This document shows positions 1-64,000 of a DNA stretch of 64,000 nt, in pieces (within the stretch, counting starts at the first letter, position 1; each line of letters starts with the position of its first letter). The notes beneath the pieces were generated by a model, which had not been told where the DNA came from, searched no databases, and saw only the letters and a program-made list of their open reading frames with translations. Location of the stretch: the NCBI GenBank assembly GCA_050953885.1, contig JBMNNJ010000001.1:399437-463436 (forward strand), given 5' to 3'. The DNA comes from Patescibacteria group bacterium (GTDB taxonomy: Bacteria > Patescibacteriota > Microgenomatia > 0-14-0-10-38-17). The position numbers and the translations under genes were made by a program.

Positions 1-289
1 GAAGCTGAATCATTATCCCTCCTACTTTTTCATCGTCATTCAAATCGCGAATTTTGGCAATTATTTCTTTCGTGGCTAAGCTATCTGGCCAAAAATACTC
101 TTCAAAGTTGATGCCCACCCTCCAAGCCGCCTCTTTCTTAAGATCCAGATAAATTTTGCTAGCTTTACTTTCACCAATTAAAATATCCACCAGTTTTTTA
201 TTTTTCTTTTCCCCAAGCGCTTGCCATCTTTCCCGCAAAATCTTTTCTTTTTCCGAAGCTATTTTGCGGCCGTCAAAAATAATCGTCAT
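1..289 (-). CDS. folD: Bifunctional methylene-THF dehydrogenase/cyclohydrolase FolD, N-terminal part only. The gene runs off the window start, so its 3' end lies upstream of position 1.
   Basis: Minus-strand ATG at 287-289. Translation MTIIFDGRKIASEKEKILRERWQALGEKKNKKLVDILIGESKASKIYLDLKKEAAWRVGINFEEYFWPDSLATKEIIAKIRDLNDDEKVGGIMIQL matches the FolD N-terminus, including the (V/I)xGxxxxSxxY and hGIhVQLP motifs. It sits next to glyA. Confidence 0.75.
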   Translation of the reverse strand, partial: MTIIFDGRKIASEKEKILRERWQALGEKKNKKLVDILIGESKASKIYLDLKKEAAWRVGINFEEYFWPDSLATKEIIAKIRDLNDDEKVGGIMIQL

Positions 290-298
290 AAAGCGTTT

Positions 299-1546
299 TT
301 ACGAATAAATTGGAAAACGAAATGTTAATTTCTCCACTTCTTTTCTTACCAATCCCGCTTTCTGCGGAGCACTAATAACCCTTGCTATCCAGACGGCAAT
401 TTCTTCCATTTCCTTCTCCTTCATTCCCCGAGTCGTTAGCGCTGGTGTTCCTAAACGAATTCCAGAAGGCCGATATGGCGGGTTAGGATCATCGGGAATA
501 GTATTGGCATTAACAACAATACCCGCTTTCTCCAAAGCTACCGCCGCCGTTTTGCCATCAATTCCCTTATTTCTTAAATCAGCCAAAAGCAAATGATTAT
601 CCGTCCCGCCGGAAACCAAATTAAAGCCCCTTTTCTGAAGAGCGCTCACCAGCTGGCAGGCATTTTTTACCACCTGATGAGCATATTCCCTAAATGACTC
701 TTTCCCTGCTTCTTTTAAGGCTACTGCCATTGCCGCAATCGTGTTCTCATGGGGGCCACCCTGAAGACCGGGGAAAACCGCCCGATCAATTTTCTCGGCC
801 AGTTTTGGGTCCTTTTCCAATCCTTTCTTGGTTACCATAATCATTGCCCCTCTGGGCCCGCGTAAAGTTTTGTGAGTGGTCGTGGTCACCACATGAGCAT
901 AAGAAACCGGCGAGGGATGAACGCCCGCCGCCACTAGCCCGGCGATATGAGCAATATCCGCCAAAAGATAAGCGCCTACTTTTTCGGCAATTTGGCCAAA
1001 CTTCTTAAAATCCAAGATCCGCGGATAAGCGGTGGTGCCGGCAACAATAATTTTTGGCCGTTGCTCCTTTGCCTGCTTTTCAATTTCCTCGTAATCCAAG
1101 AGCCCATTCTTACCCACGGCGTACTGAACGCTCTGAAAATAACGGCCGGAAAAGGTAATTTTTGGATGGCCGTGAGTCAAGTGGCCTCCTGAATCAAGCG
1201 ATAATCCCATAATTTTGTCTTGCGGCTCCAAAAGGGCAAAGTAAACCGCGCTGTTAGCCGGTGAGCCAGAATAAGGCTGAACATTAACGTGGGGAACACC
1301 AAAAAGCTTTTGCGCTCTTTTTTGAGCTAAATTTTCAATTTCGTCAATAATTTCGTTACCCTGATAATAACGTTTCCCGGGGTAGCCTTCAGCATATTTA
1401 TTCTGCGTCACCGAGCCCAAAGCCGCCAACACGGCCGGGGAAGCATAATTTTCCGAAGGGATCATCATCAAAGTTTCCTCCTGACGCCTTTTCTCTTTTT
1501 CAATCAACTTGGCAATTTGGGGATCAACGGTATTAAGAGACATCAT
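299..1546 (-). CDS. glyA: Serine hydroxymethyltransferase
   Basis: 415-aa ORF with SHMT hallmarks: the PLP-lysine region TTTTHKTLRGPRGAMI, GHLTHGH and SGSPAN. Confidence 0.95.
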   Translation of the reverse strand: MMSLNTVDPQIAKLIEKEKRRQEETLMMIPSENYASPAVLAALGSVTQNKYAEGYPGKRYYQGNEIIDEIENLAQKRAQKLFGVPHVNVQPYSGSPANSAVYFALLEPQDKIMGLSLDSGGHLTHGHPKITFSGRYFQSVQYAVGKNGLLDYEEIEKQAKEQRPKIIVAGTTAYPRILDFKKFGQIAEKVGAYLLADIAHIAGLVAAGVHPSPVSYAHVVTTTTHKTLRGPRGAMIMVTKKGLEKDPKLAEKIDRAVFPGLQGGPHENTIAAMAVALKEAGKESFREYAHQVVKNACQLVSALQKRGFNLVSGGTDNHLLLADLRNKGIDGKTAAVALEKAGIVVNANTIPDDPNPPYRPSGIRLGTPALTTRGMKEKEMEEIAVWIARVISAPQKAGLVRKEVEKLTFRFPIYS

Positions 1547-1559
1547 TGTTAAATTGATA

Positions 1560-1890
1560 AGCTGTTAAATTGTTGGGGATGGGATAGTTCGTAATGCGTA
1601 ATAAAGAAACGCAAAGTGCAAATATCAAAAATCAAAACCAAGCTCAAAAACCAAAACTATAAATTAAAACTCAAAACGCAAATGTCAAATGTCAAAACTA
1701 CATGTTAAATCTCAAATATTTTTAGAGCTTAATCCGCCAGCTGGCGGATTGAGTTGTAGTTTTGAGTTTTGCGATTTAACATTTGAGTTTATTTATTATT
1801 TTTGAACTTTTATTTAGGCTTTGATTTTTGATATTTGCGATTTGAGTTTTTTCATACTTAATACTTGATACAAAATACCAGATACTAACT
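1560..1890. repeat. Long AT-rich intergenic palindromic element (family E) with a central family A box. It is the representative of a family found in most intergenic spacers.
   Basis: Left arm ...aaaactcaaaacgcaaatgtcaaatgtcaaaactacatg... Centre aatCCGCCAGCTGGCGGatt (1734-1747). Right arm gagttgtagttttgagttttgcgatttaacatttgagttt... is the imperfect reverse complement. Related elements are at 3700-4040, 8790-9030, 11700-11950, 13000-13130, 15300-15480, 26250-26520, 28830-29070, 39130-39620, 41495-41630 and 43740-44110. Confidence 0.7.
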
Positions 1891-1894
1891 CTTA

Positions 1895-2614
1895 TTATAC
1901 CCCTCTTTCCCTAACTTGGGCTCCGGGGATTTTCTTCCACTGCCCGCAAGACATTTTGCCTTCCCAGCAAATTTTTTCCGTTTGGCAACTGGGGCCAGCA
2001 TCAGCAAAAAGCGTTGGCGCCGCTTTTTTAACCAACCTCAACATTTCCCAAGCAAGAGCCCTGATTTCCCACTGCGCCCGCTGGCAGCAACGAAGACGGA
2101 AAAAATTATGCAGTTCCCGCGCATTCATGGTCACCACTATTTTTGTTTCACAAGCATTGGGCAAAACAAAACGCGCGTCTTCCTTTTCGACACCAAGACT
2201 CACTAGTCGCTGGTAAGAATTTTCCGCTTTCCCCAAACTTTTAAGAAAAATTTTTTCTGCTTTGGAATCCTTCTTAATTTGAGGAGGAATAATATAAGAA
2301 AGAGATTCCGTTGGCTTCACATACCGTTGCGATTGTTGCGAGTAAGAAGCCAGGCGATGCCGTACCAGCTGATGAGAACAAGCCCGAGAAATGCCCTCAA
2401 TTGCAAAGGTAAAAGAAGCATGCTCAATCGTAGAAGTGTGACCGGAGGAAATGACTTGCTTAACTAACCTTTCTCTTGTTTCCTGACTGGTTTTTTTCAA
2501 AAGATCTTCTGCCCCCACCGGGCTATAGCACTGGCGAATTGCCGCCGCCGCCACCTCTTCTGGTTTTTTGGTGTAAGACAAAAGAATAACCTTGAGTTTT
2601 TGCTCTTTAGGCAT
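1895..2614 (-). CDS. thyX: Flavin-dependent thymidylate synthase ThyX
   Basis: 239-aa ORF with the ThyX signature RHRxxSxxxxSxR (VRHRLASYSQQSQRY). Confidence 0.9.
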   Translation of the reverse strand: MPKEQKLKVILLSYTKKPEEVAAAAIRQCYSPVGAEDLLKKTSQETRERLVKQVISSGHTSTIEHASFTFAIEGISRACSHQLVRHRLASYSQQSQRYVKPTESLSYIIPPQIKKDSKAEKIFLKSLGKAENSYQRLVSLGVEKEDARFVLPNACETKIVVTMNARELHNFFRLRCCQRAQWEIRALAWEMLRLVKKAAPTLFADAGPSCQTEKICWEGKMSCGQWKKIPGAQVRERGV

Positions 2615-3185
2615 TTATTTTGGTCAAAATTTCTTCCACTTTTGCTTCCAGCTCTTTTATTGTCCCTTTATTAATTAAAACATCATCCGCTTTTTTAAGA
2701 CAAGCTTTTATATTTCTTCCTTTTTCTCCCTGGCCGCTTTTAAAATCAATCCTATCAATTCTTAAAAAATCCTTCCACTCAACAGGATCAGACTCCCGCT
2801 GACGTGAAAGTAGCCGCTGATACCGCAAACGCCGCGGTGCCGTCACCCCAATCAAATAAAAATTCGGCTTCTTTTTAAGAAAATTAACTTCCGCCTCACC
2901 ACGAATAGAATCAATAACCACCCTAGCGCCCCCTTTTTCCCTAACTATTTCCCAAGTTCTTCTAGCCAAAACTTCTCCCCCAAATTCATGGCGCAAATCA
3001 TCGGCAATCTTTTGTAAATTCTCTCGCGTAATTTCTATGCCTCTTTTTTCAATTTCTTCACGTACCCGGTCAGAAGTTGAAGAATAGAAAAACCCTTTCT
3101 TTTTTAAGAATTCTGCGACTATGCCCTTGCCACCCGCAATGGGACCAGTCAAGCCAATAATAATCATTTTTTGGGAAAACACCAT
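2607..3185 (-). CDS. P-loop nucleotide kinase-like protein, possibly a (d)NMP or dephospho-CoA kinase-like enzyme. The family is uncertain.
   Basis: N-terminal Walker [13 protein letters not shown]. 192 aa. Overlaps thyX and the dCMP deaminase gene, suggesting one operon. Confidence 0.45.
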
Positions 3186-3655
3186 TTTTCTAATTTAACC
3201 TTCGCTTCTTTTAATAAACCTTGGGCGAATTCATCGGGGTAAGGGTCAAGATAAACAATACGCTTAATGCCGGCGCCGATTAAAATTTTCGTGCAAATTG
3301 TGCAAGGTTGATGAGTAATATAAATCGTACTCCCCCGAGTAGGCACACCATAAACCGCGCACTGAATAATCGCGTTTTGCTCGGCATGAATAGCCCGACA
3401 AATTTCTGCCCGCGTCCCCGAGGGAATTTTTAGCTGATCACGAATACAGCCGATATCCAAACAATGCGCCATCCCTGACGGCGCGCCATTATAGCCAGTC
3501 GCTAAAATCCTCTTGTCGCGCACCAAAACCGCTCCCACCTGACGTCTTAAGCAAGTACTGCGCGTGGCAACCAGCTGCGCTAATTTCATAAAATATTCAT
3601 CCCATGCTGGCCTAATTTTTCCCGCCTTTGTTCTGACCTGGTTTTCGCTTACCAT
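3164..3655 (-). CDS. dCMP deaminase (ComEB-like cytidine/deoxycytidylate deaminase)
   Basis: Zinc-binding motifs HAEQNAI and PCTICTKIL, in the spacing typical of dCMP deaminase. Confidence 0.85.
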
Positions 3656-4043
3656 ATTTAATTTACCTAAAAAAACGATGCTATAATTTAGCGCGCACCT
3701 ATCACCTCTAATAAAAACAACCCTGCTTCATTATGTTTTTTGATTTTGATTGGTAATGGGTAATAAAAAAGCGCAAAATGCAAAGAGCCTCGCCGCCAGC
3801 GGGGCCCCGCTATGGCGGGATAAAACCTGAATCAAAATTCAAAATTCAAAAGTTAAAAGTTAAAATTACAAGTTAAAATTCAAAAGTAGAACAAAAAACT
3901 TTTAACTTGTAATTTTGATCCGCCAGCTGGCGGATTGACTTTTGCCTTTTGAATTATTTTTGCGCCAGTCATTCGCTTATTCGTGTCTATTCGTTTCCTA
4001 TTTGTTTTAATTCGTGTCTTTTAGCAACTTAATAATGATTTTC

Positions 4044-5561
4044 TTATTCGTTCTTCACCTTTGCCGTTTGCCCATCAGTAGAAACCCAAATTCCTAGTTT
4101 TGAAAAAATACTTTGCTCTGCCGCTGATAATTCATGAGTGGTATGCATAAAGCAACCGCGTAAGTTATTCAAAAATCCTTGCGCTTTTTGCGCCACGGGA
4201 CTAACTTGGGAAGAAACTGCCAAAGCCAAAAGGGCTTCGGTGCAGTTCAGGCTGGTTGATTTTTCCTTAATTTGCTTTTTCAATTTATTAATCTGCTTAA
4301 TAATTGCTGGCGAAATTAAATCAAGATTATCTGGGATTTCCCCTAAAACCTTAATCGCGTTCAAAACTGCCGCCGCTTCCGCATGAAGAAGGGGAGAATT
4401 TTTCCCGCTGATAATTCTCCCATCAGGAAGTTCAATTGCCGCTCCACAATAAATTCCCCTTTCTCCCTTTCCTCTTTTTTGCGTTGCCTCTTTTTTTGCC
4501 CGCCGCGCTGCGGGCACTATTTTAAGATCTTCCTCGCTTATCCCCAAACGCTTCATAATCACTTCCACCCTCTCTATCGTCTTCTTATCAACCAACCCCT
4601 TTTTATATTCCTGCCGATAGCGAAAAAGATAGAAGATAATTTCTTTCTTAGCCGCCTCGCAAACAACTTTTTCGTCAATAATCCCCTGACTTAAAACATT
4701 AAACCCCACATCGGTAGGAGAACAATAAGAACGCGAAAAATTTTTATCGCTCAAAATTTTTTCAAAAATAGCCTTGATAATTGGAAAAGCCTCCACGTCG
4801 CGATTATAATTAACCGCAATCTTTTGGTAAGCCTGAAGATGAAAAGGATCAATGAGATTAAAATCACCTAAGTCAGCCGTCGCGGCTTCATAGGCAAGAT
4901 TAACAGGATGGTCAAGCGGCAAATCCCAAACAGGAAAGGTTTCAAATTTAGCGTAACCAGAATTAAGCCCTTTCTTCGCGTCAAGATATATCTGCCCTAA
5001 ACAAGTTGACAATTTCCCCGACCCGGGTCCGGCTCCCCAAACCACCACCAAGGGTTTTTTGGTCTTAAGATCTTCATCGCGGCCATAGCCTTGGGCGCTC
5101 AAGATATTCTCGAGATTACGGGGATAACCGTCAATCTCATAGCGCCTAAAAACCTTTATTCCCATCCGTTTTAGTCTCTTTTCCAAAATTTTTGCCTCGT
5201 TCTCTCCCTCAAAGCGATTAATCACCACCCCCGCCACTGCCAAACCAATTGCCTCTAAATCTTCTAAGGCCTTAATCGTGGCCAAATCATAACCCATTCC
5301 CCAGTCGCCGCGAATTTTACCATTGGCTAATTGCTTAGCAGAAACACAATAAAGCACCTCTAAATCTTGATGTAAAGCTTTAAGTAAGCGCACTTTAGCG
5401 TCAGGATCGTAGCCTGGCAGGCTGCGGGCGGCGTGGAAATCAGCCATCAATTTCCCCCCAAACTCCAAATAAAGCCGGCCGGAAAATTTAGCTAATCGCT
5501 CTCTAATCGCCTTCTCTTGAGCCGCCAAATACCTTTTGGTATCAAAACCTATTTTATTCAT
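4044..5561 (-). CDS. UPF0371/DUF1846-like family protein. This call rests on remembered family sequence.
   Basis: 505-aa ORF whose N-terminus, MNKIGFDTKRYLAAQEKAIRERL, resembles the UPF0371 family. Its stop overlaps the topA start (ATGA). Confidence 0.45.
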   Translation of the reverse strand: MNKIGFDTKRYLAAQEKAIRERLAKFSGRLYLEFGGKLMADFHAARSLPGYDPDAKVRLLKALHQDLEVLYCVSAKQLANGKIRGDWGMGYDLATIKALEDLEAIGLAVAGVVINRFEGENEAKILEKRLKRMGIKVFRRYEIDGYPRNLENILSAQGYGRDEDLKTKKPLVVVWGAGPGSGKLSTCLGQIYLDAKKGLNSGYAKFETFPVWDLPLDHPVNLAYEAATADLGDFNLIDPFHLQAYQKIAVNYNRDVEAFPIIKAIFEKILSDKNFSRSYCSPTDVGFNVLSQGIIDEKVVCEAAKKEIIFYLFRYRQEYKKGLVDKKTIERVEVIMKRLGISEEDLKIVPAARRAKKEATQKRGKGERGIYCGAAIELPDGRIISGKNSPLLHAEAAAVLNAIKVLGEIPDNLDLISPAIIKQINKLKKQIKEKSTSLNCTEALLALAVSSQVSPVAQKAQGFLNNLRGCFMHTTHELSAAEQSIFSKLGIWVSTDGQTAKVKNE

Positions 5562-7561
5562 TTATTATTTGTTATTTCTCTGGGCTTTCGCCAAGAAGCC
5601 CACTTACAGTTAGGATAAGCCGAACAACCATAAAAACGCCTTCCTTTTTTGCTTCTTCTTATTACCACTTGAGCCCCGCACTGGGGACATTTTACTCCTT
5701 CCAATTTTTCATTATAAGGGGCGGTATAATCGCATTCAGGAAAGCGTGAACATGATAAAAATTTACCAAAACGGCCTGTTCTCACCACCAACTTTCCCTG
5801 TCCGCATTTGGGGCAAGTTTTTTCTGTTTCCTCAACTGGCACGGCTACCCGCGGCGCTTCTTTCTCTACCTTGGCTAATTTCTGCGAGAAAGGCTGGTAA
5901 AAACGCTTAATTAAATTCGTCCAGCGCCTTTGACCACTAGCCACTTCATCAAGGCCTTCCTCCATTTGCGCGGTAAAAGGCAAGTCAACAATTTCGGCAA
6001 AGTTACCTACCAGAAAATCATTAACCGTCTCCCCTAAAACGGTAGGCTTAAATACCCCCTCTTCCTTTTCAACATAATAACGATTTTCCACCGTGGTAAC
6101 AATCGGCGCATAAGTTGAAGGTCGGCCAATCCCTTCTTTTTCCAAAACCGCAATTAAGCTCGCCTCGTTATAACGAGGGGGCGGATTAGTTGCCAATTTG
6201 AGAGGGCTTAAGCAAAAAAGAGAAACTTTTTCTCCTTTTTTCAAATCGGGAAAACTTGAGTCTAAAAATTCTTTTGCCAAAACTTGGCGAAAACCGGGAA
6301 AAACCAATTTTTGGCCAGAAGTTTCAAATAAATACTGCCCTCCTTTAATTTTGGCGGTTACTTTTTCAAAAACGGCCGGCGTCATTTGTGAAGCGATAGC
6401 CCTTTTCCAAATTAACTGGTAGAGTTTATCTTCCTGCCCGCCTAAGCTAATTTTTTGGCGCTGAATATCAGTCGGACGAATAGCCTCGTGAGCTTCTTGC
6501 GCCACCCGGCTGCGTGTTTTGTAAAAAATTGCTTTAGGGGGAAGAAAACGAGGGCCATATTTTTTCAAAATCAAGCTTCTTATTTTTTCCACCGCCTCTT
6601 TTGCTAAAGCCGTCGAATCGGTCCGGTGATAGGTAATTAAACCCTGCTCATAAAGGCGCTGGGCCAGTCTCATTGTCTGTCTTGAGGAAAAACCAAAAAG
6701 ACGGTTCGCCCCTTGCTGCATTGTTGAAGTTGTTAAAGGGGGAGAAGGATAACGGCGGCTTTCTTTTCTAATCACTTCTTCTACTAAAAAAGGGGATAAA
6801 AAACAGTCGGCGATAATGGCCAAAGCTTCTTTTTCGTTTTTAATCTTGCTGGAAGAAAAAGTATAATCGCCGGCAAAAAGGGAAATTTTATGACGCTCTT
6901 CAACTTTCTCCCCATTAATTGCCACCAACCCCGCCGGAAAAATTTCCCCTTCTTTTTTAAAACCACCCTCCAAACGCCAATATTCTTGGGAAGAAAAAAT
7001 TTTAATCTCCCTTTCTCGCTCGACGATTAAACGCACCACTACCGACTGAACCCGACCGGCTGACAAGCCTCGTCTTATTTTCTTCCATAAAATCGGTGAA
7101 AGTTTATAGCCCACCAGCCGATCCAAAACCCGCCGGGCAGTTTGCGCGTCCACCAGAGAAAGATTAATTTCTCCCGCCTGCTGAATTGCTTTTTTCACCG
7201 CCTCAAGGGTAATTTCATGAAAACTAATTCGAGCAAAATGGTTTGTTTTTTTGTCAGGCGCCTGGCATAATACCATTACCTGATAAGCGATTGCTTCCCC
7301 TTCCCGATCCGGATCAGAGGCCAAAAAAACTCTTTCTGCCTTTTTAACGCTTTTTTTAATTTCGTTAATCGTTGCTTTTTTACCGGGAAGAATTTCATAT
7401 TGAGGAGCAAAGTTATTCTCAACATCCACTCCTAACTTGCTTTTTGGCAAATCGCGAAGATGGCCTTTAGTTGCCAAAATCTGGTATTCCTCCCCCAAAA
7501 ACCGAGATAATGTCTTTGCCTTAGTGGGTGATTCAACAATAATAAGATTCATATTCCCCAT
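5558..7561 (-). CDS. topA: DNA topoisomerase I
   Basis: 667 aa. TOPRIM N-terminus (LIIVESPTKAKT), the GYKLSPILW region, and C-terminal C4 zinc ribbons (CPKCGQG...C, CPQCG...C). Confidence 0.95.
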   Translation of the reverse strand: MGNMNLIIVESPTKAKTLSRFLGEEYQILATKGHLRDLPKSKLGVDVENNFAPQYEILPGKKATINEIKKSVKKAERVFLASDPDREGEAIAYQVMVLCQAPDKKTNHFARISFHEITLEAVKKAIQQAGEINLSLVDAQTARRVLDRLVGYKLSPILWKKIRRGLSAGRVQSVVVRLIVEREREIKIFSSQEYWRLEGGFKKEGEIFPAGLVAINGEKVEERHKISLFAGDYTFSSSKIKNEKEALAIIADCFLSPFLVEEVIRKESRRYPSPPLTTSTMQQGANRLFGFSSRQTMRLAQRLYEQGLITYHRTDSTALAKEAVEKIRSLILKKYGPRFLPPKAIFYKTRSRVAQEAHEAIRPTDIQRQKISLGGQEDKLYQLIWKRAIASQMTPAVFEKVTAKIKGGQYLFETSGQKLVFPGFRQVLAKEFLDSSFPDLKKGEKVSLFCLSPLKLATNPPPRYNEASLIAVLEKEGIGRPSTYAPIVTTVENRYYVEKEEGVFKPTVLGETVNDFLVGNFAEIVDLPFTAQMEEGLDEVASGQRRWTNLIKRFYQPFSQKLAKVEKEAPRVAVPVEETEKTCPKCGQGKLVVRTGRFGKFLSCSRFPECDYTAPYNEKLEGVKCPQCGAQVVIRRSKKGRRFYGCSAYPNCKWASWRKPREITNNK

Positions 7562-8772
7562 TCGCCTCTGCCTAAATTTTTAATCGCCCCCTTAATTTCT
7601 AATAATCCTAAAAGGGCATTAACTTTCTCTGCCGGCCAAACTGCCTTTTTAATTATCTCATCAACCGTCAAGTTTTCCTGCGAAAGAAGATCGATAACTC
7701 TTTTCTCATCAGGAGATAAACTTTCTGGAGAAATATTACCCAAAAGCCTTTTTCCTTTTAAATTAAATTCTTCTAAAATATCCTCGGCGCTGCTTACTAA
7801 TTTTGCCCCATTTTTTAAAAGAAAAATTGGACCGGCGCAAAGAGGATAAGTAATCGGGCCGGGAACGGCAAAAACTTCCCGCCCAAAATCAGCTGCTAAA
7901 GAAGCGGTGATTAACGATCCCGACTTCTGCGCCCCCTCGGTAACCAAAACCCCCGCTGATAACCCGGCAATAATCCGATTCCGGGAAGGAAAATTACCCG
8001 GCAGGGGCGGCATCCCCGGGGGAAACTCGGAAATAATCAAGCCTTTTTGGGCAATTTCTTCACTTAATTGATAAGCTTGAGGGGGATAAACCATATTAAT
8101 CCCACATCCCAAAACGGCAATTGTTTTCCCCCCTTTTCTTAGGGCAGTCTGATGAGCCAGCGAATCAACCCCCCAGGCCAAACCCGAAACAATCACCAAA
8201 CCTGCCTCCGCTAAATCTTGAACCAATAAGCTTGTTACCTGTCGACCGTAAGCGGTCATTCTTCTTGTCCCCACCACTCCCAGGGAAGGACAGGAAAAAA
8301 AATCTTTCTTCTCAAAAACTTCGCTCTGCCGTCCTCTGACATAAATCAAAAAAGGCGGTGAGCTAATTTCTTTCAGGAGAGGAGGATAAGATTCATCGGC
8401 CAAAGTTAAAGGCCAAACTGGTACATTCTCCCCTTTTAAATACTCTCCTTTTCTTCTAACCCAAGAATAATCTTTTTCCTGTTCCTGATTATTAAAACCA
8501 AATTTTTCTCCCTCTCCTAACTTACCCGAAATTAATTTCTCAAAATATTCTTCAGGAGAAAAATGCTGACGAAAGCTTAAAAATTGCCTCGTCAATTTTT
8601 CTCCTAAATTAAGTTTCCACCATTCTTCTTCTCTTGCTTCCCAGGCTAAGCGCGCCCCGCTAAAGTAACGTAAAATCGCCAAAAACTTTTGGGGGCCAAT
8701 TCCCTGGAAAACATTAAAAGCCACCCAATAAGGGCGGTCTTTGTCGATATTAATTTTTTTAAAATCAAACAC
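7549..8772 (-). CDS. dprA: DNA processing protein DprA/Smf
   Basis: 407 aa with a Rossmann-like DprA core (GVVGTRRMTAYGRQV, LVIVSGLAWGVDSLAH). The dprA-topA arrangement is common. Confidence 0.8.
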   Translation of the reverse strand: MFDFKKINIDKDRPYWVAFNVFQGIGPQKFLAILRYFSGARLAWEAREEEWWKLNLGEKLTRQFLSFRQHFSPEEYFEKLISGKLGEGEKFGFNNQEQEKDYSWVRRKGEYLKGENVPVWPLTLADESYPPLLKEISSPPFLIYVRGRQSEVFEKKDFFSCPSLGVVGTRRMTAYGRQVTSLLVQDLAEAGLVIVSGLAWGVDSLAHQTALRKGGKTIAVLGCGINMVYPPQAYQLSEEIAQKGLIISEFPPGMPPLPGNFPSRNRIIAGLSAGVLVTEGAQKSGSLITASLAADFGREVFAVPGPITYPLCAGPIFLLKNGAKLVSSAEDILEEFNLKGKRLLGNISPESLSPDEKRVIDLLSQENLTVDEIIKKAVWPAEKVNALLGLLEIKGAIKNLGRGEWGI

Positions 8773-8872
8773 CGTTATTAAATTTTACTAAAATATACAA
8801 ATTAACACGGATGGGAAACAAGAAAATAACTTAAAATGCAAAAGTCAAAATTCAAAATTGCAAATACAATTC

Positions 8873-8964
8873 TGTAGGGGCGGACCCATGTGTCCGCCCA
8901 TCAAAGGGTCCGTGCTGCTTATTTAAAACCATTAATCGGGTCGACACATGGGTCGACCCCTACA
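8873..8964. repeat. Family C ~92-nt double-hairpin element. A second copy lies at 24641-24734 in inverted orientation.
   Basis: tgtaggggcggacccatgtgtccgccc...gggtcgacacatgggtcgacccctaca. The other copy is its near-exact reverse complement. Both are intergenic. Confidence 0.8.
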
Positions 8965-9033
8965 AATATTCCTTTGCGTTTTGCGATTTAACATTTGAGT
9001 TTATTTAATGAAACAATGCGGCAATGAAACAAT

Positions 9034-10647
9034 TTAATCTCCTTTAAAATACTCTTCTAAAATTTCTCTGGCAATAGGAGCCGCTTCTCGTGAGCCTTCT
9101 CCGCCTTCTTCTAAAAAAACCGTCACCGAAATTTCCGGGTTGTCAATGGGCGCAAAAGCGGTAAACCAGGCGTGGGCGCTTTCCTCGCCTACTTCCGCCG
9201 TGCCTGTTTTGCAGGCAACTTTATTCTCCTCTCCTCTTACTTTAAAATCAAAAAAAGGATAAGCTGTCCCCCCCACCCCATCAGTCGCTAAAGCGGGAGA
9301 ACAAGCTTCCTTCATCCCTTCTATCACCAAATCAAGGTTCTCTTTCTTCAAAGAAAGAGAAGAACATTTTTCCTTAACCGCTGGCTCTCCTTCTTTCTCT
9401 TTTACTACAAACGGCACGCAGAAATTACCGCCATTGGCAAAAACGTTGGTCATCATATTTACCTGAAGCGGAGTAAGCGCTAAATCCCCTTGGCCAATAG
9501 CAAAATGGTAAGTATTCCCCAAAAACCAATCTTCTCCCTTGGTTTCTTTTTTCCACTGCGGCGAGGGCACCAAACCGGCAACTTCCGCCGGCAGATCAAC
9601 TCCTGTCGGTCGGTCAAGATAAAAATTTTTAGCCCAAAAAGCAAGCTTTTCCGCTCCCAACCTTTCCCCCACCTTGTAAAAAAAGACATCATTTGACCGC
9701 TTTATGGCGGTAACAAGATCCACTAATCCCTCTTTTTTACCATACTGTAAAAAATACCAGTTAGCGTAACGAAAATCACCAACTTCAATTACCCCGGTGT
9801 CCTCAATTCGTGTTTGGCCATCAATTACCCCTTCTTCCAAGGCAGCGATCGCTGTTACCAACTTAAAAACAGACCCCGGCGGGAAACGGGCAGAAATAAC
9901 CCGATTTAAAAAGGGGTTGCGCCGATCGCTTAAAAGCGCCTCAATTTTTCCCTCATCTCGTTTGTAGGTAAAAAGATTGGGATCAAAAGAGGGAGAAGAA
10001 GCCAAGGCCAGCACTTCCCCATTTTGAGGGTTGGTTACCACCACTGCGCCTCGTTTTTCCCCCAAAAGAGAAGCTACTTTCTGTTGAAGTTTTGAAGAAA
10101 TCGTCAGTTTTAGATCTTTACCCGGTTTTGCCTCCTGGCGACCAATTTCCCGTAAATTATTCCCTTGGATATCAGTTTCTATCAAGCGCTTTCCTGCCTC
10201 CCCTCTCAACCAACACTCGTACTCTTCTTCCACCCCTCCCCTCCCTTTCCAATCATCAGGAGAATAAGCGCCACAATCATTATTTTCTTTTAGTTCTTCC
10301 TCGCTTACCGGTCCTAAATAGCCCAAAAGATGCGCAAAAGAAGCCCCAAAAGGATAGTAACGCTGATAGGCTAATCTTGCTTCGTGATTATTTGCCTTAT
10401 TCTTTAAGTACTCATCACGACTAATTGCCTTTTCCCCCAAAAAATATTGAGGCAAGTTAACCGCCAAAGGCTCGCGGTCGCGATCAAAAATTATTCCCCG
10501 TGGCGCAGAAATTTTTTCCATCACCAAGCGGTTTTCCTCCGCCATTGTCTGGTATTTTCCTCCCAAAATAATAGTAAGATAAAAAAGCCGACCTGCCAAA
10601 AGGCAAAGCAAGCCAAGAACTAAAAAGCGAAAAATTTTTTTGGCCAT
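9034..10647 (-). CDS. mrdA: Penicillin-binding protein 2-like peptidoglycan transpeptidase
   Basis: N-terminal TM segment plus transpeptidase motifs SVFK (SxxK), SND and KTGT. Lies directly downstream of mreBCD. Confidence 0.85.
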   Translation of the reverse strand: MAKKIFRFLVLGLLCLLAGRLFYLTIILGGKYQTMAEENRLVMEKISAPRGIIFDRDREPLAVNLPQYFLGEKAISRDEYLKNKANNHEARLAYQRYYPFGASFAHLLGYLGPVSEEELKENNDCGAYSPDDWKGRGGVEEEYECWLRGEAGKRLIETDIQGNNLREIGRQEAKPGKDLKLTISSKLQQKVASLLGEKRGAVVVTNPQNGEVLALASSPSFDPNLFTYKRDEGKIEALLSDRRNPFLNRVISARFPPGSVFKLVTAIAALEEGVIDGQTRIEDTGVIEVGDFRYANWYFLQYGKKEGLVDLVTAIKRSNDVFFYKVGERLGAEKLAFWAKNFYLDRPTGVDLPAEVAGLVPSPQWKKETKGEDWFLGNTYHFAIGQGDLALTPLQVNMMTNVFANGGNFCVPFVVKEKEGEPAVKEKCSSLSLKKENLDLVIEGMKEACSPALATDGVGGTAYPFFDFKVRGEENKVACKTGTAEVGEESAHAWFTAFAPIDNPEISVTVFLEEGGEGSREAAPIAREILEEYFKGD

Positions 10648-10650
10648 TTT

Positions 10651-10935
10651 TTATTCCGGTAGCCTTAAACGACCGCCTCCTTTTTTCTCGCCAAAATTTT
10701 CTCTTAAAAAGACCACCAAAAAAACAATCGTCAAATTAATTAGCGCCCACTTCCCTAAGTGATCCATAAGCAAAAAATCCAAGAAAAGGCCAGACCAAAA
10801 AGCGGCGATAAAAATTTTCTCCCCTTGTAAATAAGCCAAAACTAGCACCAGGAAAGGTAATAAAAATTTCCCTCCCAAAACAGCCTCAAACAAAGCCGCC
10901 AAAAATAAAATTAAAAACCAAACTATATTCGTCAT
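10651..10935 (-). CDS. mreD: Small polytopic membrane protein, probably a short MreD
   Basis: 94-aa hydrophobic ORF located between mreC and the PBP2 gene. Only position and hydrophobicity support it. Confidence 0.45.
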   Translation of the reverse strand: MTNIVWFLILFLAALFEAVLGGKFLLPFLVLVLAYLQGEKIFIAAFWSGLFLDFLLMDHLGKWALINLTIVFLVVFLRENFGEKKGGGRLRLPE

Positions 10936-11690
10936 TTAATCACAAAAACATAAACTATTTCTGCCAAAGGAATTTCTCGCTTCACTCTTGCTTCCTTGAA
11001 GACTTTATCCTGGCTTTCTTTTACTTCTACCACTTCTCCCAAGAGAATACCATTTGGGCCGCCAAGAAGAGAAACCAGATCACCGCTTTCTACCTTTTCT
11101 TCTCTTAAAATTTCTTTAATTTCCTCTCCTTTTAAAATTCCCTTTCCTTTTTGACAAGAATCCTCAACCCCTTCTTGGCTCAAACAACCACTTTTATTAG
11201 CAAAAATTAAAACCGGAACCGCCAATCGAGGAGAATCTGCCCGCAAAACTTGACTTCGCTTCTTTTCCACCTTAAAAATCCTCCCCACTAAAAAATTATC
11301 CGCCAAAACTAACTGTTCTTCGCTAATCCCCGCTTCCTCCCCTTTATCAATAATAAAAAAGTCTTTCTCCTGACCAATTATCTTAGCGTCAATAAAACCT
11401 AAGTTTTCCGGCAAGGGAAGCTGAAGAAGACGACGAAGACGGCGGTTTTCTTCTTCAAGCTGTTCTTGGCTTACAAGTTGGCTTTGACAAAAAGCTAATT
11501 TCTGACGAATTTCTTGCTCTTCCTTTGGCAAGGCCAATTCTTCCTTTTTCTCCCTAAAATAAGCCAATAAGGGATTGGTAAAAGAGGCAAAAAAATTCTT
11601 CGCGGGTCCAAAAAGAGGGGTAAAATCCAAAATAAAAATTGCCAGCGCTGTTGCTACCAAGAAAAGATACTTCTTATTATCCTTTTTCAT
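10932..11690 (-). CDS. mreC: Rod shape-determining protein MreC
   Basis: N-terminal TM segment, a coiled-coil segment, then a beta-rich domain. Follows mreB. Confidence 0.7.
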   Translation of the reverse strand: MKKDNKKYLFLVATALAIFILDFTPLFGPAKNFFASFTNPLLAYFREKKEELALPKEEQEIRQKLAFCQSQLVSQEQLEEENRRLRRLLQLPLPENLGFIDAKIIGQEKDFFIIDKGEEAGISEEQLVLADNFLVGRIFKVEKKRSQVLRADSPRLAVPVLIFANKSGCLSQEGVEDSCQKGKGILKGEEIKEILREEKVESGDLVSLLGGPNGILLGEVVEVKESQDKVFKEARVKREIPLAEIVYVFVIK

Positions 11691-11952
11691 AAAATAAATA
11701 ACTAAGCTACTAAATTGCTAAAAACCGAGACACGATACAAGGAGACAAAGAAACACGCTAAGCGCTAAGGTCAAATCTCAAATCTCAAAACCATAAATTA
11801 AAACTCAAAACGCAAATGGCAAATGGCAAAACTACATGTCAAATCTTAAATCTTTCTTAGAGCTTAAAAGTGTTTTTTAGATTTGAGTTTTGAGTTGTAG
11901 TTTTGACATTTAACATTTGAATTTTGCGTTTATTTTTCGTGTCCATTCGTGT

Positions 11953-12990
11953 TTATAATTCTATTTTCACCCGCTCTCTTAATTTGGGGTTATCTAATAA
12001 TTTTGCCGCTCCCAAAACCACTGCCGCTTGGGGATCGGAAGCAATAAAAACAGGCATTTTAATTTCCCGGGAAAAAAAATTGGCTATTTGGGGAAGTTCC
12101 GCCACTCCTCCACATAAAGTAATGCCTCTTTCTAAAAAATCATCCATTAGCTCTGGAGGTGATTCTTCAATCATTTCACTTATCTGGCCAACAATTTGAT
12201 TAAGCACCGGCGTAATCGCCTCCCGCACCTCTTCCGAACTAACTTTAACCGAAATAGGCAAGCCAGTTTCCAAACTTCGGCCACGCACCACCATTACTCT
12301 TTCTTTCTCCAGAGGTAGGGCACTGCCGATATTAATCTTAATTTCCTCCGCCGTAGTCTCACCAATCAAAAGGGAGTATTTCAACCTCAAAAAATTAACT
12401 AACGCTTTATCCATTTTGTAACCCGCCACCCCCAAAGAGCGGTTTAAAACAATCCCCCCCAGAGAAATAACCGCGATTTCCGTTGTCCCCCCACCAATAT
12501 CGCAAATTAAAACTCCGCCCGGTTGCTCCACCGGCAAATCAGCCCCTAATGCCGCCGCCAACGGTTCCTCCACCAAAAAACAGCTTCCCGCTCCTGCCTC
12601 AAGAGTCGCCTCCAAAACCGCCCGCCTTTCTACCTCGGTAGAACCGGAAGGAGTCCCCACCACCACCAAAGGCTTAAAAAAAGCATTCCAAATTTTTCCC
12701 TCCGGGGTCAACTGCTCTAAATAATAGCCAATCATCGCCCGAGCGGCGTCAAAATCGGCAATTACCCCCTCATGCAAAGGGTAAAAGGCTTCAATTGCCT
12801 GGGGGGTCTTGCCAACCATTTTTTTTGCTTCTCCCCCCACGGCCACAATTGCCCCATCTTTTTTCTGTCTGGCAACTACCGAAGGCTGACGAAAAACAAT
12901 CCCCTTCCCTTTTTGATAAACTAAAGTATTAGCCGTTCCCAAATCAATGGCTAATTTTTGCGAAAAACGATCTTTTAAAAAGCTAAGCAT
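11953..12990 (-). CDS. mreB: Rod shape-determining protein MreB
   Basis: 345 aa with actin-fold motifs: IDLGTANTLVY, the phosphate-2 loop DIGGGTTEIAV and LCGGVAELP. Confidence 0.95.
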   Translation of the reverse strand: MLSFLKDRFSQKLAIDLGTANTLVYQKGKGIVFRQPSVVARQKKDGAIVAVGGEAKKMVGKTPQAIEAFYPLHEGVIADFDAARAMIGYYLEQLTPEGKIWNAFFKPLVVVGTPSGSTEVERRAVLEATLEAGAGSCFLVEEPLAAALGADLPVEQPGGVLICDIGGGTTEIAVISLGGIVLNRSLGVAGYKMDKALVNFLRLKYSLLIGETTAEEIKINIGSALPLEKERVMVVRGRSLETGLPISVKVSSEEVREAITPVLNQIVGQISEMIEESPPELMDDFLERGITLCGGVAELPQIANFFSREIKMPVFIASDPQAAVVLGAAKLLDNPKLRERVKIEL

Positions 12991-13135
12991 TATATAAAGT
13001 ATAACATCGGAGAAGAAAACTAAGAAATGATATAATTAAAATTGAAATGCTAAATTGATATCCAAAATAAAGACACAAAAAACCACGATAAAAAATTCAA
13101 AATACAAAATACTAAATACTCGCTTTCAACTATTC

Positions 13136-13212
13136 GGGCCCGTAGCTCAGTTGGCTAGAGCGTCCGCATGGCATGCGGAAGGTCAGGGGTTCAACTCCCC
13201 TCGGGTCCACCA
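13136..13212 (+). tRNA. tRNA-Ala (anticodon GGC)
   Basis: Cloverleaf GGGCCCG-TA-GCTC..GAGC-TCCGC-ATGGCAT-GCGGA-AGGTC-AGGGG-TTCAACT-CCCCT-CGGGTCC-ACCA. It has the Ala identity pair G3:U70 and an encoded CCA. Confidence 0.9.
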
Positions 13213-13217
13213 AAACC

Positions 13218-15287
13218 ATGCCTGAAAAAATAAACCAGAATCTTTCTAAAATTATTTTCTCCTCCTTTTTTCTCCTCTTTTTTCTTGTTCCTCTTTTCTT
13301 CCTCCCCCTCACTTCCGAAATATTTGAAATTAACAAAATGCTCTTAAGCTATGCTTTAGGGGTAACTATTTTTTGGGCTTGGGCCAGTAAGGCTTTTTTG
13401 GGAAAAAATAAAAACTTTGAAAAAACGCCTCTTTTTTGGCCCCTGCTTGCCTTTTGGCTTTCCCAGCTTTTGGCCACCGTTTTCTCAATTCATCCTCGCA
13501 CCTCCTTGCTTGGTTATTATACCCGCCTTAATGGCGGGCTCTTCTCACTCACTCTCTATCTTTTCCTTTATTTTGCCTTTATCAACAATAGCGAAAATAG
13601 CCAAAAAACCAAAAGACTCTTTCTTGGCGCCAATCTTGGCGCCGCCTTTTTAGTTTGCTCTTACGGTATTCTCCAACATTACGGTATTGACGACCAATTT
13701 TGGGTTCAAGATGTCAAACGCCGTGTTTTTTCCACCTTGGGCCAGCCAAACTGGTTGGCCGCCTGGATTGACGCCCTAATTTTTCTCCCTCTTTTTTTCG
13801 CCTCAAAAAAAAATTCTTCTCCCAAAAAAAAGCGCGCAGGAAGTTTGCTCTTTGTTATTTGTTTTATCTGTCTTCTTTTTACCCGCTCCCGCTCCGGGCT
13901 TTTAGCTTTCTTAGCCATTTACCCTCTTTTTTGGTTTCTTCTCTTTTGGCTTAAGCCCAAAAAAGAAAGAAAAAAACTTTTCGCCCCTCTTTTCTTTTTT
14001 AGTTTCCTTATCATCTTTTTAACTTGGATTATTGATCCGGCATTAATAAAGGAAACATTCTCTTCTCTTTCTCCCGTCACTTCCTCTCCTGCCACCACAG
14101 AGATTCCTTCAATTGAACAAGGAGGTAGCCCCACCGAGGAAATCCGTAAAGTTGTCTGGCAAGGGGCAATTAATCTTGGCAAAAAGTACCCTCTTTTGGG
14201 AACCGGTCCAGAAACCTTTGCTTATGCCTACTACTGGGTTCGGCCAAAAGAGCATAATCTTTTATCCGAATGGGATTTTCTTTATAACAAAGCTCATAAC
14301 GAATATCTCAATTATTTGGCTACCAGCGGTTATTTGGGCCTTCTTGCTTACTTGGGATTTATTTTTGCTTTTATTATTATTTATCTTCGAAAAATTAACA
14401 GACAAAAAAGGAGTCGTCTGCAAAACGAAGATTCTTTCTTAACCATTGCTTTATTTTGCGGCTTTCTTACCATTCTTATTACCAATTTTTTTGGCTTTTC
14501 GGTTGTCGCTGTTAATCTTCTTTTCTATCTTATCCCCGCCTTTATTTTTTCTCTTTTTAGAAAAGAAAATAATCATCAAGAGAATCTTTTAAAAACAAAA
14601 ACCAACTCTCTCCCTAAAGAGATCCTTTTTCCCCTCTTTGTTTTTTTACTTTTCTCCTATTTTTTAATCATCAATTACTGGCTGGCGGATTATTATTTTA
14701 ATAAAGCAGAAAAGCATTATCAAGAAGGCCAATACTCATTGGCAAAAAAGGAATACGACCGGGCAAGACAAAAAGCCCCCCATGAGCCTCTTTACCAAAG
14801 CAGCGCCGCTCTCAACACCGCTTCTCTGGCACTAATCGCCGCACCGCAGGAGGGAAAAACCTTAAGCGAACAATTTGGCCAAGAGGCCTTTAAGCTCGGG
14901 CAGGAGGCGATTAAAAATAACCCTTATCACCTGAACCTTTATCGCCAATACGCCCAAACTCTTTTTCTTTTGGGACAAATTGATCCTCAATATTTATCTT
15001 CCTTAGAAAAGGTTCTCTCTGCCGCCCAAAAACTCGCCCCCACCGACCCTAAAATCACCTACAATTTAGGAGTTTTGGCTTCAAGACGAGGAGAAAAAAA
15101 CGAAGCGATTAATTGGCTTGAACAAACAATTAATCTTAAGCCAAACTATGAAACGGCGCGACTGGCTTTAGCAAAAATTTACCAGCAAACAGGTGAAAAA
15201 GAAAAAGCCGAAGAGCAACTAAAATATCTACTTCAATTTATCAATCCTCAAAACGAAGAAGCCCAAAAGTTGCTTGAAGGGTTATAA
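13218..15287 (+). CDS. O-antigen ligase-like (Wzy_C) polytopic membrane protein with C-terminal TPR repeats
   Basis: Many TM helices and a C-terminal TPR region. The ORF-track start at 13173 lies inside tRNA-Ala, so the start was moved to the first ATG after the tRNA (MPEKINQ). The coding sequence contains A9 and A8 tracts. Confidence 0.7.
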   Translation: MPEKINQNLSKIIFSSFFLLFFLVPLFFLPLTSEIFEINKMLLSYALGVTIFWAWASKAFLGKNKNFEKTPLFWPLLAFWLSQLLATVFSIHPRTSLLGYYTRLNGGLFSLTLYLFLYFAFINNSENSQKTKRLFLGANLGAAFLVCSYGILQHYGIDDQFWVQDVKRRVFSTLGQPNWLAAWIDALIFLPLFFASKKNSSPKKKRAGSLLFVICFICLLFTRSRSGLLAFLAIYPLFWFLLFWLKPKKERKKLFAPLFFFSFLIIFLTWIIDPALIKETFSSLSPVTSSPATTEIPSIEQGGSPTEEIRKVVWQGAINLGKKYPLLGTGPETFAYAYYWVRPKEHNLLSEWDFLYNKAHNEYLNYLATSGYLGLLAYLGFIFAFIIIYLRKINRQKRSRLQNEDSFLTIALFCGFLTILITNFFGFSVVAVNLLFYLIPAFIFSLFRKENNHQENLLKTKTNSLPKEILFPLFVFLLFSYFLIINYWLADYYFNKAEKHYQEGQYSLAKKEYDRARQKAPHEPLYQSSAALNTASLALIAAPQEGKTLSEQFGQEAFKLGQEAIKNNPYHLNLYRQYAQTLFLLGQIDPQYLSSLEKVLSAAQKLAPTDPKITYNLGVLASRRGEKNEAINWLEQTINLKPNYETARLALAKIYQQTGEKEKAEEQLKYLLQFINPQNEEAQKLLEGL

Positions 15288-15480
15288 TAGAGCTACATTG
15301 CTAAATTGTTATACTGTCTGCGGGAGATTTTCCCCCAGGAAGGCTAAATTATTTCATTGTTAAATTGATACAGAATACAAGAAAACAAAAAAACACGAGA
15401 AAATAAATTAAAACTCAAATATCAATTTGCCAGCTGGCGGATTACATTTTGCGCTTCTTTATTACGCATAACAAACCTTT

Positions 15481-16017
15481 ATGCTTAAAATTCTCACCGC
15501 TCCCCATCCAGTCTTAACTAAAAAATCAAAACCGATAAGTGATTTTGGGCCGAAAACAAAAGATTTTTGCCGTCAATTATCAGAAACCTTACTTTCCTGC
15601 CAAAATCCAACCGGAGTTGGTTTAGCCGCGCCCCAAGTCGGGAAAAACTGGCAAATCTTTGTTATCAGCCTGCCGGGGGAAAAACCAACTGCTTTTATTA
15701 ACCCAAAAATCGTTAGTCATCCTCAAAAGAAAACCTTTTTTTTGATAGAAAACGAAAAAGGCCAAAAAGGGGAACCCTTCTTAGAAGGCTGCCTATCGCT
15801 ACCTAAAATTTTCGGCGCCGTTAAACGCTGGCCAAAAATTAAAGTAGAGTTTTTTAACCCCGCCGGGGAAAAACAAAAAGCTAAGCTTGAGAACCTTGCC
15901 GCCATTGTTTTTCAACACGAGTATGATCACCTTCAGGGAATTCTCTTTACCCAAAGGATCATCAAACAAGGAGGAGAAGTTTTTCAAGAAAAAAATGGCC
16001 AACTGGAAAAAATCTAA
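15481..16017 (+). CDS. def: Peptide deformylase
   Basis: All three PDF motifs are present: GVGLAAPQVG, EGCLSLP and QHEYDHLQG. Confidence 0.9.
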   Translation: MLKILTAPHPVLTKKSKPISDFGPKTKDFCRQLSETLLSCQNPTGVGLAAPQVGKNWQIFVISLPGEKPTAFINPKIVSHPQKKTFFLIENEKGQKGEPFLEGCLSLPKIFGAVKRWPKIKVEFFNPAGEKQKAKLENLAAIVFQHEYDHLQGILFTQRIIKQGGEVFQEKNGQLEKI

Positions 16018-16912
16018 ACCGCCCTTTCCTTTAGTTTTTTTTGGTTCGGCAGAAAATTCCAACCAAATTTTGGCTTCGCTTCTTAATTTAAAATCTTGTC
16101 AGGTTGTTCTCGCGGTTACCCAGCCGCCTCAACCAACAGGCCGCCAGCAAACACTTCAACCTTCTCCAGTGGCTATTTTTGCCCAAGAAAAAAAAATCCC
16201 GCTTTTGGAAAGTGCTAAACTAGATCAAAAAATAATTGAAATTATTAAAAGTAAAAATCCCTACTTGGGGATAATTGCCGCCTACCGGCAAATAATCCCT
16301 CAAGCCCTAATTGATATTTTCCCCGCCGGCATTATTAATTTTCATCCTTCTTATCTTCCCGAACTTCGCGGCCCAAGCCCTGTCCAAAGTGCCATTTTAC
16401 AAAACAAAAAAACCACCGGCGTCTCCCTAATCTTAATTGACAATAAGATTGATCATGGCCCTATCTTGGCGCAAAAGAAAATCGCCATTTTCCCAAAGGA
16501 CAATCAAGTCACCCTCTCCCAACGCCTTTTTAAAGAAGGCGCAAAATTAATAGAAAAAACCCTGCCTCAATATTTAAAAGGGGAAATTAAACCCTGCCCC
16601 CAAGACCATCATCACGCCAGCTACACCCCACTTCTTAACCGTAATGATGGTCTTATTAAACCACAAGACCTAAAAGAAGCAGTAAATATTGGTGGCAAGA
16701 AGGCAGAATTAATAGAAAGAAAATGGCGCGCTTATCATCCCTGGCCCGGTATTTACACCTTTCTTTCCCTATCCCAAAAGCCCCAAAAAAGAGTAAAAAT
16801 TCTCTCTCTTCACCTTGAAGGCAAAAAATTAGTTTTAGACCAAGTTCAATTTGAGGGAAGAAAACCAATTTCTTGGGATAAAAACTTAAATAAAATCTAC
16901 TTTGAAGAATGA
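15995..16912 (+). CDS. fmt: Methionyl-tRNA formyltransferase
   Basis: Formyltransferase motif NFHPSYLPELRGPSPVQSAI plus a C-terminal Fmt domain. The start was moved to the MANWKK ATG at 15995, so the gene overlaps the def stop. Confidence 0.9.
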   Translation: MANWKKSKPPFPLVFFGSAENSNQILASLLNLKSCQVVLAVTQPPQPTGRQQTLQPSPVAIFAQEKKIPLLESAKLDQKIIEIIKSKNPYLGIIAAYRQIIPQALIDIFPAGIINFHPSYLPELRGPSPVQSAILQNKKTTGVSLILIDNKIDHGPILAQKKIAIFPKDNQVTLSQRLFKEGAKLIEKTLPQYLKGEIKPCPQDHHHASYTPLLNRNDGLIKPQDLKEAVNIGGKKAELIERKWRAYHPWPGIYTFLSLSQKPQKRVKILSLHLEGKKLVLDQVQFEGRKPISWDKNLNKIYFEE

Positions 16913-17871
16913 AAAAAAAGCTCTTTATACTTCTCGCCCTTTCTTTAATTTTTGGTTTAGCCGCCCTTGTCTTTTCTGAAAGAAAAAAGAATCAATCCCA
17001 GCCAATTATTTCTCCCCTTATTTTAAAAGAAGAAATTTTTTCCCAAGAGAATAAAAAACCAATTTGGCAACCCCAAGAGCAACCTAACTTTTTAAACGAA
17101 GATAAGCTTTTCCTTGAAGCCAAGTCGGCTCTTGCTATCGATTGGACCACTGATAAAGTCCTTTTTGCTAAAAATGCCCACCAAAGCTTACCGATCGCTT
17201 CTCTTACCAAATTAATGACCGCTTTTGTTGCCCAAGAAATTGCTCCTCTCAAAACAGAGCTGATCGTTTCTCAAGAAGCCACCAAAGACGGCGAGGCAAG
17301 CATGGGCTTATTAAGTGGGGAAAAATTAACTTTGGAAGAACTTCTTTATGGTCTTTTCCTTGTTTCCGGTAATGACGCCGCCAATGTTATTGCCGAAAAT
17401 TTAGGCGGCCGAAAACAAGCTTTTGTCGCCGCAATGAATCAAAAAGCCAAGCAATTAGGTCTTGAAAAAACCATTTTTTATAATCCCCATGGGTTGGACG
17501 AAGAAAACCAGCCGCCAAATCAAAGCACTGCTTATGAGTTAGCTATCCTAACACGAGCACTATTGGATCAGTTTCCCCAAACACGAGAAATTGTCAAAAC
17601 ACGAGAAATTACTTTCCCCGCTAATAAGGATCATCAAGAATATCGCCTTAAGAATGTATTAGGTCTTGAAGAAACTTATCCGGGTATGGTAGGCGTTAAA
17701 CCGGGGAATACTTTCAGCGCCGGTTATTGTCTTGTTGGCTTAGCGCAAAATAATGGCCATGAAGTTCTTACTGTGCTTTTGAATTCCCCTAACCCAAAGG
17801 AAGAGGTGCGACAATTATTTAACTTTAGCTTCAGTCAACTGACTCTTTCCCCTACCCCCATCGATCGCTAA
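16909..17871 (+). CDS. Serine-type D-Ala-D-Ala carboxypeptidase (peptidase S11, DacA-like)
   Basis: Signal peptide/TM segment, SLTKLMT (SxxK), SGND (SxN) and KPGNT (KTG-like). Confidence 0.8.
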   Translation: MKKKLFILLALSLIFGLAALVFSERKKNQSQPIISPLILKEEIFSQENKKPIWQPQEQPNFLNEDKLFLEAKSALAIDWTTDKVLFAKNAHQSLPIASLTKLMTAFVAQEIAPLKTELIVSQEATKDGEASMGLLSGEKLTLEELLYGLFLVSGNDAANVIAENLGGRKQAFVAAMNQKAKQLGLEKTIFYNPHGLDEENQPPNQSTAYELAILTRALLDQFPQTREIVKTREITFPANKDHQEYRLKNVLGLEETYPGMVGVKPGNTFSAGYCLVGLAQNNGHEVLTVLLNSPNPKEEVRQLFNFSFSQLTLSPTPIDR

Positions 17872-18072
17872 CCGCCCCTCTTTTTTCAATTTACTAAGAC
17901 AACCGGTACATACTTTTATTTCCCTTTTTTCTCCTTTCTCAAAAACGGTTACCTTCTGAAGGTTTGGTAAGCGTACTACCTTTACCCTTTTTTTTACCCA
18001 CTTGCCCGTGCCGGTACGAATAATTTTTCTCCCCTTTGCTGGTCCTTTACCACAAATTTGACAGCGCGCCAT
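17815..18072 (-). CDS. rpmB: 50S ribosomal protein L28
   Basis: MARCQICGKGPAKGRKI...NLQKV resembles the L28 N-terminus. Confidence 0.65.
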   Translation of the reverse strand: MARCQICGKGPAKGRKIIRTGTGKWVKKRVKVVRLPNLQKVTVFEKGEKREIKVCTGCLSKLKKEGRLAIDGGRGKSQLTEAKVK

Positions 18073-18145
18073 TTTTAAAAAGTTAAAAGTTTATCTTGTG
18101 CTATACTAACACAGTAAGGTCAAATTATCAATCAGTTAACCAACG

Positions 18146-18796
18146 GTGCTTTCTTATCTTTTTACTAACCCCCTTTCTTTTTTAATCTTTTTGGCGGCTC
18201 TCTTTTTGGCAATTTCTATTCATGAAGCCGCTCATGCTTGGGCGGCAGACCGTTTAGGTGATCCCACCGCTCGTTTTTCCGGTCGCCTTACTCTTAACCC
18301 CTTTGCTCATCTTGACCCCTTGGGAACTTTAATGCTTTTCCTTTTTGGCTTTGGCTGGGGAAAGCCCGTTCCGGTTGATTATTATAACTTACGTCAGCCC
18401 CGCCGCGATGCCGCTTTAATTTCTCTTGCCGGCCCGCTTTCAAACCTTGTCCTGGCAATTTTCATTTCTCTTGCCTGGCATTTGGGAATTTATCTTTCCC
18501 CTCCTTCCGCTCAAATTCTTTCTTTCTTTTTCTTCCCCCTACTCCAGCTAAACTTAGTTTTAGGCATTTTTAACCTCCTTCCTCTTAATCCTTTAGACGG
18601 CGGAAAAATTTTAACCGGTTTTCTTCCTTCTCCCCAATCAGAAGCAGTCGAAAGCTTTTTAGAAAGTTATAGTCTTATTCTTCTCATTCTCCTTTTCCTT
18701 CCCTTATTTGGGGGTCATTCTCTTCTTGACTTTATTATCAGTCCCTTGATCAACTTTTTCCAAACCCTTCTTACCCCCCATTCCTTTCTTCTTTAG
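18146..18796 (+). CDS. Site-2 protease family (peptidase M50) membrane metalloprotease
   Basis: HEAAHAW (HExxH) in a TM helix plus NLLPLNPLDGGKI (the LDG motif). Confidence 0.8.
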   Translation: MLSYLFTNPLSFLIFLAALFLAISIHEAAHAWAADRLGDPTARFSGRLTLNPFAHLDPLGTLMLFLFGFGWGKPVPVDYYNLRQPRRDAALISLAGPLSNLVLAIFISLAWHLGIYLSPPSAQILSFFFFPLLQLNLVLGIFNLLPLNPLDGGKILTGFLPSPQSEAVESFLESYSLILLILLFLPLFGGHSLLDFIISPLINFFQTLLTPHSFLL

Positions 18797-18804
18797 AAAA
18801 AAAT

Positions 18805-18962
18805 AGTCCTGCCTTGAGGTTTAAACAAGAAGTGTTCCCCGGCTAAAGCCAAGGCGGGATCCTGTCTGCTTTTATTTGAAAAAGCAAGAACGCGGTATCC
18901 CTTACACTCATTGTTGGTGAGGAAGACTCTCTTGTTTTGCTTCCCCTCTTTGGCAGGACTAA
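18805..18962 (+). ncRNA. Candidate structured small RNA closed by a terminal helix AGTCCTGCC...GGCAGGACT. Its identity is unknown; SRP RNA or 6S RNA are possibilities. Strand assignment is uncertain.
   Basis: A 158-nt non-coding gap between the M50 protease gene and tRNA-Thr. A perfectly complementary 9-nt closing stem encloses GC-rich internal hairpins. There is a weak resemblance (AAAGCCAAGGCGGGA) to the SRP domain IV motif. Confidence 0.25.
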
Positions 18963-19093
18963 TTAAAGAATAGCAAAAATAAACTTTCTTGTCAACCCCG
19001 CCTTTTTCTGCTAAAATCAAAGTCACCTGATAAAGCCTTAGACTGATCTTGTCGCCTTAGTTTAAACGGTAGAATAATTGTTTTGTCTGTCTG

Positions 19094-19174
19094 TTTTGAT
19101 ATGCCGTCCTGGCTCAATGGCAGAGCAATGGTTTTGTAAACCATAGGTTGTCGGTTCGAATCCGACGGACGGCT
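19094..19174 (+). tRNA. tRNA-Thr (anticodon UGU)
   Basis: Acceptor stem GCCGTCC/GGACGGC, anticodon arm ATGGT-TTTGTAA-ACCAT, TpsiC arm GTCGG-TTCGAAT-CCGAC. No encoded CCA. Confidence 0.85.
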
Positions 19175-19266
19175 CAAGGCGCGTCGGCACGGTAAACCGT
19201 TGATAACAATTCCCTGCCAGCCACCTTTGCCTAAATGGCTGAGTGGTAAAAACCCTACACTTTTCG

Positions 19267-19338
19267 CCAAGGTAGCTCAGTTGGTAGAGCACGTCTTTGG
19301 TAAAGACGAGGTCACGGGTTCGATCCCCGTCCTTGGCT
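19267..19338 (+). tRNA. tRNA-Thr (anticodon GGU)
   Basis: Acceptor stem GCCAAGG/CCTTGGC, anticodon arm CGTCT-TTGGTAA-AGACG, TpsiC arm ACGGG-TTCGATC-CCCGT. Confidence 0.85.
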
Positions 19339-19482
19339 CAAGAATAAAAGCGCGCGGGTGGAACCAATTCCCTCTTCCGGGCCTACAAAAAAATAAGGGA
19401 ACAACAGCAAGTCGCAGACTTAAACTCCCAACTCAAGCTTAAGGGGGTGACTTTTTGAAAAAAATAGGTTAAAATAAGAAAG

Positions 19483-19653
19483 ATGAGTCAAAAAACGAAA
19501 AAGAAAAACGTTAATTTTCAGGCAAAACCAAAGCAAGGGGGCTTTTACCAGCAATTATTGGCCTACTTTGAAACTAAAAGACTTAAGAGTTTGGGAAAAA
19601 TAAAATTTCAAACTCCTCATTGGTGGCAAATAAAAAACAAAAATAAAAAATAA
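19483..19653 (+). CDS. Small lysine-rich hypothetical protein (56 aa)
   Basis: ORF MSQKTKKKNVNFQAKPKQGG... that ends 3 nt before rpmG. The evidence is only ORF structure and position. Confidence 0.2.
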   Translation: MSQKTKKKNVNFQAKPKQGGFYQQLLAYFETKRLKSLGKIKFQTPHWWQIKNKNKK

Positions 19654-19656
19654 TCT

Positions 19657-19830
19657 ATGGCTAAAAAAGGAGCCCGACAATTTATCGGTTTAGTTTGTGC
19701 CGCTTGCGGTCAGCAAAATTATGTGAGTCAGAAAAATAAAACTAACACGCCCCAAAAGGTTAACATCAAGAAATATTGTCCTTTCTGCCGCAAGACCACG
19801 GATCACAAAGAAACGAGCAAGTTGAAATAA
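19657..19830 (+). CDS. rpmG: 50S ribosomal protein L33
   Basis: 57-aa ORF MAKKGARQFIGLVCAACGQQNYVSQKNKTNTPQKVNIKKYCPFCRKTTDHKETSKLK. The zinc-ribbon C-x2-C...C-x2-C and the KKYCPFCRK motif are typical of L33. It is below the ORF-track size cutoff. Confidence 0.85.
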   Translation: MAKKGARQFIGLVCAACGQQNYVSQKNKTNTPQKVNIKKYCPFCRKTTDHKETSKLK

Positions 19831-19879
19831 AGCAAGAATTACTTTTAATTTTTTCCGCCTCAGGCGGAAAACTTTTTTT

Positions 19880-19952
19880 AGGGACGTAGCTCAATTGGCA
19901 GAGCCGCGGTCTCCAAAACCGCAGGTTAGAGGTTCAACCCCTCTCGTCCCTG
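19880..19952 (+). tRNA. tRNA-Trp (anticodon CCA)
   Basis: Acceptor stem AGGGACG/CGTCCCT, anticodon arm GCGGT-CTCCAAA-ACCGC, TpsiC arm AGAGG-TTCAACC-CCTCT. It follows rpmG, as in the classical rpmG-tRNA-Trp-secE-nusG region. Confidence 0.85.
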
Positions 19953-19979
19953 CCCTATTTTAGCCCTTTACTGAGGAAC

Positions 19980-20615
19980 TTACCTCTCCTGCTCCTGATA
20001 CAAAATCCAGTCGGCACTGTTAACCACGCCGTCTTTGTTAATATCGAATTCGGCGTTACTCGTCCCAAACACCTTCTTAAAATCATCCAAGGTATATTTT
20101 CCTCCTGTTGGAGAAATAACCGGTGATAAATTTTGCGTCGGCGTTGCTATTGGCCGAGAAATAACCGCCGTCGGAGAAACTAAGGGAAGTGTTGGCGACA
20201 CCCCCGGCGAAGGCATCTTTGCCACCGCTTCTTTGGTGGTAAAAGAGTAAGGAGCGCCGTTATCATCGTAAATCTCCTCCCCTACTCTGATACGAAAATA
20301 ATAAATCGTTTCCGGCAAAAGCGGCGAGAGACTAACATTATGATTAGTGGTTGGCGATGTTTCTGTTGCCCGCAGTAAAAAACTTCCCGGAGTTGTCCCG
20401 TATTCAACTTGTCCTACCACCGGCTCTGTTGTTTGCCAAGAAATAGCCGCGCTGTTAGCGCTAATATTGGCCACCCGCACTCCCTGCGGTTTTGCCCCTC
20501 CTGTCGCTTCACCAAAAAAAGTCCGAATTGCTCCCATTTGCCAAACAACAATTCCCACCACCACAATCGCTAAAATCCCTCCCCCTGCCATCAAAATTGT
20601 CTTTTTATTCTTCAT
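19980..20615 (-). CDS. Membrane-anchored protein with a fibronectin type III domain and a C-terminal dockerin-like Ca-binding repeat
   Basis: N-terminal TM helix. FN3-like block ISWQTTEPVVGQVEYGTTPG...IYYFRIRV. C-terminal DINKDGVVNSADWIL matches the dockerin D-x-N-x-D-G-x-V-N-x-x-D pattern. Confidence 0.5.
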   Translation of the reverse strand: MKNKKTILMAGGGILAIVVVGIVVWQMGAIRTFFGEATGGAKPQGVRVANISANSAAISWQTTEPVVGQVEYGTTPGSFLLRATETSPTTNHNVSLSPLLPETIYYFRIRVGEEIYDDNGAPYSFTTKEAVAKMPSPGVSPTLPLVSPTAVISRPIATPTQNLSPVISPTGGKYTLDDFKKVFGTSNAEFDINKDGVVNSADWILYQEQER

Positions 20616-20635
20616 TGCTCAAACAACGCTCAATT

Positions 20636-21319
20636 TTAGGCAGAGTTTTCTTCTCTTCTTTTTAAAGACCAAGCCACCCCGCCTAAGGAAAAGAAAAAAC
20701 CTATCCCTAAAAGCCCCGCCGTTAATTCAAAAACGCCTGTCTCGGGTAAAGCTGTCGAAGTAGCCTCACCGGTCGGGGTTGCTTCTCCCCCTCCCACCGG
20801 CACGGTTGCCGCTGTAATGGTGTAAGAGCCGGTGCCATTGGCACTACAAACAATCACATCTATTTGCCCTTCGTTGATATTGGAATCGGCCGTTGAACCG
20901 CTTTGGCAACTAAAAGTAAGCCTGGCTGTGCCTGCCTTTTTGGCCTTAAAATTAATCGTGGCCAGCGTTCCGGTACCGGTTTTGGGGGCATTGCTATCCG
21001 CCACGCCATAAATTTTTACTTCTCCCAAAACACTGGTATCACTCGTCGTGGTAGGGAAAAATCGCCCTTCTTCAACACTCGTTACCTCCAAAAGGCTGCT
21101 GTCAAAAGCCACCACCGCATCAGCACTGCTAATACTTTTCCCGCCGGTATTAATTTCCACCGCCACCGCTAATGTTTCTCCTGTTTCTATAGTAGTTGCC
21201 GCCGGGGAAAAAGAAAAATGCGGTGACACAGTCTGCGCCTCCACAGCACTCCCCCCTAACAACAAACCAAAACTAGCGACTAAAACTAAAAAAGAAAAGA
21301 AAAACTTTCGCTTACTCAT
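20636..21319 (-). CDS. Secreted cohesin-like domain protein with a C-terminal LPXTG sortase-anchoring signal
   Basis: Signal peptide. The cohesin-like pattern is LAVAVEINTGGKSISSADAVVAFDSSLLEVTSVEEGRFF ... GTGTLATINFKAKKAGTARLTF. The C-terminus is LPETG + hydrophobic stretch + KRRE tail. Confidence 0.5.
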   Translation of the reverse strand: MSKRKFFFSFLVLVASFGLLLGGSAVEAQTVSPHFSFSPAATTIETGETLAVAVEINTGGKSISSADAVVAFDSSLLEVTSVEEGRFFPTTTSDTSVLGEVKIYGVADSNAPKTGTGTLATINFKAKKAGTARLTFSCQSGSTADSNINEGQIDVIVCSANGTGSYTITAATVPVGGGEATPTGEATSTALPETGVFELTAGLLGIGFFFSLGGVAWSLKRREENSA

Positions 21320-21456
21320 TTCTTAATCATCTTATACTAATAAAAGTCCTAATGTCAAGAAGAAAGTTTTCCTAAAATTAGGAATGATAAATAAAGGTTA
21401 TTATCTTTGGGCAACAATTACAAGAGGAAAAACAATCAATTAAAAGAGGATCATGG

Positions 21457-22212
21457 CTACACCGCCACGTTTACACCCGGTCCCATTGTCGCGCAAATTA
21501 TTATTTTTTTAATATTCTCTTTGCCTACCCCACTAATCACCGCCTGCAAGTTCTCTTGCAATTCTTTTTCCGCCTGGCTAACTTGACCAAAAACAAGATG
21601 AATTAAAGGAGCTTTTTTTTCTGTTCGCACTATCGCCGCCCCTTTCCCCATCTCCTCCGCTGCTTTTTGGGGGTTTTCCACCAAAGTACCATTCTTGGGA
21701 TTGGGCATCAATCCCAAGGGGCCTAAAGTTTTAGCATAAGGCAAAAGAGCAGGCATCGTTTTGGGGCTAGCAAGAAGAACATCAAAGTCAATTTGCCCTT
21801 TTTTAATCTTTTCAACTACTTCAGGGTCATCAGCAATCGCGATTCTCTTTTGTTTGCCCGTGGAGTAAGGAAAATTTACTTTGGCCGTTAAACCTACTTT
21901 TTTTACCACCAAATGAGCCTCTGCTTTCCCATCAAAACGGCTTATTGAAGTTTTTTTTAACAGAGCAACCGCCTCTTTAAGGGGATATTTTTTACCTTTC
22001 TCCAATTGGGTCACTATTTTTTGGTATTTTTTTCCTCTTGCCTTCCTCTTAGCGGCTTTTCCCTTTCGGATTTTTCCTTTTTCCCCCTGCTCTTTCTCCG
22101 TAATTTCTTTTACCGGCTTCTTTTCTTCCCTCCTTTCTCCCATTTTCTTTTCTTCCGGTTTTTTTTCTTTTTTTTGGTTTTCACCTACTGAGGTAATTCT
22201 TTTTTTTCCCAT
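21457..22212 (-). CDS. rplA: 50S ribosomal protein L1 with a ~60-aa K/E-rich N-terminal extension
   Basis: The L1 core starts near GKKYQKIVTQLEKGKKYPLKEAVALLKK. The preceding 60 residues are lysine/glutamate-rich low complexity. An alternative start at M24 is possible. Confidence 0.85.
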   Translation of the reverse strand: MGKKRITSVGENQKKEKKPEEKKMGERREEKKPVKEITEKEQGEKGKIRKGKAAKRKARGKKYQKIVTQLEKGKKYPLKEAVALLKKTSISRFDGKAEAHLVVKKVGLTAKVNFPYSTGKQKRIAIADDPEVVEKIKKGQIDFDVLLASPKTMPALLPYAKTLGPLGLMPNPKNGTLVENPQKAAEEMGKGAAIVRTEKKAPLIHLVFGQVSQAEKELQENLQAVISGVGKENIKKIIICATMGPGVNVAV

Positions 22213-22229
22213 AATAAAATTTAAATTTT

Positions 22230-22655
22230 TTAACTGGTCACCTCTATTCCCATGCTGCGCGCCGTTCCCGCCACAATTTTTTTTGCTTTCTCTGGGTCAG
22301 ACGTATTAAAATCCTCTTTCTTAATTTGGGCAATTTTTTCTATCTGCGCCGCGCTTATCTTCCCCACAATATTTTTTCCCGCCTCCATTGATCCCTTTTC
22401 AATCCCTACTTCTTTTTTAATCAAATCCGTCACCGGCGGCAATTTAGTCACAAAATCAAAAGAATGATCTTCATAAACAGTAATTACAGCCGGAATAATC
22501 ATCCCCTTTTTCTCTGCCGTCTGCGCGTTGTATTCTTTTACAAAATCCATAATCGGAACGCCGTGCTGCCCTAAAATCGGCCCCACCGGCGGCGCCGGAG
22601 TGGCTTCTCCTGCGGGTAAGTTAATTTTAATTTTGGCAATAACTTTTTTAGCCAT
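22230..22655 (-). CDS. rplK: 50S ribosomal protein L11
   Basis: 141 aa. [33 protein letters not shown] is the canonical L11 N-terminus. Confidence 0.9.
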
Positions 22656-22666
22656 CAGTTTTTTAT

Positions 22667-23263
22667 TTAAACTTTCCTTGCTTGCAAAAAATCTAATTCT
22701 ACTGGGGTTTCTCGGCCAAAAATAGAAACCATCACCTTAAGTTTCCCTTTTTCTTCGTCAACCTCATCAACCGTTCCTAAAAAATCGGCAAAAGGACCTT
22801 CAGTAATCTTTACCGCTTCTCCGGGAGAGAATTTAACCTTAAACTTAGGTTTTTCCGCCGCCAGATACTTTTCGATTACTCTTACCTCCTGTTCGGAAAC
22901 CGGTGTGGGCTGATTACCGCCCGTCCCCACAAAACCCGCAACCCCCCATGTTTCCCTCACTACCGCCCACGAATTATCGTCCAAAATCATTTTCACAAAA
23001 ACATAACCCGGAAAAAGCACTTCTTTTTTCGAAAACCGCTTCCCTCCTCTAATTTTTAGTCTTTCCTCTTTAGGGATCAAAATCTCCCAAAACTTATCTT
23101 CCTGCTTGAACGACTTAATCCTTTGTAAGAGCATTTTGGCCACCTTGTCTTCCTGCCCAGAATAAGTATGAATAATATACCATTGGGCTTGAGGATGCTG
23201 GTCTTCCCTTAAAATCCAATGGCTTTCCTCTCCTTTATTTTTTTTCTTTCCTGTTTTAGCCAT
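22667..23263 (-). CDS. nusG: Transcription termination/antitermination factor NusG
   Basis: NGN domain ([14 protein letters not shown]) and C-terminal KOW ([21 protein letters not shown]). Confidence 0.9.
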
Positions 23264-23269
23264 ATAAAA

Positions 23270-23449
23270 TTATAGAATCAAATTGATAAATTGGGTAAAT
23301 AAAAAATCAATGCCCGCAAAAAATAAACCTAAGCCAAGGCACACACTTATTACCAAAAGCGTCAAATGAATTACCTCCTCTCGCGCTGGCCATGTTACTC
23401 TCTTTAGCTCCCCAAAAGCTTCTTTAATAAACTTCTTTAGTTTTCTCAT
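23270..23449 (-). CDS. secE: Preprotein translocase subunit SecE (59 aa)
   Basis: Hand-translated minus-strand ORF MRKLKKFIKEAFGELKRVTWPAREEVIHLTLLVISVCLGLGLFFAGIDFLFTQFINLIL. It has the SecE (E)L+KV+WP motif followed by one TM helix. It is below the ORF-track size cutoff. Confidence 0.75.
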   Translation of the reverse strand: MRKLKKFIKEAFGELKRVTWPAREEVIHLTLLVISVCLGLGLFFAGIDFLFTQFINLIL

Positions 23450-23488
23450 GGCCTTATTTTATCACAAGAAGCTTATTCTTTTAGCCTC

Positions 23489-23875
23489 TTATTTTAATTC
23501 TACTTTCGCCCCCGCGGCTTCCATTTTCTTCTTTGCCTCCTCTGCTTCTTCTTTTTTTACCTCTTTTAAAATTTCTGCGGGCGCGCTTTCCACTAAATCT
23601 TTAGCCTCTTTAAGCCCTAATGCCTGATTAACCTCTCTTACCGCCTTAATAACGGCAATTTTGTTTGCCCCGGCATCGGTTAAAACAAGATTATATGCAG
23701 ACTTTTCTTCTTGCGGTTCTTCTGCAGCGGTACTCGCCACAGGAGCAGCCATCATTGTAGGCGAAACCCCAAATTTTTCCTCCAAGGCTTTTACTAATTC
23801 CGCCAACTCCAACACTGAAAGTTTGGAAATTGACTCAATAATGGTTTCTACTTGAGAACTTTTCTTTTCTTCCAT
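23489..23875 (-). CDS. rplL: 50S ribosomal protein L7/L12
   Basis: N-terminal dimerisation helix, an Ala/Glu-rich hinge, and the C-terminal domain ([28 protein letters not shown]). Confidence 0.9.
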
Positions 23876-24432
23876 TAATTTTCACCTCCCTTAATTTCTT
23901 TGTTTTGACTAATTTGTCTAAGAACAAAAATAAAATTGCCAAGCAATCCTGATAAAACCAATTGCATCCTCATCAGCGGTCCTTCTATTCCTAAAATTGT
24001 TTGGCCAATTAACTCTTCAAACGAAGGAAGATTAGCCAACCTGCTCACTTCCTCTCCTTTTAAAAGCAACGGTTCCTCTTTGCCTAAAAGCGCTCCTCCT
24101 TTAAAAACAACCTCCATTCCCTCTTTCTTTAAAATCTCAAAAACTTTTTTTAGCGCTTTAATTTCTTCCTCGCGGCCAAAGATACAGACCGTCGGGCCCA
24201 TTAAGAGCCTCTCATCCAAATTAATTCCTTGTGCCGTTAAAGCTCTATGAAAAAGACTATTTTTAACCACTAAAAACTCTCCTCCCGAATTTCTTGCTTC
24301 TTGGCGCAACCTATTCATCAGGTCTGCCTTAATACCATTAAAATTAACTAAAAAAAAGCTTTGCGCCTCCTTTACCTTTTTCTCCAAATCTTCCACCTGG
24401 CGGATTTTATTTTGATTAACCATTTTTTCCAT
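23875..24432 (-). CDS. rplJ: 50S ribosomal protein L10
   Basis: 185 aa. Matches the L10 family in the [19 protein letters not shown] region. The stop is adjacent to the rplL start. Confidence 0.85.
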
Positions 24433-24936
24433 AAAAAAACACCTCTTGCCGAGGTGTCTTTTCTCAAACTAAAACAGTTCTTTTCCTCGGCAGGAAATTA
24501 AGCTTTCTTAAAAAAGCGCCTGCTGTCTTTGGCTTTTTTATTTTTACCACGAACGGGGATTAATGTCAACTACCAGATACATGAGACGAGAACAAAGCTC
24601 GTAATACCGTAATAGGTAATAAAATAGGTAATAAAAATTGGTAGGGGCCGAACCCATGTGTCGACCCGATTAATGGTTTTAAACGGACGAATTACAGGCC
24701 CTTTCACGGGCGGACACATGGGTTCGCCCCTACAATTCGTGTCTATTCGTTTCCCATTCGCATTAATTCGCGTATCCCAACATATAGTAATGTGTTTTTT
24801 TAATTTCTCAATTTCAGCGAGCGAAGCGAGCGAATTTCTTAATTTCTTTTTTTAATAACGTAACCGTTTAATAATTTAGAAATATTTTCCCTGTTGACAA
24901 TCTAATAAATATTTTGATATACTTTTAACTATAAAA

Positions 24937-25167
24937 ATGGAAAACACTAACTCTTCAGCCAAAAATAAATCAAAGCTCTCTTTAGAAAACCTGCCCGATC
25001 TTCTGACCGTCCGGGAAGTAGCCGAAATCCTGCGGGTTTCTCCCCTAACAATCAAACGCTGGGGCAAAAGAGGTAAATTACCGGCAATTAGAATCAACGC
25101 CCGAGGCGATCGGCGCTACCGCAAAGAGCAAGTTCTCTGGCTTCTAGGAATGGAAGAAAAAAAATAA
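24937..25167 (+). CDS. Excisionase-family helix-turn-helix DNA-binding protein
   Basis: LLTVREVAEILRVSPLTIKRWGKRGKLPAIRI is a close match to the excisionase/MerR-type HTH (TIGR01764-like). Confidence 0.65.
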   Translation: MENTNSSAKNKSKLSLENLPDLLTVREVAEILRVSPLTIKRWGKRGKLPAIRINARGDRRYRKEQVLWLLGMEEKK

Positions 25168-25173
25168 AAACCT

Positions 25174-26244
25174 TTAACCTCTTAGGGAATGCTGATATAA
25201 ATCAATGTTTTCAAGAGCAACCCCTATCCCCTTAATGACACAATAAAGAGGATCGGGGGCAATAAAACAAGGCACGCCTGTTTCTTGAGTAAGGAAACGA
25301 TCCAGACCGGCAAGAAGACTGGTACCACCGCTAATTATCATCCCCCGATCGATAATATCCCGAGAAAGTTCTGGCGGTGTCTCCTCAAAAACCTCCTTAA
25401 TCCCCCTCACTATCTGATGCAAAACAGGCATCATCGCCTTATTAACTTCACCGCTGGTAAGGCTAATCGATCGGGGCAAGGCAGTAAGAGAGTCTCTTCC
25501 CTTAATCTCCATTGTCTTCTCTCCTTTTCTCTCCATAGCGCTACCAATCGTAATTTTAATTTCTTCTGCTGTCTGCTCGCCGATAATTAAACCGTAATTT
25601 TTACGCAGGTAAGAAGCAATGGCTTCATCTAATTTATTTCCTCCCACTCGTAATGACTGATGAGCGACCACTCCTCCCAAGGCGATAACGGCAATTTCCG
25701 CCGCCCCGCCACCAATGTCAACAATCATATTTCCCGAAGCTTCGGCAATAGGCATTTGGCTACCAATTGCGGCCGCTAATGGCTCATCAATAAGATAAAC
25801 CTTGCGCGCGCCGGCGGAAAGGGCCGCTCCAATCACCGCCCTTCTTTCTACCTGCGTTGCTCCGGCAGGAATACACACCATTATCTCCGGTTTAAAAAAA
25901 TGAGCTCCCAAAGATTTTCTAATAAAATAGCGAATAAGCGCTTCGGTAACTTTATAGTTTGCCACCACTCCTTCCTTAAGAGGTCTTAAAATAGTAATGT
26001 TTTGCGGGGTTTTGCCTAACATTTTTTTTGCTTCCTGCCCTATAGCAAGCACACGATTATCCTTATAGGCAAGCGCCACCACTGTTGGCTCATTCAAAAC
26101 AATTCCCTTACCCTTAAGGTAAACCAAAGAATTAGCCGTGCCTAAATCAACCCCCAAGGCGGGAGAGGAAAATTTCTCATTAAAAAAATTGACCAGCTTT
26201 CTTTCCATAAAAACACTAAATACCTTAAACTTATTATATAGCAT
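25174..26244 (-). CDS. MreB/Mbl-like actin homolog (second paralog)
   Basis: GVDLGTANSLVYLKGKGIV, DIGGGAAEIAV and IISGGTSLLAG. The true start is probably the internal M (MERKLVNFF). Confidence 0.85.
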   Translation of the reverse strand: MLYNKFKVFSVFMERKLVNFFNEKFSSPALGVDLGTANSLVYLKGKGIVLNEPTVVALAYKDNRVLAIGQEAKKMLGKTPQNITILRPLKEGVVANYKVTEALIRYFIRKSLGAHFFKPEIMVCIPAGATQVERRAVIGAALSAGARKVYLIDEPLAAAIGSQMPIAEASGNMIVDIGGGAAEIAVIALGGVVAHQSLRVGGNKLDEAIASYLRKNYGLIIGEQTAEEIKITIGSAMERKGEKTMEIKGRDSLTALPRSISLTSGEVNKAMMPVLHQIVRGIKEVFEETPPELSRDIIDRGMIISGGTSLLAGLDRFLTQETGVPCFIAPDPLYCVIKGIGVALENIDLYQHSLRG

Positions 26245-26521
26245 TAAACAGAGATTGTTATATTGCTAAACTGTTAAATTGCTAAAGAAATTCAAAAATT
26301 AAAATTTAAAAGTCAAAAGTACAAGTCAAAATTCAAAAGTAGAGCGAAAACTTTTAACTTTTAACTTGTAATTTTGAATTTTGACTTTTGCATTTTGAAT
26401 TATTTTTACACCGACCATCGGCTCATTCGTGTCTATTAACAACATAGTAACTTCAGCCCTTCTCGCCCCAAAAATTCCCAAAATGTATTATAATAAGGTA
26501 TCTATTAATTTAACCTGAAAA

Positions 26522-27787
26522 ATGACCCGAGCGCAAAAAAGAATTGCCATCAGCCTTTTAACTCTTTTTGTTGTCCTAGGCGGGACAATCTCAATCAGCC
26601 TTTTAGCCCGCGGTTATCGTCCTGATTTCCAAGAAAAAGAACTTAAGCCCACCGGCTTATTGGTAGTTAATTCTTTTCCCAAAGGAGCCCAAGTTTTTAT
26701 TAATGGCAAACTAACCACCGCCACCAACCAAACCATCAATCTTCCGCCGGGAGAATATCGGGTAACCATTAAAAAACCAGGGTTTTCTTCGTGGGAAAAA
26801 AACATTACCTTAGAAAAAGAAATTGTTACCAATATCGACGCTTATCTTTTTCCCCTTGCGCCCGACCTTAAAGCCCTTACTTTTTCTCCTACTCTGAACC
26901 CTCTTCTTTCGCCCGACGGCACCAAGCTAATTTACTTTTCTCCCCAAGAAAAAGAAAACCCTCAAGTCCAAAATGCCACCCAAACAGCTACTCTTCTCCC
27001 TCAAGAAAGAGGAGGCATCTGGCTTATTGATTTAACAGAAAAACCTCTTGGCCGTTCTTTTCAGCCCCGTCTTTTAGTGAAAACACCTCAGGACCTATCT
27101 CTTGAGCAAATTGAAACCGAATGGTCTCCCGACTCCAGACAAATTCTTCTTACTATTAACTCAAAAGACGAAAAAAGTAAGCAATATTTTCTTCTCGAAG
27201 TTAATCAAACTTATGACTTCACTCTTTCTCCTCTTATCAGCACTACAAGCGCTCAAGTGATAACTATTCTTAACTCTTGGGAAAAACAAAAAAACCAGCA
27301 AAATAAAGCTCTTTTAAAGAGATTGCCCGAAGAAATGCAAACCCTTTTAGAAGAAAAAGCTGTTAGCTTCTCTTTTTCTCCTGATGAAAGCAAAGTGCTC
27401 TATCAGGCAGGAAGTGACTTCCAAATCAAAGAAAAGCTTTTACCCCACGAAATTATTGGCGCCTCAACCCAAAAAGAAGAAAGAACAGTTAAGAAAAACC
27501 AATGGTACGTTTATGACCTTAGAGAAGACAAAAACTTTCTTGTCCTTAGCAATGAAGAAAATACTAAAATTAGCTGGTTCCCCACTTCTCTCCACCTCCT
27601 TTTAATAAAAGAAGGTGAGGTGGCAATTGAAGATTATGACGGCAAGGTACGCACTACTGTTTATGCCGGCCCTTTTGATAACGGCTTTGTTTTCCCCCTC
27701 CCTTCCGCCAAGGGATTGCTAATTCTCACTTCTTTAAACAACAATACCGACTACACTCCAAATCTCTACTCTATCAATTTTTACTAA
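26522..27787 (+). CDS. PEGA domain-containing membrane-anchored protein with a large C-terminal beta-rich domain
   Basis: N-terminal TM segment, then the PEGA-like module VVNSFPKGAQVFINGKLTTATNQTINLPPGEYRVTIKKPGF. Confidence 0.55.
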   Translation: MTRAQKRIAISLLTLFVVLGGTISISLLARGYRPDFQEKELKPTGLLVVNSFPKGAQVFINGKLTTATNQTINLPPGEYRVTIKKPGFSSWEKNITLEKEIVTNIDAYLFPLAPDLKALTFSPTLNPLLSPDGTKLIYFSPQEKENPQVQNATQTATLLPQERGGIWLIDLTEKPLGRSFQPRLLVKTPQDLSLEQIETEWSPDSRQILLTINSKDEKSKQYFLLEVNQTYDFTLSPLISTTSAQVITILNSWEKQKNQQNKALLKRLPEEMQTLLEEKAVSFSFSPDESKVLYQAGSDFQIKEKLLPHEIIGASTQKEERTVKKNQWYVYDLREDKNFLVLSNEENTKISWFPTSLHLLLIKEGEVAIEDYDGKVRTTVYAGPFDNGFVFPLPSAKGLLILTSLNNNTDYTPNLYSINFY

Positions 27788-27925
27788 ACCTCCCCTTTTC
27801 CTGCAAATCAAAGATTAATAAAGATGGCGAGGCTTATCAAGATAATATCTAGGAATATCCCGTAGTAATTTAACAATTTAGCAACTTAACAGTTTAACAA
27901 TCCTATTTTTACTTTTGACTTTAAG

Positions 27926-27997
27926 TGCCTCTACCAGGAATTGAACCTGGATCGACCGCTTAGGAGGCGATTGCTCTTTCCGTTGAGCTATAGAGGC
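27926..27997 (-). tRNA. tRNA-Arg (anticodon CCU)
   Basis: The minus-strand cloverleaf GCCTCTA-TA-GCTC..GAGC-A-ATCGC-CTCCTAA-GCGGT-CGAT-CCAGG-TTCAATT-CCTGG-TAGAGGC-A has a perfect acceptor stem. Confidence 0.8.
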
Positions 27998-28054
27998 TAA
28001 CTTTATTGAATTTTATCATTTTTTCGGCTAAAATAAAAAAAAGAAGAAGACTCT

Positions 28055-28131
28055 TCGGGGATTGGCCTAGCGGCTTAAGGCGCCACGTTCGGGACGTGGA
28101 GATCACCAGTTCAAATCTGGTATCCCCGACC
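28055..28131 (+). tRNA. tRNA-Pro (anticodon CGG)
   Basis: CGGGGAT-TG-GCCT..AGGC-G-CCACG-TTCGGGA-CGTGG-AGATC-ACCAG-TTCAAAT-CTGGT-ATCCCCG-A-CCA. All stems are perfect and CCA is encoded. Confidence 0.85.
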
Positions 28132-28246
28132 AAAACAAATAAACTTTTTTTCACGTGATACCCTCATCGCTTCCTTAATTTCGAAAGTTATCGCCACCCC
28201 CGGAGTTGCTGCTTTGGCAATTCCGGGGGTAGCTTTTAACCACTTT

Positions 28247-28804
28247 CTAATAGGAAAAAATTTCCTCCTCTTTAAACCAAAGCTGTTTTTCTAAACTTGC
28301 CTCATCAGGGCTCCCGGAAGCGTGAACTAAATTATGAACGGATCTTTTTTCCCGATTCGACAAAGAAGGTGAATCCAGACCAAAATCTCCCCTGATTGTT
28401 CCCGGCGGCGCTGTTAAAGGATAAGTAGGGCCCACAATTTTGCGAACTACCTCTATCGCTACCGGTCCTTCCCAAACCATTGCCAAAACCGGCCCTTCGG
28501 TTAAATAATCCACATTCCATTTTTGAACTAATTTTCCTATCTGGCGGTTGGTAAGCTTGGAAAACTCTTCTCCTTCATCCAAGCCCTCCTGCTGATAAAA
28601 CTCCTTCACTTTTCGGCCCACATTTTCAAACCACTCGTCATTATAACCATAATGTTTTGTAGCCAGTTCAGGCTTTACGACAACCAATTTTGCGGCTACC
28701 ATTTTTAACCCCGCTTTTTCAAAACGAGAAATAATTTCGCCCACCAGACCGCGCTTCACGCCATCAGGCTTAATTAAAACTAAAGTTTGTTCCATTCTTC
28801 TCAC
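28247..28804 (-). CDS. ndk: Nucleoside diphosphate kinase, an unusually long 185-aa form with an internal insertion
   Basis: LVLIKPDGVKRGLVGEIISRFEKAGLKMVAAK and NLVHASGS (active-site His). About 40 extra residues compared with a canonical ~140-aa NDK. Confidence 0.8.
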   Translation of the reverse strand: MRRMEQTLVLIKPDGVKRGLVGEIISRFEKAGLKMVAAKLVVVKPELATKHYGYNDEWFENVGRKVKEFYQQEGLDEGEEFSKLTNRQIGKLVQKWNVDYLTEGPVLAMVWEGPVAIEVVRKIVGPTYPLTAPPGTIRGDFGLDSPSLSNREKRSVHNLVHASGSPDEASLEKQLWFKEEEIFSY

Positions 28805-29072
28805 CTCCTCTTTGTTAAGATATTAAGATACTAAGATACAAAGAAACACACTAAAAAATTTAAAAGTCAGTAATCCGTAATTAAAGAAGTGTAAAGTGCA
28901 AATATCAAAGAGTAAAGCCTAAATCAAAGTTCAAAAATATTTTTAATCTTTAGTTTTTGATTTTGGTTTTGCGCTTTGATTTTTGATATTTGATTTATTT
29001 TTATATTATTCGCTCATTCGTGTTCATTCGTTTCCTATTCGTTTTAATTCGTGTTTCTTAACAATTTGTTCT

Positions 29073-30287
29073 TTATCCCACAATCACTTCCCCAATATTA
29101 TTGGCAGTAAAAATTTTCTCTCCCACTTCCACTACTTCCGCCAATTTTACCTTTTTTATTTTCTTAATTATCTTTTCTGGTTCAACTATTTTTCCTTCTA
29201 AAAGAATTTCTTTTCCATAAAACAAGGCTTGAGCAAGGGAATCCTCCAAAGAAAGCGCCAACTGGCCTTGAAAATAGTTTTTAGCCTTGGCAAGCTCCTC
29301 TTGACTAATACTCTTAATATTTTTTAGCTCTTTTCTTATTTCTTTTACTCCTTTTTCTGCCTTCTGGCGATTTAAACCGGCACTTATTAAAAAAACACCC
29401 GTATCGGCTAATGCCTCCGCTTCTGACTTTACAGAATAAGCCAAACCTGCCTCTTCCCTAATCCGCTGGAAAAGCCGCGACGACATCCCCTGTCCTAAAA
29501 TAATATTTAAAAGCGTTTGCGGAAAACGTTCGCGGGAAAAATAGGAAAAAGCCCGTCCTCCAAGCGATAAATGGGCTTGGTCTGTTTTCCTTCTGATTCT
29601 TTTTTTTGCCACCTTCCCAATAGGCAAAACGGGGAGAAATTCTCTTGGCTCACCTGTCTTCATCTTAGCAAAATAATTTTCTGCCATTTTTTTAACCTCC
29701 TCTTTGGGAAAATTACCCGCCACCACTAAAACTGTTTTATCAGCAGTATAAAAGTTTTGCTGAAAATATAAAAAGTCTTCCCGCCTGATTCTCTCTATCG
29801 TTCGGGGAGAACCAACGCCCGTTTTCCCTAAGGGATGGCGGGGATAAAGCAGCTTCATTATCTCCATTTCTGCCTTATATTGAGGCACGTCTTCGTACAT
29901 ATGAAGCTCTTCCAAGATAATCTTTTTTTCAACGTCAAGACTTTCTTCTGCCAAGAGAGGTTCCACCAAAAGTTGTGAAACAATTTCTAAAGCTGATTGA
30001 AGGTAAACTGCGGCACTTTTAACATAGTAAAAAGTATATTCTTGAGCGGTAGCACCATTATATTCTGCCCCTATCTTGTCAACTGTTAGGGCAAGCTCTT
30101 TTTTGGTGGGGTATTTTTTGGTTCCCCGAAAAACCAAGTGTTCATAAAAATGCGCTAATCCTTCTTTCTCTGGCTTATCATAACGCGAGCCGGTTTTTAC
30201 CATTCCCATCACTGCCACGCTTGGCAATTCGGCAAGAGGGACCAAAATTAAACGTAACTGATTTTTAAGCTGATAGGCTTCTACCAT
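29073..30287 (-). CDS. Peptidase M16 (pitrilysin/insulinase-like) family zinc protease
   Basis: Inverted zinc motif HFYEHLVFRGT (HxxEH) near the N-terminus. 404 aa. Confidence 0.8.
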   Translation of the reverse strand: MVEAYQLKNQLRLILVPLAELPSVAVMGMVKTGSRYDKPEKEGLAHFYEHLVFRGTKKYPTKKELALTVDKIGAEYNGATAQEYTFYYVKSAAVYLQSALEIVSQLLVEPLLAEESLDVEKKIILEELHMYEDVPQYKAEMEIMKLLYPRHPLGKTGVGSPRTIERIRREDFLYFQQNFYTADKTVLVVAGNFPKEEVKKMAENYFAKMKTGEPREFLPVLPIGKVAKKRIRRKTDQAHLSLGGRAFSYFSRERFPQTLLNIILGQGMSSRLFQRIREEAGLAYSVKSEAEALADTGVFLISAGLNRQKAEKGVKEIRKELKNIKSISQEELAKAKNYFQGQLALSLEDSLAQALFYGKEILLEGKIVEPEKIIKKIKKVKLAEVVEVGEKIFTANNIGEVIVG

Positions 30288-30434
30288 GCCGTTTTATTTT
30301 ACCACCCTTTTTTAACAGAAAGAAGATGTTATAATTAAGCACGCAGGATACAACAGGATTAAATACAGGATTTAACAGGATTTTTATCCTGTTTAATCCC
30401 GTGTACTTTACCAACAATTTGACAATTTTTCCCC

Positions 30435-31715
30435 ATGTTCAATCCTTCCGCTTTAAAGATTATCCCCAAGGGAAAAACAGAAATTATTCTTCCTCGTTAC
30501 CAAGATTATTGTTTTGCCAATCTCCCCCTTACGATTCTTAAGCTGTTTGGCTGTCATCACTCCAACCCCACCCTCCCTCAAGACGCTTTTCCCTATCCTC
30601 AAAAATACCAACGCCTTATTCTTATTCTCCTTGATGCTTTTGGCTTCCAAAATTTTAAGAACCAGCAAAGTCAATTTCGCTTCCTTACCAACAAAGCAAT
30701 CGTTTCTCCTCTTACTTCCGTTTTCCCCAGCACCACTGCCGCCGCCCTTTCCACTCTTCATACCGGGGTTTTACCTAAAAAGCACGGTCTTATTGAATGG
30801 CATCTTTATCTACCGGAAGTTGGCCAAATAATCACCACTCTCCCTTTTTCTTTTTCGTCATCTTGCCAAGACGAGCTTTTAAAACAAGGTTTTTCGCCAA
30901 AGCTACTTTTAAACCAAAAAACTATTTTTCAAGCTCTTGCCCAACAAAAGGGCGTCCGTTCTTTTACTTTCGTCAAAAGAGATTATGCCCGTAGCGCCTA
31001 TAGCAAAATTTCTCAAAAAGGCGCCAAAACCATTGCTTATCAAGGCCTAACCGATCTTTTTGTCAATCTTAAAAATGTTTTCCAACATCAGGCAAAAAAA
31101 TCCTCACCCGCTTATTTTTATGCTTATATTGACTCTCTTGATTCTCTTGGCCACCAGTATGGCCCCCAAAGCGAGGCTTATCAAGAAGAAGTAAAAAGAA
31201 TCGCTTGGTCCTTAAAAAACATCTTTTTATCAAACCTCTCCCCTAAAGAAAAAGAAAAAACACTTCTTATCATCACCGCCGATCATGGCCAAATAGATAT
31301 TGACCCGCAAAAAAACTTTTCTCTCAACCACTTCTTAAAACTTAAAAAGAATCTAAAAACCAATCCCATGGGCGAAAAAATTCTTGCCACCGGTGGACCG
31401 AGAGATCTTTTTCTTCATCTTGAAAAAGAAAAAATCCCCGCCACTCTTTTTTACCTTCAAAAAAAACTAGGCAACACCGCTTTTGTTTATTCTTTAAAAA
31501 CTGCCGAAAAAATGGGTTTTTTCGGACCGGGAAAAACTTCCAAAAGATTTCGCCAACGCGCCGGCGACATTCTCATTCTCCCCCGCGGCAAAATCACTTT
31601 CTGGCTGGAAAAAGAAAAAAGAAAAAAGCCACCTAAATTAGGCCATCATGGAGGCTTATCTATCGAAGAAATGCTTATTCCCCTAATCGCCGCCAATCTT
31701 TCACATCTTTCTTAA
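30435..31715 (+). CDS. Alkaline-phosphatase-superfamily enzyme of the type I phosphodiesterase/nucleotide pyrophosphatase (NPP)-like group
   Basis: LILLDAFGFQNF resembles the NPP metal-site DGFR motif. FPSTTAAALSTLHTGVLPKKHG resembles FPSxTxPxHxxxxTGxxPxxHG. Also ITADHGQ and GHHGG. Confidence 0.55.
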   Translation: MFNPSALKIIPKGKTEIILPRYQDYCFANLPLTILKLFGCHHSNPTLPQDAFPYPQKYQRLILILLDAFGFQNFKNQQSQFRFLTNKAIVSPLTSVFPSTTAAALSTLHTGVLPKKHGLIEWHLYLPEVGQIITTLPFSFSSSCQDELLKQGFSPKLLLNQKTIFQALAQQKGVRSFTFVKRDYARSAYSKISQKGAKTIAYQGLTDLFVNLKNVFQHQAKKSSPAYFYAYIDSLDSLGHQYGPQSEAYQEEVKRIAWSLKNIFLSNLSPKEKEKTLLIITADHGQIDIDPQKNFSLNHFLKLKKNLKTNPMGEKILATGGPRDLFLHLEKEKIPATLFYLQKKLGNTAFVYSLKTAEKMGFFGPGKTSKRFRQRAGDILILPRGKITFWLEKEKRKKPPKLGHHGGLSIEEMLIPLIAANLSHLS

Positions 31716-33476
31716 AACCTCAAGACCTAAAATACCCAAACCTTCTTCCAAAATCTTTGCCGTTAAGGCGGTTAGGCCCAAACGAAGACTTTCTTTTTCC
31801 CTCTCTTCTTGTAAAATCTGGTGTTGGTTGTAAAAATGATTATAGTCTTGAGCTAATTGATACAAAAAGTCGGCGACAAGATTGGGAGAAAATTTTTGCG
31901 CCGCCTCGGAAATTACTTCATCCCAATGGCAAGAAAGTCTAACAATTGCTAACTCTTCTTGATTAAGCTGAATTTTCGGTAAATTCTCAAAACTTCTCCT
32001 CCTGCTTTTCTCAAGCACCGAAAAACAGCGCGCCGCTGTATACTGAAGATAAGGGCCAGAGTTTCCTTCTAAGGTAAGCATCTTTTCCCAGTTAAAAATA
32101 ATATCCGTCCGGGGGTTTTGCTTTAAATCATTATATTTAACCGCTCCTATCCCTACTGCCCGGGCCACTTTTTCTTGCTCTTTTGGGGAAAGCTTCTTGG
32201 CCACCCCCGCTTCTGCTGTTAATTTTCGCGCTTTCTTAATTGCTTCTTCCAAAACCGCTTCTAAATGAATTGTTTTGCCGCTCCGGGTGGAAAATTTGCC
32301 TTCTAAACCTAAAATCATCCCGTGCGCCACATGAACTAAGGCTTCCGGCGAGCAATAGCCCAAAAGCGAAGCAACCGAAAAAAGCTGTTGAAAATAGAAA
32401 GCTTGGTCCGCTCCCACCTCATAAATAATTAAATCGGGCCGCCAGCGCTCCTGCCGATATTTAATTGTCGCTAAATCGCGTAAAAGATAGGTGGTTGCCC
32501 CGTCTGATTTAACTAACATTGCCGGTGTTTCCTCGCCGGGCAGGAAAATCACTTTCGCTCCTCGGCTCTGGCAAAGTAATCCCTTTTCTTGGGCATCGGC
32601 AATTACCGCCGCCATTTTATCCTGATAAAAACTTTCCCCTAAAAAAACATCAAAAGAAATACCAAGCATTTTATAAACCCGGCTAAATTCTTTCATTGAT
32701 AAATCGACAATCTTTTGCCAAATTTCTCTTGCCTCCCGATCGCCCTCCTCAAGCCTCTTAAACCATTCTCTTGCCTCCCCTTTTAAACGAGGGTTTTTTT
32801 CTGCCTCCCGATGAAACTCAACATATAGATTTTCTAAATCTTCAATGGTTAGGTCTTCCAGCCCTTTATTATCGTCATTCTGACGAAAATCAGAATCCAG
32901 CTTTGGTTTGCCTTCCCTGCGACATTTTTTAGATAAACCTCGCCGTTTAACCTGATAAAGCAAAACCCCAAATTGCGTTCCCCAATCACCCAAATGATTA
33001 TCGCCAATCACTTTATAACCCAAAAAAGCATAAAGATTATAAAGCGCCTGGCCGATAATGGTGGAGCGCAAATGCCCCACGCCAAAGGGCTTGGCAATAT
33101 TAGGCGAAGAATAGTCAATAATGACCGTTTTCCCCTCCCCTGTTTTAGAAACCAATCTCTCCCTTGAGGAAATTATTTCCTCGCTTGCTTTCAAAAGAAA
33201 GTTTGGCTTTAAATAAAAATTGATAAATCCCGGGGGGGCCACTTTAATTTCCTCAACAAACGATAAAGAAGAAAGTAAAGAAATTTCTTCTTTAATTTTT
33301 TGAGCAACATGAAGTGGCGGTTGATTTAATTTTTTCCCCGCCAAAAGCGCCGCATTAGTAGCATAATCACCAAAAGAGGACAGCTTAGGCGTTTCTAAAG
33401 AAAAATTAACCGCGGGAACACCCAAAGAAGCCAGCGAATCTTTAATTGCTTTAGAGATTTCTTTCTTAAAATTCAT
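31701..33476 (-). CDS. argS: Arginyl-tRNA synthetase
   Basis: 591 aa with class I motifs PNIAKPFGVGHLRSTIIG (HIGH-like) and a KMSK-like GKFSTRSGK. The overall layout is ArgRS-like. Confidence 0.9.
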   Translation of the reverse strand: MNFKKEISKAIKDSLASLGVPAVNFSLETPKLSSFGDYATNAALLAGKKLNQPPLHVAQKIKEEISLLSSLSFVEEIKVAPPGFINFYLKPNFLLKASEEIISSRERLVSKTGEGKTVIIDYSSPNIAKPFGVGHLRSTIIGQALYNLYAFLGYKVIGDNHLGDWGTQFGVLLYQVKRRGLSKKCRREGKPKLDSDFRQNDDNKGLEDLTIEDLENLYVEFHREAEKNPRLKGEAREWFKRLEEGDREAREIWQKIVDLSMKEFSRVYKMLGISFDVFLGESFYQDKMAAVIADAQEKGLLCQSRGAKVIFLPGEETPAMLVKSDGATTYLLRDLATIKYRQERWRPDLIIYEVGADQAFYFQQLFSVASLLGYCSPEALVHVAHGMILGLEGKFSTRSGKTIHLEAVLEEAIKKARKLTAEAGVAKKLSPKEQEKVARAVGIGAVKYNDLKQNPRTDIIFNWEKMLTLEGNSGPYLQYTAARCFSVLEKSRRRSFENLPKIQLNQEELAIVRLSCHWDEVISEAAQKFSPNLVADFLYQLAQDYNHFYNQHQILQEEREKESLRLGLTALTAKILEEGLGILGLEVLRKM

Positions 33477-33499
33477 ATTTTCTCTTTCTTATTCTACCA

Positions 33500-34450
33500 C
33501 TATTCTTCTATCCACCACCGCTGACCGTTACTTACCACCACCACATCGCCATCTTGATCGGTCCGCTTTATCAACAGGCCCTCTTTCTCAAGCTGTTCTC
33601 TTAAAATCTGATGAGGATGACCCCACGGATTTTTCCCCACCGAAATAACCGCCAAAAGGGGTTGGGCTTTTTCCAAAAATTCGTCGGTAAAAGCATATTT
33701 TGAGCCATGGTGGGCCACTTTTAAAACCTCAACCGGAGAAAAAGAAACCGTGGCTAAAATCTCCGGTTGAATCCGGCTGTCAGCATCGCCGGTCAAAAGT
33801 AAGTCAAAATTACCAAAAGAAACCCGCGCCACTAAAGAAAAATCATTCCAAGAAGCCTCTGGCGCTAAAACCTGATCCACTAAAATCTCTTTTGATTGAT
33901 AAAGATCGGCCCCAGAAACCTTATCGGCTGATAGTTTCTTAAAAAACCACTCTTTTTGAGGCCAAAGGAATAAAAAATTTACCCCATTAAAGGAAATTTT
34001 ATCCCCCTGCCAAGGGTTTATCAATGTTATCTTGCCATTGCTAACCAAATCCGATAACCCGTTAAATAATTTATTTTCTTTTGCCAAGGGACTTTTAACA
34101 AAATAATTCACTTGATATCTTTCTATAACCGAGGCGAGGCCGCCAAAATGATCTTTTTCCGGATGGGTTAAAACGACTATCTCCAAACAACGATCCCAAA
34201 AAGGCATGTGCCTACCTAAGCAGGTTAAAACCGCCTCATCTTCCCCACCGTCTACCAAAATCTGGTTATCTCCTCGTGTTAATAAAACCGCGTCTCCTTG
34301 GCCTACATCGCAAAAGACCACCCGTAAATTATCATCCGGCTGTTGCCAAAGAAAAAGGCAAACTACTCCAAGGGCAATTAATAGTAAGGTGGGTAATAAT
34401 TTTCGCGACGCTATCTCCATATTTTTTGTGGCTGGAGCATGATTCGTCAT
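33500..34450 (-). CDS. Metallo-beta-lactamase-fold domain protein corresponding to the ComEC C-terminal domain, encoded as a separate ORF with its own TM anchor
   Basis: VVFCDVGQGDAVLL is the start of the ComEC-type MBL domain. VLTHPEKDHFGG and HHGS are also present. A 131-bp repeat-containing spacer separates it from the ComEC membrane-domain ORF. Confidence 0.7.
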   Translation of the reverse strand: MTNHAPATKNMEIASRKLLPTLLLIALGVVCLFLWQQPDDNLRVVFCDVGQGDAVLLTRGDNQILVDGGEDEAVLTCLGRHMPFWDRCLEIVVLTHPEKDHFGGLASVIERYQVNYFVKSPLAKENKLFNGLSDLVSNGKITLINPWQGDKISFNGVNFLFLWPQKEWFFKKLSADKVSGADLYQSKEILVDQVLAPEASWNDFSLVARVSFGNFDLLLTGDADSRIQPEILATVSFSPVEVLKVAHHGSKYAFTDEFLEKAQPLLAVISVGKNPWGHPHQILREQLEKEGLLIKRTDQDGDVVVVSNGQRWWIEE

Positions 34451-34581
34451 CTTGACAAATTCGCCAGCTGGCGGACAGGATTGTTACTTTGGCAGTAAGA
34501 AAGATCCTGAATCAAGTTCAGGATGACGCTAAATTAAATTTAAAATAACATCATAAATTATATCTCAGCCACTTTTTATAC

Positions 34582-35802
34582 CTATCTTTTTAAAATCATC
34601 GCCATCAAAATAGCACCATAAATTATCAATAACCACCAAGGCAAAGAAAAGGAAAAGAAAGGTAAAACTTGGCTCCAAAAGCTAACGCCCTTAACGAAAA
34701 ATTGAGCAGGCAAAAAAACAAGCCAGGAAAAAGGTGGCGCCAAAAATGGCAAGAAAAAACCAACTATTATCAAAATCGTCCCCAAAAGCATTATCGGCGA
34801 GATAAGCCAAAGGAGGGTAACGTTAGCTAAAAAAGAAAACGGCGAAAACTGGCCAAAAGAAATTAGTAAAAGAGGAACGGTAAAAATCTGGGCCGCCAAG
34901 GTGGTTAACAGGTCATCTTTGAAAGAGCCAAGAGTTGGCAACCAAGAAAAAAAGCTTTCCAAGCGATTTTTCAAAAAAATAATCCCCGCGCTTGAGGCAA
35001 AAGAAAGCTGAAAGCCAAGATCAAAAACAACCTCCGGAGTAAATAAGGCCAGTAAAACTGCCGCCAAAACCAGACCACGCCAACTTTCTTTTTGGCGGCC
35101 AAAGAAAGAGCCGCCCCAAGAAAAGCTGGTCATTATTGCCGCCCGAAGCAAAGGAGGCTCTGCTCCGCAAAGGAAAACATAAAACCAAATCAGCGGCAGG
35201 GTTAAAAGAAGAGCTTTGCGGCGATTAAAAAACTGGTTTAAAAGAGGGAAAGCAAAAGAGGCCACCAAAATCACATTCGCCCCCGAAGCAACCACCACAT
35301 GAAGCGTCCCGGTTCTCACCAAATCCTGATAAAAATCGTCAGGGAGAGCACTTTTAACCCCCAAAAGCACCCCTAACACCAGTGAGGCCGCCGGCTCGGG
35401 TAAAAGCCGCTGGAAGAAAAGAATTATTTTTTGACGAAGGGAAAAAATATTCTCAACCCACCCTTTGGTGGCCGCAGGAGCGAGCAAATTAACTTGAGGG
35501 TAGTTTAGCCAGAGCTCTTTTTGCCCCTTTTTTGTCAGCACTTGCTCAACTTTGCCAACAACTTCCACCCGATCTCCATAATGAAGAAACGGTTCTCTTG
35601 AGGTTTTAACCCTAATTCCTTGAAGGCGAAAACTTTGGCTTTGACCAAAAAGCTGCGGCTCTTCTTTTAAAACATCCTCAATTTTTATTTCTTCTCCTAT
35701 TAAGTTTTCTTTTTTTAAAGAAGCGGCCGTTTTCTGCCAACGACAAAACCAAAGGCTAACCAACGCCAAAAGAAAAAAAAGATAAGAAAAAAACCTCCTC
35801 AC
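34582..35802 (-). CDS. comEC: ComEC/Rec2 competence membrane-channel domain protein (N-terminal part of a split comEC)
   Basis: Polytopic membrane protein with the competence-domain motif GTLHVVVASGANVIL. Lies directly downstream of comEA. Confidence 0.75.
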   Translation of the reverse strand: MRRFFSYLFFLLALVSLWFCRWQKTAASLKKENLIGEEIKIEDVLKEEPQLFGQSQSFRLQGIRVKTSREPFLHYGDRVEVVGKVEQVLTKKGQKELWLNYPQVNLLAPAATKGWVENIFSLRQKIILFFQRLLPEPAASLVLGVLLGVKSALPDDFYQDLVRTGTLHVVVASGANVILVASFAFPLLNQFFNRRKALLLTLPLIWFYVFLCGAEPPLLRAAIMTSFSWGGSFFGRQKESWRGLVLAAVLLALFTPEVVFDLGFQLSFASSAGIIFLKNRLESFFSWLPTLGSFKDDLLTTLAAQIFTVPLLLISFGQFSPFSFLANVTLLWLISPIMLLGTILIIVGFFLPFLAPPFSWLVFLPAQFFVKGVSFWSQVLPFFSFSLPWWLLIIYGAILMAMILKR

Positions 35803-35804
35803 TT

Positions 35805-36443
35805 TTAATTGACACTAATCAAGTCTTTTATTTTTTCAAAAGTTTTCTCCCCTATTCCGGAGACATTTTTAATTTCTTCAATCGAGGAAAAATTGCCCTT
35901 CTCTTCTCGGTATTCCACAATCGCCGAAGCATAAGCAAAACCAATTTCGGGCAAAGTCTCAAGCTCTCCTACCGAAGCGGTATTAATATTAATCTTGCCA
36001 GCCACGGTTTCTCCTCCCCCTACTCCCGCTTTGCCGCCAGAAGAAAGCTGTTCCCCAATATAGGGAATATAAATTTTCTCGCCATCCTGAAGTAGTCGCG
36101 CCCGATTTAATTCCTTTTCTAAAAACGATCTTTGTGCCCAATTGGTAACCCCGCCAGCGGCGATCAATAAGTCGTTAACCCGCGAAGAGGCGGGCAGATA
36201 ATAAACACCCGGCTTGGCTACCGCTCCGCCAATATCTACCACCAGCTCCTCTGCTTTTTGGTCTTTCTCTGCCTTAATCACCGTTAAAGAAGCGCCTTTT
36301 TCTTCCTCAAGCCAACCAAACTGCTGGGCAAAACCAAAAAGAATTAAGGTCACGCCAACGGAGGCCAAAAACCACTCAAAAAGATTTTCTTTTAAAACCT
36401 GAAAAAAATTAACCGATTTTTCGGGGGCAGGAGGATTCTCCAT
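35805..36443 (-). CDS. comEA: Competence protein ComEA (helix-hairpin-helix DNA-binding)
   Basis: N-terminal TM segment and C-terminal tandem HhH (ININTASVGELETLPEIGFAYASAIVEYREEKGNFSSIEEIKNVSGIGEKTFEKI). Confidence 0.8.
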   Translation of the reverse strand: MENPPAPEKSVNFFQVLKENLFEWFLASVGVTLILFGFAQQFGWLEEEKGASLTVIKAEKDQKAEELVVDIGGAVAKPGVYYLPASSRVNDLLIAAGGVTNWAQRSFLEKELNRARLLQDGEKIYIPYIGEQLSSGGKAGVGGGETVAGKININTASVGELETLPEIGFAYASAIVEYREEKGNFSSIEEIKNVSGIGEKTFEKIKDLISVN

Positions 36444-36447
36444 TTTC

Positions 36448-39126
36448 TTAAATCACAAAATTAATTAGCCTTCCCGGCAAGAAAACTACTTTTTTAATCT
36501 TTTGACCTGATAAATATTTCTTAATCTTTTCTTCTCTCTTTACGGCCAAAATAACCGCATCTTTAGCATTCGCTTTATCGCTTTCTATATCAATTTTTCC
36601 CCTTGTCTTCCCGTTAATTTGCACAATAATTGTCGTCATTTTTTCTTCTAACTTCCTCGGGTCATAAGTTGGCCACTCTTGCTGATGAACCGAAAAAGGA
36701 TTCCCAAGAACATTGGTCCAAAGCTCCTCGGCTAAATAAGGAGCAAAGGGGGCAATAAGCTTAACCATTGTCTCCATTTCCTTTTTAGTCAAAACCAGTT
36801 CCTCTTCTTCTATTTTATTTAAAGCCTCCATCAACGCCGCCACCGCGGTATTATATTTAAAATGTTTTATATCCTCGCTTACTTTTTTCGTGAGGCGATG
36901 AAACAATGGTCTTAACTTTTTTCCTTCCTCCTTTGCCACCTTCATGTCCTCCCGAATTTTCTTCTCAAAACGGCGCAAAAACCTCACCGTTCCCTGAAAA
37001 GCGTTCTCGTTCCAAATTGTCGTTCCCTCATACGGCCCCATAAACATCAAATAAAGCCTTAAGGCGTCAACACCATAATTGCCCCAAACTTCGTCCGGGT
37101 TAATCACGTTACCACGCGACTTGCTCATCTTTTGACCATCGGCCCCCAAAACCATCCCGTGAGAAACTCGCCGATAATACGGCTCGGGATAGCGGCGAGG
37201 GAGAAACCCCAAATCATATAAAAACTGATAAATAAAACGTGAATAAAGAAGATGAAGGGTATTATGCTCATCGCCGCCGAAATAAATATCCACCGGCAGC
37301 CAATAGCTAAGAATATCTTTATTATCCATAAAAACATTTTGAGATTTTTGCTTATCGGTAAGTTTATCCGCAAAACAATAAGCAAGGTAGTACCAATCAG
37401 AACCCGCCCAATTAGGCATGGTGTCCGTTTCCCGTCGGGCAGCCTGCCCACAAACCGGGCAGGAAATTTCCCGCCAACCCGGCACACTGGCCAGAGGAGA
37501 TTCCCCGGTACCAGTAGGCTGGTATTTTTCCACCTTTGGCAACTCCACCGGCAAATCTTCTTCTGGCACCGGAAACCACCCCGCTAGTTCCCTTAAGTTA
37601 AAATTTTGAAACTTTTGACTTTTGTCCGCCAGTTGGCGGATTGAATTTTGACTTTTTTTACTGTCCCACCATGTTATCCCCTTCTTCGCGCAACTTGGAC
37701 AATAAATCATCGGAATCGGCTCCCCCCAATAATGCTGACGGGAGAAAATCCAATCCCGAAGATGATAGCTCACTGCTTTCTCGCCAATTTTCTTTTTCTC
37801 CAACCAAGCGATGGTTTCTTTAATTGCCTCTTTGGGACTAAGGCCATTAAGAAAACCAGAGTTGATCATTTTCCCCTTCTCAACTTGTGTATAAGCCCCT
37901 TTATCAAAATCCCAGTTTTCTCTTGGTTCAACCACAGGAATGATGGGTAAACCAAATTTTTTAGCAAATTGCCAATCTCTTTCGTCGTGAGCCGGCACCC
38001 CCATAATTGCCCCACTACCATAACTTTCCAAAACAAAATCAGAAACCCAAACAGGGATTTTCTTCCCCGTGGCCGGATTAACCGCGTAAAGGCCGGTAAA
38101 AACACCTGTTTTTTCCTTGGCCAAATCGGTTCTCTCCAAATCCGATTTTTTTCTTGCTCCCTCAACGTACTCGTCAATCTTTTGCAATTCTGAATTTTTT
38201 CCGCCAGCTGGCGGATTGAGTTTTGAATTTAGGAGCGCAGCGACAAGCGGATGTTCCGGCGCCAGAACAATAAAAGTCGCTCCCCAAAGAGTATCCGGCC
38301 TTGTCGTAAACACCTCAATTTCTTTAATGTCATCCTGAACTACCCCCTTCCCGTCATCCTGAACTTGATTCAGGATCGATCCTGAAATAAATTCAGAATG
38401 ACTAGCTATTGAGAATTTAATCTTTGCCCCTTCCGACTTGCCGATCCAATTAATCTGCGCCGCCTTAACTTTTTCGATAAAATCAACTTTGTTAAGACCT
38501 TCCAGAAGACGCTCGGCATAATCGGTAATTTTGACAATCCATTGCTCTAATTTTCTTTGGCTCACCGTGGCGCCACAACGCTCGCAACGGCCATTAACTA
38601 CCTCCTCATTAGCCAAACCAATTTTACAAGAAGGGCACCAGTTCACCGGCATGGCTTTTTTATAAGCCAAACCATTCTCGAAAAGCTTAATAAAAATCCA
38701 CTGGGTCCAGCGGTAATAAGCCGGGTCGGTAGTATTAATTTCCCGGCTCCAGTCAAAAGAAAAAGCCATTTTCTTCATCTGCCGCCGAAAATTAGCGGTA
38801 TTACGTTCGGTTACTTTTTGGGGATGAATACCGGTTTTAATGGCAAAGTTTTCCGTCGGCAAGCCAAAGGCGTCCCAGCCCATAGGAAATAAGACATTTT
38901 TTCCTTCCATTCGCCGCTGACGGGCGTAAACATCAGCGCCGGTAAAAGTAAAAGCATGACCAATATGAAGCCCCTCGCCCGAAGGATAAGGAAATTCCAC
39001 TAAAATGTACTCTTTTCCCCGTTTTTTATCCAAATCAATTGCCCGATATAAACCCGCTTTTTCCCACCGCTTCTGCCATTTTTCCTCGTCAATGGTTGTC
39101 TTTTCCCCTTTTGACTTCATTGTCAA
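36448..39126 (-). CDS. leuS: Leucyl-tRNA synthetase carrying three in-frame insertions of dispersed repeat elements
   Basis: 892 aa. PYPSGEGLHIGHAF (HIGH) and KMSKSRGN (KMSKS). The peptides NSIRQLADKSQKFQNFNL, NPPAGGKNSELQ and ILNQVQDDGKGVVQDD are translations of family A and family B repeat copies at 37626-37639, 38201-38214 and 38329-38402. Confidence 0.9.
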   Translation of the reverse strand: MTMKSKGEKTTIDEEKWQKRWEKAGLYRAIDLDKKRGKEYILVEFPYPSGEGLHIGHAFTFTGADVYARQRRMEGKNVLFPMGWDAFGLPTENFAIKTGIHPQKVTERNTANFRRQMKKMAFSFDWSREINTTDPAYYRWTQWIFIKLFENGLAYKKAMPVNWCPSCKIGLANEEVVNGRCERCGATVSQRKLEQWIVKITDYAERLLEGLNKVDFIEKVKAAQINWIGKSEGAKIKFSIASHSEFISGSILNQVQDDGKGVVQDDIKEIEVFTTRPDTLWGATFIVLAPEHPLVAALLNSKLNPPAGGKNSELQKIDEYVEGARKKSDLERTDLAKEKTGVFTGLYAVNPATGKKIPVWVSDFVLESYGSGAIMGVPAHDERDWQFAKKFGLPIIPVVEPRENWDFDKGAYTQVEKGKMINSGFLNGLSPKEAIKETIAWLEKKKIGEKAVSYHLRDWIFSRQHYWGEPIPMIYCPSCAKKGITWWDSKKSQNSIRQLADKSQKFQNFNLRELAGWFPVPEEDLPVELPKVEKYQPTGTGESPLASVPGWREISCPVCGQAARRETDTMPNWAGSDWYYLAYCFADKLTDKQKSQNVFMDNKDILSYWLPVDIYFGGDEHNTLHLLYSRFIYQFLYDLGFLPRRYPEPYYRRVSHGMVLGADGQKMSKSRGNVINPDEVWGNYGVDALRLYLMFMGPYEGTTIWNENAFQGTVRFLRRFEKKIREDMKVAKEEGKKLRPLFHRLTKKVSEDIKHFKYNTAVAALMEALNKIEEEELVLTKKEMETMVKLIAPFAPYLAEELWTNVLGNPFSVHQQEWPTYDPRKLEEKMTTIIVQINGKTRGKIDIESDKANAKDAVILAVKREEKIKKYLSGQKIKKVVFLPGRLINFVI
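38201..38214. repeat. Family A dispersed palindrome CCGCCAGCTGGCGG (contains a PvuII site). This copy is in-frame inside leuS.
   Basis: Other copies or variants: 1734-1747, 3920-3933, 15429-15440, 34462-34474, 37626-37639, 39319-39332, 39464-39476, 39533-39546, 43833-43846 and 45076-45087. Usually flanked by aatc / gatt. Confidence 0.85.
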
Positions 39127-39623
39127 AATATTCTATCATAATATCTAAGAGAAGAGGTAGATTACAAGAGCGCGCTCGTAAAAATATATTGATGGAGTTA
39201 AAAATGTCTGCATTTTAAATCTCAAAACGCAAATAGCAAATCTACATGGTAAATGTTAAAACTTTTTAAAGCTTAAAGTTGTTTTTTTTAGATTTGAGTT
39301 TTGAGTTGTAGTTTTGATCCGTCAACTGGCGGATTGAGTTGTCGGTTTGATACGCCTGGCGGGCAGAATCATCCCTGTAGCTGTCATCCTGACAAAAGTC
39401 AGAATCTAACTGATTCTGAATCAAGTTCAGAATGACGCTAATCATGGCCGTCATTCTGACAAATCCGCCAGCTGGCGAACAAAAGTTAAAAGTTTTTTCG
39501 TCTTACTTTTGAATTTTGACTTGCAATTTTGATCCGCCAGCTGGCGGATTGACTTTTGACTTTTGCATTATTCTTATGTCAATCATTCATTCGTGTCTAT
39601 TCGTTTTCCATTCGTGTTAATTC

Positions 39624-40367
39624 GTGTATTTTAACAAACAATCTAACTTTATGCCCTTTCACCAAACCGCTCTTACCATCTTAATCCTTTGTTTTTCTAC
39701 CGCCTTTTCTTTCCTTTGGGTTAATTCTCCTCTTGCCGCTTATAATCTCCAGCTAATTGCCTTGTTATTAATCTTTACCATAATTTTTTTCAGAAAAAAG
39801 AGAATAGCTACCTTTTGGAAAACTTTAATTGGCTTAACCGCCTTTAATATCGCCGTCCTTTTGCTTATCAGCCAAACTGGCAATCTTAACTCCCCCCTCT
39901 TTTTTCTAATCTATTTTTTCCTCTTGGGTTTAGGTTTTTTAACCACCCCGTCCGCTACTCTTATTATTACCCTAAGCCTCGTCTTTTTCTTCCTCCCCTT
40001 CTCCTCCATCCAAAGCGATTGGCTAAAACTTGGTTCCCTTTTTCTAATTACTCCCCTTTGCTTAATTTTGGGTTGGCAACGCCAAGAAATGGAAGAACAG
40101 GAAAAAATAAATTTAGCCCTAAAGGAAAAAAAGAAGGCTGCTGACCAGGCGCTTAGCCTTCAGGAGACCACCAGCCTCCTTTGGCTAAGCCTAACCTTAA
40201 AAAATAATTTAATCGAGATAACCGAGCTTTTAAACGAAGCCCTAAGCGACGTGGCCCATCTTCCCCTCCATCAAAAAGAAATTCTTCAAAAAGCCTACCG
40301 AAAAAGCAAGCGCCTGCTCAAAGAAAGTGATGCCGTTAAGAGCCTAATTGATCAACAAACCGACTAA
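39624..40367 (+). CDS. Polytopic membrane protein with a C-terminal coiled-coil. No assignable family.
   Basis: Hydropathy shows about 5 TM helices, then a charged helical tail. The gene is preceded by the cattcgtgtctattcg leader motif. Confidence 0.5.
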   Translation: MYFNKQSNFMPFHQTALTILILCFSTAFSFLWVNSPLAAYNLQLIALLLIFTIIFFRKKRIATFWKTLIGLTAFNIAVLLLISQTGNLNSPLFFLIYFFLLGLGFLTTPSATLIITLSLVFFFLPFSSIQSDWLKLGSLFLITPLCLILGWQRQEMEEQEKINLALKEKKKAADQALSLQETTSLLWLSLTLKNNLIEITELLNEALSDVAHLPLHQKEILQKAYRKSKRLLKESDAVKSLIDQQTD

Positions 40368-40369
40368 AA

Positions 40370-41491
40370 ATGAAAAAAATCACTTTGATTTTGGCTTCCA
40401 TTCTCGCCACGGTCACTATTATTTCTTTTGTTTTGGTTCTAACCGCTCCCCAAGAGGAAAAACCAATTATCAGCCCTGTGGCTAAAGATTTGGCGGACAA
40501 TTATTCCCCCACTCCCGATCTTAAAGAAGTAAAAACCGCCCAAGCTTATATTGACACTTCGCAGCAATTCTTAGCGCGAGCCGAGGAGCTCTCAAAAAAT
40601 CAAAATCAAAACGAAGAAGATAAAAAGCAAATTTTAACCCTTATCCAAGGGGCCTTGGAAGCCATTAACGAAGGCCTCACCCTTTATCCCCAAGACGATC
40701 GCCTTTGGGCCCAGCGGGCAAAAATCTATCAAGGCATTGCTTCTTTTACTCCCCAAGCGGAAATGGCAGCTTTAGCAGACTTAGAACAAGCCCGCCAACT
40801 TTCCCCCCAAAATCCTAATTACCCTCAAAATCAAAGCTATCTTTGGGCTAAAAATGGTAATTATCAAAACGCCGTTTACTATGCTAATCTTGCCTACCAA
40901 CTTGATCCCACTAATCTTAGCCTCTTAAATAATTTAGGCCAATTACAAATAAAAGCTGGCCAAATTGAAGGGGCGGTAAAAACTTTGCAAAAATTAAGTC
41001 TACTTTTACCAAAAAGCGACCCTTCCTGGGAAAAAGTTAACCAAGAAGTTAAAACCTTAGAAGGCCTTCTGGCGCAAGCCAAAAAAGAAAAAGGCAGCCA
41101 ATTGCAACTAGCCGGAGAAAACCTTAACCAAAAACCGGTAATAGAGGAAACGATCCCCTTGGAGATTCAGATTTCCCCGCAAGAACAAGCAAGAACTGCC
41201 CAAAATCTTATTATCGCCGCGCCAGCGCAAGAGGGAACCGTTAATATTGAGGCTTCCGTTGATCCTAACGCTACCGCGGGCGAGGCAATTATCCCTGCCG
41301 GAGAAGAAGAAATTAAAATCGCCAACAATCATCTTAGCGACAACTGTTCTATCTACTTAGCCCCCCAAGATGATCTTGAGAATCACCTTCTTTTTCTAAA
41401 AACCAAAAATACTGACGAAAAATACTTTACCGCTGCTCTCAATAAACCCCTCCAGAAAGATATTAGATTTAAATGGTGGGTAATAGAATAA
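40370..41491 (+). CDS. TPR-repeat protein with an N-terminal membrane anchor
   Basis: Its ATG overlaps the stop of the preceding ORF. TM helix, then TPR-like helical repeats (AQRAKIYQGIA, WAKNGNYQNAVYYANLAYQLDP). Confidence 0.55.
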   Translation: MKKITLILASILATVTIISFVLVLTAPQEEKPIISPVAKDLADNYSPTPDLKEVKTAQAYIDTSQQFLARAEELSKNQNQNEEDKKQILTLIQGALEAINEGLTLYPQDDRLWAQRAKIYQGIASFTPQAEMAALADLEQARQLSPQNPNYPQNQSYLWAKNGNYQNAVYYANLAYQLDPTNLSLLNNLGQLQIKAGQIEGAVKTLQKLSLLLPKSDPSWEKVNQEVKTLEGLLAQAKKEKGSQLQLAGENLNQKPVIEETIPLEIQISPQEQARTAQNLIIAAPAQEGTVNIEASVDPNATAGEAIIPAGEEEIKIANNHLSDNCSIYLAPQDDLENHLLFLKTKNTDEKYFTAALNKPLQKDIRFKWWVIE

Positions 41492-41632
41492 GAAAAGACA
41501 CGAAGGGGAAAAGAACAAACACGAATCTGGAGGGACGCATCACGATGCGCCCTCATATCGGTATGAATCCGCGCCGGTTATTCGTTCATTCGTGTCTATT
41601 CGCTTTTAATTCGCGTTAATTCGCGTTTTACC

Positions 41633-42385
41633 ATGAACCAATATAGACATCTTTTCTTTCTCCTGGCTATTCTTAACTTCTCACTTTTAATCTTTAATTC
41701 GAGCGAAGCAAACGCCCAAACAATGCGTTCCGACAGCTACGAAATTCATATGGGGAATTTTAATATGACCGCCGGCAAAAAGTCTTCCGAAAACTACCAA
41801 GTTGCCGACACCGTTGGCCAAACTGCTTCCGGCCTTTACGAATCCGAAGGTTATCAGGTTGGCGCCGGCTTTTGGTATCTTAAAAGAAAAGTCCCCTTTA
41901 CATTCACCATTTCCGAGATTAACCTTAATTTTGGTTTACTTACCCCCCAAGTTCCCAAGGTGCTTACCAACACCCTCACTGTTTCTGCCGGCGGCGCCGG
42001 CGGTTATCAGGTAAGTGCTTTTGAAAACCATCCCTTAATGTCGGCGGCGGAGAATTATATCCCCGACACCTTAGGCGATAACGGCCAAGCCTCGGAAATC
42101 ACCGCCTCCTCGTGGGTCCAAAATACCACTTATGGGTTTGGCTTTAAAATGGAAGGTGATGATATCCCCGCTGATTTTACCAACCCTGCTTGTCTTCCCA
42201 ATTGTTTTCGCCAGTTTGCCGACCCGACCGCCAGCCCCCCCGAAGAACCGCAAATTGTGATGAGCTCGGTTGATCTGGCCCGCCACGCCGAAGCCACCGC
42301 TTCTTATAAAATTAACATCTCCGGTGACCAGCCGGCCGGCGTTTACCAAAACCAAATTATTTTTATCGCCATTCCTTTATATTGA
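41633..42385 (+). CDS. Secreted hypothetical protein
   Basis: Signal peptide MNQYRHLFFLLAILNFSLLIFNSSEANAQ. No recognisable family. Confidence 0.5.
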   Translation: MNQYRHLFFLLAILNFSLLIFNSSEANAQTMRSDSYEIHMGNFNMTAGKKSSENYQVADTVGQTASGLYESEGYQVGAGFWYLKRKVPFTFTISEINLNFGLLTPQVPKVLTNTLTVSAGGAGGYQVSAFENHPLMSAAENYIPDTLGDNGQASEITASSWVQNTTYGFGFKMEGDDIPADFTNPACLPNCFRQFADPTASPPEEPQIVMSSVDLARHAEATASYKINISGDQPAGVYQNQIIFIAIPLY

Positions 42386-42394
42386 TATATTGAT

Positions 42395-42739
42395 TTGGAC
42401 GAATTCCAAATTATGCCCAACCACCTGCACACCATCATCATTATCAATAATTCTGTAGGGGCGTATTGCCATACGCCCGCCAACAGGAAACAGGCAGCCA
42501 ATACGGGTTTATGCAATAAACCCCTACAAAAACCATGGTATCAATCATCATCAATTGGCCTGGGAGCGATAGTCAGGGGTTTTAAATCGGCCACCACCAA
42601 ACAAATCAACCGATTACGAAATACGCCTCAACAATTGGTTTGGCAAAGAGGATCTTATGAACACATCATTAACCTCAAACCCCTCAACCCCCTGATGTGG
42701 TTAAAAGACGAGGATAATTTAGAAAGGCCAAAAAAAATT
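42395..42739 (+). pseudogene. Decayed REP-associated tyrosine transposase (RAYT/TnpA_REP, IS200-like HUH) fragment. It is fused in-frame to the downstream gene and interrupted by a REP-like element.
   Basis: HUH motif PNHLHTIII and catalytic-Tyr region LVWQRGSYEHIIN (compare the RAYT motifs PEHMHCIWTLP and IWQPRFWEHAIRN). The N-terminal ~50 residues are missing. A 73-bp palindromic element (42455-42527) sits between the two motifs. Confidence 0.55.
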
Positions 42740-43735
42740 ATGGAAGAAATTAAATCCGCTCCTAATCCGTGTAAATCCATAATTAGTTTTCTTGCTATCA
42801 CCATCCCCTTTTCTTTCTTCTTATTAATGTTGTTGACGCTGCTAATCAAGCCCACTCCCGTTTTCTCCCAATCTTTCTCTCTCTCCCTCTCACCGCCGGT
42901 GGTTGAGGTGATGATGCAACCGGGAAGAAAAGCTACCTACGCCTTCCAGCTTAAAAACAATTCCTCCTCACCAGTAAACCTTCTCCCCAAGATTATCCCT
43001 TTTCAACCCCAAGGAGAACAAGGTCAAGTTAAATATCCCCCAGAAAACGGCAACTGGCCGGGTCAGGACTATTTTTCTTTTTTAAATGCCGACTTGCAAA
43101 TAAATCAGCCCTTCCTGCTTGCTCCCGATGAGGAAATTCAGCTGGTTTTAAAAATTTCCCTTCCTCAAAACGCTCCCGAAGGCGATTATTATCAAAGCCT
43201 TATTTTGGAACAACTCGCCGCTAACACCCCAAACCAAACTCAAACCCAATTGGTAGGCCAAATCGGCAGTCATATTCTTCTCACCGTTTCCTCCTCGGGA
43301 AAACCAAAAAAAGAAGCCGCCATTGTTGAATTTTTCTCCCCTTCTCTTCTTTTTGGCAAAATATTAGATTCTTTTGATGCTCTTAACCTTGAACTTCGGA
43401 TTAAAAATACCGGCCAGGCCTTTTTCAAACCTTTTGGGGAAATTATCATTTTAAATAACAATGAAGAAAAAGTTGCCTCTCTTCCTCTGCGGCCTGACAA
43501 CATTTTAAAAGACACTACCCGCCAAATTTATTGCCAAGAAGGCCCTTGCCGGGCTGATAAGCTGAACTTTCTTGGTCGTTACCAAGCTCAAGTCCAGTTT
43601 ACCGCTGACGAAAACGGCCCGGTTAGCAAACAAGGTTTTATCTTTTGGGTTCTACCAATTAAATTGATGCTGGGGTTGGTTTTAGGACTGCTTTTGGCTA
43701 TTTTTATCTGGTGGGGATATCGGAAGCGGAAATGA
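42740..43735 (+). CDS. Secreted beta-rich protein with a C-terminal TM anchor
   Basis: Internal Met (MEEIKSAP...) is followed by a signal/TM segment. C-terminal TM helix plus a YRKRK tail. The ORF-track start at 42395 includes the transposase remnant. Confidence 0.5.
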   Translation: MEEIKSAPNPCKSIISFLAITIPFSFFLLMLLTLLIKPTPVFSQSFSLSLSPPVVEVMMQPGRKATYAFQLKNNSSSPVNLLPKIIPFQPQGEQGQVKYPPENGNWPGQDYFSFLNADLQINQPFLLAPDEEIQLVLKISLPQNAPEGDYYQSLILEQLAANTPNQTQTQLVGQIGSHILLTVSSSGKPKKEAAIVEFFSPSLLFGKILDSFDALNLELRIKNTGQAFFKPFGEIIILNNNEEKVASLPLRPDNILKDTTRQIYCQEGPCRADKLNFLGRYQAQVQFTADENGPVSKQGFIFWVLPIKLMLGLVLGLLLAIFIWWGYRKRK

Positions 43736-43867
43736 TAAAAACAAAACACAATATAAGGATAAAAAGAAACATGCTAAGCGCTAAGGTCAAATCTCAAATC
43801 TCAAATATCAAAACTCAAAACTACAACTCAATCCGCCGGCTGGCGGACAAGAATAACGATAATCGCA

Positions 43868-43965
43868 CCTGTCATCCTGACGAAAGTCAGGATCTAATTG
43901 ATTCTGAATCAAGTTCAGAATGACACTAATCGTGGTCGTCATTCCTGAATTAAATTCAGGATGAC
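43868..43965. repeat. Family B hairpin repeats (GTCATCCTGAAYTTGATTCAGGATGAC and the TTCTGAATCAAGTTCAGAATGAC variant). This is a cluster of two or three units.
   Basis: Other copies: 34504-34527 (between the comEC halves), 38329-38402 (inside leuS), 39376-39460 and 45038-45170. Confidence 0.8.
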
Positions 43966-44115
43966 GCCATTCGTTCATTCGCGTTCATTCGCTTTTAATT
44001 CGCACATCCCAGCAATATAGCAATGTGTTTCCTAATTTCTTAATTTCAGCCCCGCCAGGGCGGGGCGAATTTCTTAATTTCTTTTTTAGCAATTCAACAA
44101 TATCGCAATTTAACC

Positions 44116-45126
44116 ATGAAACAACATTACCTTTTCCTTGCTTTTCTGGTTTTTCTTTCCCTCATCTTTCCTCATCCCACCCTTGCCTCAACCACCGTTC
44201 TCTGGCAGAAAATAAGCGAGGAAGGACCAAAAGAAACAATCGGATCTTCAAGCCAGGAAGTGGCTCTTTCTGCGCTGGTAGGCCAAGGGATTTTTACTAT
44301 TGAAGGCTACTCTTCGCCCGGGGCGACTATTTTTCTCACCAGCTCTCAAGGCAACTTAAGCCCACAAACCGTTAAGGCAGATAAAAACGGCTATTTTATT
44401 TTTAAAAATGTTCTCCTGCCGGTAAACCCCGGCGAGCTTTGGTTTCAAGCCCGCGACCAAAAGGGAAATTTTACTACTCCCTTGGCTATTGCCCAGCCGC
44501 CAAGGGAAGTAGAAAAAATTAAGGATGTTTTCCTTCCTCCCACCTTTTCCCAAACCAAAGGGCAAATAATTACCGGTGAAAATGCTTTTTTATGGGGATA
44601 TAGCCTGCCCGACGCTACCGCCGAAATTTATTTTTTCAAAACCCCCACAAAGAAATGGTGGCAAGCTTTTATCGGCCGACCCGCCCTTGCTTTTGAACCT
44701 CTTAAAATAGAAATTAAAACCGACCAAAACGGCTATTTCGAAGTAAATCTTCCTAATACTGCTCGGGGGCACTACCAAATTTTTGCCTCAAGTCAAAAAG
44801 AAGAAAATCCTTCTCCTAAAAGTAATACCCTCTCATTTCGGATTTTGGGAAAATGCGAAACCTTTTGGTTTTTTCTTAAGGCTTTATTCACACGATTAGC
44901 CTTGTTCCTAAAAAAGATTGTCGCTGATTTACTTTTTTGGATTACGATCGAGCTGATTATCTTAATTTATTTAATCTGGAAAATAAGACAAAAAAAAGAA
45001 TTGCCGCTAACCGTGTCACCACAACAAAACAAGGCCATCATTCCTGAATTAAATTCAGGACAGGCTCTGACGAATCCGCCAGCTGGCAGACAGGATCTAA
45101 CTGATTCTGAATCAAGTTCAGAATGA
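44116..45126 (+). CDS. Secreted protein with a C-terminal TM helix. Its last ~40 residues are encoded by family A and family B repeat elements.
   Basis: Signal peptide MKQHYLFLAFLVFLSLIFPHPTLAS. C-terminal TM helix (LLFWITIELIILIYLIW). The tail ...NPPAGRQDLTDSESSSE is translated from repeat copies at 45038-45125. Confidence 0.5.
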   Translation: MKQHYLFLAFLVFLSLIFPHPTLASTTVLWQKISEEGPKETIGSSSQEVALSALVGQGIFTIEGYSSPGATIFLTSSQGNLSPQTVKADKNGYFIFKNVLLPVNPGELWFQARDQKGNFTTPLAIAQPPREVEKIKDVFLPPTFSQTKGQIITGENAFLWGYSLPDATAEIYFFKTPTKKWWQAFIGRPALAFEPLKIEIKTDQNGYFEVNLPNTARGHYQIFASSQKEENPSPKSNTLSFRILGKCETFWFFLKALFTRLALFLKKIVADLLFWITIELIILIYLIWKIRQKKELPLTVSPQQNKAIIPELNSGQALTNPPAGRQDLTDSESSSE

Positions 45127-45240
45127 CGCCCGAGTTATTTTAACAAAATTCAGAATGACGATTGCGCTATCCCTAAATTTATCAGAAATAACGCCCACCA
45201 CAGAATGGCAACACCGAGGGTTACCACCAAAAGAGAAAGC

Positions 45241-45269
45241 TTGACAAAAAAACTTTATTAGTTTATGCT
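45241..45269 (+). promoter_or_regulatory. Sigma70-like promoter TTGACA-17 nt-TATGCT, placed so that the transcript of the 45277 gene would be leaderless or have a very short leader
   Basis: TTGACA at 45241-45246, a 17-nt spacer, then TATGCT at 45264-45269. The ATG is at 45277. Confidence 0.35.
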
Positions 45270-45276
45270 TTAGGAA

Positions 45277-45708
45277 ATGGCCGAAGAAAAAAAAAGGAGC
45301 TTGGCACCAGTTTTGGCGATCGCCATTGTTTTAATTTTAGTGGGGGTGGCGATGTTCTTATCCCAACAGGAAATTATTTTTCGGGGCCAAGCCTCTCCTT
45401 CCACCACCTATTCTTTGGCCAATTCCTACCTCTTTGGCTCTCCTCTTTCCGCCGCCGCTAATGGTCAGGAAAAAATTAAAGTCAGCGTTTTTCTCCTTAA
45501 CCAACAAGGATTAGGCGTGGATAAAAAACAAATTACCCTAAAAACCCAGCCAAGTGGGGGGTTAAACATCGAAGCCAGCCAACCCACCACCGATAAATCC
45601 GGCCAAGCTATTTTCTATCTTTCTTCCTCCACCCCGGGCAGTTTTGAAATAAGCGCCCAGGTAGAGGGACAGGAGTTCCCCCAAAAAATAAGCGTTCACT
45701 TCCGATAA
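45277..45708 (+). CDS. Membrane-anchored bacterial Ig-like (Big_1/invasin-like) domain protein
   Basis: TM anchor, then a Big_1-like pattern (KVSVFLLNQQGLGVDKKQITLKT...TDKSGQAIFYLSSSTPGSFEISAQV). An A9 homopolymer at 45287-45295 lies inside codons 4-7. Confidence 0.5.
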   Translation: MAEEKKRSLAPVLAIAIVLILVGVAMFLSQQEIIFRGQASPSTTYSLANSYLFGSPLSAAANGQEKIKVSVFLLNQQGLGVDKKQITLKTQPSGGLNIEASQPTTDKSGQAIFYLSSSTPGSFEISAQVEGQEFPQKISVHFR

Positions 45709-45762
45709 ACCACGGGACACGAAACAAGGAAAAACAAGGAGGATTGCTACATTGTTACGTTT

Positions 45763-45836
45763 GTGGTGGGCGTATTGCCATACGCCCGCCAACAAGAAAC
45801 AGACAACCAAGACGGGTTTATGCAATAAACCCCTAC
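45763..45836 (+). repeat. Family D REP-like 73-nt palindromic element. A second copy lies at 42455-42527, inside the RAYT remnant.
   Basis: g(t/g)ggggcgtattgccatacgcccgccaaca(g/a)gaaacag(g/a)ca(g/a)ccaa(t/g)acgggtttatgcaataaacccctac. Contains the perfect hairpin GGGCGTATtgccATACGCCC. Confidence 0.8.
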
Positions 45837-46129
45837 TTCTCATTTGCGTATTTTTAACAACATTACCTCTAACTACAGGCTTTTTCACGAAAAAATTATC
45901 CGTCTTCTTTCTTTCCCTAAGAATTCCCAATCTCTTCGTTTTTAATCCTTTAAAAACCTCCTTTTAAAAACGGGCAAATAAATGTTTTGGCTGATAAAAT
46001 GATAAAAAAAGAACTGTCGTTTTTTTTATCAATCTCACCTCATCACTGATAAAAAACCGCCCTTTGGCCCAAAAACTCTCTTTTGCTATAATATTTTTGT
46101 GAAAAAAACCAAAATAACAACCAAAAGGC

Positions 46130-46340
46130 GATAGTCTTATAATAAATTAGATTTTTTGGGGTAATTTTTCCCTTTTTTAAAAAAATTTTTTCTGAATTTT
46201 TTTTGGCAATTTTTCAAAAATTTTTCTGAAATTTTTTTATTTTCTTAAAACTTTTTATTATTTTTTTTCAATTTTTAATTTTTAATAAAAAAATTTAATA
46301 AATTTTAAAAAGTTTTAATAAATTTAAAAAAATCTTTCTT
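46130..46340. promoter_or_regulatory. Extremely AT-rich, phased A/T-tract low-complexity region upstream of the giant-protein locus. It may be a curved-DNA upstream region or the boundary of an acquired segment.
   Basis: Runs of aaaaatttttt / ttttttaaaa repeat for ~200 nt. No ORF. Sequence character changes sharply between the flanks. Confidence 0.4.
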
Positions 46341-46720
46341 AAGAACCCTACCCTCCTTCTTCTTTCCACTTCTTAATATTAAGATGTCTTAATTTACCTT
46401 TTGATATGCGGCTAAAATTCGCATGAAATTCATGTGAAAAAATACCCGCAAACTTCTGCGGTAATTACTAAAGCTATTTCTCCATTTTTAGGGCCTATCT
46501 AAAACCATCAAAATATATCAACTTTAAAAAATAGGGGACTTGACAAACATTTTATAATAGTGTACGCTTTTTATAATTCTGATAATTTATGATAATTTAA
46601 GGCTAAAATTTTATTACCGCAAAAATCATGAACAATCAAAAGGCATCAAACCAAATAGTAGACTTTCTTACTGTTTTTTTGATTTTTTTAATGAGTTTTA
46701 TTTGGCTGTTTATTTAACAT

Positions 46721-47203
46721 ATGCCCCAAACCCTGCTCTCCTCTTTCCGGCTTTATCTTAAAGCCCAAGGGAAAAAGGAAAACACCATCAGGAATTATCT
46801 TCAGGACATTGATCACTTTTTCTCTTGGCTTTCCTCCCAAATTAAAGATTCTTCACTGCAAGCGCTTCTTAACGACCCTAACAAAATAGCTCAAAACATA
46901 ACGGTTAAAAATTTAACTGTCTATCAGCGATTTTTGGAAAAAAATGAAGTTTCCCCTACCACTATCAACCGCCGCCTTTCCTCTCTTCGCCAATTGACAA
47001 AGTTTTTCCTTTCTCAAGGTTGGTTAAAAGAAGACCCAATAAAAAAATTAGCCAATATCTCCATTGAAAAAGAAACCGATAAAACTTCGCAAATTCTGGA
47101 AAAGTTTGCCAAAGCGCTTGAAGAAGAAGGGAAAAGCAAAACCACCATTAGAAATTATCTTTCTGACGTGAAGGGGTTTTTGGAATGGCACGAAAAAGAT
47201 TAA
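46721..47203 (+). CDS. Small protein made of tandem phage-integrase-N-terminal-like (SAM-like/core-binding) modules, with no catalytic domain
   Basis: Three ~35-aa modules of the pattern FxxYLxxxGxSxxTIxxYLxxxxxFxxW: SFRLYLKAQGKKENTIRNYLQDIDHFFSWL, VYQRFLEKNEVSPTTINRRLSSLRQLTKFF and LEKFAKALEEEGKSKTTIRNYLSDVKGFLEW. Confidence 0.5.
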   Translation: MPQTLLSSFRLYLKAQGKKENTIRNYLQDIDHFFSWLSSQIKDSSLQALLNDPNKIAQNITVKNLTVYQRFLEKNEVSPTTINRRLSSLRQLTKFFLSQGWLKEDPIKKLANISIEKETDKTSQILEKFAKALEEEGKSKTTIRNYLSDVKGFLEWHEKD

Positions 47204-47215
47204 AAAGTTAAAAAA

Positions 47216-47776
47216 ATGACCAACAGAATTATTTTGCCTCACGGCAATTATCGTCAGCTTAAATCGTTCCAAACTACAACAATTATTTACGATTTCACGA
47301 TGGCTTTTTGTAATCAATACCGGTCCCTCCTGACTTACAAGAACTACGAGCAAATGATCGGTGGTGCCAGATCGGGTAAGCAAAATATCGCCGAAGGCAG
47401 TCAGGTTTCTGGCACTTCTAAAAAAACAGAGATAAAACTTACCAGCGTTGCCCGTGGGTCACTTGAAGAATTGCTTCAAGATTGCCTTGATTTTCTTCGC
47501 CAAAACAATCTTGTTTTGTGGGATAAAAACGATCCCCGGGCTATTACCATCCGCAAGATTGCTTATAAGCCTGATCGGTCTTATGAGTCCTACAAGTCCT
47601 ATCTTAAAGACCCGGAAAGCGCCGTCAACTGCCTAATTTGCTTAATTCATCAGGCTAATTTTCTTCTTGACCGTCAGCTTGAAGCTTTAGAAAAAGATTT
47701 TTTAGAAAATGGCGGCTTCACTGAAAGGCTTTATCGGGAAAGAAGCGAAGCAAGAAAAAAGCAAAAATATGACTAA
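47216..47776 (+). CDS. Four-helix-bundle protein (23S rRNA intervening-sequence protein / Avd-like family), long form
   Basis: Family motifs NIAEGS...S and ARGSLEEL in the expected spacing. The stop overlaps the start of the giant gene (ATGACTAA). Confidence 0.55.
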   Translation: MTNRIILPHGNYRQLKSFQTTTIIYDFTMAFCNQYRSLLTYKNYEQMIGGARSGKQNIAEGSQVSGTSKKTEIKLTSVARGSLEELLQDCLDFLRQNNLVLWDKNDPRAITIRKIAYKPDRSYESYKSYLKDPESAVNCLICLIHQANFLLDRQLEALEKDFLENGGFTERLYRERSEARKKQKYD

Positions 47777-50700
47777 TAGGACTAATAGGACCAATAATAG
47801 GACCAACTCAGCGGGCTTTTTAGAACCATTGCAAATTCAGGCTTACCTGAAAAGGCTTAAAAAGGAAGGGGCTTCTCCGGCCACTCTTAAACGCAAGGAG
47901 GCGGCCTTAAAAAAATTCCAAAGCTGGCAGGGAAAAGAATACGGACCAAAGTATCCCTTGCCAAAAGGCGCCCCTAAGCCCAAAAAGATAATCTCTAAGA
48001 AGGGAATTTTCCCCAAGGCTTTTCCTCCTTTTTTAAGATATTTTTCTTTCCTAATCGGTTTGGTGCTTTTGGCTAGTTTAGGCTGGGGAGTTTATAGCCA
48101 ATTTTTTGCCCAGCCGAAAGAAACCCCCTCCATGGCCTTCCCTACTAACCCGCCGCTCTTAATTTCTTTTCAGGGTCAGCTTACCGATGATGACGGCACT
48201 CCGATTAATGCCACTATTCCTGCCATTTTCCGCCTTTATAATGTGGACGAGGGTGGTACCGCTCTTTGGGAAGAGCAAAAAAATGTCTCCACCGACCAGG
48301 ACGGCATTTTCAATACTTTCTTGGGTGACACCGCCACGCTGGATCCGGCCATTTTTCGCGACAATATGAATCTTTGGCTGGCAATTGAAATCGACAACGA
48401 CGGGGAAATGGAACCCCGTCAGCAAATTGCCACCGTGGGCTATGCTTTCAATTCCCGCTATCTTCAAGGTTATGAGGCCACCACAGCAGCTACCGCTAAC
48501 ACCATACCGGTTATTAATGCCGATGGCGATTTAATTTTAGCCTCCTCCTCTCCCGCCATTGAAGCCACCTCCGGCACCTTTGGCCTTAAAGGCGAAGCGA
48601 TTACTATTCAATCAACCGGCGGCACGGGCGGCGGGGATATTTTAATTCAGCCCGATGCCGATACCCAAGGACAGGTAATTATCTACTCGGCAACTACCGC
48701 CGACAATTCTTTTACCGTTCAAAATAGCAATATCACCACTGGCTCGCTAATTTATGGCGAGGCCGGTACTAGCGCTAGCGGTTATAACCTGCTAAAACTT
48801 ACCTCCGGAAGCCTTTTAACCGATAAGTTTGTGGTTGACTATGCCGGCAACACCGACATCGCCGGCAACTTAACCGTTGACAGTTCCGGATTTTTTGGCA
48901 ATAGTGTCGGCATCGGCACCACCAGCCCCGGGGCAACCTTGGATGTTAACGGCAACTTACGAATTGGCACCCTGACAACAGGCTCCACCGATACCGTCTT
49001 AACCCACTCCAACAATATTGTCCAGCAAAGAACAATTGATCCCCGGGTTTGGGGGGAAACCTTGGTAGACGGCAGCGGTAGTGCCGGCTATGTGGCCTAC
49101 TGGCAGGATGCCAATACCCTGACGGGGGAGCAATACCTCGCCACCTCAAGAGGTGGCACCGGCGATGACACCTCCTCTACCACTGGTGTCCCCTACATTT
49201 CTTCCGGCAACTGGCAATATGAATCAAGTTTAAATGTGAGCCGGGGCGGCACTGGGTTTTCTTCTTTAGCAGCTGGCTCCCTAATCTACGGTTCCGGCTC
49301 CTCCCCAATGAACGCTTTAGCAATTGGCACTACTAACTATGTTTTAACCTCCAATGGTTCTGCTCCTAACTGGTCACTAATTAGCCAGGCAAATATCAGT
49401 CCTGATTCTCTAGACTTTGACCAATTCCAGGATACCCTAGATCTGGATACTGACTTAGTCTTAAATCAAGCCGCTTACACCTGGACGCAAAACTTTACCG
49501 GAGCAACTACTACCGGCTTAACTTACAACGCTAATGCTTTAACTTCAGGAAAAGGGGTATATGTTTCTTCTACTTCAACTGGTTTAACAGGAAACTTGGC
49601 AGAAATAAGTCTGTCGGGAAACAATGCCGCCAACACCGGTAATGTTTTAAGACTGGCCCAAACTGGCGCCTTATCAGCGGCAATTCCTTTAATGGTGACC
49701 AATCTTGGCGCCGGCGCTTCCTTCAGGGTTAACGATGAAACGGGCGACAATGACAGCACCCCCTTTATTATTGATGCTTCCGGCGCTGTGGGGGTGGGAA
49801 CAGCCATGCCAAACGCCTCGGCAATTCTTGATTTAACTTCAACCGCCAAGGGCTTTCTTGCTCCAAGAATGACTACCAGCCAAAGAGATGCTATTGTTAA
49901 CCCCGCCGCCGGCCTTTTAATCTATAACACCACCACCAATCAATATAACATGTATAACGGCACGGGCTGGACTCTTATTGGCGGCGGAGATGTTTCTTGG
50001 AGTAGCTTAATTGACCCGACAGAAAATCTCTTGCTAAACCATGGGGCCTACACCACCACCTTTACCTGGGGAGCCTCAACCGGAGCTAATAACCTCTTTA
50101 CCCTTACCGATACGGCCAACAATACCGGCACGGGCTACCTTTTAAACCTTAATACCGCCACGGGGTCAAGTCTTAAACCTTTAAGGGTGGCTTCGGCCGG
50201 AGTTGAGGCTTTGGCCATCGATGCCGCCGGCAATGTGGGGATCGGGACAACGAGCCCGGGAGAAAAGTTGGATGTAGTTGGAGCAATCCGTTCCAGTGGA
50301 GTCGATGTATCATCTTTAAATCCAGGAACAAGCACCACCGGAGGTTTATATTTAGGTGCACATATGGGACACCTTATACTTGACTTAAGAAATAATGATT
50401 CCAATGACTCAATTGCTTTCCGATATTCAGCGGCAAACAACACAGTAGTAGATACTATTGGTCTAGTTATGAAAGGCGGAACTGGCAACGTCGGCATCGG
50501 CACCACCAGCCCCGGGGCAACCTTGGATGTTAACGGCAACTTACGAATTGGCACCCTGACAACAGGCTCCACCGATACCGTCTTAACCCACTCCAACAAT
50601 ATTGTCCAGCAAAGAACAATTGATCCCCGGGTTTGGGGGGAAACCTTGGTAGACGGCAGCGGTAGTGCCGGCTATGTGGCCTACTGGCAGGATGCCAATA

Positions 50701-53700
50701 CCCTGACGGGGGAGCAATACCTCGCCACCTCAAGAGGTGGCACCGGCGATGACACCTCCTCTACCACTGGTGTCCCCTACATTTCTTCCGGCAACTGGCA
50801 ATATGAATCAAGTTTAAATGTGAGCCGGGGCGGCACTGGGTTTTCTTCTTTAGCAGCTGGCTCCCTAATCTACGGTTCCGGCTCCTCCCCAATGAACGCT
50901 TTAGCAATTGGCACTACTAACTATGTTTTAACCTCCAATGGTTCTGCTCCTAACTGGTCACTAATTAGCCAGGCAAATATCAGTCCTGATTCTCTAGACT
51001 TTGACCAATTCCAGGATACCCTAGATCTGGATACTGACTTAGTCTTAAATCAAGCCGCTTACACCTGGACGCAAAACTTTACCGGAGCAACTACTACCGG
51101 CTTAACTTACAACGCTAATGCTTTAACTTCAGGAAAAGGGGTATATGTTTCTTCTACTTCAACTGGTTTAACAGGAAACTTGGCAGAAATAAGTCTGTCG
51201 GGAAACAATGCCGCCAACACCGGTAATGTTTTAAGACTGGCCCAAACTGGCGCCTTATCAGCGGCAATTCCTTTAATGGTGACCAATCTTGGCGCCGGCG
51301 CTTCCTTCAGGGTTAACGATGAAACGGGCGACAATGACAGCACCCCCTTTATTATTGATGCTTCCGGCGCTGTGGGGGTGGGAACAGCCATGCCAAACGC
51401 CTCGGCAATTCTTGATTTAACTTCAACCGCCAAGGGCTTTCTTGCTCCAAGAATGACTACCAGCCAAAGAGATGCTATTGTTAACCCCGCCGCCGGCCTT
51501 TTAATCTATAACACCACCACCAATCAATATAACATGTATAACGGCACGGGCTGGACTCTTATTGGCGGCGGAGATGTTTCTTGGAGTAGCTTAATTGACC
51601 CGACAGAAAATCTCTTGCTAAACCATGGGGCCTACACCACCACCTTTACCTGGGGAGCCTCAACCGGAGCTAATAACCTCTTTACCCTTACCGATACGGC
51701 CAACAATACCGGCACGGGCTACCTTTTAAACCTTAATACCGCCACGGGGTCAAGTCTTAAACCTTTAAGGGTGGCTTCGGCCGGAGTTGAGGCTTTGGCC
51801 ATCGATGCCGCCGGCAATGTGGGGATCGGGACAACGAGCCCGGGAGAAAAGTTGGATGTAGTTGGAGCAATCCGTTCCAGTGGAGTCGATGTATCATCTT
51901 TAAATCCAGGAACAAGCACCACCGGAGGTTTATATTTAGGTGCACATATGGGACACCTTATACTTGACTTAAGAAATAATGATTCCAATGACTCAATTGC
52001 TTTCCGATATTCAGCGGCAAACAACACAGTAGTAGATACTATTGGTCTAGTTATGAAAGGCGGAACTGGCAACGTCGGCATCGGCACCACCAGCCCCGGG
52101 GCAACCTTGGATGTTAACGGCAACTTACGAATTGGCACCCTGACAACAGGCTCCACCGATACCGTCTTAACCCACTCCAACAATATTGTCCAGCAAAGAA
52201 CAATTGATCCCCGGGTTTGGGGGGAAACCTTGGTAGACGGCAGCGGTAGTGCCGGCTATGTGGCCTACTGGCAGGATGCCAATACCCTGACGGGGGAGCA
52301 ATACCTCGCCACCTCAAGAGGTGGCACCGGCGATGACACCTCCTCTACCACTGGTGTCCCCTACATTTCTTCCGGCAACTGGCAATATGAATCAAGTTTA
52401 AATGTGAGCCGGGGCGGCACTGGGTTTTCTTCTTTAGCAGCTGGCTCCCTAATCTACGGTTCCGGCTCCTCCCCAATGAACGCTTTAGCAATTGGCACTA
52501 CTAACTATGTTTTAACCTCCAATGGTTCTGCTCCTAACTGGTCACTAATTAGCCAGGCAAATATCAGTCCTGATTCTCTAGACTTTGACCAATTCCAGGA
52601 TACCCTAGATCTGGATACTGACTTAGTCTTAAATCAAGCCGCTTACACCTGGACGCAAAACTTTACCGGAGCAACTACTACCGGCTTAACTTACAACGCT
52701 AATGCTTTAACTTCAGGAAAAGGGGTATATGTTTCTTCTACTTCAACTGGTTTAACAGGAAACTTGGCAGAAATAAGTCTGTCGGGAAACAATGCCGCCA
52801 ACACCGGTAATGTTTTAAGACTGGCCCAAACTGGCGCCTTATCAGCGGCAATTCCTTTAATGGTGACCAATCTTGGCGCCGGCGCTTCCTTCAGGGTTAA
52901 CGATGAAACGGGCGACAATGACAGCACCCCCTTTATTATTGATGCTTCCGGCGCTGTGGGGGTGGGAACAGCCATGCCAAACGCCTCGGCAATTCTTGAT
53001 TTAACTTCAACCGCCAAGGGCTTTCTTGCTCCAAGAATGACTACCAGCCAAAGAGATGCTATTGTTAACCCCGCCGCCGGCCTTTTAATCTATAACACCA
53101 CCACCAATCAATATAACATGTATAACGGCACGGGCTGGACTCTTATTGGCGGCGGAGATGTTTCTTGGAGTAGCTTAATTGACCCGACAGAAAATCTCTT
53201 GCTAAACCATGGGGCCTACACCACCACCTTTACCTGGGGAGCCTCAACCGGAGCTAATAACCTCTTTACCCTTACCGATACGGCCAACAATACCGGCACG
53301 GGCTACCTTTTAAACCTTAATACCGCCACGGGGTCAAGTCTTAAACCTTTAAGGGTGGCTTCGGCCGGAGTTGAGGCTTTGGCCATCGATGCCGCCGGCA
53401 ATGTGGGGATCGGGACAACGAGCCCGGGAGAAAAGTTGGATGTAGTTGGAGCAATCCGTTCCAGTGGAGTCGATGTATCATCTTTAAATCCAGGAACAAG
53501 CACCACCGGAGGTTTATATTTAGGTGCACATATGGGACACCTTATACTTGACTTAAGAAATAATGATTCCAATGACTCAATTGCTTTCCGATATTCAGCG
53601 GCAAACAACACAGTAGTAGATACTATTGGTCTAGTTATGAAAGGCGGAACTGGCAACGTCGGCATCGGCACCACCAGCCCCGGGGCAACCTTGGATGTTA

Positions 53701-56700
53701 ACGGCAACTTACGAATTGGCACCCTGACAACAGGCTCCACCGATACCGTCTTAACCCACTCCAACAATATTGTCCAGCAAAGAACAATTGATCCCCGGGT
53801 TTGGGGGGAAACCTTGGTAGACGGCAGCGGTAGTGCCGGCTATGTGGCCTACTGGCAGGATGCCAATACCCTGACGGGGGAGCAATACCTCGCCACCTCA
53901 AGAGGTGGCACCGGCGATGACACCTCCTCTACCACTGGTGTCCCCTACATTTCTTCCGGCAACTGGCAATATGAATCAAGTTTAAATGTGAGCCGGGGCG
54001 GCACTGGGTTTTCTTCTTTAGCAGCTGGCTCCCTAATCTACGGTTCCGGCTCCTCCCCAATGAACGCTTTAGCAATTGGCACTACTAACTATGTTTTAAC
54101 CTCCAATGGTTCTGCTCCTAACTGGTCACTAATTAGCCAGGCAAATATCAGTCCTGATTCTCTAGACTTTGACCAATTCCAGGATACCCTAGATCTGGAT
54201 ACTGACTTAGTCTTAAATCAAGCCGCTTACACCTGGACGCAAAACTTTACCGGAGCAACTACTACCGGCTTAACTTACAACGCTAATGCTTTAACTTCAG
54301 GAAAAGGGGTATATGTTTCTTCTACTTCAACTGGTTTAACAGGAAACTTGGCAGAAATAAGTCTGTCGGGAAACAATGCCGCCAACACCGGTAATGTTTT
54401 AAGACTGGCCCAAACTGGCGCCTTATCAGCGGCAATTCCTTTAATGGTGACCAATCTTGGCGCCGGCGCTTCCTTCAGGGTTAACGATGAAACGGGCGAC
54501 AATGACAGCACCCCCTTTATTATTGATGCTTCCGGCGCTGTGGGGGTGGGAACAGCCATGCCAAACGCCTCGGCAATTCTTGATTTAACTTCAACCGCCA
54601 AGGGCTTTCTTGCTCCAAGAATGACTACCAGCCAAAGAGATGCTATTGTTAACCCCGCCGCCGGCCTTTTAATCTATAACACCACCACCAATCAATATAA
54701 CATGTATAACGGCACGGGCTGGACTCTTATTGGCGGCGGAGATGTTTCTTGGAGTAGCTTAATTGACCCGACAGAAAATCTCTTGCTAAACCATGGGGCC
54801 TACACCACCACCTTTACCTGGGGAGCCTCAACCGGAGCTAATAACCTCTTTACCCTTACCGATACGGCCAACAATACCGGCACGGGCTACCTTTTAAACC
54901 TTAATACCGCCACGGGGTCAAGTCTTAAACCTTTAAGGGTGGCTTCGGCCGGAGTTGAGGCTTTGGCCATCGATGCCGCCGGCAATGTGGGGATCGGGAC
55001 AACGAGCCCGGGAGAAAAGTTGGATGTAGTTGGAGCAATCCGTTCCAGTGGAGTCGATGTATCATCTTTAAATCCAGGAACAAGCACCACCGGAGGTTTA
55101 TATTTAGGTGCACATATGGGACACCTTATACTTGACTTAAGAAATAATGATTCCAATGACTCAATTGCTTTCCGATATTCAGCGGCAAACAACACAGTAG
55201 TAGATACTATTGGTCTAGTTATGAAAGGCGGAACTGGCAACGTCGGCATCGGCACCACCAGCCCCGGGGCAACCTTGGATGTTAACGGCAACTTACGAAT
55301 TGGCACCCTGACAACAGGCTCCACCGATACCGTCTTAACCCACTCCAACAATATTGTCCAGCAAAGAACAATTGATCCCCGGGTTTGGGGGGAAACCTTG
55401 GTAGACGGCAGCGGTAGTGCCGGCTATGTGGCCTACTGGCAGGATGCCAATACCCTGACGGGGGAGCAATACCTCGCCACCTCAAGAGGTGGCACCGGCG
55501 ATGACACCTCCTCTACCACTGGTGTCCCCTACATTTCTTCCGGCAACTGGCAATATGAATCAAGTTTAAATGTGAGCCGGGGCGGCACTGGGTTTTCTTC
55601 TTTAGCAGCTGGCTCCCTAATCTACGGTTCCGGCTCCTCCCCAATGAACGCTTTAGCAATTGGCACTACTAACTATGTTTTAACCTCCAATGGTTCTGCT
55701 CCTAACTGGTCACTAATTAGCCAGGCAAATATCAGTCCTGATTCTCTAGACTTTGACCAATTCCAGGATACCCTAGATCTGGATACTGACTTAGTCTTAA
55801 ATCAAGCCGCTTACACCTGGACGCAAAACTTTACCGGAGCAACTACTACCGGCTTAACTTACAACGCTAATGCTTTAACTTCAGGAAAAGGGGTATATGT
55901 TTCTTCTACTTCAACTGGTTTAACAGGAAACTTGGCAGAAATAAGTCTGTCGGGAAACAATGCCGCCAACACCGGTAATGTTTTAAGACTGGCCCAAACT
56001 GGCGCCTTATCAGCGGCAATTCCTTTAATGGTGACCAATCTTGGCGCCGGCGCTTCCTTCAGGGTTAACGATGAAACGGGCGACAATGACAGCACCCCCT
56101 TTATTATTGATGCTTCCGGCGCTGTGGGGGTGGGAACAGCCATGCCAAACGCCTCGGCAATTCTTGATTTAACTTCAACCGCCAAGGGCTTTCTTGCTCC
56201 AAGAATGACTACCAGCCAAAGAGATGCTATTGTTAACCCCGCCGCCGGCCTTTTAATCTATAACACCACCACCAATCAATATAACATGTATAACGGCACG
56301 GGCTGGACTCTTATTGGCGGCGGAGATGTTTCTTGGAGTAGCTTAATTGACCCGACAGAAAATCTCTTGCTAAACCATGGGGCCTACACCACCACCTTTA
56401 CCTGGGGAGCCTCAACCGGAGCTAATAACCTCTTTACCCTTACCGATACGGCCAACAATACCGGCACGGGCTACCTTTTAAACCTTAATACCGCCACGGG
56501 GTCAAGTCTTAAACCTTTAAGGGTGGCTTCGGCCGGAGTTGAGGCTTTGGCCATCGATGCCGCCGGCAATGTGGGAATTGGGACGACGAGTCCGGGGGCA
56601 AAGCTACATGTAAATGCTGGTGCAGCACAATTGACAATGGAAAGAGATGAAACCCACATTAACACATGGGATTTCAGAATCACTCAGGAGGCGGGCATCT

Positions 56701-59700
56701 CTGCAAACTCCCTATACCTGAGAGCGTCAGAAAATACAGCCGACTTTGGAATAAGGGCAGCTAATTCTGGGAACGTCCAGTTCATTTTGAAGGGCCCAAC
56801 AGGCAACGTCGGCATCGGGACGACGGCGCCGGGGGCGAAGCTTGATGTTAACGGAACGGGTAGGTTTGCCACTTCCGTGTCTTCGCCTCTTTTTCAAGGT
56901 GATACCGGGGCGGTTACCTTTGGCAATGCTTCCTATGCCACCACCATTGCCGGTTCAGGATTAACCATCTCTCCTACTGCCTGGACAGCCACTCCTACCA
57001 TATCAGGGCTTATTACCGCTACTTTAGGATTAACCGCCAATGGAGCCTTAACCGCCAACAGCACCTTCACTTTAGGAGACGGCGCTGATGCCGGTTCGGT
57101 TAATACCTCAAGTTGGGATATCTCCACCACTGGCGTCGCCTCGGGATTTACCGGCCTTACTTCCTCCGGCACGATCACCTTCTCTTCTCTGGCCGCCAAC
57201 CGACTGGTGACCACCACCACAGGAGGAGAACTAACCACCAGCGCCGAGGGGACTGTCGGCCAGCCCTTACTTTCCGGAGGGACATCCTCCCCCAACTGGG
57301 GGACTCTTGGTCTGGTTTATGGCGGTACCAATGCCGATCTTTCCGGGGTGGCCCAAGGAGGGCTAATTTACAAGGAAACTTCCGCCTTAGCCGGCACCGG
57401 GGCCTTAACGGGAATTCTTCAGGGAAATAACGCCAGCGCCCCCACCGCCATCACCGGCACCGCCAATTATCTGCCCAAATGGTCCTCAACCGCCCCTTAC
57501 CTCACCACCGCTTCCCAAATTTTCGACAGCGGCGCTAATGTCGGCATTGGCAATAGCAATCCTCAAGCCCTGCTTCATGTGGGCGCCGGCGGCACGCCCA
57601 ATTATGCTTCAAGCGGCGATGTTTATATCCAAAACGATCTCGAAGTGGACGGCACCATTTACGGCGCGCTGGATATTACCGACGCCACTTTTGACTTTTT
57701 GGAAGTTAAGCGGGCGGCCACTTTCTCCGCCCAAATCGCCTCGGATATTCCCATTACCGTTAAAAACACCGGCGGCAATGAGGTGGCGCGGTTCACCAAC
57801 GAGGGCAAGCTAAGACTTGGTTCTGCCGGCGCGCCCACCGACACTTTAGATATTGATGGCGACGCTGATATTTCCGGCAACTTGGATGTGGGCAATGGCC
57901 TTGATGTTTTAGGCGCCAACTTCACCGTCGGCGGCGCTAACTTTACCGTTAGCCAAGCCGGCACGGTGACCGGCGGCACCTACAACGGCCAAACTATTTC
58001 CTCCACTGCCAGCTTTACCGGCACTCTTAGCGTCGCTTCAACCTTCAACGCTAATAGCAATGTGGGCTTGGGAAACGAAGCCACCGACACCATCAACGCC
58101 GCCGGGCAATTTGTCTCCGGCCTTATCCCCCAAACAAACAGTTATAACCTTGGCTCCCCCACTAACCACTGGGGCGCTTTGTACGTTGATTCCATTTACG
58201 GCGGTCAGGTGGGCGAATTTGACTTTCTTAAGGCCCGGGGCGCCACCCTCTCGGCCGAAATCCCCACCGACAAAACCTTGGTTTTGGAAGGCCTTGCTTC
58301 CGGCCATACCGCCAATTTAATTGAAGCCAACGCCAACGGCGCCACCGCTCTCACCCTCTCCCCGGCCGGCAATTTAACCTTAGGAGGAACGATAACTTTA
58401 CCCAACGGTAACACCTTAACCGGCGTGGCTTCTTATATTCAATTTAACAATGGCATAAGCGTTGGCGGGGGAACCACCTATCGGCTCACCTCCACTGGCG
58501 ACGCATATCTTAATAATCTCTACACCGGCGGAACGCAAAGGCTTTCTTCAACCGGCGCCCTTGCCAACATTACCGACTACAGCCAATCCTCCGGCAATTT
58601 CGCCATTTCGGGAACTGGCACTTTCTCTACCGCCACCGGCAATATCTCCCTAAATGGAGCCACCACCGTAGCCGACGGCAAATCTTTCACCGCCAACGGG
58701 CCGGTGACCTTGGGCGACGGGGGCGATGCGGTGGCCATTAACAGCAACATTTGGGATATTACCTCGGCCGGCGTCGCTTCCGGCTTAACCCAATTAACCG
58801 TTGACAACCTCCAGCTTGACGGCAACACTCTTTCTTCAACCACGGACAACATTACTCTTGACGCCGCCGCTTACTTGGTGATTGCCGACCAAATTGCCTC
58901 AAGCTTAATTCCTTCCGCCACCAACACTTATGATTTGGGCTCCCCGGAGAACTACTGGGACGATGCTTACATCAACACTTTAACCGCTAATTCGCTAAAT
59001 TTTGATTTTATCGCCGCCCGCGGCGCCACTTTTTCGGCCGAAATCCCCACCGACAAAACCTTGGTTCTTAATGCCGCTACCGGCCAAACCGCCAATCTTT
59101 TGGAAATCAATTCCGCCCCCGGCGCCAGCGGCGACTTAATGGTGGTCACCGGCGGCGGCAATGTCGGCATTGGCAACAGCAATCCGGGAACATATAAATT
59201 AGATGTGGCGGGCACGGGAAGATTTAATTCCACCGCTAATCCGGGGTTAACGGTTGGCAACGGCGCTATTGGCTATTTAAAAATTGGCGGCTCAACTATT
59301 TATGATAACAACAGCGACTTAACTTTAGACTCCGATACTGCCTTGGTGATTTTAGCCGATGATTTGCAAATTAACGGCAATGATATTTATGATTCCGGCG
59401 CAAACCAGAGAATCAATTTGGGCGCCACCACCACTTTATACAACACCACCACCATCCTTTCGGGCACCACCGCCTTAACCGCCTCTTCCTTGGCAACCTT
59501 TACCACCGCCTCCTCTTTGGCAATGCCCGCCACCACCTCTTTAACCTTAGGCGGTTCAGCAACCATCTACGGCGGCACGACGGCTTCAGGAACACTAACT
59601 CTTCAGTCAACTTCAAACGCCACCAAAGGCAATATCCTAATTAATCCTTCTGGCGGCAATGTCGGCATCGGGACGACGGGGCCGGGGGCGAAATTATCTA

Positions 59701-62700
59701 TTAATGGCTCGCCAGCGATAGAGTTTGCTTCTTGCGGGACTTCTTACGGAGGTTGTTATATCAAGGAAGGATGGGGCCCTGAATTATATTCCAATACATC
59801 GCAACCTTTTCAAGTTTTAAATACTTCACTTTTGGTTGGATATGACCAAACAGATTCAACCGCCAGAGGAAGCGGTAATTTACTCGTAAGCGGCAATGTC
59901 GGCATCGGGACGACGGGGCCGAACACTGAACTAAGTTTAAATCACGGTTATATAAATTTTGAGCCCTCGCTAACCTCGTGGCTAAAAACTGGAGGAGAAG
60001 GAATACTTATGTGGAACTCTAATGATATTGAGTGGCTCGAATCAACATACGAGAGCGGATACGGCCACAGATTATATTCCATCGATCCTGGGGCAGGTGC
60101 AGTTACACACCTTCGGCTAGCCGCAAGAAATAACTCTGCCTCGTGGACAGATATGGTTACTTTTGTTTCTAACGGCAACGTCGGCATCGGGACGACGGGG
60201 CCACAACATAAATTACATATTTATACGACAACCGCACAAGAGGGAATAATTATTAACGCTGGCACTTATCCAGAAATCAGATTTGAAGAGGCTGGAACAG
60301 TAAGAGGCTATCTTAGCGTTGCTGGAAGCGCAGGAGGATATGGAACAGGCACATTAGCTGATTCTATGATACTTCGCGCTGAAGGTAATATGCATCTTAT
60401 TACGAATGCAGGGACTGTGGTACAAACATTAACCAGTGGCGGCAATGTGGGCATTGGGACAACAACTCCGGGGGCAAGACTGGATGTTAACGGCAATTTA
60501 AAAATCGCCACCCTGACAACCGGCGCCACCAATACGGTTTTAACCCACAGCGGCAATATTGTCCAGCAAAGAACCATTGATTCCCGAGTTTGGGGATCAG
60601 CGTTGGTTGATTATTCCGGCACCTCGGCTAACTACATTCCCAAAATGCTTGACGCCGACACGATTACCAATTCCCTAATTTACGAAGCCGCCAGCAGCCG
60701 CCGCATCGGCATTAGCACCACCAGCCCGGGTTCAAAATTAACCGTTGCCGGCGGCGCTTCCTATTTTGGCGCCCTGCCTGCCCCCACCGGAGTAGTGGCC
60801 ACTCCCACCTCGGGAGGCGGCTTAGTGGCGGGAACTTACTATTATGTGGTCAACGCCTTTGACAGCAACAACCTTTCCTCAAACAAATCAAGCCAGGTTT
60901 CCTGCACGGTTGATGGCTCTACCACCACCGCCTGCCAAATTTCCTGGGTGGCCGTTCCCGGCGCCACCAACTACCGCGTTTACGGCAGAGCCAGCAACGC
61001 CCAAAACCAATACTGGCAAACCACTTCTCTCTACTACACCGACACCGGCGCCGCCGGCGCCAGCGACACGCCGCCGGGACCAATCTCCGCTTTCTTTACC
61101 GGCAATATAAAAGCGGAACGCTTTGCGGATTCGGCTAACGACACCTACTACCTTGATCCGGCCTATGCCACTCTTTCCCTCACCACCGCCGGAGCGGCGG
61201 GCATCGGCTACTCGGCCGGCCAGATGAGCGGTGCCACCGCCAAGCTGGCCGTTGACGGCAATGTGGGAATTGGGACGACGAGTCCGGGGGCAAAGCTACA
61301 TGTAAATGCTGGTGCAGCACAATTGACAATGGAAAGAGATGAAACCCACATTAACACATGGGATTTCAGAATCACTCAGGAGGCGGGCATCTCTGCAAAC
61401 TCCCTATACCTGAGAGCGTCAGAAAATACAGCCGACTTTGGAATAAGGGCAGCTAATTCTGGGAACGTCCAGTTCATTTTGAAGGGCCCAACAGGCAACG
61501 TCGGCATCGGGACAGTTTTCGGCGAAGCAGATACTACAGGAAAATTGAACGTAAGAAAAGATAGCACAGCAGATGGAATGATTAGCGATGTTCTTACGTT
61601 GCGCAATCATTGGCATACCGTTACTAATATAGGAACTGGAATTGCATTGAGATTTAAACAAGGATCAACCAGCGAAACCGGAAAGCTTGTTGATATTGGT
61701 TCAATTGCTGAAAGTGGGTGGAGCAACGCAGTCGGTTTCTTTGTTAAGACTGGTGGTACTGAAAGGTTAAGAATAAGTAACGGCGGCAACGTCGGCATCG
61801 GGACAGCGAGTCCAAGTTACCCACTACACGTATATAAAAATGCAGGTGACTGGACGGCGCGCTTCCAAAACACTTCGGGATCCATAGATATTGGACCAGC
61901 CAATGGTAGTGGAGCCCACATTTATACAGACCTAAGCCAATTTTTCTTTAATCAACCCATTACCCTCACGGGCACCAGCAGTATTTCTTCTTATTCCACG
62001 AATAATCTCTATCTTAAAACAGGTACGCAGGCTAACACAAGGATGACAATTCTTGCTAGTAATGGCAATGTCGGCATCGGGACGACGGGGCCTGTTCAAA
62101 AATTGCATGTTGAAGGCAATTGTGTAACGGGAGATACAAAGTTAGCAATTTTTGAGGATCACAGTTCACAGTTCACAGTTCACAGCAATGCTCCTTCAGA
62201 GCAGATCACAGATCACAGATCACAGTTCACGGAAATACAAATAAAGGATATAAAATCAGGAACAAAAGTATATTCGCTAAATCAAGAAACTGGGAAACTA
62301 GAACCTGCTAGGATCAACAAACTTCTTGACATGGGAACAAAGCCTGTATTTAAATTAACTACAGAGGGTGGAAAAGAGATTCGCACCACTGGCAACCACC
62401 CATATCTTGCCCAACTATCTTATGAACAATACCAGCAAAGAGTTCAACTTCGAGAAACTGGAAGTTTGGAAGAAGAGTATGGCCTTAGTCAAGGCGATCT
62501 ATCAGTTGCTCGAGAGTTTTCCCAAACACGAGAGGTATGGTCTAGTGGATCAACTTCGCCGAGCAGCAACCTCAATTCTTCTGAATATCGCCGAGGGGAA
62601 CGGGAGGTACAGCCACAAGGAATTTATCCAATTTCTCTATCAGGCCAGGGGCAGTCTCTACGAGGTGGTGGCTTGTCTCAAACTAACTCAAGAGCTGGGT

Positions 62701-64000
62701 TACTTAACTCAGCAACAGATTACTCCTCTACTCCAACAGACTCACGAGATCAACAGGATGCTCTCGGGGCTGATCAATTATCTCAAGAAGAAAGCTGGCA
62801 AAGCCAGCTAAATCACGGTTCACCGTTCACGGATCACAGATGGGTGAAGGTGATTTATTTATCTCCAGGTGACTCTATTGCTACCGCTTCTTTCTGTGAA
62901 CCAAGAACAGTGAACGGTGAACCACGAGCCGAAGGCGAGTATAACTCCCGTGAACTACGATCTGTGAACTGTGAACCATACGTTGTTTGGGACAAAATCG
63001 TTTCCATCGAGTATGTTGGCTATGAGCAGGTCTATGACATAGAGGTTGAGGGCACGCATAACTTTGTTGCTAATGGAATTTTGGCCCATAACACGTATAT
63101 TAGCGGCAATGTCGGCATCGGGACGACGAGTCCGGGGTACAAACTAGACGTAAATGGAACACTAAACGCCACATCAATCTATGAGAACGGAACACCGCTC
63201 TCTAACAGTTATAGCAACGTTGTTTATAAATATGGGCCAACAGGTTTAAATGGAGCGGCCACTAGTGATTTTGGATTAAGAATTACTCACTCAACTGGTG
63301 ATACCAGTCACGCTGACCATGGTTCTTATTTAGTTAACATTAAAAGCAGGTACATTGATGAAACGTGGCTTTTCTACTTAGCATCTGAATATCTCGGGGC
63401 ATACAAGTATAATATAGAGCGGGTGGGTGGGCATACGAACAGCGTTACCGCAGTACTGGTAACAAATACTAGTACGAGTTTTCAATTAGAACTGCAAACA
63501 TCAGGATCACAAAATGACTGGCATAGCGTAACGGTCACTAGAGTTGGGTATTCTCAGTCCGGTAATCCAACGTTTAGTTACATTGATTCCACAGCATTTA
63601 GTGCTGGTACTACTGTTGGTAGGAAATCTTGGATTGGGAATAACAATGGTGGAACAAGTACTTACTATAGCGGCAACGTCGGCATCGGGACGACGAGTCC
63701 AGGGTATACACTACATGTTAACGGCACGGCCAATATCGGCTCTTCTTTATACGTTGCCGGCAACCAACGCTTTAATTCCTCCGGCGCTCTTATTCCCCAT
63801 ACCGTTTCTTCAACCACTAAATTTACTAACCTTAACGCCGATATGGTTGACGGTTATAGCTACTCCTCCTCTTGGCCAAATGCCTCAAATACTGTCCTGC
63901 GTTCAGGCTCCACTACAAACTACATACCAAAATGGAGCGGAACCTATACCCTAACTAATTCAATTATCTACGATAACGGCACCAATGTCGGCATCGGGAC
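47769..64000 (+). CDS. Giant tail-fibre-like repeat surface protein, more than 5,400 codons in the window and still open at the window end
   Basis: The frame of 47769 (positions divisible by 3) has no listed stop to 64000. Hand translation of several long stretches confirmed it is open. N-terminal integrase-CB-like module (IQAYLKRLKKEGASPATLKRKEAALKKFQSW), a TM anchor (FLIGLVLLASLGWGVY), then modules with the GNVGIGTTxPxxKL(D/H)VNG motif. Also LAPRMTTSQRDAIVNPAAGLLIYNTTTNQYNMYNGTGW, and an FN3 segment (YYYVVNAFDSNN...ISWVAVPGATNYRVYG). All ORF-track entries in this span are in other frames or antisense. Confidence 0.85.
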   Translation, partial: MTNRTNRTNNRTNSAGFLEPLQIQAYLKRLKKEGASPATLKRKEAALKKFQSWQGKEYGPKYPLPKGAPKPKKIISKKGIFPKAFPPFLRYFSFLIGLVLLASLGWGVYSQFFAQPKETPSMAFPTNPPLLISFQGQLTDDDGTPINATIPAIFRLYNVDEGGTALWEEQKNVSTDQDGIFNTFLGDTATLDPAIFRDNMNLWLAIEIDNDGEMEPRQQIATVGYAFNSRYLQGYEATTAATANTIPVINADGDLILASSSPAIEATSGTFGLKGEAITIQSTGGTGGGDILIQPDADTQGQVIIYSATTADNSFTVQNSNITTGSLIYGEAGTSASGYNLLKLTSGSLLTDKFVVDYAGNTDIAGNLTVDSSGFFGNSVGIGTTSPGATLDVNGNLRIGTLTTGSTDTVLTHSNNIVQQRTIDPRVWGETLVDGSGSAGYVAYWQDANTLTGEQYLATSRGGTGDDTSSTTGVPYISSGNWQYESSLNVSRGGTGFSSLAAGSLIYGSGSSPMNALAIGTTNYVLTSNGSAPNWSLISQANISPDSLDFDQFQDTLDLDTDLVLNQAAYTWTQNFTGATTTGLTYNANALTSGKGVYVSSTSTGLTGNLAEISLSGNNAANTGNVLRLAQTGALSAAIPLMVTNLGAGASFRVNDETGDNDSTPFIIDASGAVGVGTAMPNASAILDLTSTAKGFLAPRMTTSQRDAIVNPAAGLLIYNTTTNQYNMYNGTGWTLIGGGDVSWSSLIDPTENLLLNHGAYTTTFTWGASTGANNLFTLTDTANNTGTGYLLNLNTATGSSLKPLRVASAGVEALAIDAAGNVGIGTTSPGEKLDVVGAIRSSGVDVSSLNPGTSTTGGLYLGAHMGHLILDLRNNDSNDSIAFRYSAANNTVVDTIGLVMKGGTGNVGIGTTSPGATLDVNGNLRIGTLTTGSTDTVLTHSNNIVQQRTIDPRVWGETLVDGSGSAGYVAYWQDANTLTGEQYLATSRGGTGDDTSSTTGVPYISSGNWQYESSLNVSRGGTGFSSLAAGSLIYGSGSSPMNALAIGTTNYVLTSNGSAPNWSLISQANISPDSLDFDQFQDTLDLDTDLVLNQAAYTWTQNFTGATTTGLTYNANALTSGKGVYVSSTSTGLTGNLAEISLSGNNAANTGNVLRLAQTGALSAAIPLMVTNLGAGASFRVNDETGDNDSTPFIIDASGAVGVGTAMPNASAILDLTSTAKGFLAPRMTTSQRDAIVNPAAGLLIYNTTTNQYNMYNGTGWTLIGGGDVSWSSLIDPTENLLLNHGAYTTTFTWGASTGANNLFTLTDTANNTGTGYLLNLNTATGSSLKPLRVASAGVEALAIDAAGNVGIGTTSPGEKLDVVGAIRSSGVDVSSLNPGTSTTGGLYLGAHMGHLILDLRNNDSNDSIAFRYSAANNTVVDTIGLVMKGGTGNVGIGTTSPGATLDVNGNLRIGTLTTGSTDTVLTHSNNIVQQRTIDPRVWGETLVDGSGSAGYVAYWQDANTLTGEQYLATSRGGTGDDTSSTTGVPYISSGNWQYESSLNVSRGGTGFSSLAAGSLIYGSGSSPMNALAIGTTNYVLTSNGSAPNWSLISQANISPDSLDFDQFQDTLDLDTDLVLNQAAYTWTQNFTGATTTGLTYNANALTSGKGVYVSSTSTGLTGNLAEISLSGNNAANTGNVLRLAQTGALSAAIPLMVTNLGAGASFRVNDETGDNDSTPFIIDASGAVGVGTAMPNASAILDLTSTAKGFLAPRMTTSQRDAIVNPAAGLLIYNTTTNQYNMYNGTGWTLIGGGDVSWSSLIDPTENLLLNHGAYTTTFTWGASTGANNLFTLTDTANNTGTGYLLNLNTATGSSLKPLRVASAGVEALAIDAAGNVGIGTTSPGEKLDVVGAIRSSGVDVSSLNPGTSTTGGLYLGAHMGHLILDLRNNDSNDSIAFRYSAANNTVVDTIGLVMKGGTGNVGIGTTSPGATLDVNGNLRIGTLTTGSTDTVLTHSNNIVQQRTIDPRVWGETLVDGSGSAGYVAYWQDANTLTGEQYLATSRGGTGDDTSSTTGVPYISSGNWQYESSLNVSRGGTGFSSLAAGSLIYGSGSSPMNALAIGTTNYVLTSNGSAPNWSLISQANISPDSLDFDQFQDTLDLDTDLVLNQAAYTWTQNFTGATTTGLTYNANALTSGKGVYVSSTSTGLTGNLAEISLSGNNAANTGNVLRLAQTGALSAAIPLMVTNLGAGASFRVNDETGDNDSTPFIIDASGAVGVGTAMPNASAILDLTSTAKGFLAPRMTTSQRDAIVNPAAGLLIYNTTTNQYNMYNGTGWTLIGGGDVSWSSLIDPTENLLLNHGAYTTTFTWGASTGANNLFTLTDTANNTGTGYLLNLNTATGSSLKPLRVASAGVEALAIDAAGNVGIGTTSPGEKLDVVGAIRSSGVDVSSLNPGTSTTGGLYLGAHMGHLILDLRNNDSNDSIAFRYSAANNTVVDTIGLVMKGGTGNVGIGTTSPGATLDVNGNLRIGTLTTGSTDTVLTHSNNIVQQRTIDPRVWGETLVDGSGSAGYVAYWQDANTLTGEQYLATSRGGTGDDTSSTTGVPYISSGNWQYESSLNVSRGGTGFSSLAAGSLIYGSGSSPMNALAIGTTNYVLTSNGSAPNWSLISQANISPDSLDFDQFQDTLDLDTDLVLNQAAYTWTQNFTGATTTGLTYNANALTSGKGVYVSSTSTGLTGNLAEISLSGNNAANTGNVLRLAQTGALSAAIPLMVTNLGAGASFRVNDETGDNDSTPFIIDASGAVGVGTAMPNASAILDLTSTAKGFLAPRMTTSQRDAIVNPAAGLLIYNTTTNQYNMYNGTGWTLIGGGDVSWSSLIDPTENLLLNHGAYTTTFTWGASTGANNLFTLTDTANNTGTGYLLNLNTATGSSLKPLRVASAGVEALAIDAAGNVGIGTTSPGAKLHVNAGAAQLTMERDETHINTWDFRITQEAGISANSLYLRASENTADFGIRAANSGNVQFILKGPTGNVGIGTTAPGAKLDVNGTGRFATSVSSPLFQGDTGAVTFGNASYATTIAGSGLTISPTAWTATPTISGLITATLGLTANGALTANSTFTLGDGADAGSVNTSSWDISTTGVASGFTGLTSSGTITFSSLAANRLVTTTTGGELTTSAEGTVGQPLLSGGTSSPNWGTLGLVYGGTNADLSGVAQGGLIYKETSALAGTGALTGILQGNNASAPTAITGTANYLPKWSSTAPYLTTASQIFDSGANVGIGNSNPQALLHVGAGGTPNYASSGDVYIQNDLEVDGTIYGALDITDATFDFLEVKRAATFSAQIASDIPITVKNTGGNEVARFTNEGKLRLGSAGAPTDTLDIDGDADISGNLDVGNGLDVLGANFTVGGANFTVSQAGTVTGGTYNGQTISSTASFTGTLSVASTFNANSNVGLGNEATDTINAAGQFVSGLIPQTNSYNLGSPTNHWGALYVDSIYGGQVGEFDFLKARGATLSAEIPTDKTLVLEGLASGHTANLIEANANGATALTLSPAGNLTLGGTITLPNGNTLTGVASYIQFNNGISVGGGTTYRLTSTGDAYLNNLYTGGTQRLSSTGALANITDYSQSSGNFAISGTGTFSTATGNISLNGATTVADGKSFTANGPVTLGDGGDAVAINSNIWDITSAGVASGLTQLTVDNLQLDGNTLSSTTDNITLDAAAYLVIADQIASSLIPSATNTYDLGSPENYWDDAYINTLTANSLNFDFIAARGATFSAEIPTDKTLVLNAATGQTANLLEINSAPGASGDLMVVTGGGNVGIGNSNPGTYKLDVAGTGRFNSTANPGLTVGNGAIGYLKIGGSTIYDNNSDLTLDSDTALVILADDLQINGNDIYDSGANQRINLGATTTLYNTTTILSGTTALTASSLATFTTASSLAMPATTSLTLGGSATIYGGTTASGTLTLQSTSNATKGNILINPSGGNVGIGTTGPGAKLSINGSPAIEFASCGTSYGGCYIKEGWGPELYSNTSQPFQVLNTSLLVGYDQTDSTARGSGNLLVSGNVGIGTTGPNTELSLNHGYINFEPSLTSWLKTGGEGILMWNSNDIEWLESTYESGYGHRLYSIDPGAGAVTHLRLAARNNSASWTDMVTFVSNGNVGIGTTGPQHKLHIYTTTAQEGIIINAGTYPEIRFEEAGTVRGYLSVAGSAGGYGTGTLADSMILRAEGNMHLITNAGTVVQTLTSGGNVGIGTTTPGARLDVNGNLKIATLTTGATNTVLTHSGNIVQQRTIDSRVWGSALVDYSGTSANYIPKMLDADTITNSLIYEAASSRRIGISTTSPGSKLTVAGGASYFGALPAPTGVVATPTSGGGLVAGTYYYVVNAFDSNNLSSNKSSQVSCTVDGSTTTACQISWVAVPGATNYRVYGRASNAQNQYWQTTSLYYTDTGAAGASDTPPGPISAFFTGNIKAERFADSANDTYYLDPAYATLSLTTAGAAGIGYSAGQMSGATAKLAVDGNVGIGTTSPGAKLHVNAGAAQLTMERDETHINTWDFRITQEAGISANSLYLRASENTADFGIRAANSGNVQFILKGPTGNVGIGTVFGEADTTGKLNVRKDSTADGMISDVLTLRNHWHTVTNIGTGIALRFKQGSTSETGKLVDIGSIAESGWSNAVGFFVKTGGTERLRISNGGNVGIGTASPSYPLHVYKNAGDWTARFQNTSGSIDIGPANGSGAHIYTDLSQFFFNQPITLTGTSSISSYSTNNLYLKTGTQANTRMTILASNGNVGIGTTGPVQKLHVEGNCVTGDTKLAIFEDHSSQFTVHSNAPSEQITDHRSQFTEIQIKDIKSGTKVYSLNQETGKLEPARINKLLDMGTKPVFKLTTEGGKEIRTTGNHPYLAQLSYEQYQQRVQLRETGSLEEEYGLSQGDLSVAREFSQTREVWSSGSTSPSSNLNSSEYRRGEREVQPQGIYPISLSGQGQSLRGGGLSQTNSRAGLLNSATDYSSTPTDSRDQQDALGADQLSQEESWQSQLNHGSPFTDHRWVKVIYLSPGDSIATASFCEPRTVNGEPRAEGEYNSRELRSVNCEPYVVWDKIVSIEYVGYEQVYDIEVEGTHNFVANGILAHNTYISGNVGIGTTSPGYKLDVNGTLNATSIYENGTPLSNSYSNVVYKYGPTGLNGAATSDFGLRITHSTGDTSHADHGSYLVNIKSRYIDETWLFYLASEYLGAYKYNIERVGGHTNSVTAVLVTNTSTSFQLELQTSGSQNDWHSVTVTRVGYSQSGNPTFSYIDSTAFSAGTTVGRKSWIGNNNGGTSTYYSGNVGIGTTSPGYTLHVNGTANIGSSLYVAGNQRFNSSGALIPHTVSSTTKFTNLNADMVDGYSYSSSWPNASNTVLRSGSTTNYIPKWSGTYTLTNSIIYDNGTNVGIG
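48906..56575 (+). repeat. Perfect tandem array of five 1,584-bp coding units (528 aa each; the fifth is ~0.84 of a unit) inside the giant gene
   Basis: Unit starts at 48906, 50490, 52074, 53658 and 55242. The ORF-track antisense ORFs recur with an exact 1,584-bp period and identical sequences. Sequence diverges at about 56575. Confidence 0.9.
56558..56820 (+). repeat. Copy 1 of an exact ~252-bp duplication inside the giant gene. Copy 2 is at 61255-61507.
   Basis: By eye, identical from ggcaatgtgggaattgggacgacgagtccgggggcaaagctacatg ... to ggcaacgtcggcatcggga in both places. Confidence 0.85.
62157..62990 (+). repeat. Heptamer (TTCACAG/CTGTGAA) direct and inverted repeat blocks that bracket the intein interior and the nested four-helix-bundle ORF
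   Basis: Left block 62157-62231 (cacagttcacagttcacagttcacag...cacagatcacagatcacagttcacgg). Right blocks 62811-62843 (direct), 62893-62923 and 62949-62978 (inverted: ctgtgaactgtgaacc). These allow a long-range stem L/R3 and a local hairpin R1/R2. Confidence 0.7.
62422..62811 (+). CDS. Four-helix-bundle protein (23S rRNA intervening-sequence protein / Avd-like family) encoded in the +1 frame inside the intein
   Basis: The ORF-track ORF 62368..62811 contains a near-canonical family sequence: [83 protein letters not shown]. The likely start is MNNTSKEF at 62422. It sits where an intein homing endonuclease would be. Confidence 0.8.
   Translation: [129 protein letters not shown]

What the first reader, a model, noticed from the sequence alone, without database searches (positions are those of the whole stretch)
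1560..1890. A family of long AT-rich intergenic palindromic elements fills most intergenic spacers
At least 11 spacers contain 150-300-nt imperfect palindromes built from caaaa/ttttg-rich arms. A typical left arm is gaaacacg...aaatctcaaaa...aaaactcaaaacgcaaatg.caaat. The right arm is atttgagttttgagttgtagtttt...cattcgtgtctattcgtttcctattcgttttaattcgtgt. The centre is often a family A CCGCCAGCTGGCGG box or ttagagcttaa. Segments are shared almost exactly between distant copies, for example acacgctaagcgctaaggtcaaatctcaaatctcaaa at both 11750 and 43770. They lie between convergent, divergent and tandem genes alike. They could be bidirectional terminators, MITEs, or chromosome-organising sequences. 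Their density is striking for such a compact genome.
Basis: seen in the sequence. Interest (0 to 1): 0.6.

Follow-up and report, generated by a model that had tools for sequence, protein, structure and literature searches.

The report
Nested palindromic repeat mosaics in CPR spacers
Most gaps between operons in this tiny candidate-phyla-radiation (Shapirobacteria-like) genome, and even loops of essential tRNA-synthetase genes, are filled with nested hairpin-forming repeats that differ between near-identical strains, so they look like mobile, reshuffling selfish DNA rather than purpose-built terminators.

Summary
About 9 long AT-rich palindromes sit in 8 spacers, and 5-6 further spacers carry related modules. 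DNA-fold z-scores run from -3.4 to -8. Twenty-three spacer pairs align at 40 bits or more, against a maximum of 32 bits in shuffles.

The elements are not one discrete family. They are nested mosaics of five parts:
- arms made of 7-nt tandem units (TCAAAAN and its complement TTTTGAN);
- outer 10-nt ATTCGTG arrays;
- a 14-18-bp CCGCCAGCTGGCGG box;
- GTAG-tagged REP doublets;
- CGTC-tagged REP hairpins.

Strains 93-99% identical in their genes have the interiors of three spacers replaced by other modules. Box and REP segments also lie in frame in LeuRS (three sites) and ArgRS, where close strains or an ortholog lack them.

Two modules cross phyla. The box occurs in many CPR classes and in Bacteroidota, often at hairpin tips or in frame as N-P-P-A-G-G. 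The ATTCGTG module matches 18/18 in a 66%-GC Bryobacteraceae contig.

Best reading: REP/BIME/RPE-like non-autonomous repeats spread by insertion at hairpins, ectopic conversion and slippage. The mobilising enzyme is unknown. A primary terminator role is not supported. This is a new variant of a known kind, and I found no description of it in CPR.

The parts
1601..1855 (.). 255-nt AT-rich palindrome (the finding). The A-type 7-nt-unit arm is 1601-1721 and the T-type arm 1750-1855. The centre holds TTAGAGCTTAA (1722-1732) and the box (1734-1747). An outer module GTAATGCGTAATAAAG... lies at 1591-1622.
   Evidence: (I2)
3793..4030 (.). Composite element. A box variant split by a GC-rich insert lies at about 3793-3818. 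The AT-rich palindrome has arms at about 3832-3887 and 3896-3957, with the box (3920-3933) interrupting the right arm. A 10-nt ATTCGTG array lies at 3966-4030. The interior 3773-3970 is replaced by other modules in strains L002/L003.
8815..9010 (.). AT-rich arms flanking a GTAG-tagged REP doublet (8874-8899 on +, 8938-8963 on -). In strain L003 the centre 8849-8982 is instead a box-(3 CGTC hairpins)-box cassette.
   Evidence: (I10)
11734..11952 (.). Left-end module (11734-11770), AT-rich palindrome (11771-11935, centre TTAGAGCTTAA at 11857-11867) and a short ATTCGTG array (11935-11952).
13038..13119 (+). One-armed A-rich short-period arrays with no palindromic partner (fold z +1.7).
15392..15472 (.). 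Short element: an A-type arm, a box variant (15427-15440) and the inverted outer module (15441-15472).
24638..24776 (.). GTAG-tagged REP doublet (about 24638-24664 and 24708-24733) followed by an ATTCGTG array (24727-24776).
   Evidence: (I11, I19)
26283..26408 (.). 126-nt AT-rich palindrome of 7-nt units in the divergent spacer between MreB and a PEGA-domain gene.
   Evidence: (I18)
28880..29062 (.). AT-rich palindrome (28899-28985) plus an ATTCGTG array (29005-29062).
   Evidence: (I22)
32874..32897 (+). CGTC-type REP hairpin inside the ArgRS gene. It lies within a 19-aa in-frame insertion that the L124 ortholog lacks.
34459..34528 (.). Box variant (34461-34474) plus a CGTC-tagged REP (34503-34528).
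37600..37660 (-). In-frame box (37626-39) with 7-nt units inside LeuRS. A 33-nt segment (KSQNSIRQLAD) is absent from strains L121/L122.
38175..38410 (-). In-frame box (38201-38214, read as NPPAGG) and CGTC REPs (38320-38410, including 38352-38377) inside LeuRS. Strain L122 carries an extra 27-nt insert at the box centre and a 24-nt duplication.
39205..39630 (.). Compound spacer with five parts: an AT palindrome (39205-39316, centre 39266-39276); a box variant (39319-39332); a CGTC REP cluster (39383-39460) ending in a box (39465-39478); the remnant of a second AT palindrome with a box at 39534-39547; and an ATTCGTG array (39578-39630). In strains L121/L122 the stretch 39142-39504 is a simple 90-110-nt AT palindrome without a box.
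41492..41630 (.). CACGAA-type left words, a GC hairpin, then an ATTCGTG array (41571-41630) that ends 3 nt before the start codon at 41633.
   Evidence: (D5, D6)
43750..44006 (.). Left-end module and A-type arm (43750-43832), box variant (43833-43846), CGTC REP cluster (43871-43961) and ATTCG array (43966-44006).
   Evidence: (I1, D12)
45037..45128 (.). CGTC REPs and a box variant (45076-45089) that form the C-terminal end of ORF 44116-45126.

Best explanation
The spacers hold nested mosaics of small, non-autonomous, hairpin-forming repeats, comparable to REP/BIME clusters and to Rickettsia palindromic elements.

The substrate is AT-rich arrays of 7-nt (and outer 8- and 10-nt) tandem units arranged as inverted arms. 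Smaller cassettes are embedded in them: the 16-18-bp box, CGTC-tagged hairpins and GTAG-tagged REP doublets.

Shown here:
- The elements are real repeats and strong palindromes.
- Their interiors differ between near-identical strains while the flanks stay the same.
- Unit numbers in the arrays vary between strains.
- Box and REP segments are present or absent in frame in LeuRS and ArgRS.
- The box sits at the apex of unrelated hairpins in many genomes.

Inferred:
- Spread and turnover occur by (i) insertion or templated repair at single-stranded hairpin tips, (ii) ectopic gene conversion between spacers using the short-period arrays as homology, and (iii) replication slippage.
- GTAG REPs are presumably moved by a RAYT-type tyrosine transposase encoded elsewhere. 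The enzyme for the box, the CGTC hairpins and the arrays is unknown.
- Any effect on transcription (termination, mRNA-end protection) is secondary.
For: - Palindromy and family relation.
- Modular sharing: (families D1-D15, I1-I25).
- Strain polymorphism with conserved flanks: window 3773-3970 and 8849-8982 are replaced in L002/L003. Window 39142-39504 is replaced by a simple palindrome in L121/L122, with array unit-number differences between L121 and L122.
- Intragenic in-frame copies: the LeuRS 33-nt box segment is absent in the 93-95% identical L121/L122 and is flanked by an 11-nt direct repeat. L122 has a 27-nt insert exactly at the box centre. The 65%-identical L124 has the 7-nt array without the box at one site and a whole array plus box at another. 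ArgRS carries a 19-aa insertion over a CGTC REP.
- Module anatomy fits the published GTAG and CGTC REP definitions (PMC3733652).
- Apex placement of the box: in the loops of CGTC hairpins (L036, L054, L031, L124), in terminator-like hairpins of Bacteroidota (L015, L035, L096), in 5S-like helix IV copies (L057) and in a tRNA-copy T-loop (L009). 17 of 120 hits extend the palindrome by 4 bp or more, against 0.4% expected.
- Box frequency: more than 117 loci against about 9 expected by my arithmetic (596 Gb / 4^18).
- In CPR genomes 22 of 35 box hits lie in long ORFs, 16 of them in the PPAGG frame.
- The same kinds of modules fill spacers of a 65%-identical species and of the contig beyond the window.
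Against: - No transposase or HUH nuclease is encoded in the window or its flanks (precomputed Pfam).
- No consistent target-site duplication or sharp element ends were found.
- The direction of each polymorphism (gain versus repeat-mediated loss) cannot be fixed from the strains available.
- Exact conservation of 18-26-nt modules between species whose proteins are only 65% identical, and between phyla, could also reflect selection for a function.
- Strain divergence is mosaic, so the lack of substitutions in the elements says nothing either way.
Confidence: 0.6

Rival explanations
1. They are selected bidirectional intrinsic terminators or insulators at operon boundaries. The long hairpin, or the GC-rich box hairpin with its A-rich 5' side and T-rich 3' side, would stop transcription from either direction.
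For: - All window palindromes have an A-rich first half and a T-rich second half.
- The box with its flanks scores as terminator-like at 1726-1755 and 3915-3938.
- In tandem spacers the hairpins start 18-108 nt after the upstream stop codon.
- In Bacteroidota the box sits in hairpins of the form AAAA-stem-TTTT.
Against: - None is found in the 5 convergent junctions, where genes overlap or are separated by tRNAs.
- They are present in divergent spacers (26283-26408; 39205-39630).
- They are present in frame inside LeuRS and ArgRS, including a ~170-nt array plus box in L124 LeuRS. That is incompatible with efficient termination.
- Terminator-like sites are not enriched overall (31 against 24 +/- 5.6).
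- The opposite T-to-A polarity occurs in other genomes (L050, L167).
- Interiors are swapped freely between strains.
Confidence: 0.15
2. The short-period words (TTTTGAC-type 7-mers, ATTCGTG 10-mers, CAATTTAA 8-mers) are arrays of protein-binding or promoter/5'-UTR sites. They would be phased on the helix and used for expression control or nucleoid organisation. The palindromic layout would serve divergent or successive promoters.
For: - The 10-11-nt period of the ATTCGTG words places them on one helical face.
- The arrays often abut start codons: 41571-41630 ends just before the ATG at 41633, and similar cases occur upstream of EF-Tu in L151 and in L141, L149 and L145.
- The word sequence is conserved across phyla, 18/18 in Bryobacteraceae.
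- Elements occur only in spacers that contain a gene start.
Against: - In 34 oriented cases the array faces a gene start about as often as a gene end (about 10 against 14, crude ORF calls).
- Unit sequences differ between related species.
- Arrays and boxes occur inside ORFs.
- Interiors are replaced between strains.
- No candidate binding protein has been identified.
Confidence: 0.15
3. The apparent family is only AT-rich low-complexity sequence that looks alike by chance.
For: The arms are low-complexity (7-nt units, 25-35% GC), and short two-copy matches are expected in such sequence.
Against: - 31 inter-spacer hits reach 40 bits or more, against none in 20 dinucleotide shuffles.
- 58-nt/90% and 76-nt/92% matches occur between distant spacers.
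- GC-rich modules are also shared.
- Fold z-scores reach -8.
Confidence: 0.01
4. The box is a DNA-uptake or Chi-like recognition sequence that accumulates through recombination. The window encodes ComEC and DprA, and GCTGGCGG is one base away from E. coli Chi.
For: - The box is strongly over-represented (11 in 48 kb).
- It occurs both in genes and in spacers.
- Competence genes lie in the window.
- The resemblance to Chi is from my own knowledge and was not tested.
Against: - Presence or absence is by 20-33-nt insertions, not by point mutation.
- The same 18-mer is shared by CPR and Bacteroidota, which is unexpected for a lineage-specific receptor.
- It is preferentially placed at hairpin tips.
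Confidence: 0.05

Closest known systems
REP / BIME clusters (GTAG-tagged REPs and REPIN doublets mobilised by RAYT transposases)
   Same: - Short imperfect palindromes with a 5' GTAG tag occur as inverted doublets (8874-8963; 24638-24733).
- Repeats in alternating orientation are clustered into mosaics in intergenic spacers.
- Some copies are intragenic.
   Different: - Most of the element mass here is AT-rich 7-nt tandem arrays forming 90-255-nt palindromes, which REP/BIME lack.
- No RAYT gene was seen.
- The host is a ~0.6-Mb CPR genome.
- The elements are found in tandem and divergent spacers, not convergent ones. REPs are reported mainly between unidirectional and convergent ORFs (PMC3733652).
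CGTC-tagged REPs, including Rickettsia palindromic elements RPE-4/-6 (Di Nocera 2013, PMC3733652)
   Same: - The anatomy is CGTC/TGTC tag, 8-bp stem starting with AT, 4-5-nt loop and short tail (39383-39406; 39412-39437; 43871-43961).
- No associated transposase is known.
- In-frame copies lie inside essential genes (LeuRS, ArgRS).
   Different: - CPR is not among the five phyla listed for CGTC repeats in that paper.
- Here the hairpin loops host further insertions (the box, GC-rich inserts).
- The hairpins are embedded in AT-rich arrays.
Pneumococcal BOX elements (boxA-boxB(n)-boxC) and Neisseria Correia elements (from my own knowledge)
   Same: They are modular, hairpin-forming, non-autonomous intergenic repeats. 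An internal tandem module varies in copy number.
   Different: BOX and Correia elements have defined ends, and Correia elements have TA duplications. The CPR elements have fuzzy ends, 7-nt units and nested foreign cassettes.
Cyanobacterial STRR heptanucleotide tandem repeats (from my own knowledge; the literature search returned only papers that use them for fingerprinting)
   Same: Intergenic tandem arrays of 7-nt units of unknown function.
   Different: The unit sequences and the phylum differ. Here the arrays are paired as inverted arms and carry embedded REP-like cassettes.

Membership tests
GTAG-tagged REP / REPIN | 20-40-nt imperfect palindrome with an unpaired 5' GTAG tag, a 5-13-bp stem and a 2-20-nt loop | tested here: met
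   GTAG-GGGCGGAC-CCATGT-GTCCGCCC at 8874-8899, with inverted partners at 8938-8963 and 24708-24733. Definition taken from PMC3733652. This applies to that module only.
GTAG-tagged REP / REPIN | A cognate RAYT (Y1 transposase) gene in the genome | not testable with these tools
   Only the window and about 10 kb of flank are available. None of the precomputed Pfam hits listed there is a transposase family.
GTAG-tagged REP / REPIN | The AT-rich caaaa/ttttg palindromes themselves fit the REP definition | tested here: not met
   They have no tag, are 90-255 nt long, have 25-35% GC and are built of 7-nt tandem units.
CGTC-tagged REP / RPE | CGTC (or TGTC) tag, 8-9-bp stem beginning with AT, 4-5-nt loop and 3-nt tail | tested here: met
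   TGTC-ATCCTGAC-AAAA-GTCAGAAT-CTA at 39381-39409. On the minus strand of 39412-39437: CGTC-ATTCTGAA-CTTGA-TTCAGAAT-C. Criteria.
CGTC-tagged REP / RPE | In-frame copies inside protein-coding genes | tested here: met
   LeuRS 38320-38410 and ArgRS 32874-32897. These segments are absent from more distant homologs or orthologs.
MITE | Terminal inverted repeats with sharp, reproducible ends | tested here: not met
   The ends fade into degenerate 8- and 10-nt arrays. Length and module content differ in every copy.
MITE | Target-site duplication of fixed length | tested here: inconclusive
   The 33-nt LeuRS segment is flanked by an 11-nt direct repeat that is part of the array. The box in spacer 39534 is flanked by TTGA. 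No general rule emerges.
MITE | Presence/absence polymorphism between strains | tested here: met
   The direction of change (gain or loss) is not resolved.
Intrinsic bidirectional terminator | GC-rich hairpin followed by a T-run on both strands, placed after gene ends | tested here: inconclusive
   The pattern is met on the + strand at 1726-1755 and 3915-3938. Against this, the elements are absent from convergent junctions, present in divergent spacers and present inside ORFs.
STRR (cyanobacterial heptamer repeats) | Tandem 7-nt units in intergenic DNA | tested here: met
   Lag-7 identity is 0.56-0.73 in 8 arms. TRF reports period 7.
STRR (cyanobacterial heptamer repeats) | Canonical unit sequences (CCCCAGT and similar) and a heterocystous cyanobacterial host | tested here: not met
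   The units are TCAAAAN-type. The host is Shapirobacteria-like CPR.

The most novel reading that the evidence does not exclude
A still-unidentified, cross-phylum DNA process builds these nested palindromes. The candidates are an enzyme acting on single-stranded hairpin tips or a templated repair pathway.

In this reading, tiny palindromic cassettes are inserted at the apex of any DNA hairpin and into ORFs. The cassettes include the stop-free 16-18-bp box that reads N-P-P-A-G-G in proteins, and the CGTC hairpins. The hairpins hit include REPs, terminators, 5S helix IV and tRNA T-loops.

The periodic-word arrays would be its recognition or by-product sequences. An example is the ATTCGTG 10-mers, which are identical in a 40%-GC CPR genome and a 66%-GC Bryobacteraceae genome. 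CPR genomes, thought to be streamlined, would then be heavily shaped by it, down to the sequences of their aminoacyl-tRNA synthetases.
Probability: 0.2. Interest if true: 0.8.

Novelty: new variant of a known kind. Interest (0 to 1): 0.6.

Why it matters
- CPR/Patescibacteria genomes are regarded as minimal and streamlined. Here about 7.5% of a 48-kb stretch, roughly half of its non-coding DNA, and loops of LeuRS and ArgRS consist of fast-turning-over hairpin repeats.
- The repeats mark where strains differ. They probably break metagenome assemblies, create spurious ORFs and extend real ones.
- They offer strain-typing markers and a natural record of insertion at DNA hairpins.
- Two modules are shared with distant phyla (Bacteroidota, Acidobacteriota). 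That points either to a widespread mobilising activity without a known enzyme, already an open question for CGTC REPs, or to a conserved function of unknown nature.
- In the held library my keyword and sequence-string searches found no description of these elements in CPR.

Tried and rejected
- Rfam: neither the gathering nor the permissive search gave any family for the elements, only tRNAs, the L10 leader and meaningless miRNA-hairpin hits.
- Sequence conservation as a sign of selection: the elements at 1547-1894, 41492-41632 and 43736-44115 have 0 substitutions against strains that differ by about 1.4% overall. The divergence is clustered in recombination tracts, so this is uninformative.
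- Strand bias of the ATTCGTG module (7 of 8 on +): this is only the T-rich half of palindromes whose A-rich half carries the complement. It is not a replication-strand bias.
- Association of ATTCGTG arrays with downstream start codons: starts and gene ends are about equally frequent.
- A-to-T polarity as proof of terminators: both polarities exist in other genomes.
- Phage origin: only 1 and 4 viral contigs carry the box or the CGTC hairpin.
- ATTCGTG triple arrays in the 822 kb of labelled box loci: none found.
- Literature: string searches for the box and the decamer words, and searches for CPR repeats, returned nothing relevant.
- A simple local inverted-repeat aligner missed the interrupted palindromes at 3832-3957 and 39480-39572.

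Full report
**What is at the coordinates.** Window 1547-1894 is the spacer between two minus-strand genes, thyX-like (stop at 1895) and SHMT (start at 1546). It contains a 255-nt imperfect palindrome at 1601-1855, with 190 of 230 aligned positions complementary. As single-stranded DNA, 1580-1870 folds into one long hairpin of -56.5 kcal/mol. Shuffles give -26.4 +/- 3.7, so z is -8.1. As RNA, z is -9.3. The tip carries TTAGAGCTTAA (1722-1732) and, next to it, CCGCCAGCTGGCGG (1734-1747). Both arms are built of 7-nt units, TCAAAAN on the left and its complement on the right. Lag-7 self-identity is 0.58-0.61.

**Is it more than chance, and is it a family?** Ten to twelve spacers of the first 48 kb fold with z <= -3. 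Seventeen coding controls scatter around 0. All-against-all blastn of 22 spacers gives 31 hits of 40 bits or more in 23 spacer pairs. The best are 76 nt at 92%, 82 nt at 91% and 114 nt at 85%. Twenty dinucleotide-preserving shuffles never exceeded 32 bits. The box gives 11 matches against 0.09 expected, and ATTCGTGTCTATTCGTTT gives 8 against 0.05. "Only low-complexity sequence" is therefore refuted.

- Two-armed caaaa/ttttg palindromes number about nine in eight spacers: 1601-1855, about 3832-3957, 8815-9010, 11771-11935, 15392-15472, 26283-26408, 28899-28985, 39205-39316 and 39480-39572.
- Other spacers carry related modules only (13038-13119, 24638-24776, 34459-34528, 41492-41630, 43750-44006, 45037-45128).
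- None of the five convergent junctions has one.
- The box frequently interrupts a T-type array instead of forming the centre (family D2).

**Anatomy: nested modules.** Reading the spacers together with the repeat families gives a recurring layout. From outside to inside it runs as follows:
- 8-nt arrays (CAATTTAA/CAATTTAG) lie next to start codons.
- 10-nt arrays follow. On the right they read ATTCGTGTCT ATTCGTTTCCT ATTCGTTTTA ATTCGTGT, with degenerate complements (GAAACACG) on the left. Lag-10 identity is 0.44-0.52.
- 7-nt-unit arms come next.
- A variable centre completes the element.

Three kinds of small GC-richer hairpins occupy the centres or interrupt the arms:
- The box.
- GTAG-GGGCGGAC-CCATGT-GTCCGCCC units in inverted pairs (8874-8963; 24638-24733).
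- Hairpins such as TGTC-ATCCTGAC-AAAA-GTCAGAAT and CGTC-ATTCTGAA-CTTGA-TTCAGAAT, found as clusters of three (39383-39460; 43871-43961).

The second and third kinds match, feature by feature, the GTAG-tagged and CGTC-tagged REP super-families of Di Nocera et al. 2013 (PMC3733652). That paper notes that CGTC REPs include Rickettsia RPE-4/-6, have intragenic copies and lack a known transposase.

**Organism.** LeuRS homologs identify the source as a Candidatus Shapirobacteria-like member of the Microgenomates/Patescibacteria. The window is identical to JGI contig Ga0591961_000493 wherever they overlap.

**Turnover between strains.** Contigs from other samples carry the same genes at 93-99% identity.
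- In L002/L003, window 3773-3970 is replaced by about 200 nt of different modules. These include another 7-9-nt-unit palindrome (TTGAAAC/CTCAAGC words), a box and CGTC hairpins. The flanks align.
- At 8849-8982 the GTAG REP doublet of the window is replaced in L003 by a box-(three CGTC hairpins)-box cassette.
- In L121/L122 the 363 nt at 39142-39504 are replaced by a simple 90-110-nt AT-rich palindrome without a box. L121 and L122 also differ from each other by whole 7-nt units and an 8-nt duplication, as expected from slippage.
- The spacer at 1547-1894 is identical in all three strains. It lies inside a 2.3-kb block with no differences at all, because divergence is clustered in recombination tracts. 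Its identity therefore says nothing about constraint.

**Copies inside essential genes.** The 890-aa LeuRS gene (36448-39126, minus strand) contains the box with 7-nt units at 37600-37660 and at 38175-38235, and CGTC hairpins at 38320-38410. All are in frame.
- Alignment with 13 homologs shows that each segment lies in a length-variable loop that shorter homologs lack.
- At nucleotide level, L121/L122 lack a 33-nt segment (KSQNSIRQLAD) that is flanked in the window by the 11-nt direct repeat AAAAGTCAAAA.
- L122 has 27 extra GC-rich bases exactly at the box centre (CCGCCA^GCTGGCGG) and a 24-nt duplication.
- The 65%-identical L124 has the 7-nt array without the box at one site. At another site it has an entire array-plus-box element of about 170 nt in frame.
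- ArgRS (31701-33476) has a 19-aa insertion over a CGTC hairpin (32874-32897) that the L124 ortholog lacks.
- ORF 44116-45126 ends inside a REP/box cluster.

A sequence that must be transcribed through in essential genes is unlikely to be an efficient terminator. The 11-nt flanking repeat fits recombination or slippage between arrays better than cut-and-paste with a fixed duplication. The direction of each change (gain or repeat-mediated loss) cannot be fixed from the strains at hand.

**Distribution beyond this genome: the box.** My arithmetic gives about 9 expected from 596 Gb. The hits comprise about 35 from many CPR classes, about 46 from Bacteroidota and 5 from Cloacimonadota. Some coding hits in high-GC genomes are probably chance.
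- In 17 of 120 matches the palindrome continues for 4-13 bp into flanks that differ from genome to genome, against 0.4% expected.
- The box sits in the loops of CGTC-type hairpins (L036, L054, L031; also L124).
- It sits in AAAA-stem-TTTT hairpins of Bacteroidota (L015, L035, L096).
- It sits at the helix IV apex of two 5S-like copies next to the true 5S gene (L057).
- It sits in the T-loop of a degenerate tRNA copy (L009).
- In other CPR genomes it is again embedded in 7-nt arrays with other unit sequences, some palindromic and some direct.
- In CPR genomes 22 of 35 hits lie in long ORFs, 16 of them in the frame N/D-P-P-A-G-G. These include LeuRS of two further lineages at one site (IYC-DPPAGG-C).
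- The 18-mer has no stop codon in any frame.

**Distribution beyond this genome: the decamer module.** A metagenome scan for ATTCGTGTCTATTCGTTT gave 30 loci with GC from 35 to 66%. Most show more ATTCG units beside the match, and many show CACGAAT arrays as the opposite arm of a 70-180-nt palindrome, sometimes with a further palindrome nested inside. One of them, L141 at 66% GC, is Bryobacteraceae (Acidobacteriota) by a 94%-identical HisD. The related species L124, and the contig beyond the window, again have nearly every spacer over 100 nt filled with such modules, partly with other unit sequences.

**Explanation.** The evidence fits mosaics of non-autonomous hairpin repeats of the REP/BIME/RPE kind. 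They sit in a substrate of short-period tandem arrays that has no described counterpart.
- Shown: repeat status, palindromy, modular sharing, strain-level replacement and indels, unit-number variation, in-frame intragenic copies, and apex placement of the box.
- Inferred: cassettes enter at single-stranded hairpin tips, by an unidentified nuclease or transposase or by break repair. The arrays provide homology for ectopic conversion that swaps centres between spacers. Slippage changes unit numbers. A RAYT encoded elsewhere moves the GTAG REPs.
- No transposase is encoded in the window or its flanks.

**Rivals.**
- Selected bidirectional terminators are weakened by the positions of the elements and by the intragenic copies.
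- Phased protein-binding or promoter arrays remain possible for the 10-nt words, given their helical period, their frequent position next to start codons and their cross-phylum identity. Against this, the arrays face gene ends as often as gene starts.
- An uptake- or Chi-like signal for the box is unlikely, because presence and absence arise by insertion.

**Novelty.** REP-like mosaics and in-frame palindromic elements are known kinds. Four aspects were not found in the literature I could search:
- the AT-rich 7-nt-unit palindromic substrate;
- the systematic nesting;
- the box as a stop-free mini-insertion in CPR proteins;
- the occurrence in a minimal CPR genome.

Rfam has no matching family. 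I rate the finding a new variant of a known kind, with interest 0.6.

Noticed in passing
L005, L007, L012, L049, L073, L076, L080, L113, L116 and others: In CPR genomes the 18-bp box lies inside long ORFs in 22 of 35 exact hits. Sixteen of these read N/D-P-P-A-G-G, including LeuRS of two other lineages at one site (IYC-DPPAGG-C). By my reading of the flanking peptides, they also include CysRS-like, PheS-like and TatD-like proteins. The 18-mer is stop-free in all frames.
   Followed up: partly
L057 5287-5304 and 5428-5445; L009 1098-1115: The box replaces the helix IV apex in two 5S-like copies downstream of the genuine 5S rRNA of a Chitinophagales MAG. It also sits in the T-loop of a degenerate tRNA copy next to an intact paralog. 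In both cases the insertion is at a hairpin tip of a structured-RNA gene copy.
   Followed up: partly
L141 about 3740-3830 (Bryobacteraceae, 66% GC); also L147, L150, L153, L159: High-GC soil-type contigs carry AT-richer palindromes built of CACGAAT...ATTCGTG 10-11-nt words. They match the window's outer module 18/18. Some have a second word-palindrome nested inside (L153). No Rfam family or paper was found for them.
   Followed up: partly
window 1547-1575, 26256-26286, 27867-27901, 44085-44115; L124 2733-3292 and 4070-4686: 8-nt tandem arrays (CAATTTAA/CAATTTAG/CAATGTAA, up to about 12 units in L124) lie directly upstream of start codons in the orientation of the gene. They may be unstructured CAA-rich leaders.
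   Followed up: no
window 8848/8983 and about 44116-44164: The borders of strain-divergent (recombination) tracts fall at or next to repeat-bearing spacers in two of about three cases. The elements may act as recombination break points.
   Followed up: partly
window about 47709-57000: A 1584-bp unit repeated about 5 times in tandem (528 aa each) lies inside a giant plus-strand ORF. Its GC is about 50%, against 40% for the rest of the window.
   Followed up: no
window 45709-47776: A 1-kb spacer at 28% GC has its own T/A-rich palindromes (46232-46331). It is followed by a small ORF with a Phage_int_SAM domain (46721-47203) and a 23S_rRNA_IVP-family ORF (47216-47776). From my own knowledge that family includes the DGR accessory protein Avd. 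The same gene pair occurs in the related species (L125).
   Followed up: no
window 62159-62230: Perfect heptamer tandem arrays TCACAGT (x3.9) and CAGATCA (x4.1) lie in the GC-richer right part of the window. They are a different unit type from the AT-rich arms.
   Followed up: no
window 30344-30410; L001 16700-16790: A separate palindrome family is built of CAGGATTTAA/ACAGGATT words (z -3.2 at 30288-30434). It also occurs in a spacer beyond the window.
   Followed up: no

What the first reader, a model, noticed from the sequence alone, without database searches (positions are those of the whole stretch)
19980..21319. Adjacent cohesin-like/LPXTG and FN3/dockerin-like genes: a possible minimal cohesin-dockerin surface pairing module
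The upstream gene has a signal peptide, a cohesin-like beta-sandwich sequence pattern and a canonical LPETG + hydrophobic + KRRE sorting signal. The downstream gene has a TM anchor, an FN3 domain and a C-terminal DINKDGVVNSADWIL dockerin-type Ca-binding repeat. Together they look like a two-component, sortase-anchored protein-protein docking system. Such systems are not expected in small-genome episymbiotic bacteria, and no sortase gene lies in this window.
Basis: partly seen in the sequence, partly recalled or inferred. Interest (0 to 1): 0.6.

Follow-up and report, generated by a model that had tools for sequence, protein, structure and literature searches.

The report
Wall-anchored cohesin with half-dockerin partner
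Two adjacent surface-protein genes in a tiny uncultured Shapirobacteria (CPR) bacterium encode a true cohesin fixed to the cell wall and a membrane-anchored protein ending in a one-loop "half" dockerin; the pair is kept together in about 67 related species and is most likely a plug-and-socket couple of the cell envelope, but binding has not been shown.

Summary
Gene A (20636-21319, minus) has a signal peptide, a genuine cohesin domain (Pfam 47 bits against a cut-off of 24; the AF2 model's top 50 PDB matches are all cohesins) and LPETG, a hydrophobic stretch and KRRE. Gene B (19980-20615, minus) has an N-terminal membrane anchor, an FN3 domain, a disordered Pro/Thr linker and a C-terminal helix-loop-helix.

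That C-terminus is only part of a type I dockerin: the end of helix 1, the linker and the second Ca-binding F-hand. It scores below Pfam's cut-off (14.8 against 22.9). Two-loop orthologues pass.

The organism is Candidatus Shapirobacteria (Microgenomates). In 67 of 68 informative species-level loci, a cohesin-LPXTG gene lies directly upstream of the FN3-dockerin gene, usually overlapping it by 4 nt.

Most relatives carry a five-gene operon with three cohesins and three distinct dockerin classes. In the window's clade the first three genes are missing. In the window's genome the usual operon site is empty and the last two genes sit together at a new site. This is the best, though indirect, evidence that A and B are cognate partners.

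No sortase lies in the about 74 kb examined, but a published survey reports sortase as near-ubiquitous in Microgenomates. Binding and function remain inferred. I rate it a new variant of a known kind, of moderate interest.

The parts
21329..21358 (-). Promoter-like site (TTGACA, 18-nt spacer, TAAGAT; 10 of 12 matches) ending 10 nt upstream of the gene A start codon
   Evidence: Consensus scan only. Three sites were found against 2.4 expected in shuffles, so this is weak evidence.
20636..21319 (-). Gene A: secreted, wall-sorted cohesin protein (227 aa). It corresponds to P4, the fourth gene of the five-gene operon seen in relatives.
   Evidence: ORF. The same protein is encoded on 12 metagenome contigs. 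Homologues are named 'LPXTG cell wall anchor domain-containing protein [Candidatus Shapirobacteria]'.
21236..21319 (-). Signal peptide of A (residues 1-28; probable cleavage AVEA|Q)
   Evidence: Read from the sequence. AF2 gives a helix at residues 3-22 and a low-confidence junction at 23-27. No signal-peptide predictor was available.
20810..21229 (-). Cohesin domain of A (residues 31-170)
   Evidence: Pfam Cohesin 47.1 bits against a cut-off of 24.1. AF2 ten-residue block means are 81-97 over residues 31-170, mostly above 90. The Foldseek PDB top 50 are all cohesins; the best is 6kgf_C, E 1.8e-10, TM (normalised to target) 0.77. Mean pairwise identity within the clade is 64.5%.
20750..20809 (-). 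Short Thr/Gly/Pro-rich stalk of A (residues 171-190)
   Evidence: pLDDT below 50. Only 24% mean identity within the clade.
20735..20749 (-). LPETG sortase-type sorting motif (residues 191-195)
   Evidence: tta ccc gag aca ggc. P192 and G195 are invariant and L191 nearly so. Across loci: LPQTG 25, LPETG 19, LPKTG 12, LPRTG 10.
20639..20734 (-). Hydrophobic segment plus KRREENSA tail of the sorting signal (residues 196-227)
   Evidence: Read from the sequence. AF2 helix at residues 197-226. Gram_pos_anchor 17.4 bits, below the cut-off of 20.
19980..20615 (-). Gene B: membrane-anchored FN3 and half-dockerin protein (211 aa). It corresponds to P5, the fifth gene of the five-gene operon. It starts 20 nt after the stop codon of A.
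   Evidence: ORF. 201 homologues, nearly all from Shapirobacteria or Patescibacteria.
20538..20600 (-). N-terminal transmembrane signal-anchor of B (about residues 6-26), followed by the conserved juxtamembrane motif IRTFFGEATGG
   Evidence: 20-residue uninterrupted hydrophobic stretch after MKNKK. AF2 helix at residues 2-39. Relatives P0190, P0217 and P0230 have 70-140 residue extensions before this helix, so it is an anchor and not a cleaved signal peptide. This last step is an inference.
20232..20492 (-). FN3 domain of B (residues 42-128)
   Evidence: Pur_ac_phosph_N 38.9 bits and fn3 25.4 bits. pLDDT about 90-96. Foldseek PDB hits are all FN3 domains. Invariant EYGTTP and YYFRIR motifs. 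79.5% identity within the clade.
20100..20231 (-). Disordered Pro/Thr/Ser-rich linker of B (residues 129-172)
   Evidence: pLDDT below 50 over residues 133-172. 18.6% identity within the clade.
19989..20099 (-). Half-dockerin unit of B (residues 173-209): a helix (YTLDDFKKVF), a linker (GTSNAEF), a Ca loop (D191-D202) and a helix (WILYQEQ)
   Evidence: Dockerin_1 14.8 bits, below the cut-off. The best PDB sequence matches of the last 41 aa are type I dockerins: 2y3n_B E 1.7e-4 and 3ul4_B E 2.5e-4. The 2y3n_B alignment covers the end of helix 1, the linker and the second F-hand. AF2 gives helices at 176-183 and 200-209 with pLDDT about 66-73. D191, N199 and D202 are invariant. 73.5% identity within the clade.

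Best explanation
Genes A and B encode a cognate, non-cellulosomal cohesin-dockerin pair of the cell envelope of a Candidatus Shapirobacteria bacterium.

Proposed mechanism:
- A is exported. A housekeeping sortase encoded elsewhere cleaves it at LPET|G and links it covalently to peptidoglycan, leaving a single type-I-like cohesin on a short stalk.
- B stays in the membrane through its N-terminal signal-anchor. It carries a highly conserved FN3 domain next to the membrane.
- B sends a roughly 44-residue flexible Pro/Thr linker outward. At its tip is a one-loop dockerin unit that binds Ca2+ and plugs into the cohesin of A.
- The result is a non-covalent membrane-to-wall protein bridge or surface scaffold with no enzyme attached.

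The pair is the reduced core of an ancestral five-gene operon, which I number P1 to P5:
- P1: a Cys-rich protein ending in a dockerin.
- P2: a cohesin-plus-dockerin adaptor.
- P3: a membrane-anchored cohesin.
- P4: the LPXTG cohesin (gene A here).
- P5: the FN3-dockerin protein (gene B here).
In most Shapirobacteria this operon probably also displays large variable Cys-rich proteins.

Shown here: domain identities, the conserved sorting motif, conserved and translationally coupled adjacency, retention of A and B together where P1-P3 are absent, and purifying selection on the cohesin and the dockerin unit.

Inferred: sortase processing, the membrane topology of B, A-B binding, Ca dependence and the biological role.
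For: Domain identities:
- Cohesin by sequence and by fold.
- FN3 by sequence and by fold.
- The C-terminal unit is most similar to type I dockerins. It is orthologous to two-loop C-termini that pass Pfam's Dockerin_1 cut-off, for example L008 6001-6672 at 28.5 bits.

Conserved gene pairing:
- Cohesin-LPXTG followed by FN3-dockerin in 67 of 68 informative species-level loci. The gap is most often -4 nt, which implies translational coupling.
- The pair is intact in at least four different genomic contexts.

Evidence for pairing specificity:
- The full operon has three dockerin classes that barely cross-score. Median self scores are 81-103 bits against 10-22 bits across classes.
- It also has three cohesins. 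P3 is a cohesin by hhalign (96%) and by PDB hits. Of 26 P2 proteins, 8 hit Cohesin and 22 hit Dockerin_1.
- In the window's clade P1-P3 are absent from the window, L082 and L012-L017.
- In the window's genome the site that holds the operon in the relative L007/L008, between RseP and S21-YqeY-YbeY-DnaX-RecR-CysS, is a 282-bp gap. A and B sit together elsewhere.

Selection within that clade (mean pairwise identity): cohesin 64.5%, LPXTG 87%, FN3 79.5%, dockerin unit 73.5%, linkers 19-24%.

Precedents:
[quoted passage not shown] B retains a helix ending in ...DFKKVFG plus the second F-hand.
- An adjacent single cohesin and single dockerin gene pair was shown to form a heterodimer (PMC13487519).
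Against: - No binding data and no complex model.
- The window's dockerin unit is below Pfam's cut-off and has one Ca loop. The canonical dockerin fold needs two F-hands. The AF2 confidence of the unit is only about 70.
- The same helix-loop-helix unit occurs as 3-16 tandem copies in unrelated proteins, where cohesin binding is not implied.
- No sortase was found in the 64-kb window, in 10 kb further on, or in the +/-10 kb flanks of 70 related loci.
- I examined only about 74 kb of this genome. Other cohesins, dockerins or copies of P1-P3 could exist elsewhere.
- Co-retention of A and B could reflect a shared function without direct contact.
Confidence: 0.6

Rival explanations
1. A and B are co-expressed envelope proteins that do not bind each other. 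The C-terminus of B is a single EF-hand-like Ca-binding element. It might stabilise the protein, sense Ca2+, or mediate homodimerisation, since lone EF-hands usually pair. The cohesin of A would bind some other ligand.
For: - Dockerin_1 is below its cut-off with only one loop, and EF-hand_1 also hits weakly.
- The same unit forms tandem arrays in unrelated proteins that score on both Dockerin_1 and EF-hand models.
- The unit's AF2 confidence is moderate.
- Non-cellulosomal cohesins with unknown ligands exist, for example the A. fulgidus cohesin 2xdh among the fold hits.
Against: - Two-loop orthologues are bona fide Pfam dockerins.
- The best PDB sequence matches of the unit are dockerins, with EF-hand proteins far weaker.
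- The cohesin gene is strictly adjacent and translationally coupled across about 67 species, and the two genes are retained together when the other cohesin and dockerin genes are lost.
Confidence: 0.2
2. A is a general wall-anchored docking site. It would bind dockerins of several proteins encoded elsewhere in the genome, such as large adhesins. B is only one client, or binds a different cohesin.
For: - In relatives the operon encodes further dockerin proteins, P1 and P2.
- Only about 74 kb of this genome was seen.
- The ClcC study reports additional candidate partners even in a 'minimal' system.
Against: - The three dockerin classes are sharply distinct.
- No other cohesin or dockerin of class P1, P2 or P5 lies in the window, L082 or the clade loci.
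- The visible part of the neighbouring giant ORF has no dockerin motif.
- The one short metagenomic locus with 79% tblastn identity to the window part of that giant ORF (L084) encodes a separate 242-aa protein ending in a Peptidase_S74 chaperone domain, not a dockerin.
Confidence: 0.15
3. The adjacency is fortuitous, or the ORFs are not real genes.
For: None beyond the weak sub-threshold motif scores.
Against: - Gene A's exact product is on 12 contigs and gene B has many near-identical homologues.
- Domain-wise purifying selection.
- Conserved adjacency in 67 of 68 loci.
Confidence: 0.02

Closest known systems
Ruminococcus flavefaciens ScaE (anchoring scaffoldin: one cohesin plus an LPXTG sortase signal)
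   Same: A single cohesin module followed by a short linker and an LPXTG cell-wall sorting signal. It is a wall-fixed socket for a dockerin-bearing partner. ScaE's cohesin is among the fold hits (2zf9, E 3.8e-7). That ScaE is sortase-anchored is from my own knowledge (Rincon et al. 2005), not checked here.
   Different: ScaE is a type III cohesin that binds X-dockerin modules of ScaB and CttA in a cellulosome of a plant-fibre degrader. Gene A is closest to type I cohesins (6kgf, 4ums, 1g1k). Its presumed partner has no X module and no enzyme, and the organism is a CPR bacterium.
Cellulosilyticum lentocellum ClcC/ClcD minimal cohesin-dockerin pair (PMC13487519)
   Same: One cohesin gene and one dockerin gene lie adjacent in one operon. 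They were shown to form a heterodimer, and the dockerin is predicted to have a single binding interface.
   Different: ClcC carries CBM3 and X2 modules and has no wall anchor. ClcD is a GH5 cellulase with a full two-repeat dockerin. Here there is no carbohydrate-active module, the cohesin carries LPXTG, the dockerin has one loop and its carrier is membrane-anchored.
Clostridium thermocellum OlpA/OlpC type I cohesin anchors (3ul4, 4dh2)
   Same: Single type I cohesins on the cell surface that bind dockerin proteins directly. They are structural hits. The 3ul4_B dockerin is the second-best sequence match to the C-terminus of B.
   Different: They are anchored by SLH modules, not sortase, and their clients are cellulosomal enzymes with two-repeat dockerins.
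Non-cellulosomal cohesin and dockerin modules (Peer et al. 2009; Archaeoglobus fulgidus cohesin 2xdh; Clostridium perfringens NagJ/NagH system 2ozn, 2jh2)
   Same: Cohesin-dockerin used as a general protein-protein connector outside cellulose degradation. These are structural or sequence hits to A and to the P3 cohesin. The Peer et al. paper appears as a reference in PMC10066038.
   Different: Those systems join enzymes or toxins, or are orphans. None is described as a lineage-wide operon in CPR bacteria or with a one-loop dockerin. I could not read Peer et al..
Engineered N-terminally truncated type I dockerin (Karpol et al. 2009, as cited in PMC4728124)
   Same: [quoted passage not shown] B naturally has just this layout...DFKKVFG, a linker and the second F-hand.
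   Different: That is a laboratory construct from C. thermocellum. The equivalence of B's K180/K181 to Lys18/Arg19 is my inference from the alignment, not a test.
Essential dockerin-domain protein SEML1_0315 of the Saccharibacterium Southlakia epibionticum (PMC10633639)
   Same: A dockerin-domain envelope protein in a cultivated CPR epibiont, found essential by transposon mutagenesis, with a neighbouring theme of FN3 surface proteins.
   Different: A different CPR class. The paper does not contain the word cohesin (0 occurrences). The architecture was not compared here.

Membership tests
Cohesin (Pfam PF00963) | Sequence match above the curated threshold | tested here: met
   47.1 bits against 24.1, E 3.5e-12, residues 42-156 matching model positions 9-131 of 139.
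Cohesin (Pfam PF00963) | Nine-stranded beta-sandwich (jelly-roll) cohesin fold | tested here: met
   The AF2 model is all-beta, with ten-residue pLDDT block means of 81-97 over residues 31-170, mostly above 90. The Foldseek PDB top 50 are all cohesin modules; the best is E 1.8e-10 with TM (normalised to target) 0.77-0.79.
Cohesin (Pfam PF00963) | Binds a dockerin | not testable with these tools
   No multimer prediction or experiment was available. The only support is genomic.
Dockerin type I (Pfam PF00404) | Sequence match above the curated threshold | tested here: not met
   Window protein: 14.8 bits against 22.9, E 0.034. The two-loop orthologue L008 6001-6672 scores 28.5 bits and passes.
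Dockerin type I (Pfam PF00404) | Two duplicated segments of about 22 residues, each an F-hand (Ca loop plus helix) | tested here: not met
   Only one Dx[DN]xDG loop is present (D191-D202). The position of the first loop is taken by the helix YTLDDFKKVF. Of the 76 locus entries tallied, which include duplicate loci L001-L011, 38 show one motif, 34 two and 4 none.
Dockerin type I (Pfam PF00404) | Canonical Ca-binding loop DxNxDGxxNxxD followed by a helix | tested here: met
   DINKDGVVNSAD followed by WILYQEQ. D191, N199 and D202 are invariant, and D195 and G196 nearly so. The best PDB sequence matches are type I dockerins.
Dockerin type I (Pfam PF00404) | Ca-dependent binding to a cognate cohesin | not testable with these tools
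   Requires biochemistry or complex modelling.
Sortase substrate (LPXTG cell-wall sorting signal) | LPXTG motif, then a hydrophobic segment, then a positively charged tail at the C-terminus, with an N-terminal signal peptide | tested here: met
   LPETG, 23 hydrophobic residues, then KRREENSA, with an N-terminal signal-like sequence. The motif is conserved in 75 of 76 locus entries, duplicates included.
Sortase substrate (LPXTG cell-wall sorting signal) | Match to curated anchor models (PF00746, TIGR01167) | tested here: not met
   PF00746: 17.4 bits against 20. TIGR01167: 11.3 bits against 15.9. NCBI nevertheless names the 80%-identical homologue an LPXTG anchor protein.
Sortase substrate (LPXTG cell-wall sorting signal) | A sortase encoded in the same genome | not testable with these tools
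   None in the window, in 10 kb further on (L082), or in the flanks of 70 related loci. The literature reports a sortase family near-ubiquitous in Microgenomates (PMC6744442) and a sortase in the closed Microgenomates genome Ch65 (PMC7143001).
Cellulosome | A scaffoldin with multiple cohesins that integrates dockerin-bearing carbohydrate-active enzymes | tested here: not met
   There is one cohesin per protein. Neither A nor B has a glycoside hydrolase or CBM domain. P1, P2 and P3 of relatives hit only Dockerin_1 and Cohesin, apart from single CARDB and Dumpy_DPY hits in one P2 member each.
Fibronectin type III domain | Sequence match above threshold and an FN3 beta-sandwich fold | tested here: met
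   fn3 25.4 bits against 25, and Pur_ac_phosph_N 38.9 bits against 30. AF2 pLDDT is about 90-96. Foldseek hits are all FN3 domains.

The most novel reading that the evidence does not exclude
Shapirobacteria may possess a lineage-wide, enzyme-free cohesin-dockerin envelope scaffold. It would be built from three orthogonal cohesin-dockerin pairs encoded in one five-gene operon: a membrane cohesin, an adaptor, Cys-rich cargo, a wall cohesin and an FN3-dockerin. The window's clade has pared this down to a single pair that uses a naturally minimised one-loop dockerin. That pair would form a Ca2+-dependent strut between the membrane and the sortase-decorated wall, as a structural or host-attachment element of an ultrasmall episymbiont.
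Probability: 0.3. Interest if true: 0.65.

Novelty: new variant of a known kind. Interest (0 to 1): 0.45.

Why it matters
CPR (Patescibacteria) bacteria make up a large share of bacterial diversity, yet how they build their envelope and attach to hosts is poorly understood. Much of their surface proteome is unannotated.

If correct, this finding gives:
- A conserved, experimentally tractable protein-protein connector in an uncultured class.
- A natural one-loop dockerin that matches the minimal dockerin defined by truncation experiments. This is useful for understanding the minimum requirement for cohesin recognition and for designing small orthogonal affinity tags.
- A set of three apparently orthogonal cohesin-dockerin pairs within one operon in relatives. 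All nine combinations could be tested directly for specificity.

It also corrects the assumption that cohesin-dockerin systems belong only to large-genome fibre degraders. In the searched paper library, no paper that mentions dockerin together with 'candidate phyla radiation' or Patescibacteria describes the system. A looser six-term search, ranked by number of terms matched, showed no dockerin-containing paper among its 25 listed.

Tried and rejected
1. A word-indexed homologue search with the 41-aa dockerin unit returned nothing, because the query was too short for the index. I replaced it with the exhaustive representative search.
2. The sortase hunt found nothing. I also extended 10 kb beyond the window's left end. 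The whole genome could not be scanned with these tools.
3. I tried to reach the C-terminus of the neighbouring giant ORF, to see whether it carries a dockerin.
   - An exact 42-mer scan of metagenome contigs found nothing.
   - The protein-based scan gave only one short locus with 79% tblastn identity (L084), holding short tail-fibre-like ORFs, and many distant tail-fibre-like hits.
   - The downstream 242-aa L084 protein ends in a Peptidase_S74 chaperone domain, not a dockerin.
4. A regex survey of the motif that follows the N-terminal helix (R-x(1-4)-[GSA]-x-A) was too permissive to mean anything: 130 of 424 ORFs matched. I left it as an observation.
5. I considered a mirror-tree or covariation test between cohesin and dockerin and did not run it. 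The dockerin unit has only about 25-35 alignable residues, there are about 65 pairs, and shared phylogeny would confound the result.
6. Tandem Repeats Finder reported nothing for the giant ORF because its period limit is 500 nt. A direct comparison found the 1584-nt array.
7. Peer et al. 2009 (PMC3035643) is not held in the library.
8. A cellulosome interpretation is rejected: there are no glycoside hydrolase or CBM domains and no multi-cohesin scaffoldin.
9. Reading B's N-terminus as a cleaved signal peptide is judged less likely. The hydrophobic stretch is 20 residues long, the small-residue motif lies about 12 residues beyond it, and some relatives have long extensions before the helix.
Full report
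**What is there**

The interval 19980-21319 holds two minus-strand ORFs separated by 20 nt.

Gene A (20636-21319, 227 aa) has these parts:
- A signal-like N-terminus, MSKRKFFFSFLVLVASFGLLLGGSAVEA|Q.
- A domain that matches Pfam Cohesin well above threshold: 47.1 bits against 24.1, E 3.5e-12.
- A short Thr/Gly/Pro stalk.
- LPETG, 23 hydrophobic residues and KRREENSA.

An AlphaFold2 model built on 14 homologues is all-beta, with pLDDT mostly above 90 over residues 31-170. Its 50 best Foldseek matches in the PDB are all cohesin modules. Type I cohesins are closest (6kgf_C, E 1.8e-10, TM normalised to target 0.77). The matches also include the LPXTG-anchored R. flavefaciens ScaE cohesin and the non-cellulosomal Archaeoglobus cohesin.

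Gene B (19980-20615, 211 aa) has these parts:
- MKNKK followed by a 20-residue hydrophobic helix.
- An FN3 domain: Pur_ac_phosph_N 38.9 bits and fn3 25.4 bits, both above cut-off. Its pLDDT is about 90-96 and it gives only FN3 fold hits.
- A disordered Pro/Thr linker, residues 133-172.
- A C-terminal helix-loop-helix (helices 176-183 and 200-209, pLDDT about 70) that contains DINKDGVVNSAD.

**The dockerin is a half module**

Pfam Dockerin_1 scores only 14.8 bits, below the cut-off of 22.9, and covers one repeat.

The last 41 residues nevertheless find type I dockerins as their best PDB sequence matches (2y3n_B E 1.7e-4, 3ul4_B E 2.5e-4). EF-hand proteins score far lower. The best alignment covers the end of helix 1, the linker and the second F-hand of the dockerin.

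In the family alignment the more distant orthologues carry two Cys-flanked loops: C..TDYNKDGVVNSLDY..CLK ... C..VDYNKDGVVNSLDRIKCLQ. These pass Pfam's threshold, for example L008 6001-6672 at 28.5 bits (precomputed hits).

So the window protein carries a derived dockerin whose first Ca loop has been replaced by a plain helix (YTLDDFKKVF). This layout resembles an experimental result. [quoted passage not shown] B keeps ...DFKKVFG. Treating B's K180/K181 as equivalent to those residues is my inference.

An exhaustive search with the 41-aa unit found 135 proteins. In many of them the same unit occurs in 3-16 tandem copies and scores on both Dockerin_1 and EF-hand models. The unit alone therefore does not prove cohesin binding.

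**Organism and conservation**

Source names of the homologues, and record titles of 70 loci from species-representative genomes, place the family almost wholly in Candidatus Shapirobacteria, Microgenomates or Patescibacteria.

I built an HMM from the gene A family and searched all loci. It found a cohesin-LPXTG gene immediately upstream of the FN3 gene, on the same strand, in 67 of 68 informative loci. The exceptions are a contig edge and two weak non-family hits.

The gap between the two genes is most often -4 nt, which implies translational coupling. The sorting motif is always LPxTG-like: LPQTG 25, LPETG 19, LPKTG 12, LPRTG 10. P192 and G195 are invariant.

The pair is intact in at least four different neighbourhoods:
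- After rplA in the window.
- After mreB in L009.
- Between RseP and rpsU in L008 and L011.

**The larger operon and why it points to A-B pairing**

Outside the window's clade, three more genes precede the pair. I number the five genes P1 to P5:
- P1: 350-1640 aa, Cys-rich, ending in a dockerin. L008 P1 scores 23.5 bits on Dockerin_1.
- P2: an N-terminal cohesin-like domain and a C-terminal dockerin. Of 26 P2 proteins, 22 hit Dockerin_1 and 8 hit Cohesin.
- P3: an N-terminal membrane helix and a cohesin. hhalign gives 96% probability against the gene A family, and the PDB hits are C. perfringens NagJ and CipA cohesins.
- P4: gene A here.
- P5: gene B here.

P3 is present in 53 of 59 loci that have enough upstream sequence. 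Five of the six exceptions belong to the window's clade. The sixth, L032, is a gene-calling artefact of a locus known to have P3.

The three dockerin classes barely cross-score. Median self scores are 81-103 bits against 10-22 bits across classes. This suggests three specificities for three cohesins.

In the window's genome, the site that holds the operon in the relative L007/L008, between RseP and S21-YqeY-YbeY-DnaX-RecR-CysS, is an empty 282-bp gap (L082). No P1, P2 or P3 homologue occurs in the window, in L082 or in the clade's loci. A and B sit together at a new site.

Within this reduced clade, mean pairwise identity by region is:
- Cohesin domain: 64.5%.
- LPXTG motif: 87%.
- FN3 domain: 79.5%.
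- Dockerin unit: 73.5%.
- Linkers: 19-24%.

Loss of P1-P3 as a block, together with retention of P4-P5 as an adjacent pair under purifying selection, is the strongest though indirect argument that the P5 dockerin docks on the P4 cohesin.

**Topology and mechanism (inferred)**

Relatives of B carry 70-140 residue extensions before the hydrophobic helix (P0190, P0217, P0230). A long pre-helix segment fits a signal-anchor, not a cleaved signal peptide. B is therefore most likely a bitopic membrane protein with its N-terminus inside the cell.

A would be cleaved at LPET|G and attached to peptidoglycan by a sortase. I found no sortase in about 74 kb of this genome or in the flanks of related loci. 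However, a sortase family is reported as near-ubiquitous in Microgenomates (PMC6744442), and the closed Microgenomates genome Ch65 encodes one (PMC7143001).

The proposed complex is therefore a non-covalent, presumably Ca2+-dependent bridge from the membrane, through the FN3 domain and a flexible linker, to a wall-fixed cohesin. Its biological role is unknown. It could be envelope architecture or a base for host attachment. In relatives the second circuit (P1-P3) probably displays variable Cys-rich proteins.

**Comparison with known systems**

The closest known systems are:
- R. flavefaciens ScaE, a single LPXTG cohesin.
- The C. lentocellum ClcC/ClcD pair, a single adjacent cohesin and dockerin that was shown to bind (PMC13487519).
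- C. thermocellum OlpA and OlpC.
- Non-cellulosomal cohesin-dockerin modules (Peer et al. 2009, seen as a reference).

A dockerin-domain protein is essential in a cultivated Saccharibacterium (PMC10633639).

The present system differs in four ways: there is no enzyme or CBM, the partner is a membrane-anchored FN3 protein, the dockerin has one loop, and the system is a conserved operon in a CPR class. It is not a cellulosome.

In the library, no paper that mentions dockerin together with 'candidate phyla radiation' or Patescibacteria describes this system. A looser six-term search, ranked by number of terms matched, showed no dockerin-containing paper among its 25 listed. I file it as a new variant of a known kind.

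**Limits**

- No complex model or binding data could be produced.
- The whole genome could not be scanned for sortase or for other cohesin and dockerin genes.
- The promoter-like site upstream of A is only a consensus match.

**Verdict**

- Observation: confirmed.
- Interpretation: partly supported. The pairing is likely.
- Confidence that A and B are a cognate pair: about 0.6.
- Interest: 0.45.

Noticed in passing
window 47706-63998 (+), runs off the right end: A giant open reading frame of more than 5,400 codons. It has tail-fibre-like GNVGIGTTSPGxKLDVxG motifs and a DUF2793 hit. It contains 4.84 perfectly identical tandem copies of a 1584-nt unit (48906-56575). G+C is 0.49-0.54 against about 0.40-0.43 in the rest of the window. 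The perfect identity could be real or an assembly artefact. One JGI contig of the same organism appears, by coordinate arithmetic, to end inside this array.
   Followed up: partly
window about 62232-63092 (+), with a nested ORF at 62368-62811 (+) in another frame: The giant ORF contains an intein (Pfam Intein_splicing, E 5e-20, with a large insertion). Inside that insertion, in a different reading frame, lies a complete 23S rRNA-intervening-sequence protein gene (PF05635, E 4e-41; also bAvd-like). The host frame stays open across it. This looks like a nested or overprinted gene in the slot where a homing endonuclease would be expected.
   Followed up: partly
window 46721-47203 (+) and 47216-47776 (+): Just upstream of the giant ORF lie a 160-aa ORF that is only a phage-integrase N-terminal SAM-like domain (E 1.7e-17) and a weak 23S_rRNA_IVP-like ORF (26 bits, below cut-off). 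The N-terminus of the giant ORF also has a faint SAM-like match.
   Followed up: no
L008 1538-6672; L011 163-6585; 53 of 59 loci among L018-L079: Most Shapirobacteria carry a five-gene operon with three cohesins (P2 N-terminus, membrane-anchored P3, LPXTG P4) and three sharply distinct dockerin classes. P1: GDANCDG..DYSIWR. P2: QDG..DFSYVK...DLDGNC.VNS.D...EKQGQLY. P5: Cys-flanked DYNKDGVVNSLD. P1 proteins are large (350-1640 aa), variable and 5-12% cysteine, with no other Pfam domain.
   Followed up: partly
L082 15266-15548 (window genome, about 14 kb left of the window start) compared with L008 1-6720: In the window's genome, the site that holds the operon in L007/L008, between RseP (M50+PDZ) and rpsU-yqeY-ybeY-dnaX-recR-cysS, is an empty 282-bp gap. 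The cohesin/FN3-dockerin pair lies instead between rplA and tRNA-Trp/rpmG.
   Followed up: partly
window B residues 27-41; window 45277-45708; L008 and L011 operon proteins: A recurring short motif follows the N-terminal hydrophobic helix of many secreted or anchored proteins of these organisms: IRTFFGEATGG, VRTYIGGASAD, QETRRSAAE, ELRKSAYE, TEVRKGAYAG, and IIFRGQAS in the Big_1 protein at 45277-45708. It may be a lineage-specific processing or sorting signal. My regex test was too permissive to decide.
   Followed up: partly
P0139, P0140, P0141, P0143, P0148, P0153 (not in the window): A family of 300-400 aa proteins from other, apparently G+C-rich organisms. Most start with MQI..., and most carry 3-4 tandem copies of the same helix-WGT-x-D-x2-YDLNGDGTVN-x2-DLL-x-FL unit, and several end in RYPDGLG[LI][DN]V. 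They score on Dockerin_1 and EF-hand models. Function unknown.
   Followed up: no
L018-L079, P3 proteins (alignment A3): The membrane helix of the P3 cohesin proteins carries a nearly invariant Glu-Ser pair (..LVI.ES[VI]..) inside the hydrophobic segment. This suggests a helix-helix contact within the membrane.
   Followed up: no
window 19103-19175, 19266-19339, 19879-19955 (+): tRNA-Thr(TGT), tRNA-Thr(GGT) and tRNA-Trp(CCA). The tRNA-Trp lies 25 nt from the stop codon of gene B, on the opposite strand, next to a bidirectional terminator-like hairpin at 19851-19871.
   Followed up: no
record titles of L016, L017, L019-L023 and others: Many of the genome records that carry this Shapirobacteria-type cassette are titled 'uncultured Gammaproteobacteria bacterium' (TPA assemblies), and one is titled 'Candidatus Methanoperedens'. 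These are probably placeholder or mis-binned labels, not true hosts.
   Followed up: no

What the first reader, a model, noticed from the sequence alone, without database searches (positions are those of the whole stretch)
36448..39126. Essential leuS carries three dispersed repeat elements inserted in-frame
Family A palindromes at 37626-37639 and 38201-38214 and a family B hairpin cluster at 38329-38402 lie inside the LeuRS ORF. They are translated as NSIRQLADKSQKFQNFNL, NPPAGGKNSELQ and ILNQVQDDGKGVVQDD, with no frame disruption. The same elements are mostly intergenic elsewhere. This shows either that the repeats are mobile and inserted recently, or that small insertions are tolerated in LeuRS insertion domains.
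Basis: seen in the sequence. Interest (0 to 1): 0.6.

Follow-up and report, generated by a model that had tools for sequence, protein, structure and literature searches.

The report
Tiny mobile palindromes inside leucyl-tRNA synthetase
An essential enzyme gene of an ultra-small (CPR/Patescibacteria) bacterium carries three short hairpin-forming repeat elements in its reading frame; at least two of them arrived recently, and the same 16-base palindrome sits in-frame in many other housekeeping genes across this bacterial radiation, much as palindromic elements do in Rickettsia.

Summary
leuS (36448-39126, minus strand) is intact, with HIGH, KMSKS and the editing motif. It contains two copies of the palindrome TCCGCCAG(C/T)TGGCGGA inside heptamer arrays (A1, A2) and a 75-nt hairpin composite (B). 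All three are in frame.

Orthologues lack them. Among six relatives about 95% identical, every internal indel lies at one of these three sites. A1 is a 33-nt gain unique to the window lineage, because its 100%-bootstrap sister has the empty site. A2 is another 33-nt gain.

B carries three of the defining features of CGTC-tagged REPs, the superfamily that includes Rickettsia RPE-4 and RPE-6. B is 74/75 nt identical in a lineage whose leuS is otherwise 70% identical, which implies recent exchange.

The inserts coincide with the lowest-confidence loops of an AlphaFold model. They map to the CP1 editing domain and the ZN2 knuckle.

ArgRS in the same window carries a B-type insert. In a sample of public genomes, 59 of 126 copies of the A palindrome lie inside long ORFs, in all three frames. 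Named hosts include ValRS, RpoB, RecG, LigA, UvrD and PBP2.

This is an RPE-like phenomenon in CPR bacteria, involving an unusually small element. How the element moves is unknown.

The parts
36448..39126 (-). leuS (leucyl-tRNA synthetase). The listed ORF has a TTG start at 39126. The annotated ATG at 39120 gives 890 aa.
   Evidence: ORF and translation. Pfam domains. 100% match to a protein named leucine--tRNA ligase. Catalytic and editing motifs intact.
37624..37656 (-). A1: a 33-nt gained unit (GTCCGCCAGTTGGCGGATTGAATTTTGACTTTT on the + strand), with the 16-nt palindrome at 37625-37640. It is translated as KSQNSIRQLAD (aa 491-501).
   Evidence: Absent from P0002, P0003, L290 and L291, which keep only the heptamer array. 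The sister taxon L291 lacks it. It is flanked by an 11-nt direct repeat AAAAGTCAAAA.
37595..37660 (-). Heptamer ((T)TTTGAN-type) array that hosts A1. It is translated as ...KSQKFQNFNL...
   Evidence: Repeat family D1. The array is present in the empty-site alleles. It is stop-free in 2 of 3 frames in the mRNA orientation and in none in the opposite orientation.
38197..38229 (-). A2: a 33-nt unit with the 16-nt palindrome TCCGCCAGCTGGCGGA at 38200-38215. It is translated as KLNPPAGGKNS (aa 302-312).
   Evidence: Absent from L290 (an exact 33-nt difference flanked by AAATTCA). P0004 has an uninterrupted (AAGTTCA)4 array at this position. P0003 has a further 27 nt inserted at the exact centre of the palindrome. 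pLDDT<50 at aa 304-310.
38328..38403 (-). B: a 75-nt composite. It consists of an inverted dimer of CGTC-type hairpin units (38352-38377 and 38378-38403) plus an extra 24-nt half-unit (38328-38351). It is translated as SHSEFISGSILNQVQDDGKGVVQDD (aa 242-266).
   Evidence: Inverted repeat I6. Only 1 of 6 frames is stop-free, and that is the frame used. Predicted mRNA hairpin -32 kcal/mol, z=-5.4. Absent from most orthologues. pLDDT<50 at aa 245-265. Unit number varies in P0003 and L292.
38260..38430 (-). Tract around B that is 95-98% identical to leuS of Shapirobacteria CG09_land_38_17 (P0004), against about 70% identity elsewhere in the gene.
   Evidence: Sliding identity. Alignment. Same-codon fraction 42/46 in the tract against 254/531 elsewhere, Fisher p=2e-9. 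Longest identical-codon run is 33 codons, aa 240-274.
32873..32897 (-). B1-type CGTC hairpin (CGTCATTCTGACGAAAATCAGAATC) inside argS (31701-33476). It is translated within ...GKPKLDSDFRQNDDNKG...
   Evidence: Pattern scan. Translation. ArgRS Pfam domains. A 19-aa segment is absent from the syntenic ArgRS of L004.
45060..45127 (+). A+B composite that forms the C-terminal tail and stop of ORF 44116-45126 (...PELNSGQALTNPPAGRQDLTDSESSSE*).
39304..39565 (.). Intergenic cluster just upstream of leuS. It holds three A cores (39317-39334, 39463-39480, 39532-39549) and a B1+B2 dimer (39383-39436). The copy at 39532-39565 matches the A1 unit at 30 of 33 positions by manual count.
34445..34528 (.). Intergenic composite: an A core nested in the loop of a B1-type hairpin, plus a B2 unit identical to the leuS unit.
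   Evidence: L004 6801-6826 matches it 26/26.
43831..43965 (.). Intergenic cluster: an A core plus a B1+B2 dimer plus a further B2 unit.
1732..1749 (.). Intergenic A core at the centre of a long heptamer-array palindrome.
3918..3935 (.). Intergenic A core within a heptamer array.

Best explanation
The three segments are copies of two kinds of small, non-autonomous, hairpin-forming repeats that populate this Shapirobacteria-like (CPR) genome.

Family B is a REP resembling the CGTC-tagged superfamily: a CGTC/TGTC tag, an 8-bp stem that starts with AT, and a 4-5 nt loop.

Family A is a 16-nt perfect palindrome, TCCGCCAGCTGGCGGA, that lands in arrays of T-rich heptamers (NTTTTGA)n.

The elements spread through the genome, mostly between genes. 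Copies that land in a gene survive only if three conditions hold:
(i) the net length is a multiple of three;
(ii) the orientation and frame are free of stop codons;
(iii) the site is a surface loop that tolerates extra residues.

In leuS those loops are the first beta-hairpin of the CP1 editing domain (B), a second CP1 loop (A2), and the segment after the first CxxC of the ZN2 knuckle (A1). The inserts are then transcribed and translated as disordered or weakly structured peptide, and the enzyme stays functional.

Shown: repeat identity, polarised gains, hotspot variability, the frame/stop filter and the loop location. Inferred: that the inserts are translated, that the enzyme is functional, and how the elements move.

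For the coding copies the most likely route is a one-step templated copy of 'core plus flanking heptamers' from another copy. This could occur by strand switching or short-patch gene conversion through heptamer microhomology. That would explain the 33-nt products flanked by 7-11-nt direct repeats. A sequence-specific hairpin-recognising enzyme is the alternative, and it would explain why the 16-mer is conserved across the CPR. Once resident, an insert can also move between lineages by homologous recombination, as the B tract shared with P0004 indicates.
For: Repeat status:
- Both motifs are far above chance: 19 against 0.06 and 7 against 0.18.

Absence from orthologues and hotspots.

Indels among relatives:
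- The only internal indels among six relatives about 95% identical lie at the three sites.
- A1 is a gain. (win, L291) has 100% bootstrap, and L291, P0003, P0002 and L290 are all empty.
- A2 is a gain. L290 is basal (74% bootstrap) and empty, and the outgroup has an intact (AAGTTCA)4 array.
- Both gains are exactly 33 nt. A third +33 case occurs in ValRS, P0121 against P0123.

Footprint and nesting:
- In 20 of 24 sites with arrays on both sides, the array resumes after core + 3 nt. That is a 19-nt footprint with a TTG duplication.
- Nested insertions occur: 27 nt at the palindrome centre in P0003, and an A core inside B1 loops.

Frame filter:
- B is stop-free in only 1 of 6 frames, the frame used.
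- A units are open only in the A-rich orientation.

Structure:
- The only internal pLDDT<50 segments are 245-265 and 304-310. A1 scores 59-74.
- The inserts align to gaps against T. thermophilus LeuRS 1H3N.

Generality:
- ArgRS carries an insert that is absent in L004.
- 59 of 126 genomic sites of the palindrome lie inside ORFs of at least 150 aa, in all three frames: NPPAGG, SIRQLAD and SASWR.
- Hosts include ValRS/IleRS-like enzymes, RpoB, RecG, LigA, UvrD and PBP2.
- In ValRS, relatives carry the palindrome in different frames or lack it.

CGTC-REP features match the published definition (PMC3733652).

Lateral exchange: the B insert is 74/75 nt identical in a gene that is 70% identical overall, p=2e-9.
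Against: - No transposase, RAYT or other candidate enzyme is encoded in the 64-kb window, so mobility is inferred only from comparisons.
- There is no expression or protein evidence that the inserts are translated.
- The 19-nt footprint and the 33-nt coding gains are not yet reconciled. The arithmetic 33 = 19 + 2x7 is only arithmetic.
- The TTG 'duplication' was partly preselected, because the genome scan pattern included TTGA. The seven array-type copies in the window, which were not selected that way, also have TTGA.
- Polarisation of A2 rests on 74% bootstrap.
- The exact B composite was found only in leuS of this clade. B as a whole therefore behaves now as a resident locus feature, not as a currently transposing unit.
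In viral contigs the 16-mer is not enriched: 55 hits against 91 and 22 for controls.
Confidence: 0.72

Rival explanations
1. The segments are not mobile DNA. They arise locally, by replication slippage in heptamer arrays and hairpin-templated synthesis, and resemble each other only by convergence.
For: All sites are low-complexity arrays prone to slippage. B varies by 24-nt tandem units. Indels are flanked by direct repeats of variable length, 7 and 11 nt, as expected for slippage.
Against: An identical 16-nt GC-rich palindrome cannot be produced by slippage of an AT-rich heptamer array. Yet the same 16-mer appears at 10 window sites and in many CPR classes, with flanks that differ from locus to locus. 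The A1 unit matches the intergenic copy at 39532-39565, flank included, at 30 of 33 positions (manual count).
Confidence: 0.07
2. The inserts are removed before the mature protein is made, as intron-like or intein-like elements or by ribosomal bypass of the hairpins. LeuRS protein would then lack them.
For: The segments form stable hairpins in the mRNA (B -32 kcal/mol, z=-5.4). From general knowledge, CPR bacteria are known for intervening sequences in rRNA genes.
Against: Every insert and every indel between relatives is a multiple of three: 24, 27, 33, 33, 57 and 75 nt. Each insert is stop-free in the frame used, and B is open in only 1 of 6 frames. That constraint is expected only if the segments are translated. 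No intein or group I/II intron features fit in 33-75 nt. No Rfam family matches.
Confidence: 0.05
3. The palindrome is a host-selected signal rather than a selfish element. It could be a DNA-uptake or recombination signal of naturally competent CPR bacteria, or a protein-binding site. Its presence in genes would then be like that of DUS/USS in Neisseria and Haemophilus genes.
For: The 16-mer is conserved exactly across many CPR classes and occurs in all three frames inside genes. comEA, comEC and dprA are in the window. An insert-bearing tract has been exchanged between diverged lineages.
Against: Density is low (about 1 per 6 kb here) and strongly clustered in intergenic repeat nests, unlike uptake sequences. 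The gains are discrete 33-nt insertions rather than point-mutational drift towards a motif. Nesting in other hairpins is typical of mobile repeats. No uptake specificity is known for CPR.
Confidence: 0.08
4. The inserted peptides are adaptive, lineage-specific LeuRS modules selected for a protein function. The DNA repeats elsewhere would be secondary.
For: LeuRS families do carry idiosyncratic insertions. The conserved AKKGITWWD(T/S) segment next to A1 is predicted with high confidence (pLDDT 91).
Against: The inserts are polymorphic among strains about 95% identical. They are predicted to be disordered. The same DNA is read in three different frames in unrelated proteins. That is incompatible with selection on the peptide.
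Confidence: 0.04
5. Assembly or binning artefact: repeat-induced chimeras in metagenome assemblies.
For: All the data are metagenome-assembled, and repeats provoke misassembly.
Against: The identical 890-aa protein is found in at least 7 contigs; the four places shown come from four different samples in JGI and Logan assemblies. Variants recur in independent records: P0003 in L002, L003 and L293; P0004 in 6 contigs.
Confidence: 0.01

Closest known systems
Rickettsia palindromic elements (RPEs; Ogata et al. 2000, as summarised in PMC10969869 and PMC3733652)
   Same: Dispersed palindromic repeats of a small-genome bacterium. They are inserted in frame into unrelated housekeeping genes, including translation and repair enzymes, at positions compatible with the protein fold. 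No transposase of their own is known. RPE-4 and RPE-6 carry the same CGTC tag as family B.
   Different: RPEs are about 100-150 bp, are confined to Rickettsia, and each encodes a conserved peptide. Here the units are 16-75 nt, lie in CPR bacteria, and the A palindrome is read in all three frames. Sequence homology to RPEs was not tested beyond the shared architecture.
CGTC-tagged REP superfamily (Di Nocera et al. 2013, PMC3733652)
   Same: Family B has the CGTC or TGTC tag, an 8-bp stem beginning with AT, 4- or 5-nt loops, inverted dimers, clustering with other repeats and occasional intragenic copies. No dedicated transposase is known.
   Different: The paper reports CGTC REPs in Proteobacteria, Chlorobi, Bacteroidetes, Spirochaetes and Thermotogae, not in CPR. 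The 'CCA' tail is not evident here. The dimers have their tags outward.
Small dispersed repeats (SDRs) of heterocystous cyanobacteria (Elhai et al. 2008, Genome Res 18:1484). The reference is listed. Its content is recalled from memory, because the paper is not held.
   Same: Very small (about 21-27 nt) hairpin-type elements that appear mobile, nest within one another and are associated with tandem heptamer repeats. That is the same relation as the A core has to (NTTTTGA)n arrays.
   Different: Different phylum and different sequence. The A core is even smaller (16 nt, 19-nt footprint) and is conserved exactly across many classes. The comparison rests on my recollection and was not tested here.
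DNA uptake sequences (DUS/USS) of Neisseria and Pasteurellaceae (general knowledge)
   Same: Short conserved motifs. They are found both as inverted pairs between genes and inside coding regions, in whichever frames happen to be tolerated.
   Different: DUS/USS are 9-12 nt, about 1 per kb, specific to a family, and arise by point mutation and recombination. Here discrete insertions are seen, at low density and in nests with other repeats.
Intragenic stem-loop tigRNA arrays of TIGR-Tas systems in CPR (bioRxiv 10.64898/2026.09.09.750476)
   Same: Stem-loop repeats embedded in a coding sequence without breaking the frame, mapping to disordered protein regions, in Patescibacteria.
   Different: Those repeats lie within or next to tas genes and carry box C/D motifs and variable spacers. 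No Nop/Tas gene is present in the window. The elements here are dispersed in housekeeping genes.

Membership tests
CGTC-tagged REP superfamily (for family B) | Unpaired CGTC tag (TGTC or CCTC tolerated) at one end | tested here: met
   By my count from the flanks printed, 10 of 13 B units start with CGTC and 3 with TGTC.
CGTC-tagged REP superfamily (for family B) | Stem of 8-9 bp whose first two pairs are A-T and T-A | tested here: met
   ATCCTGAC/GTCAGGAT (B1) and ATCCTGAA/TTCAGGAT (B2).
CGTC-tagged REP superfamily (for family B) | Loop of 4 nt (family 1) or 5 nt (families 2-4) | tested here: met
   B1 loops are AAAA or GAAA (4 nt). B2 loops are CTTGA/TCAAG (5 nt).
CGTC-tagged REP superfamily (for family B) | Short unpaired tail, mostly CCA | tested here: not met
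   The units end in ...GGATC followed by variable bases (TAACT, GATCC). No CCA tail is seen.
CGTC-tagged REP superfamily (for family B) | High copy number, dispersed, mostly extragenic, often as inverted dimers | tested here: inconclusive
   About 13 units in 64 kb, mostly intergenic, with B1+B2 inverted dimers at 39383-39436, 43871-43924 and 45095-45127. The whole-genome count is not available.
Rickettsia palindromic elements (RPE) | Palindromic repeat inserted in frame in functional housekeeping ORFs | tested here: met
   LeuRS x3, ArgRS x1. Other CPR genes.
Rickettsia palindromic elements (RPE) | About 100-150 bp element that belongs to one of the RPE sequence families and encodes a conserved peptide | tested here: not met
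   The units are 16-75 nt. The A core is translated in three frames. No sequence comparison with RPE consensus sequences was possible.
Rickettsia palindromic elements (RPE) | Insertion at surface positions compatible with the fold | tested here: met
   The inserts coincide with the lowest-pLDDT segments and with gaps against T. thermophilus LeuRS. This is inference from a model, not from an experimental structure.
MITE | 70-300 bp element with terminal inverted repeats related to an IS, plus fixed-length target-site duplications | tested here: not met
   The elements are far smaller. No IS or transposase is present in the window. A 3-nt TTG duplication is suggested for A, but the direct repeats at the coding gains are 7 and 11 nt.
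REP/REPIN mobilised by RAYT (GTAG type) | GTAG tag and an associated IS200/IS605-like tyrosine transposase | tested here: not met
   A and B lack a GTAG tag. No Y1 transposase is present in the window. A separate GTAG-tagged hairpin family does exist at 8874-8965 and 24640-24735. The rest of the genome was not searched.
Cyanobacterial SDR elements (for family A) | Very small hairpin repeat associated with tandem heptamer arrays and nested in other repeats | tested here: met
   The array resumes after core + 3 nt in 20 of 24 sites. Nesting is shown. The definition of the family is recalled from memory.
Cyanobacterial SDR elements (for family A) | Sequence membership in SDR1-8, cyanobacterial host | not tested
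   The paper is not available. The host here is CPR.
DNA uptake sequence | Preferential uptake of motif-bearing DNA, density about 1 per kb, even spread | not testable with these tools
   Density here is about 1 per 6 kb and clustered. Uptake cannot be assayed.
TIGR-Tas intragenic tigRNA | Array with box C/D motifs and variable spacers, linked to a Nop-domain Tas gene | tested here: not met
   No Tas/Nop gene is present in the window. The repeats lie in housekeeping genes.

The most novel reading that the evidence does not exclude
The 16-nt palindrome TCCGCCAGCTGGCGGA, with a 19-nt footprint and a TTG duplication in heptamer arrays, is an autonomous-looking 'minimal' mobile unit shared across the whole CPR/Patescibacteria radiation. 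It would be propagated by a conserved, still unidentified hairpin- or sequence-specific enzyme, or by a competence-linked recombination route. It would systematically remodel the surface loops of essential enzymes such as aaRS, RpoB, LigA, RecG and UvrD. Its recurrent 33-nt in-frame product would make it pre-adapted to colonise coding sequence. That would make it one of the smallest mobile elements known and a main cause of the length hypervariability of CPR proteins.
Probability: 0.25. Interest if true: 0.8.

Novelty: new variant of a known kind. Interest (0 to 1): 0.6.

Why it matters
In-frame colonisation of essential genes by palindromic repeats has been regarded as a curiosity of Rickettsia and a few REP-rich bacteria. 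Finding it in CPR/Patescibacteria has four consequences.

1. Independent reduced-genome lineages tolerate, or cannot purge, such insertions.
2. There is now a concrete, datable system for how new protein loops are born: filled and empty alleles at about 95% identity, in leuS and ValRS.
3. Part of the marked length variation and low-complexity segments of CPR housekeeping proteins is explained. This matters for annotation, for alignment masking in phylogenomics and for structure prediction.
4. The data point to an unidentified mechanism that keeps a 16-mer identical across classes, and to short recombination tracts between diverged lineages.

Practically, the filled and empty sites are strain markers.

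Tried and rejected
- Rfam scans of the window and of 16 loci that carry the palindrome. No family covers the elements; only tRNAs, an rRNA, the L10 leader and Flavo-1 elsewhere were found.
- Pfam scan of about 39 window ORFs for a transposase, RAYT or Tas protein. None was found.
- Viral-contig scans. The 16-mer is not enriched against two composition-matched palindromes (55 against 91 and 22). Viral hits lack heptamer flanks and lie mostly in GC-rich DNA, so a phage vector is not supported.
- Metagenome scan for the B dimer junction, made in the hope of finding it in other genes. It was found only in leuS of this clade. The B composite is therefore locus-resident and not a dispersed composite.
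- NDK and ribosomal protein L1 were checked for further inserts because of split or short Pfam matches. Nothing repeat-derived was found.
- The 27-nt nested insert of P0003 was searched for in all fetched loci. No donor was found.
- I tried to read Elhai et al. 2008. The paper is not held.
- Literature searches for CPR combined with REP, MITE or intragenic repeats found no prior description, within the limits of the library.
- Non-CPR labels among the genome hits were considered as evidence of cross-phylum spread. This was rejected for the one case checked: the 'Gammaproteobacteria' MAG behind L072 has a CPR-type ValRS. Bacteroidota and GC-rich hits lack the arrays and may be chance matches.

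Full report
**1. The observation**

The minus-strand ORF 36448-39126 encodes an 892-aa leucyl-tRNA synthetase. The annotated ATG at 39120 gives 890 aa. Pfam finds the class I catalytic domain, the LeuRS editing domain and the anticodon-binding domain. The HIGH, KMSKS and TTRPDT motifs are intact.

The palindrome CCGCCAGNTGGCGG occurs at 10 window sites, giving 19 strand-matches against 0.06 expected. GTCATCCTGAAC occurs 7 times against 0.18 expected.

The two A copies in leuS belong to a four-member family of 46-nt units: ACTTTTGACTTTTG-TCCGCCAG(C/T)TGGCGGA-TTGAATTTTGACTTTT.

B is an inverted dimer of two hairpin units plus a 24-nt half-unit, at 38328-38403.

Best protein hits place the organism in Candidatus Shapirobacteria (Microgenomates, CPR). 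The identical protein occurs in at least 7 independently assembled contigs; the four places shown come from four different samples.

**2. The segments are insertions, and the sites are hotspots**

In a 20-sequence alignment, basal Microgenomates LeuRS sequences (P0038, P0066, P0078, P0118) have none of the three segments.

Across 120 homologues the three sites vary widely in length:

| Site | Length range | Median |
|---|---|---|
| B | 8-197 aa | 12 |
| A2 | 12-43 aa | 21 |
| A1 | 1-74 aa | 1 |

The extra residues elsewhere are again repeat-like. Examples are ...HSE...ILRxAQDD......NPPAGRAG... and K/S/Q/N-rich heptamer translations. One homologue, P0105, has a whole 197-aa hydrolase domain at site B.

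**3. Location in the enzyme**

Against T. thermophilus LeuRS (1H3N), the inserts fall as follows:
- B falls between the first two strands of the CP1 editing domain, eight residues before TTRPDT.
- A2 falls in the next CP1 loop.
- A1 falls immediately after the first CxxC of the second zinc knuckle.

The domain names for 1H3N come from general knowledge.

An AlphaFold2 model built on 75 sequences has mean pLDDT 86 and pTM 0.82. Its only internal segments with pLDDT<50 are 245-265 (B) and 304-310 (A2). A1 drops to 59-74.

**4. Recent gains**

The leuS genes of P0002 and P0003 are about 95% identical in DNA to the window. The alignment has only three internal indels, one at each repeat site:
- +24 nt, a tandem B half-unit, in P0003.
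- +27 nt at the exact centre of the A2 palindrome in P0003.
- +33 nt for A1 in the window, flanked by an 11-nt direct repeat. The relatives keep only the heptamer array.

A metagenome scan for the B dimer junction found three more relatives: L290, L291 and L292.
- L291 lacks A1.
- L290 lacks A1 and also A2. The A2 difference is again exactly 33 nt, flanked by AAATTCA.
- L292 has an extra B unit.

In a neighbour-joining tree rooted with P0004, the window and L291 are sisters (100% bootstrap), nested among A1-less sequences. L290 is basal (74%). The outgroup has an uninterrupted (AAGTTCA)4 array where A2 sits. A1 is therefore a gain in the window lineage. A2 is an older gain.

**5. Family B**

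By my count from the printed flanks, 10 of 13 B units begin with CGTC and 3 with TGTC. The stems are 8 bp and start with AT. The loops are 4 nt (B1) or 5 nt (B2).

These are three of the defining features of the CGTC-tagged REP superfamily of Di Nocera et al. (PMC3733652). That superfamily includes Rickettsia RPE-4 and RPE-6 and Neisseria dRS3. It has intragenic members and no known transposase. The 'CCA' tail is not seen here.

The B composite is stop-free in only one of six frames, and that is the frame used. It is predicted to form a -32 kcal/mol structure in the mRNA.

**6. An exchanged tract**

P0004 (Shapirobacteria CG09_land_38_17) has a leuS only 70% identical in DNA, yet its B insert is 74/75 identical.

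Sliding identity peaks at 95-98% over about 170 nt (window 38430-38260).

Among aligned identical amino acids, the same codon is used in 42/46 cases at aa 236-288, against 254/531 elsewhere (Fisher p=2e-9). The longest identical-codon run is 33 codons (aa 240-274), against 10 for the next longest.

Within the window clade the insert evolves about as fast as the rest of the gene. Constraint therefore cannot explain the identity. Recent lateral exchange of the insert with short flanks is the best reading, and this is an inference. The flanks alone are only weakly elevated (18/25).

**7. Family A beyond this genome**

Most are labelled with CPR classes: Shapiro-, Gottesman-, Roizman-, Davies-, Curtiss-, Levy-, Moran-, Campbell-, Saccharibacteria and others.

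The flanks are heptamer arrays specific to each locus, such as TTTTTGA, ATTTTGA, GCTTTGA, CATTTGA and TCTTTGA. In 20 of 24 sites with arrays on both sides, the array resumes after core + 3 nt. That is a 19-nt footprint with a TTG duplication.

Of 126 sites, 59 lie inside stop-to-stop ORFs of at least 150 aa. They are read as NPPAGG, SIRQLAD or SASWR. Ten hosts were identified: three ValRS/IleRS-like enzymes, RpoB, RecG x2, LigA x2, UvrD and PBP2.

A MAG labelled Gammaproteobacteria has a CPR-type ValRS, so that label is doubtful. In that ValRS the palindrome is read as SASWR. In an 83%-identical relative it is read as NPPAGG, and it is absent from a 79%-identical relative. The filled-versus-empty difference is again +33 nt.

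The 16-mer is not enriched in viral contigs. No Rfam family covers it.

**8. Other coding copies in the window**

argS (31701-33476) carries a B1 hairpin translated as DSDFRQNDD, within a 19-aa segment that the syntenic ArgRS of L004 lacks.

The C-terminal 27 residues and the stop of ORF 44116-45126 are an A+B composite.

A cores are nested in B1-type loops at three intergenic sites.

**9. Mechanism**

Shown:
- The elements are dispersed repeats.
- Gains are discrete and recent.
- Survivors are in frame, stop-free and located in loops.

Inferred:
- The inserts are translated. The reason is that all lengths are multiples of three and only open frames are used.
- The enzyme remains functional.

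The mobilising activity is unknown. No transposase is encoded in the window.

A frameshift intermediate in an essential gene is not viable. The 33-nt coding gains therefore probably arose in one step. The likely route is copying the core plus flanking heptamers from another copy through heptamer microhomology. The copy at 39532-39565 matches the A1 unit at 30 of 33 positions (manual count). The relation between the 19-nt footprint and the 33-nt gains (33 = 19 + 2x7) remains unexplained.

**10. Comparison with known systems, and verdict**

The phenomenon works like Rickettsia RPEs and like intragenic REPs. B meets three of the CGTC-REP features, but not the CCA tail. A resembles the cyanobacterial small dispersed repeats in heptamer arrays, from memory only. 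It is smaller and is conserved across the CPR.

I found no prior description for CPR in the searchable library.

It is a new variant of a known kind, of moderate to high interest.

Noticed in passing
window 47706-64000 (+), tandem repeats about 48892-56601: A giant ORF of at least 5432 aa runs off the end of the window. It has repeat units of about 1.58 kb and recurring GNVGIGTT-type segments. It is probably a huge repetitive surface protein.
   Followed up: partly
window 8874-8965 and 24640-24735: A separate family of long GTAG-tagged hairpins (GTAGGGGCGGACCCATGTGTC ... GACACATGGGTCGACCCCTAC). GTAG- and CGTC-type REPs therefore coexist in this genome.
   Followed up: no
window 46721-47776; also L004 5-743: An ORF with only the N-terminal SAM-like domain of a phage-type integrase lies next to a 23S-rRNA-IVP-like ORF. 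The same pair is conserved in the Shapirobacteria relative.
   Followed up: no
window 44034-44089 and 24792-24854; ATTCGTGTCTATTCG-like motifs at about 3990-4017, 24735-24752, 26425-26437 and 41586-41602: Further intergenic repeat modules, such as AATTTCTTAATTTC-hairpin-AATTTCTTAATTTC, and 'ATTCGTG' motifs close to gene starts. They may be promoter-associated.
   Followed up: no
P0105 (LeuRS homologue), site B; L118 2587-6120; L048 2957-5596: Whole domains are inserted into CPR housekeeping enzymes. A 197-aa alpha/beta-hydrolase sits at the same LeuRS hairpin as insert B. A histidine-phosphatase domain sits inside an IleRS/ValRS-like enzyme. A PD-(D/E)XK domain sits inside RecG.
   Followed up: partly
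L072 (CAZTEW010000001.1), ORF 1619-3769; P0121, P0122, P0123: A MAG titled 'uncultured Gammaproteobacteria' has a ValRS whose named relatives are almost all CPR. In this ValRS the same palindrome is read as SASWR. In an 83%-identical relative it is read as NPPAGG, and it is absent from a 79%-identical relative (a +33 nt difference).
   Followed up: yes
L002 1336-1362 (P0003 leuS): A 27-nt GC-rich segment (AGTGGCCCCGCGCCAGCACGGTACAGG) is inserted exactly at the centre of the A2 palindrome. It is reproduced in three records. No donor was found.
   Followed up: partly
window 7549-8772, 34582-36443: The competence genes dprA, comEC and comEA are present, with comEA and comEC immediately downstream of leuS. 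This is relevant to the inter-lineage recombination tract seen at insert B.
   Followed up: no
L026 7310, L056 2658, L046 7000: In several CPR genomes the same palindrome sits between or just after tRNA genes, as a terminator or spacer would.
   Followed up: no
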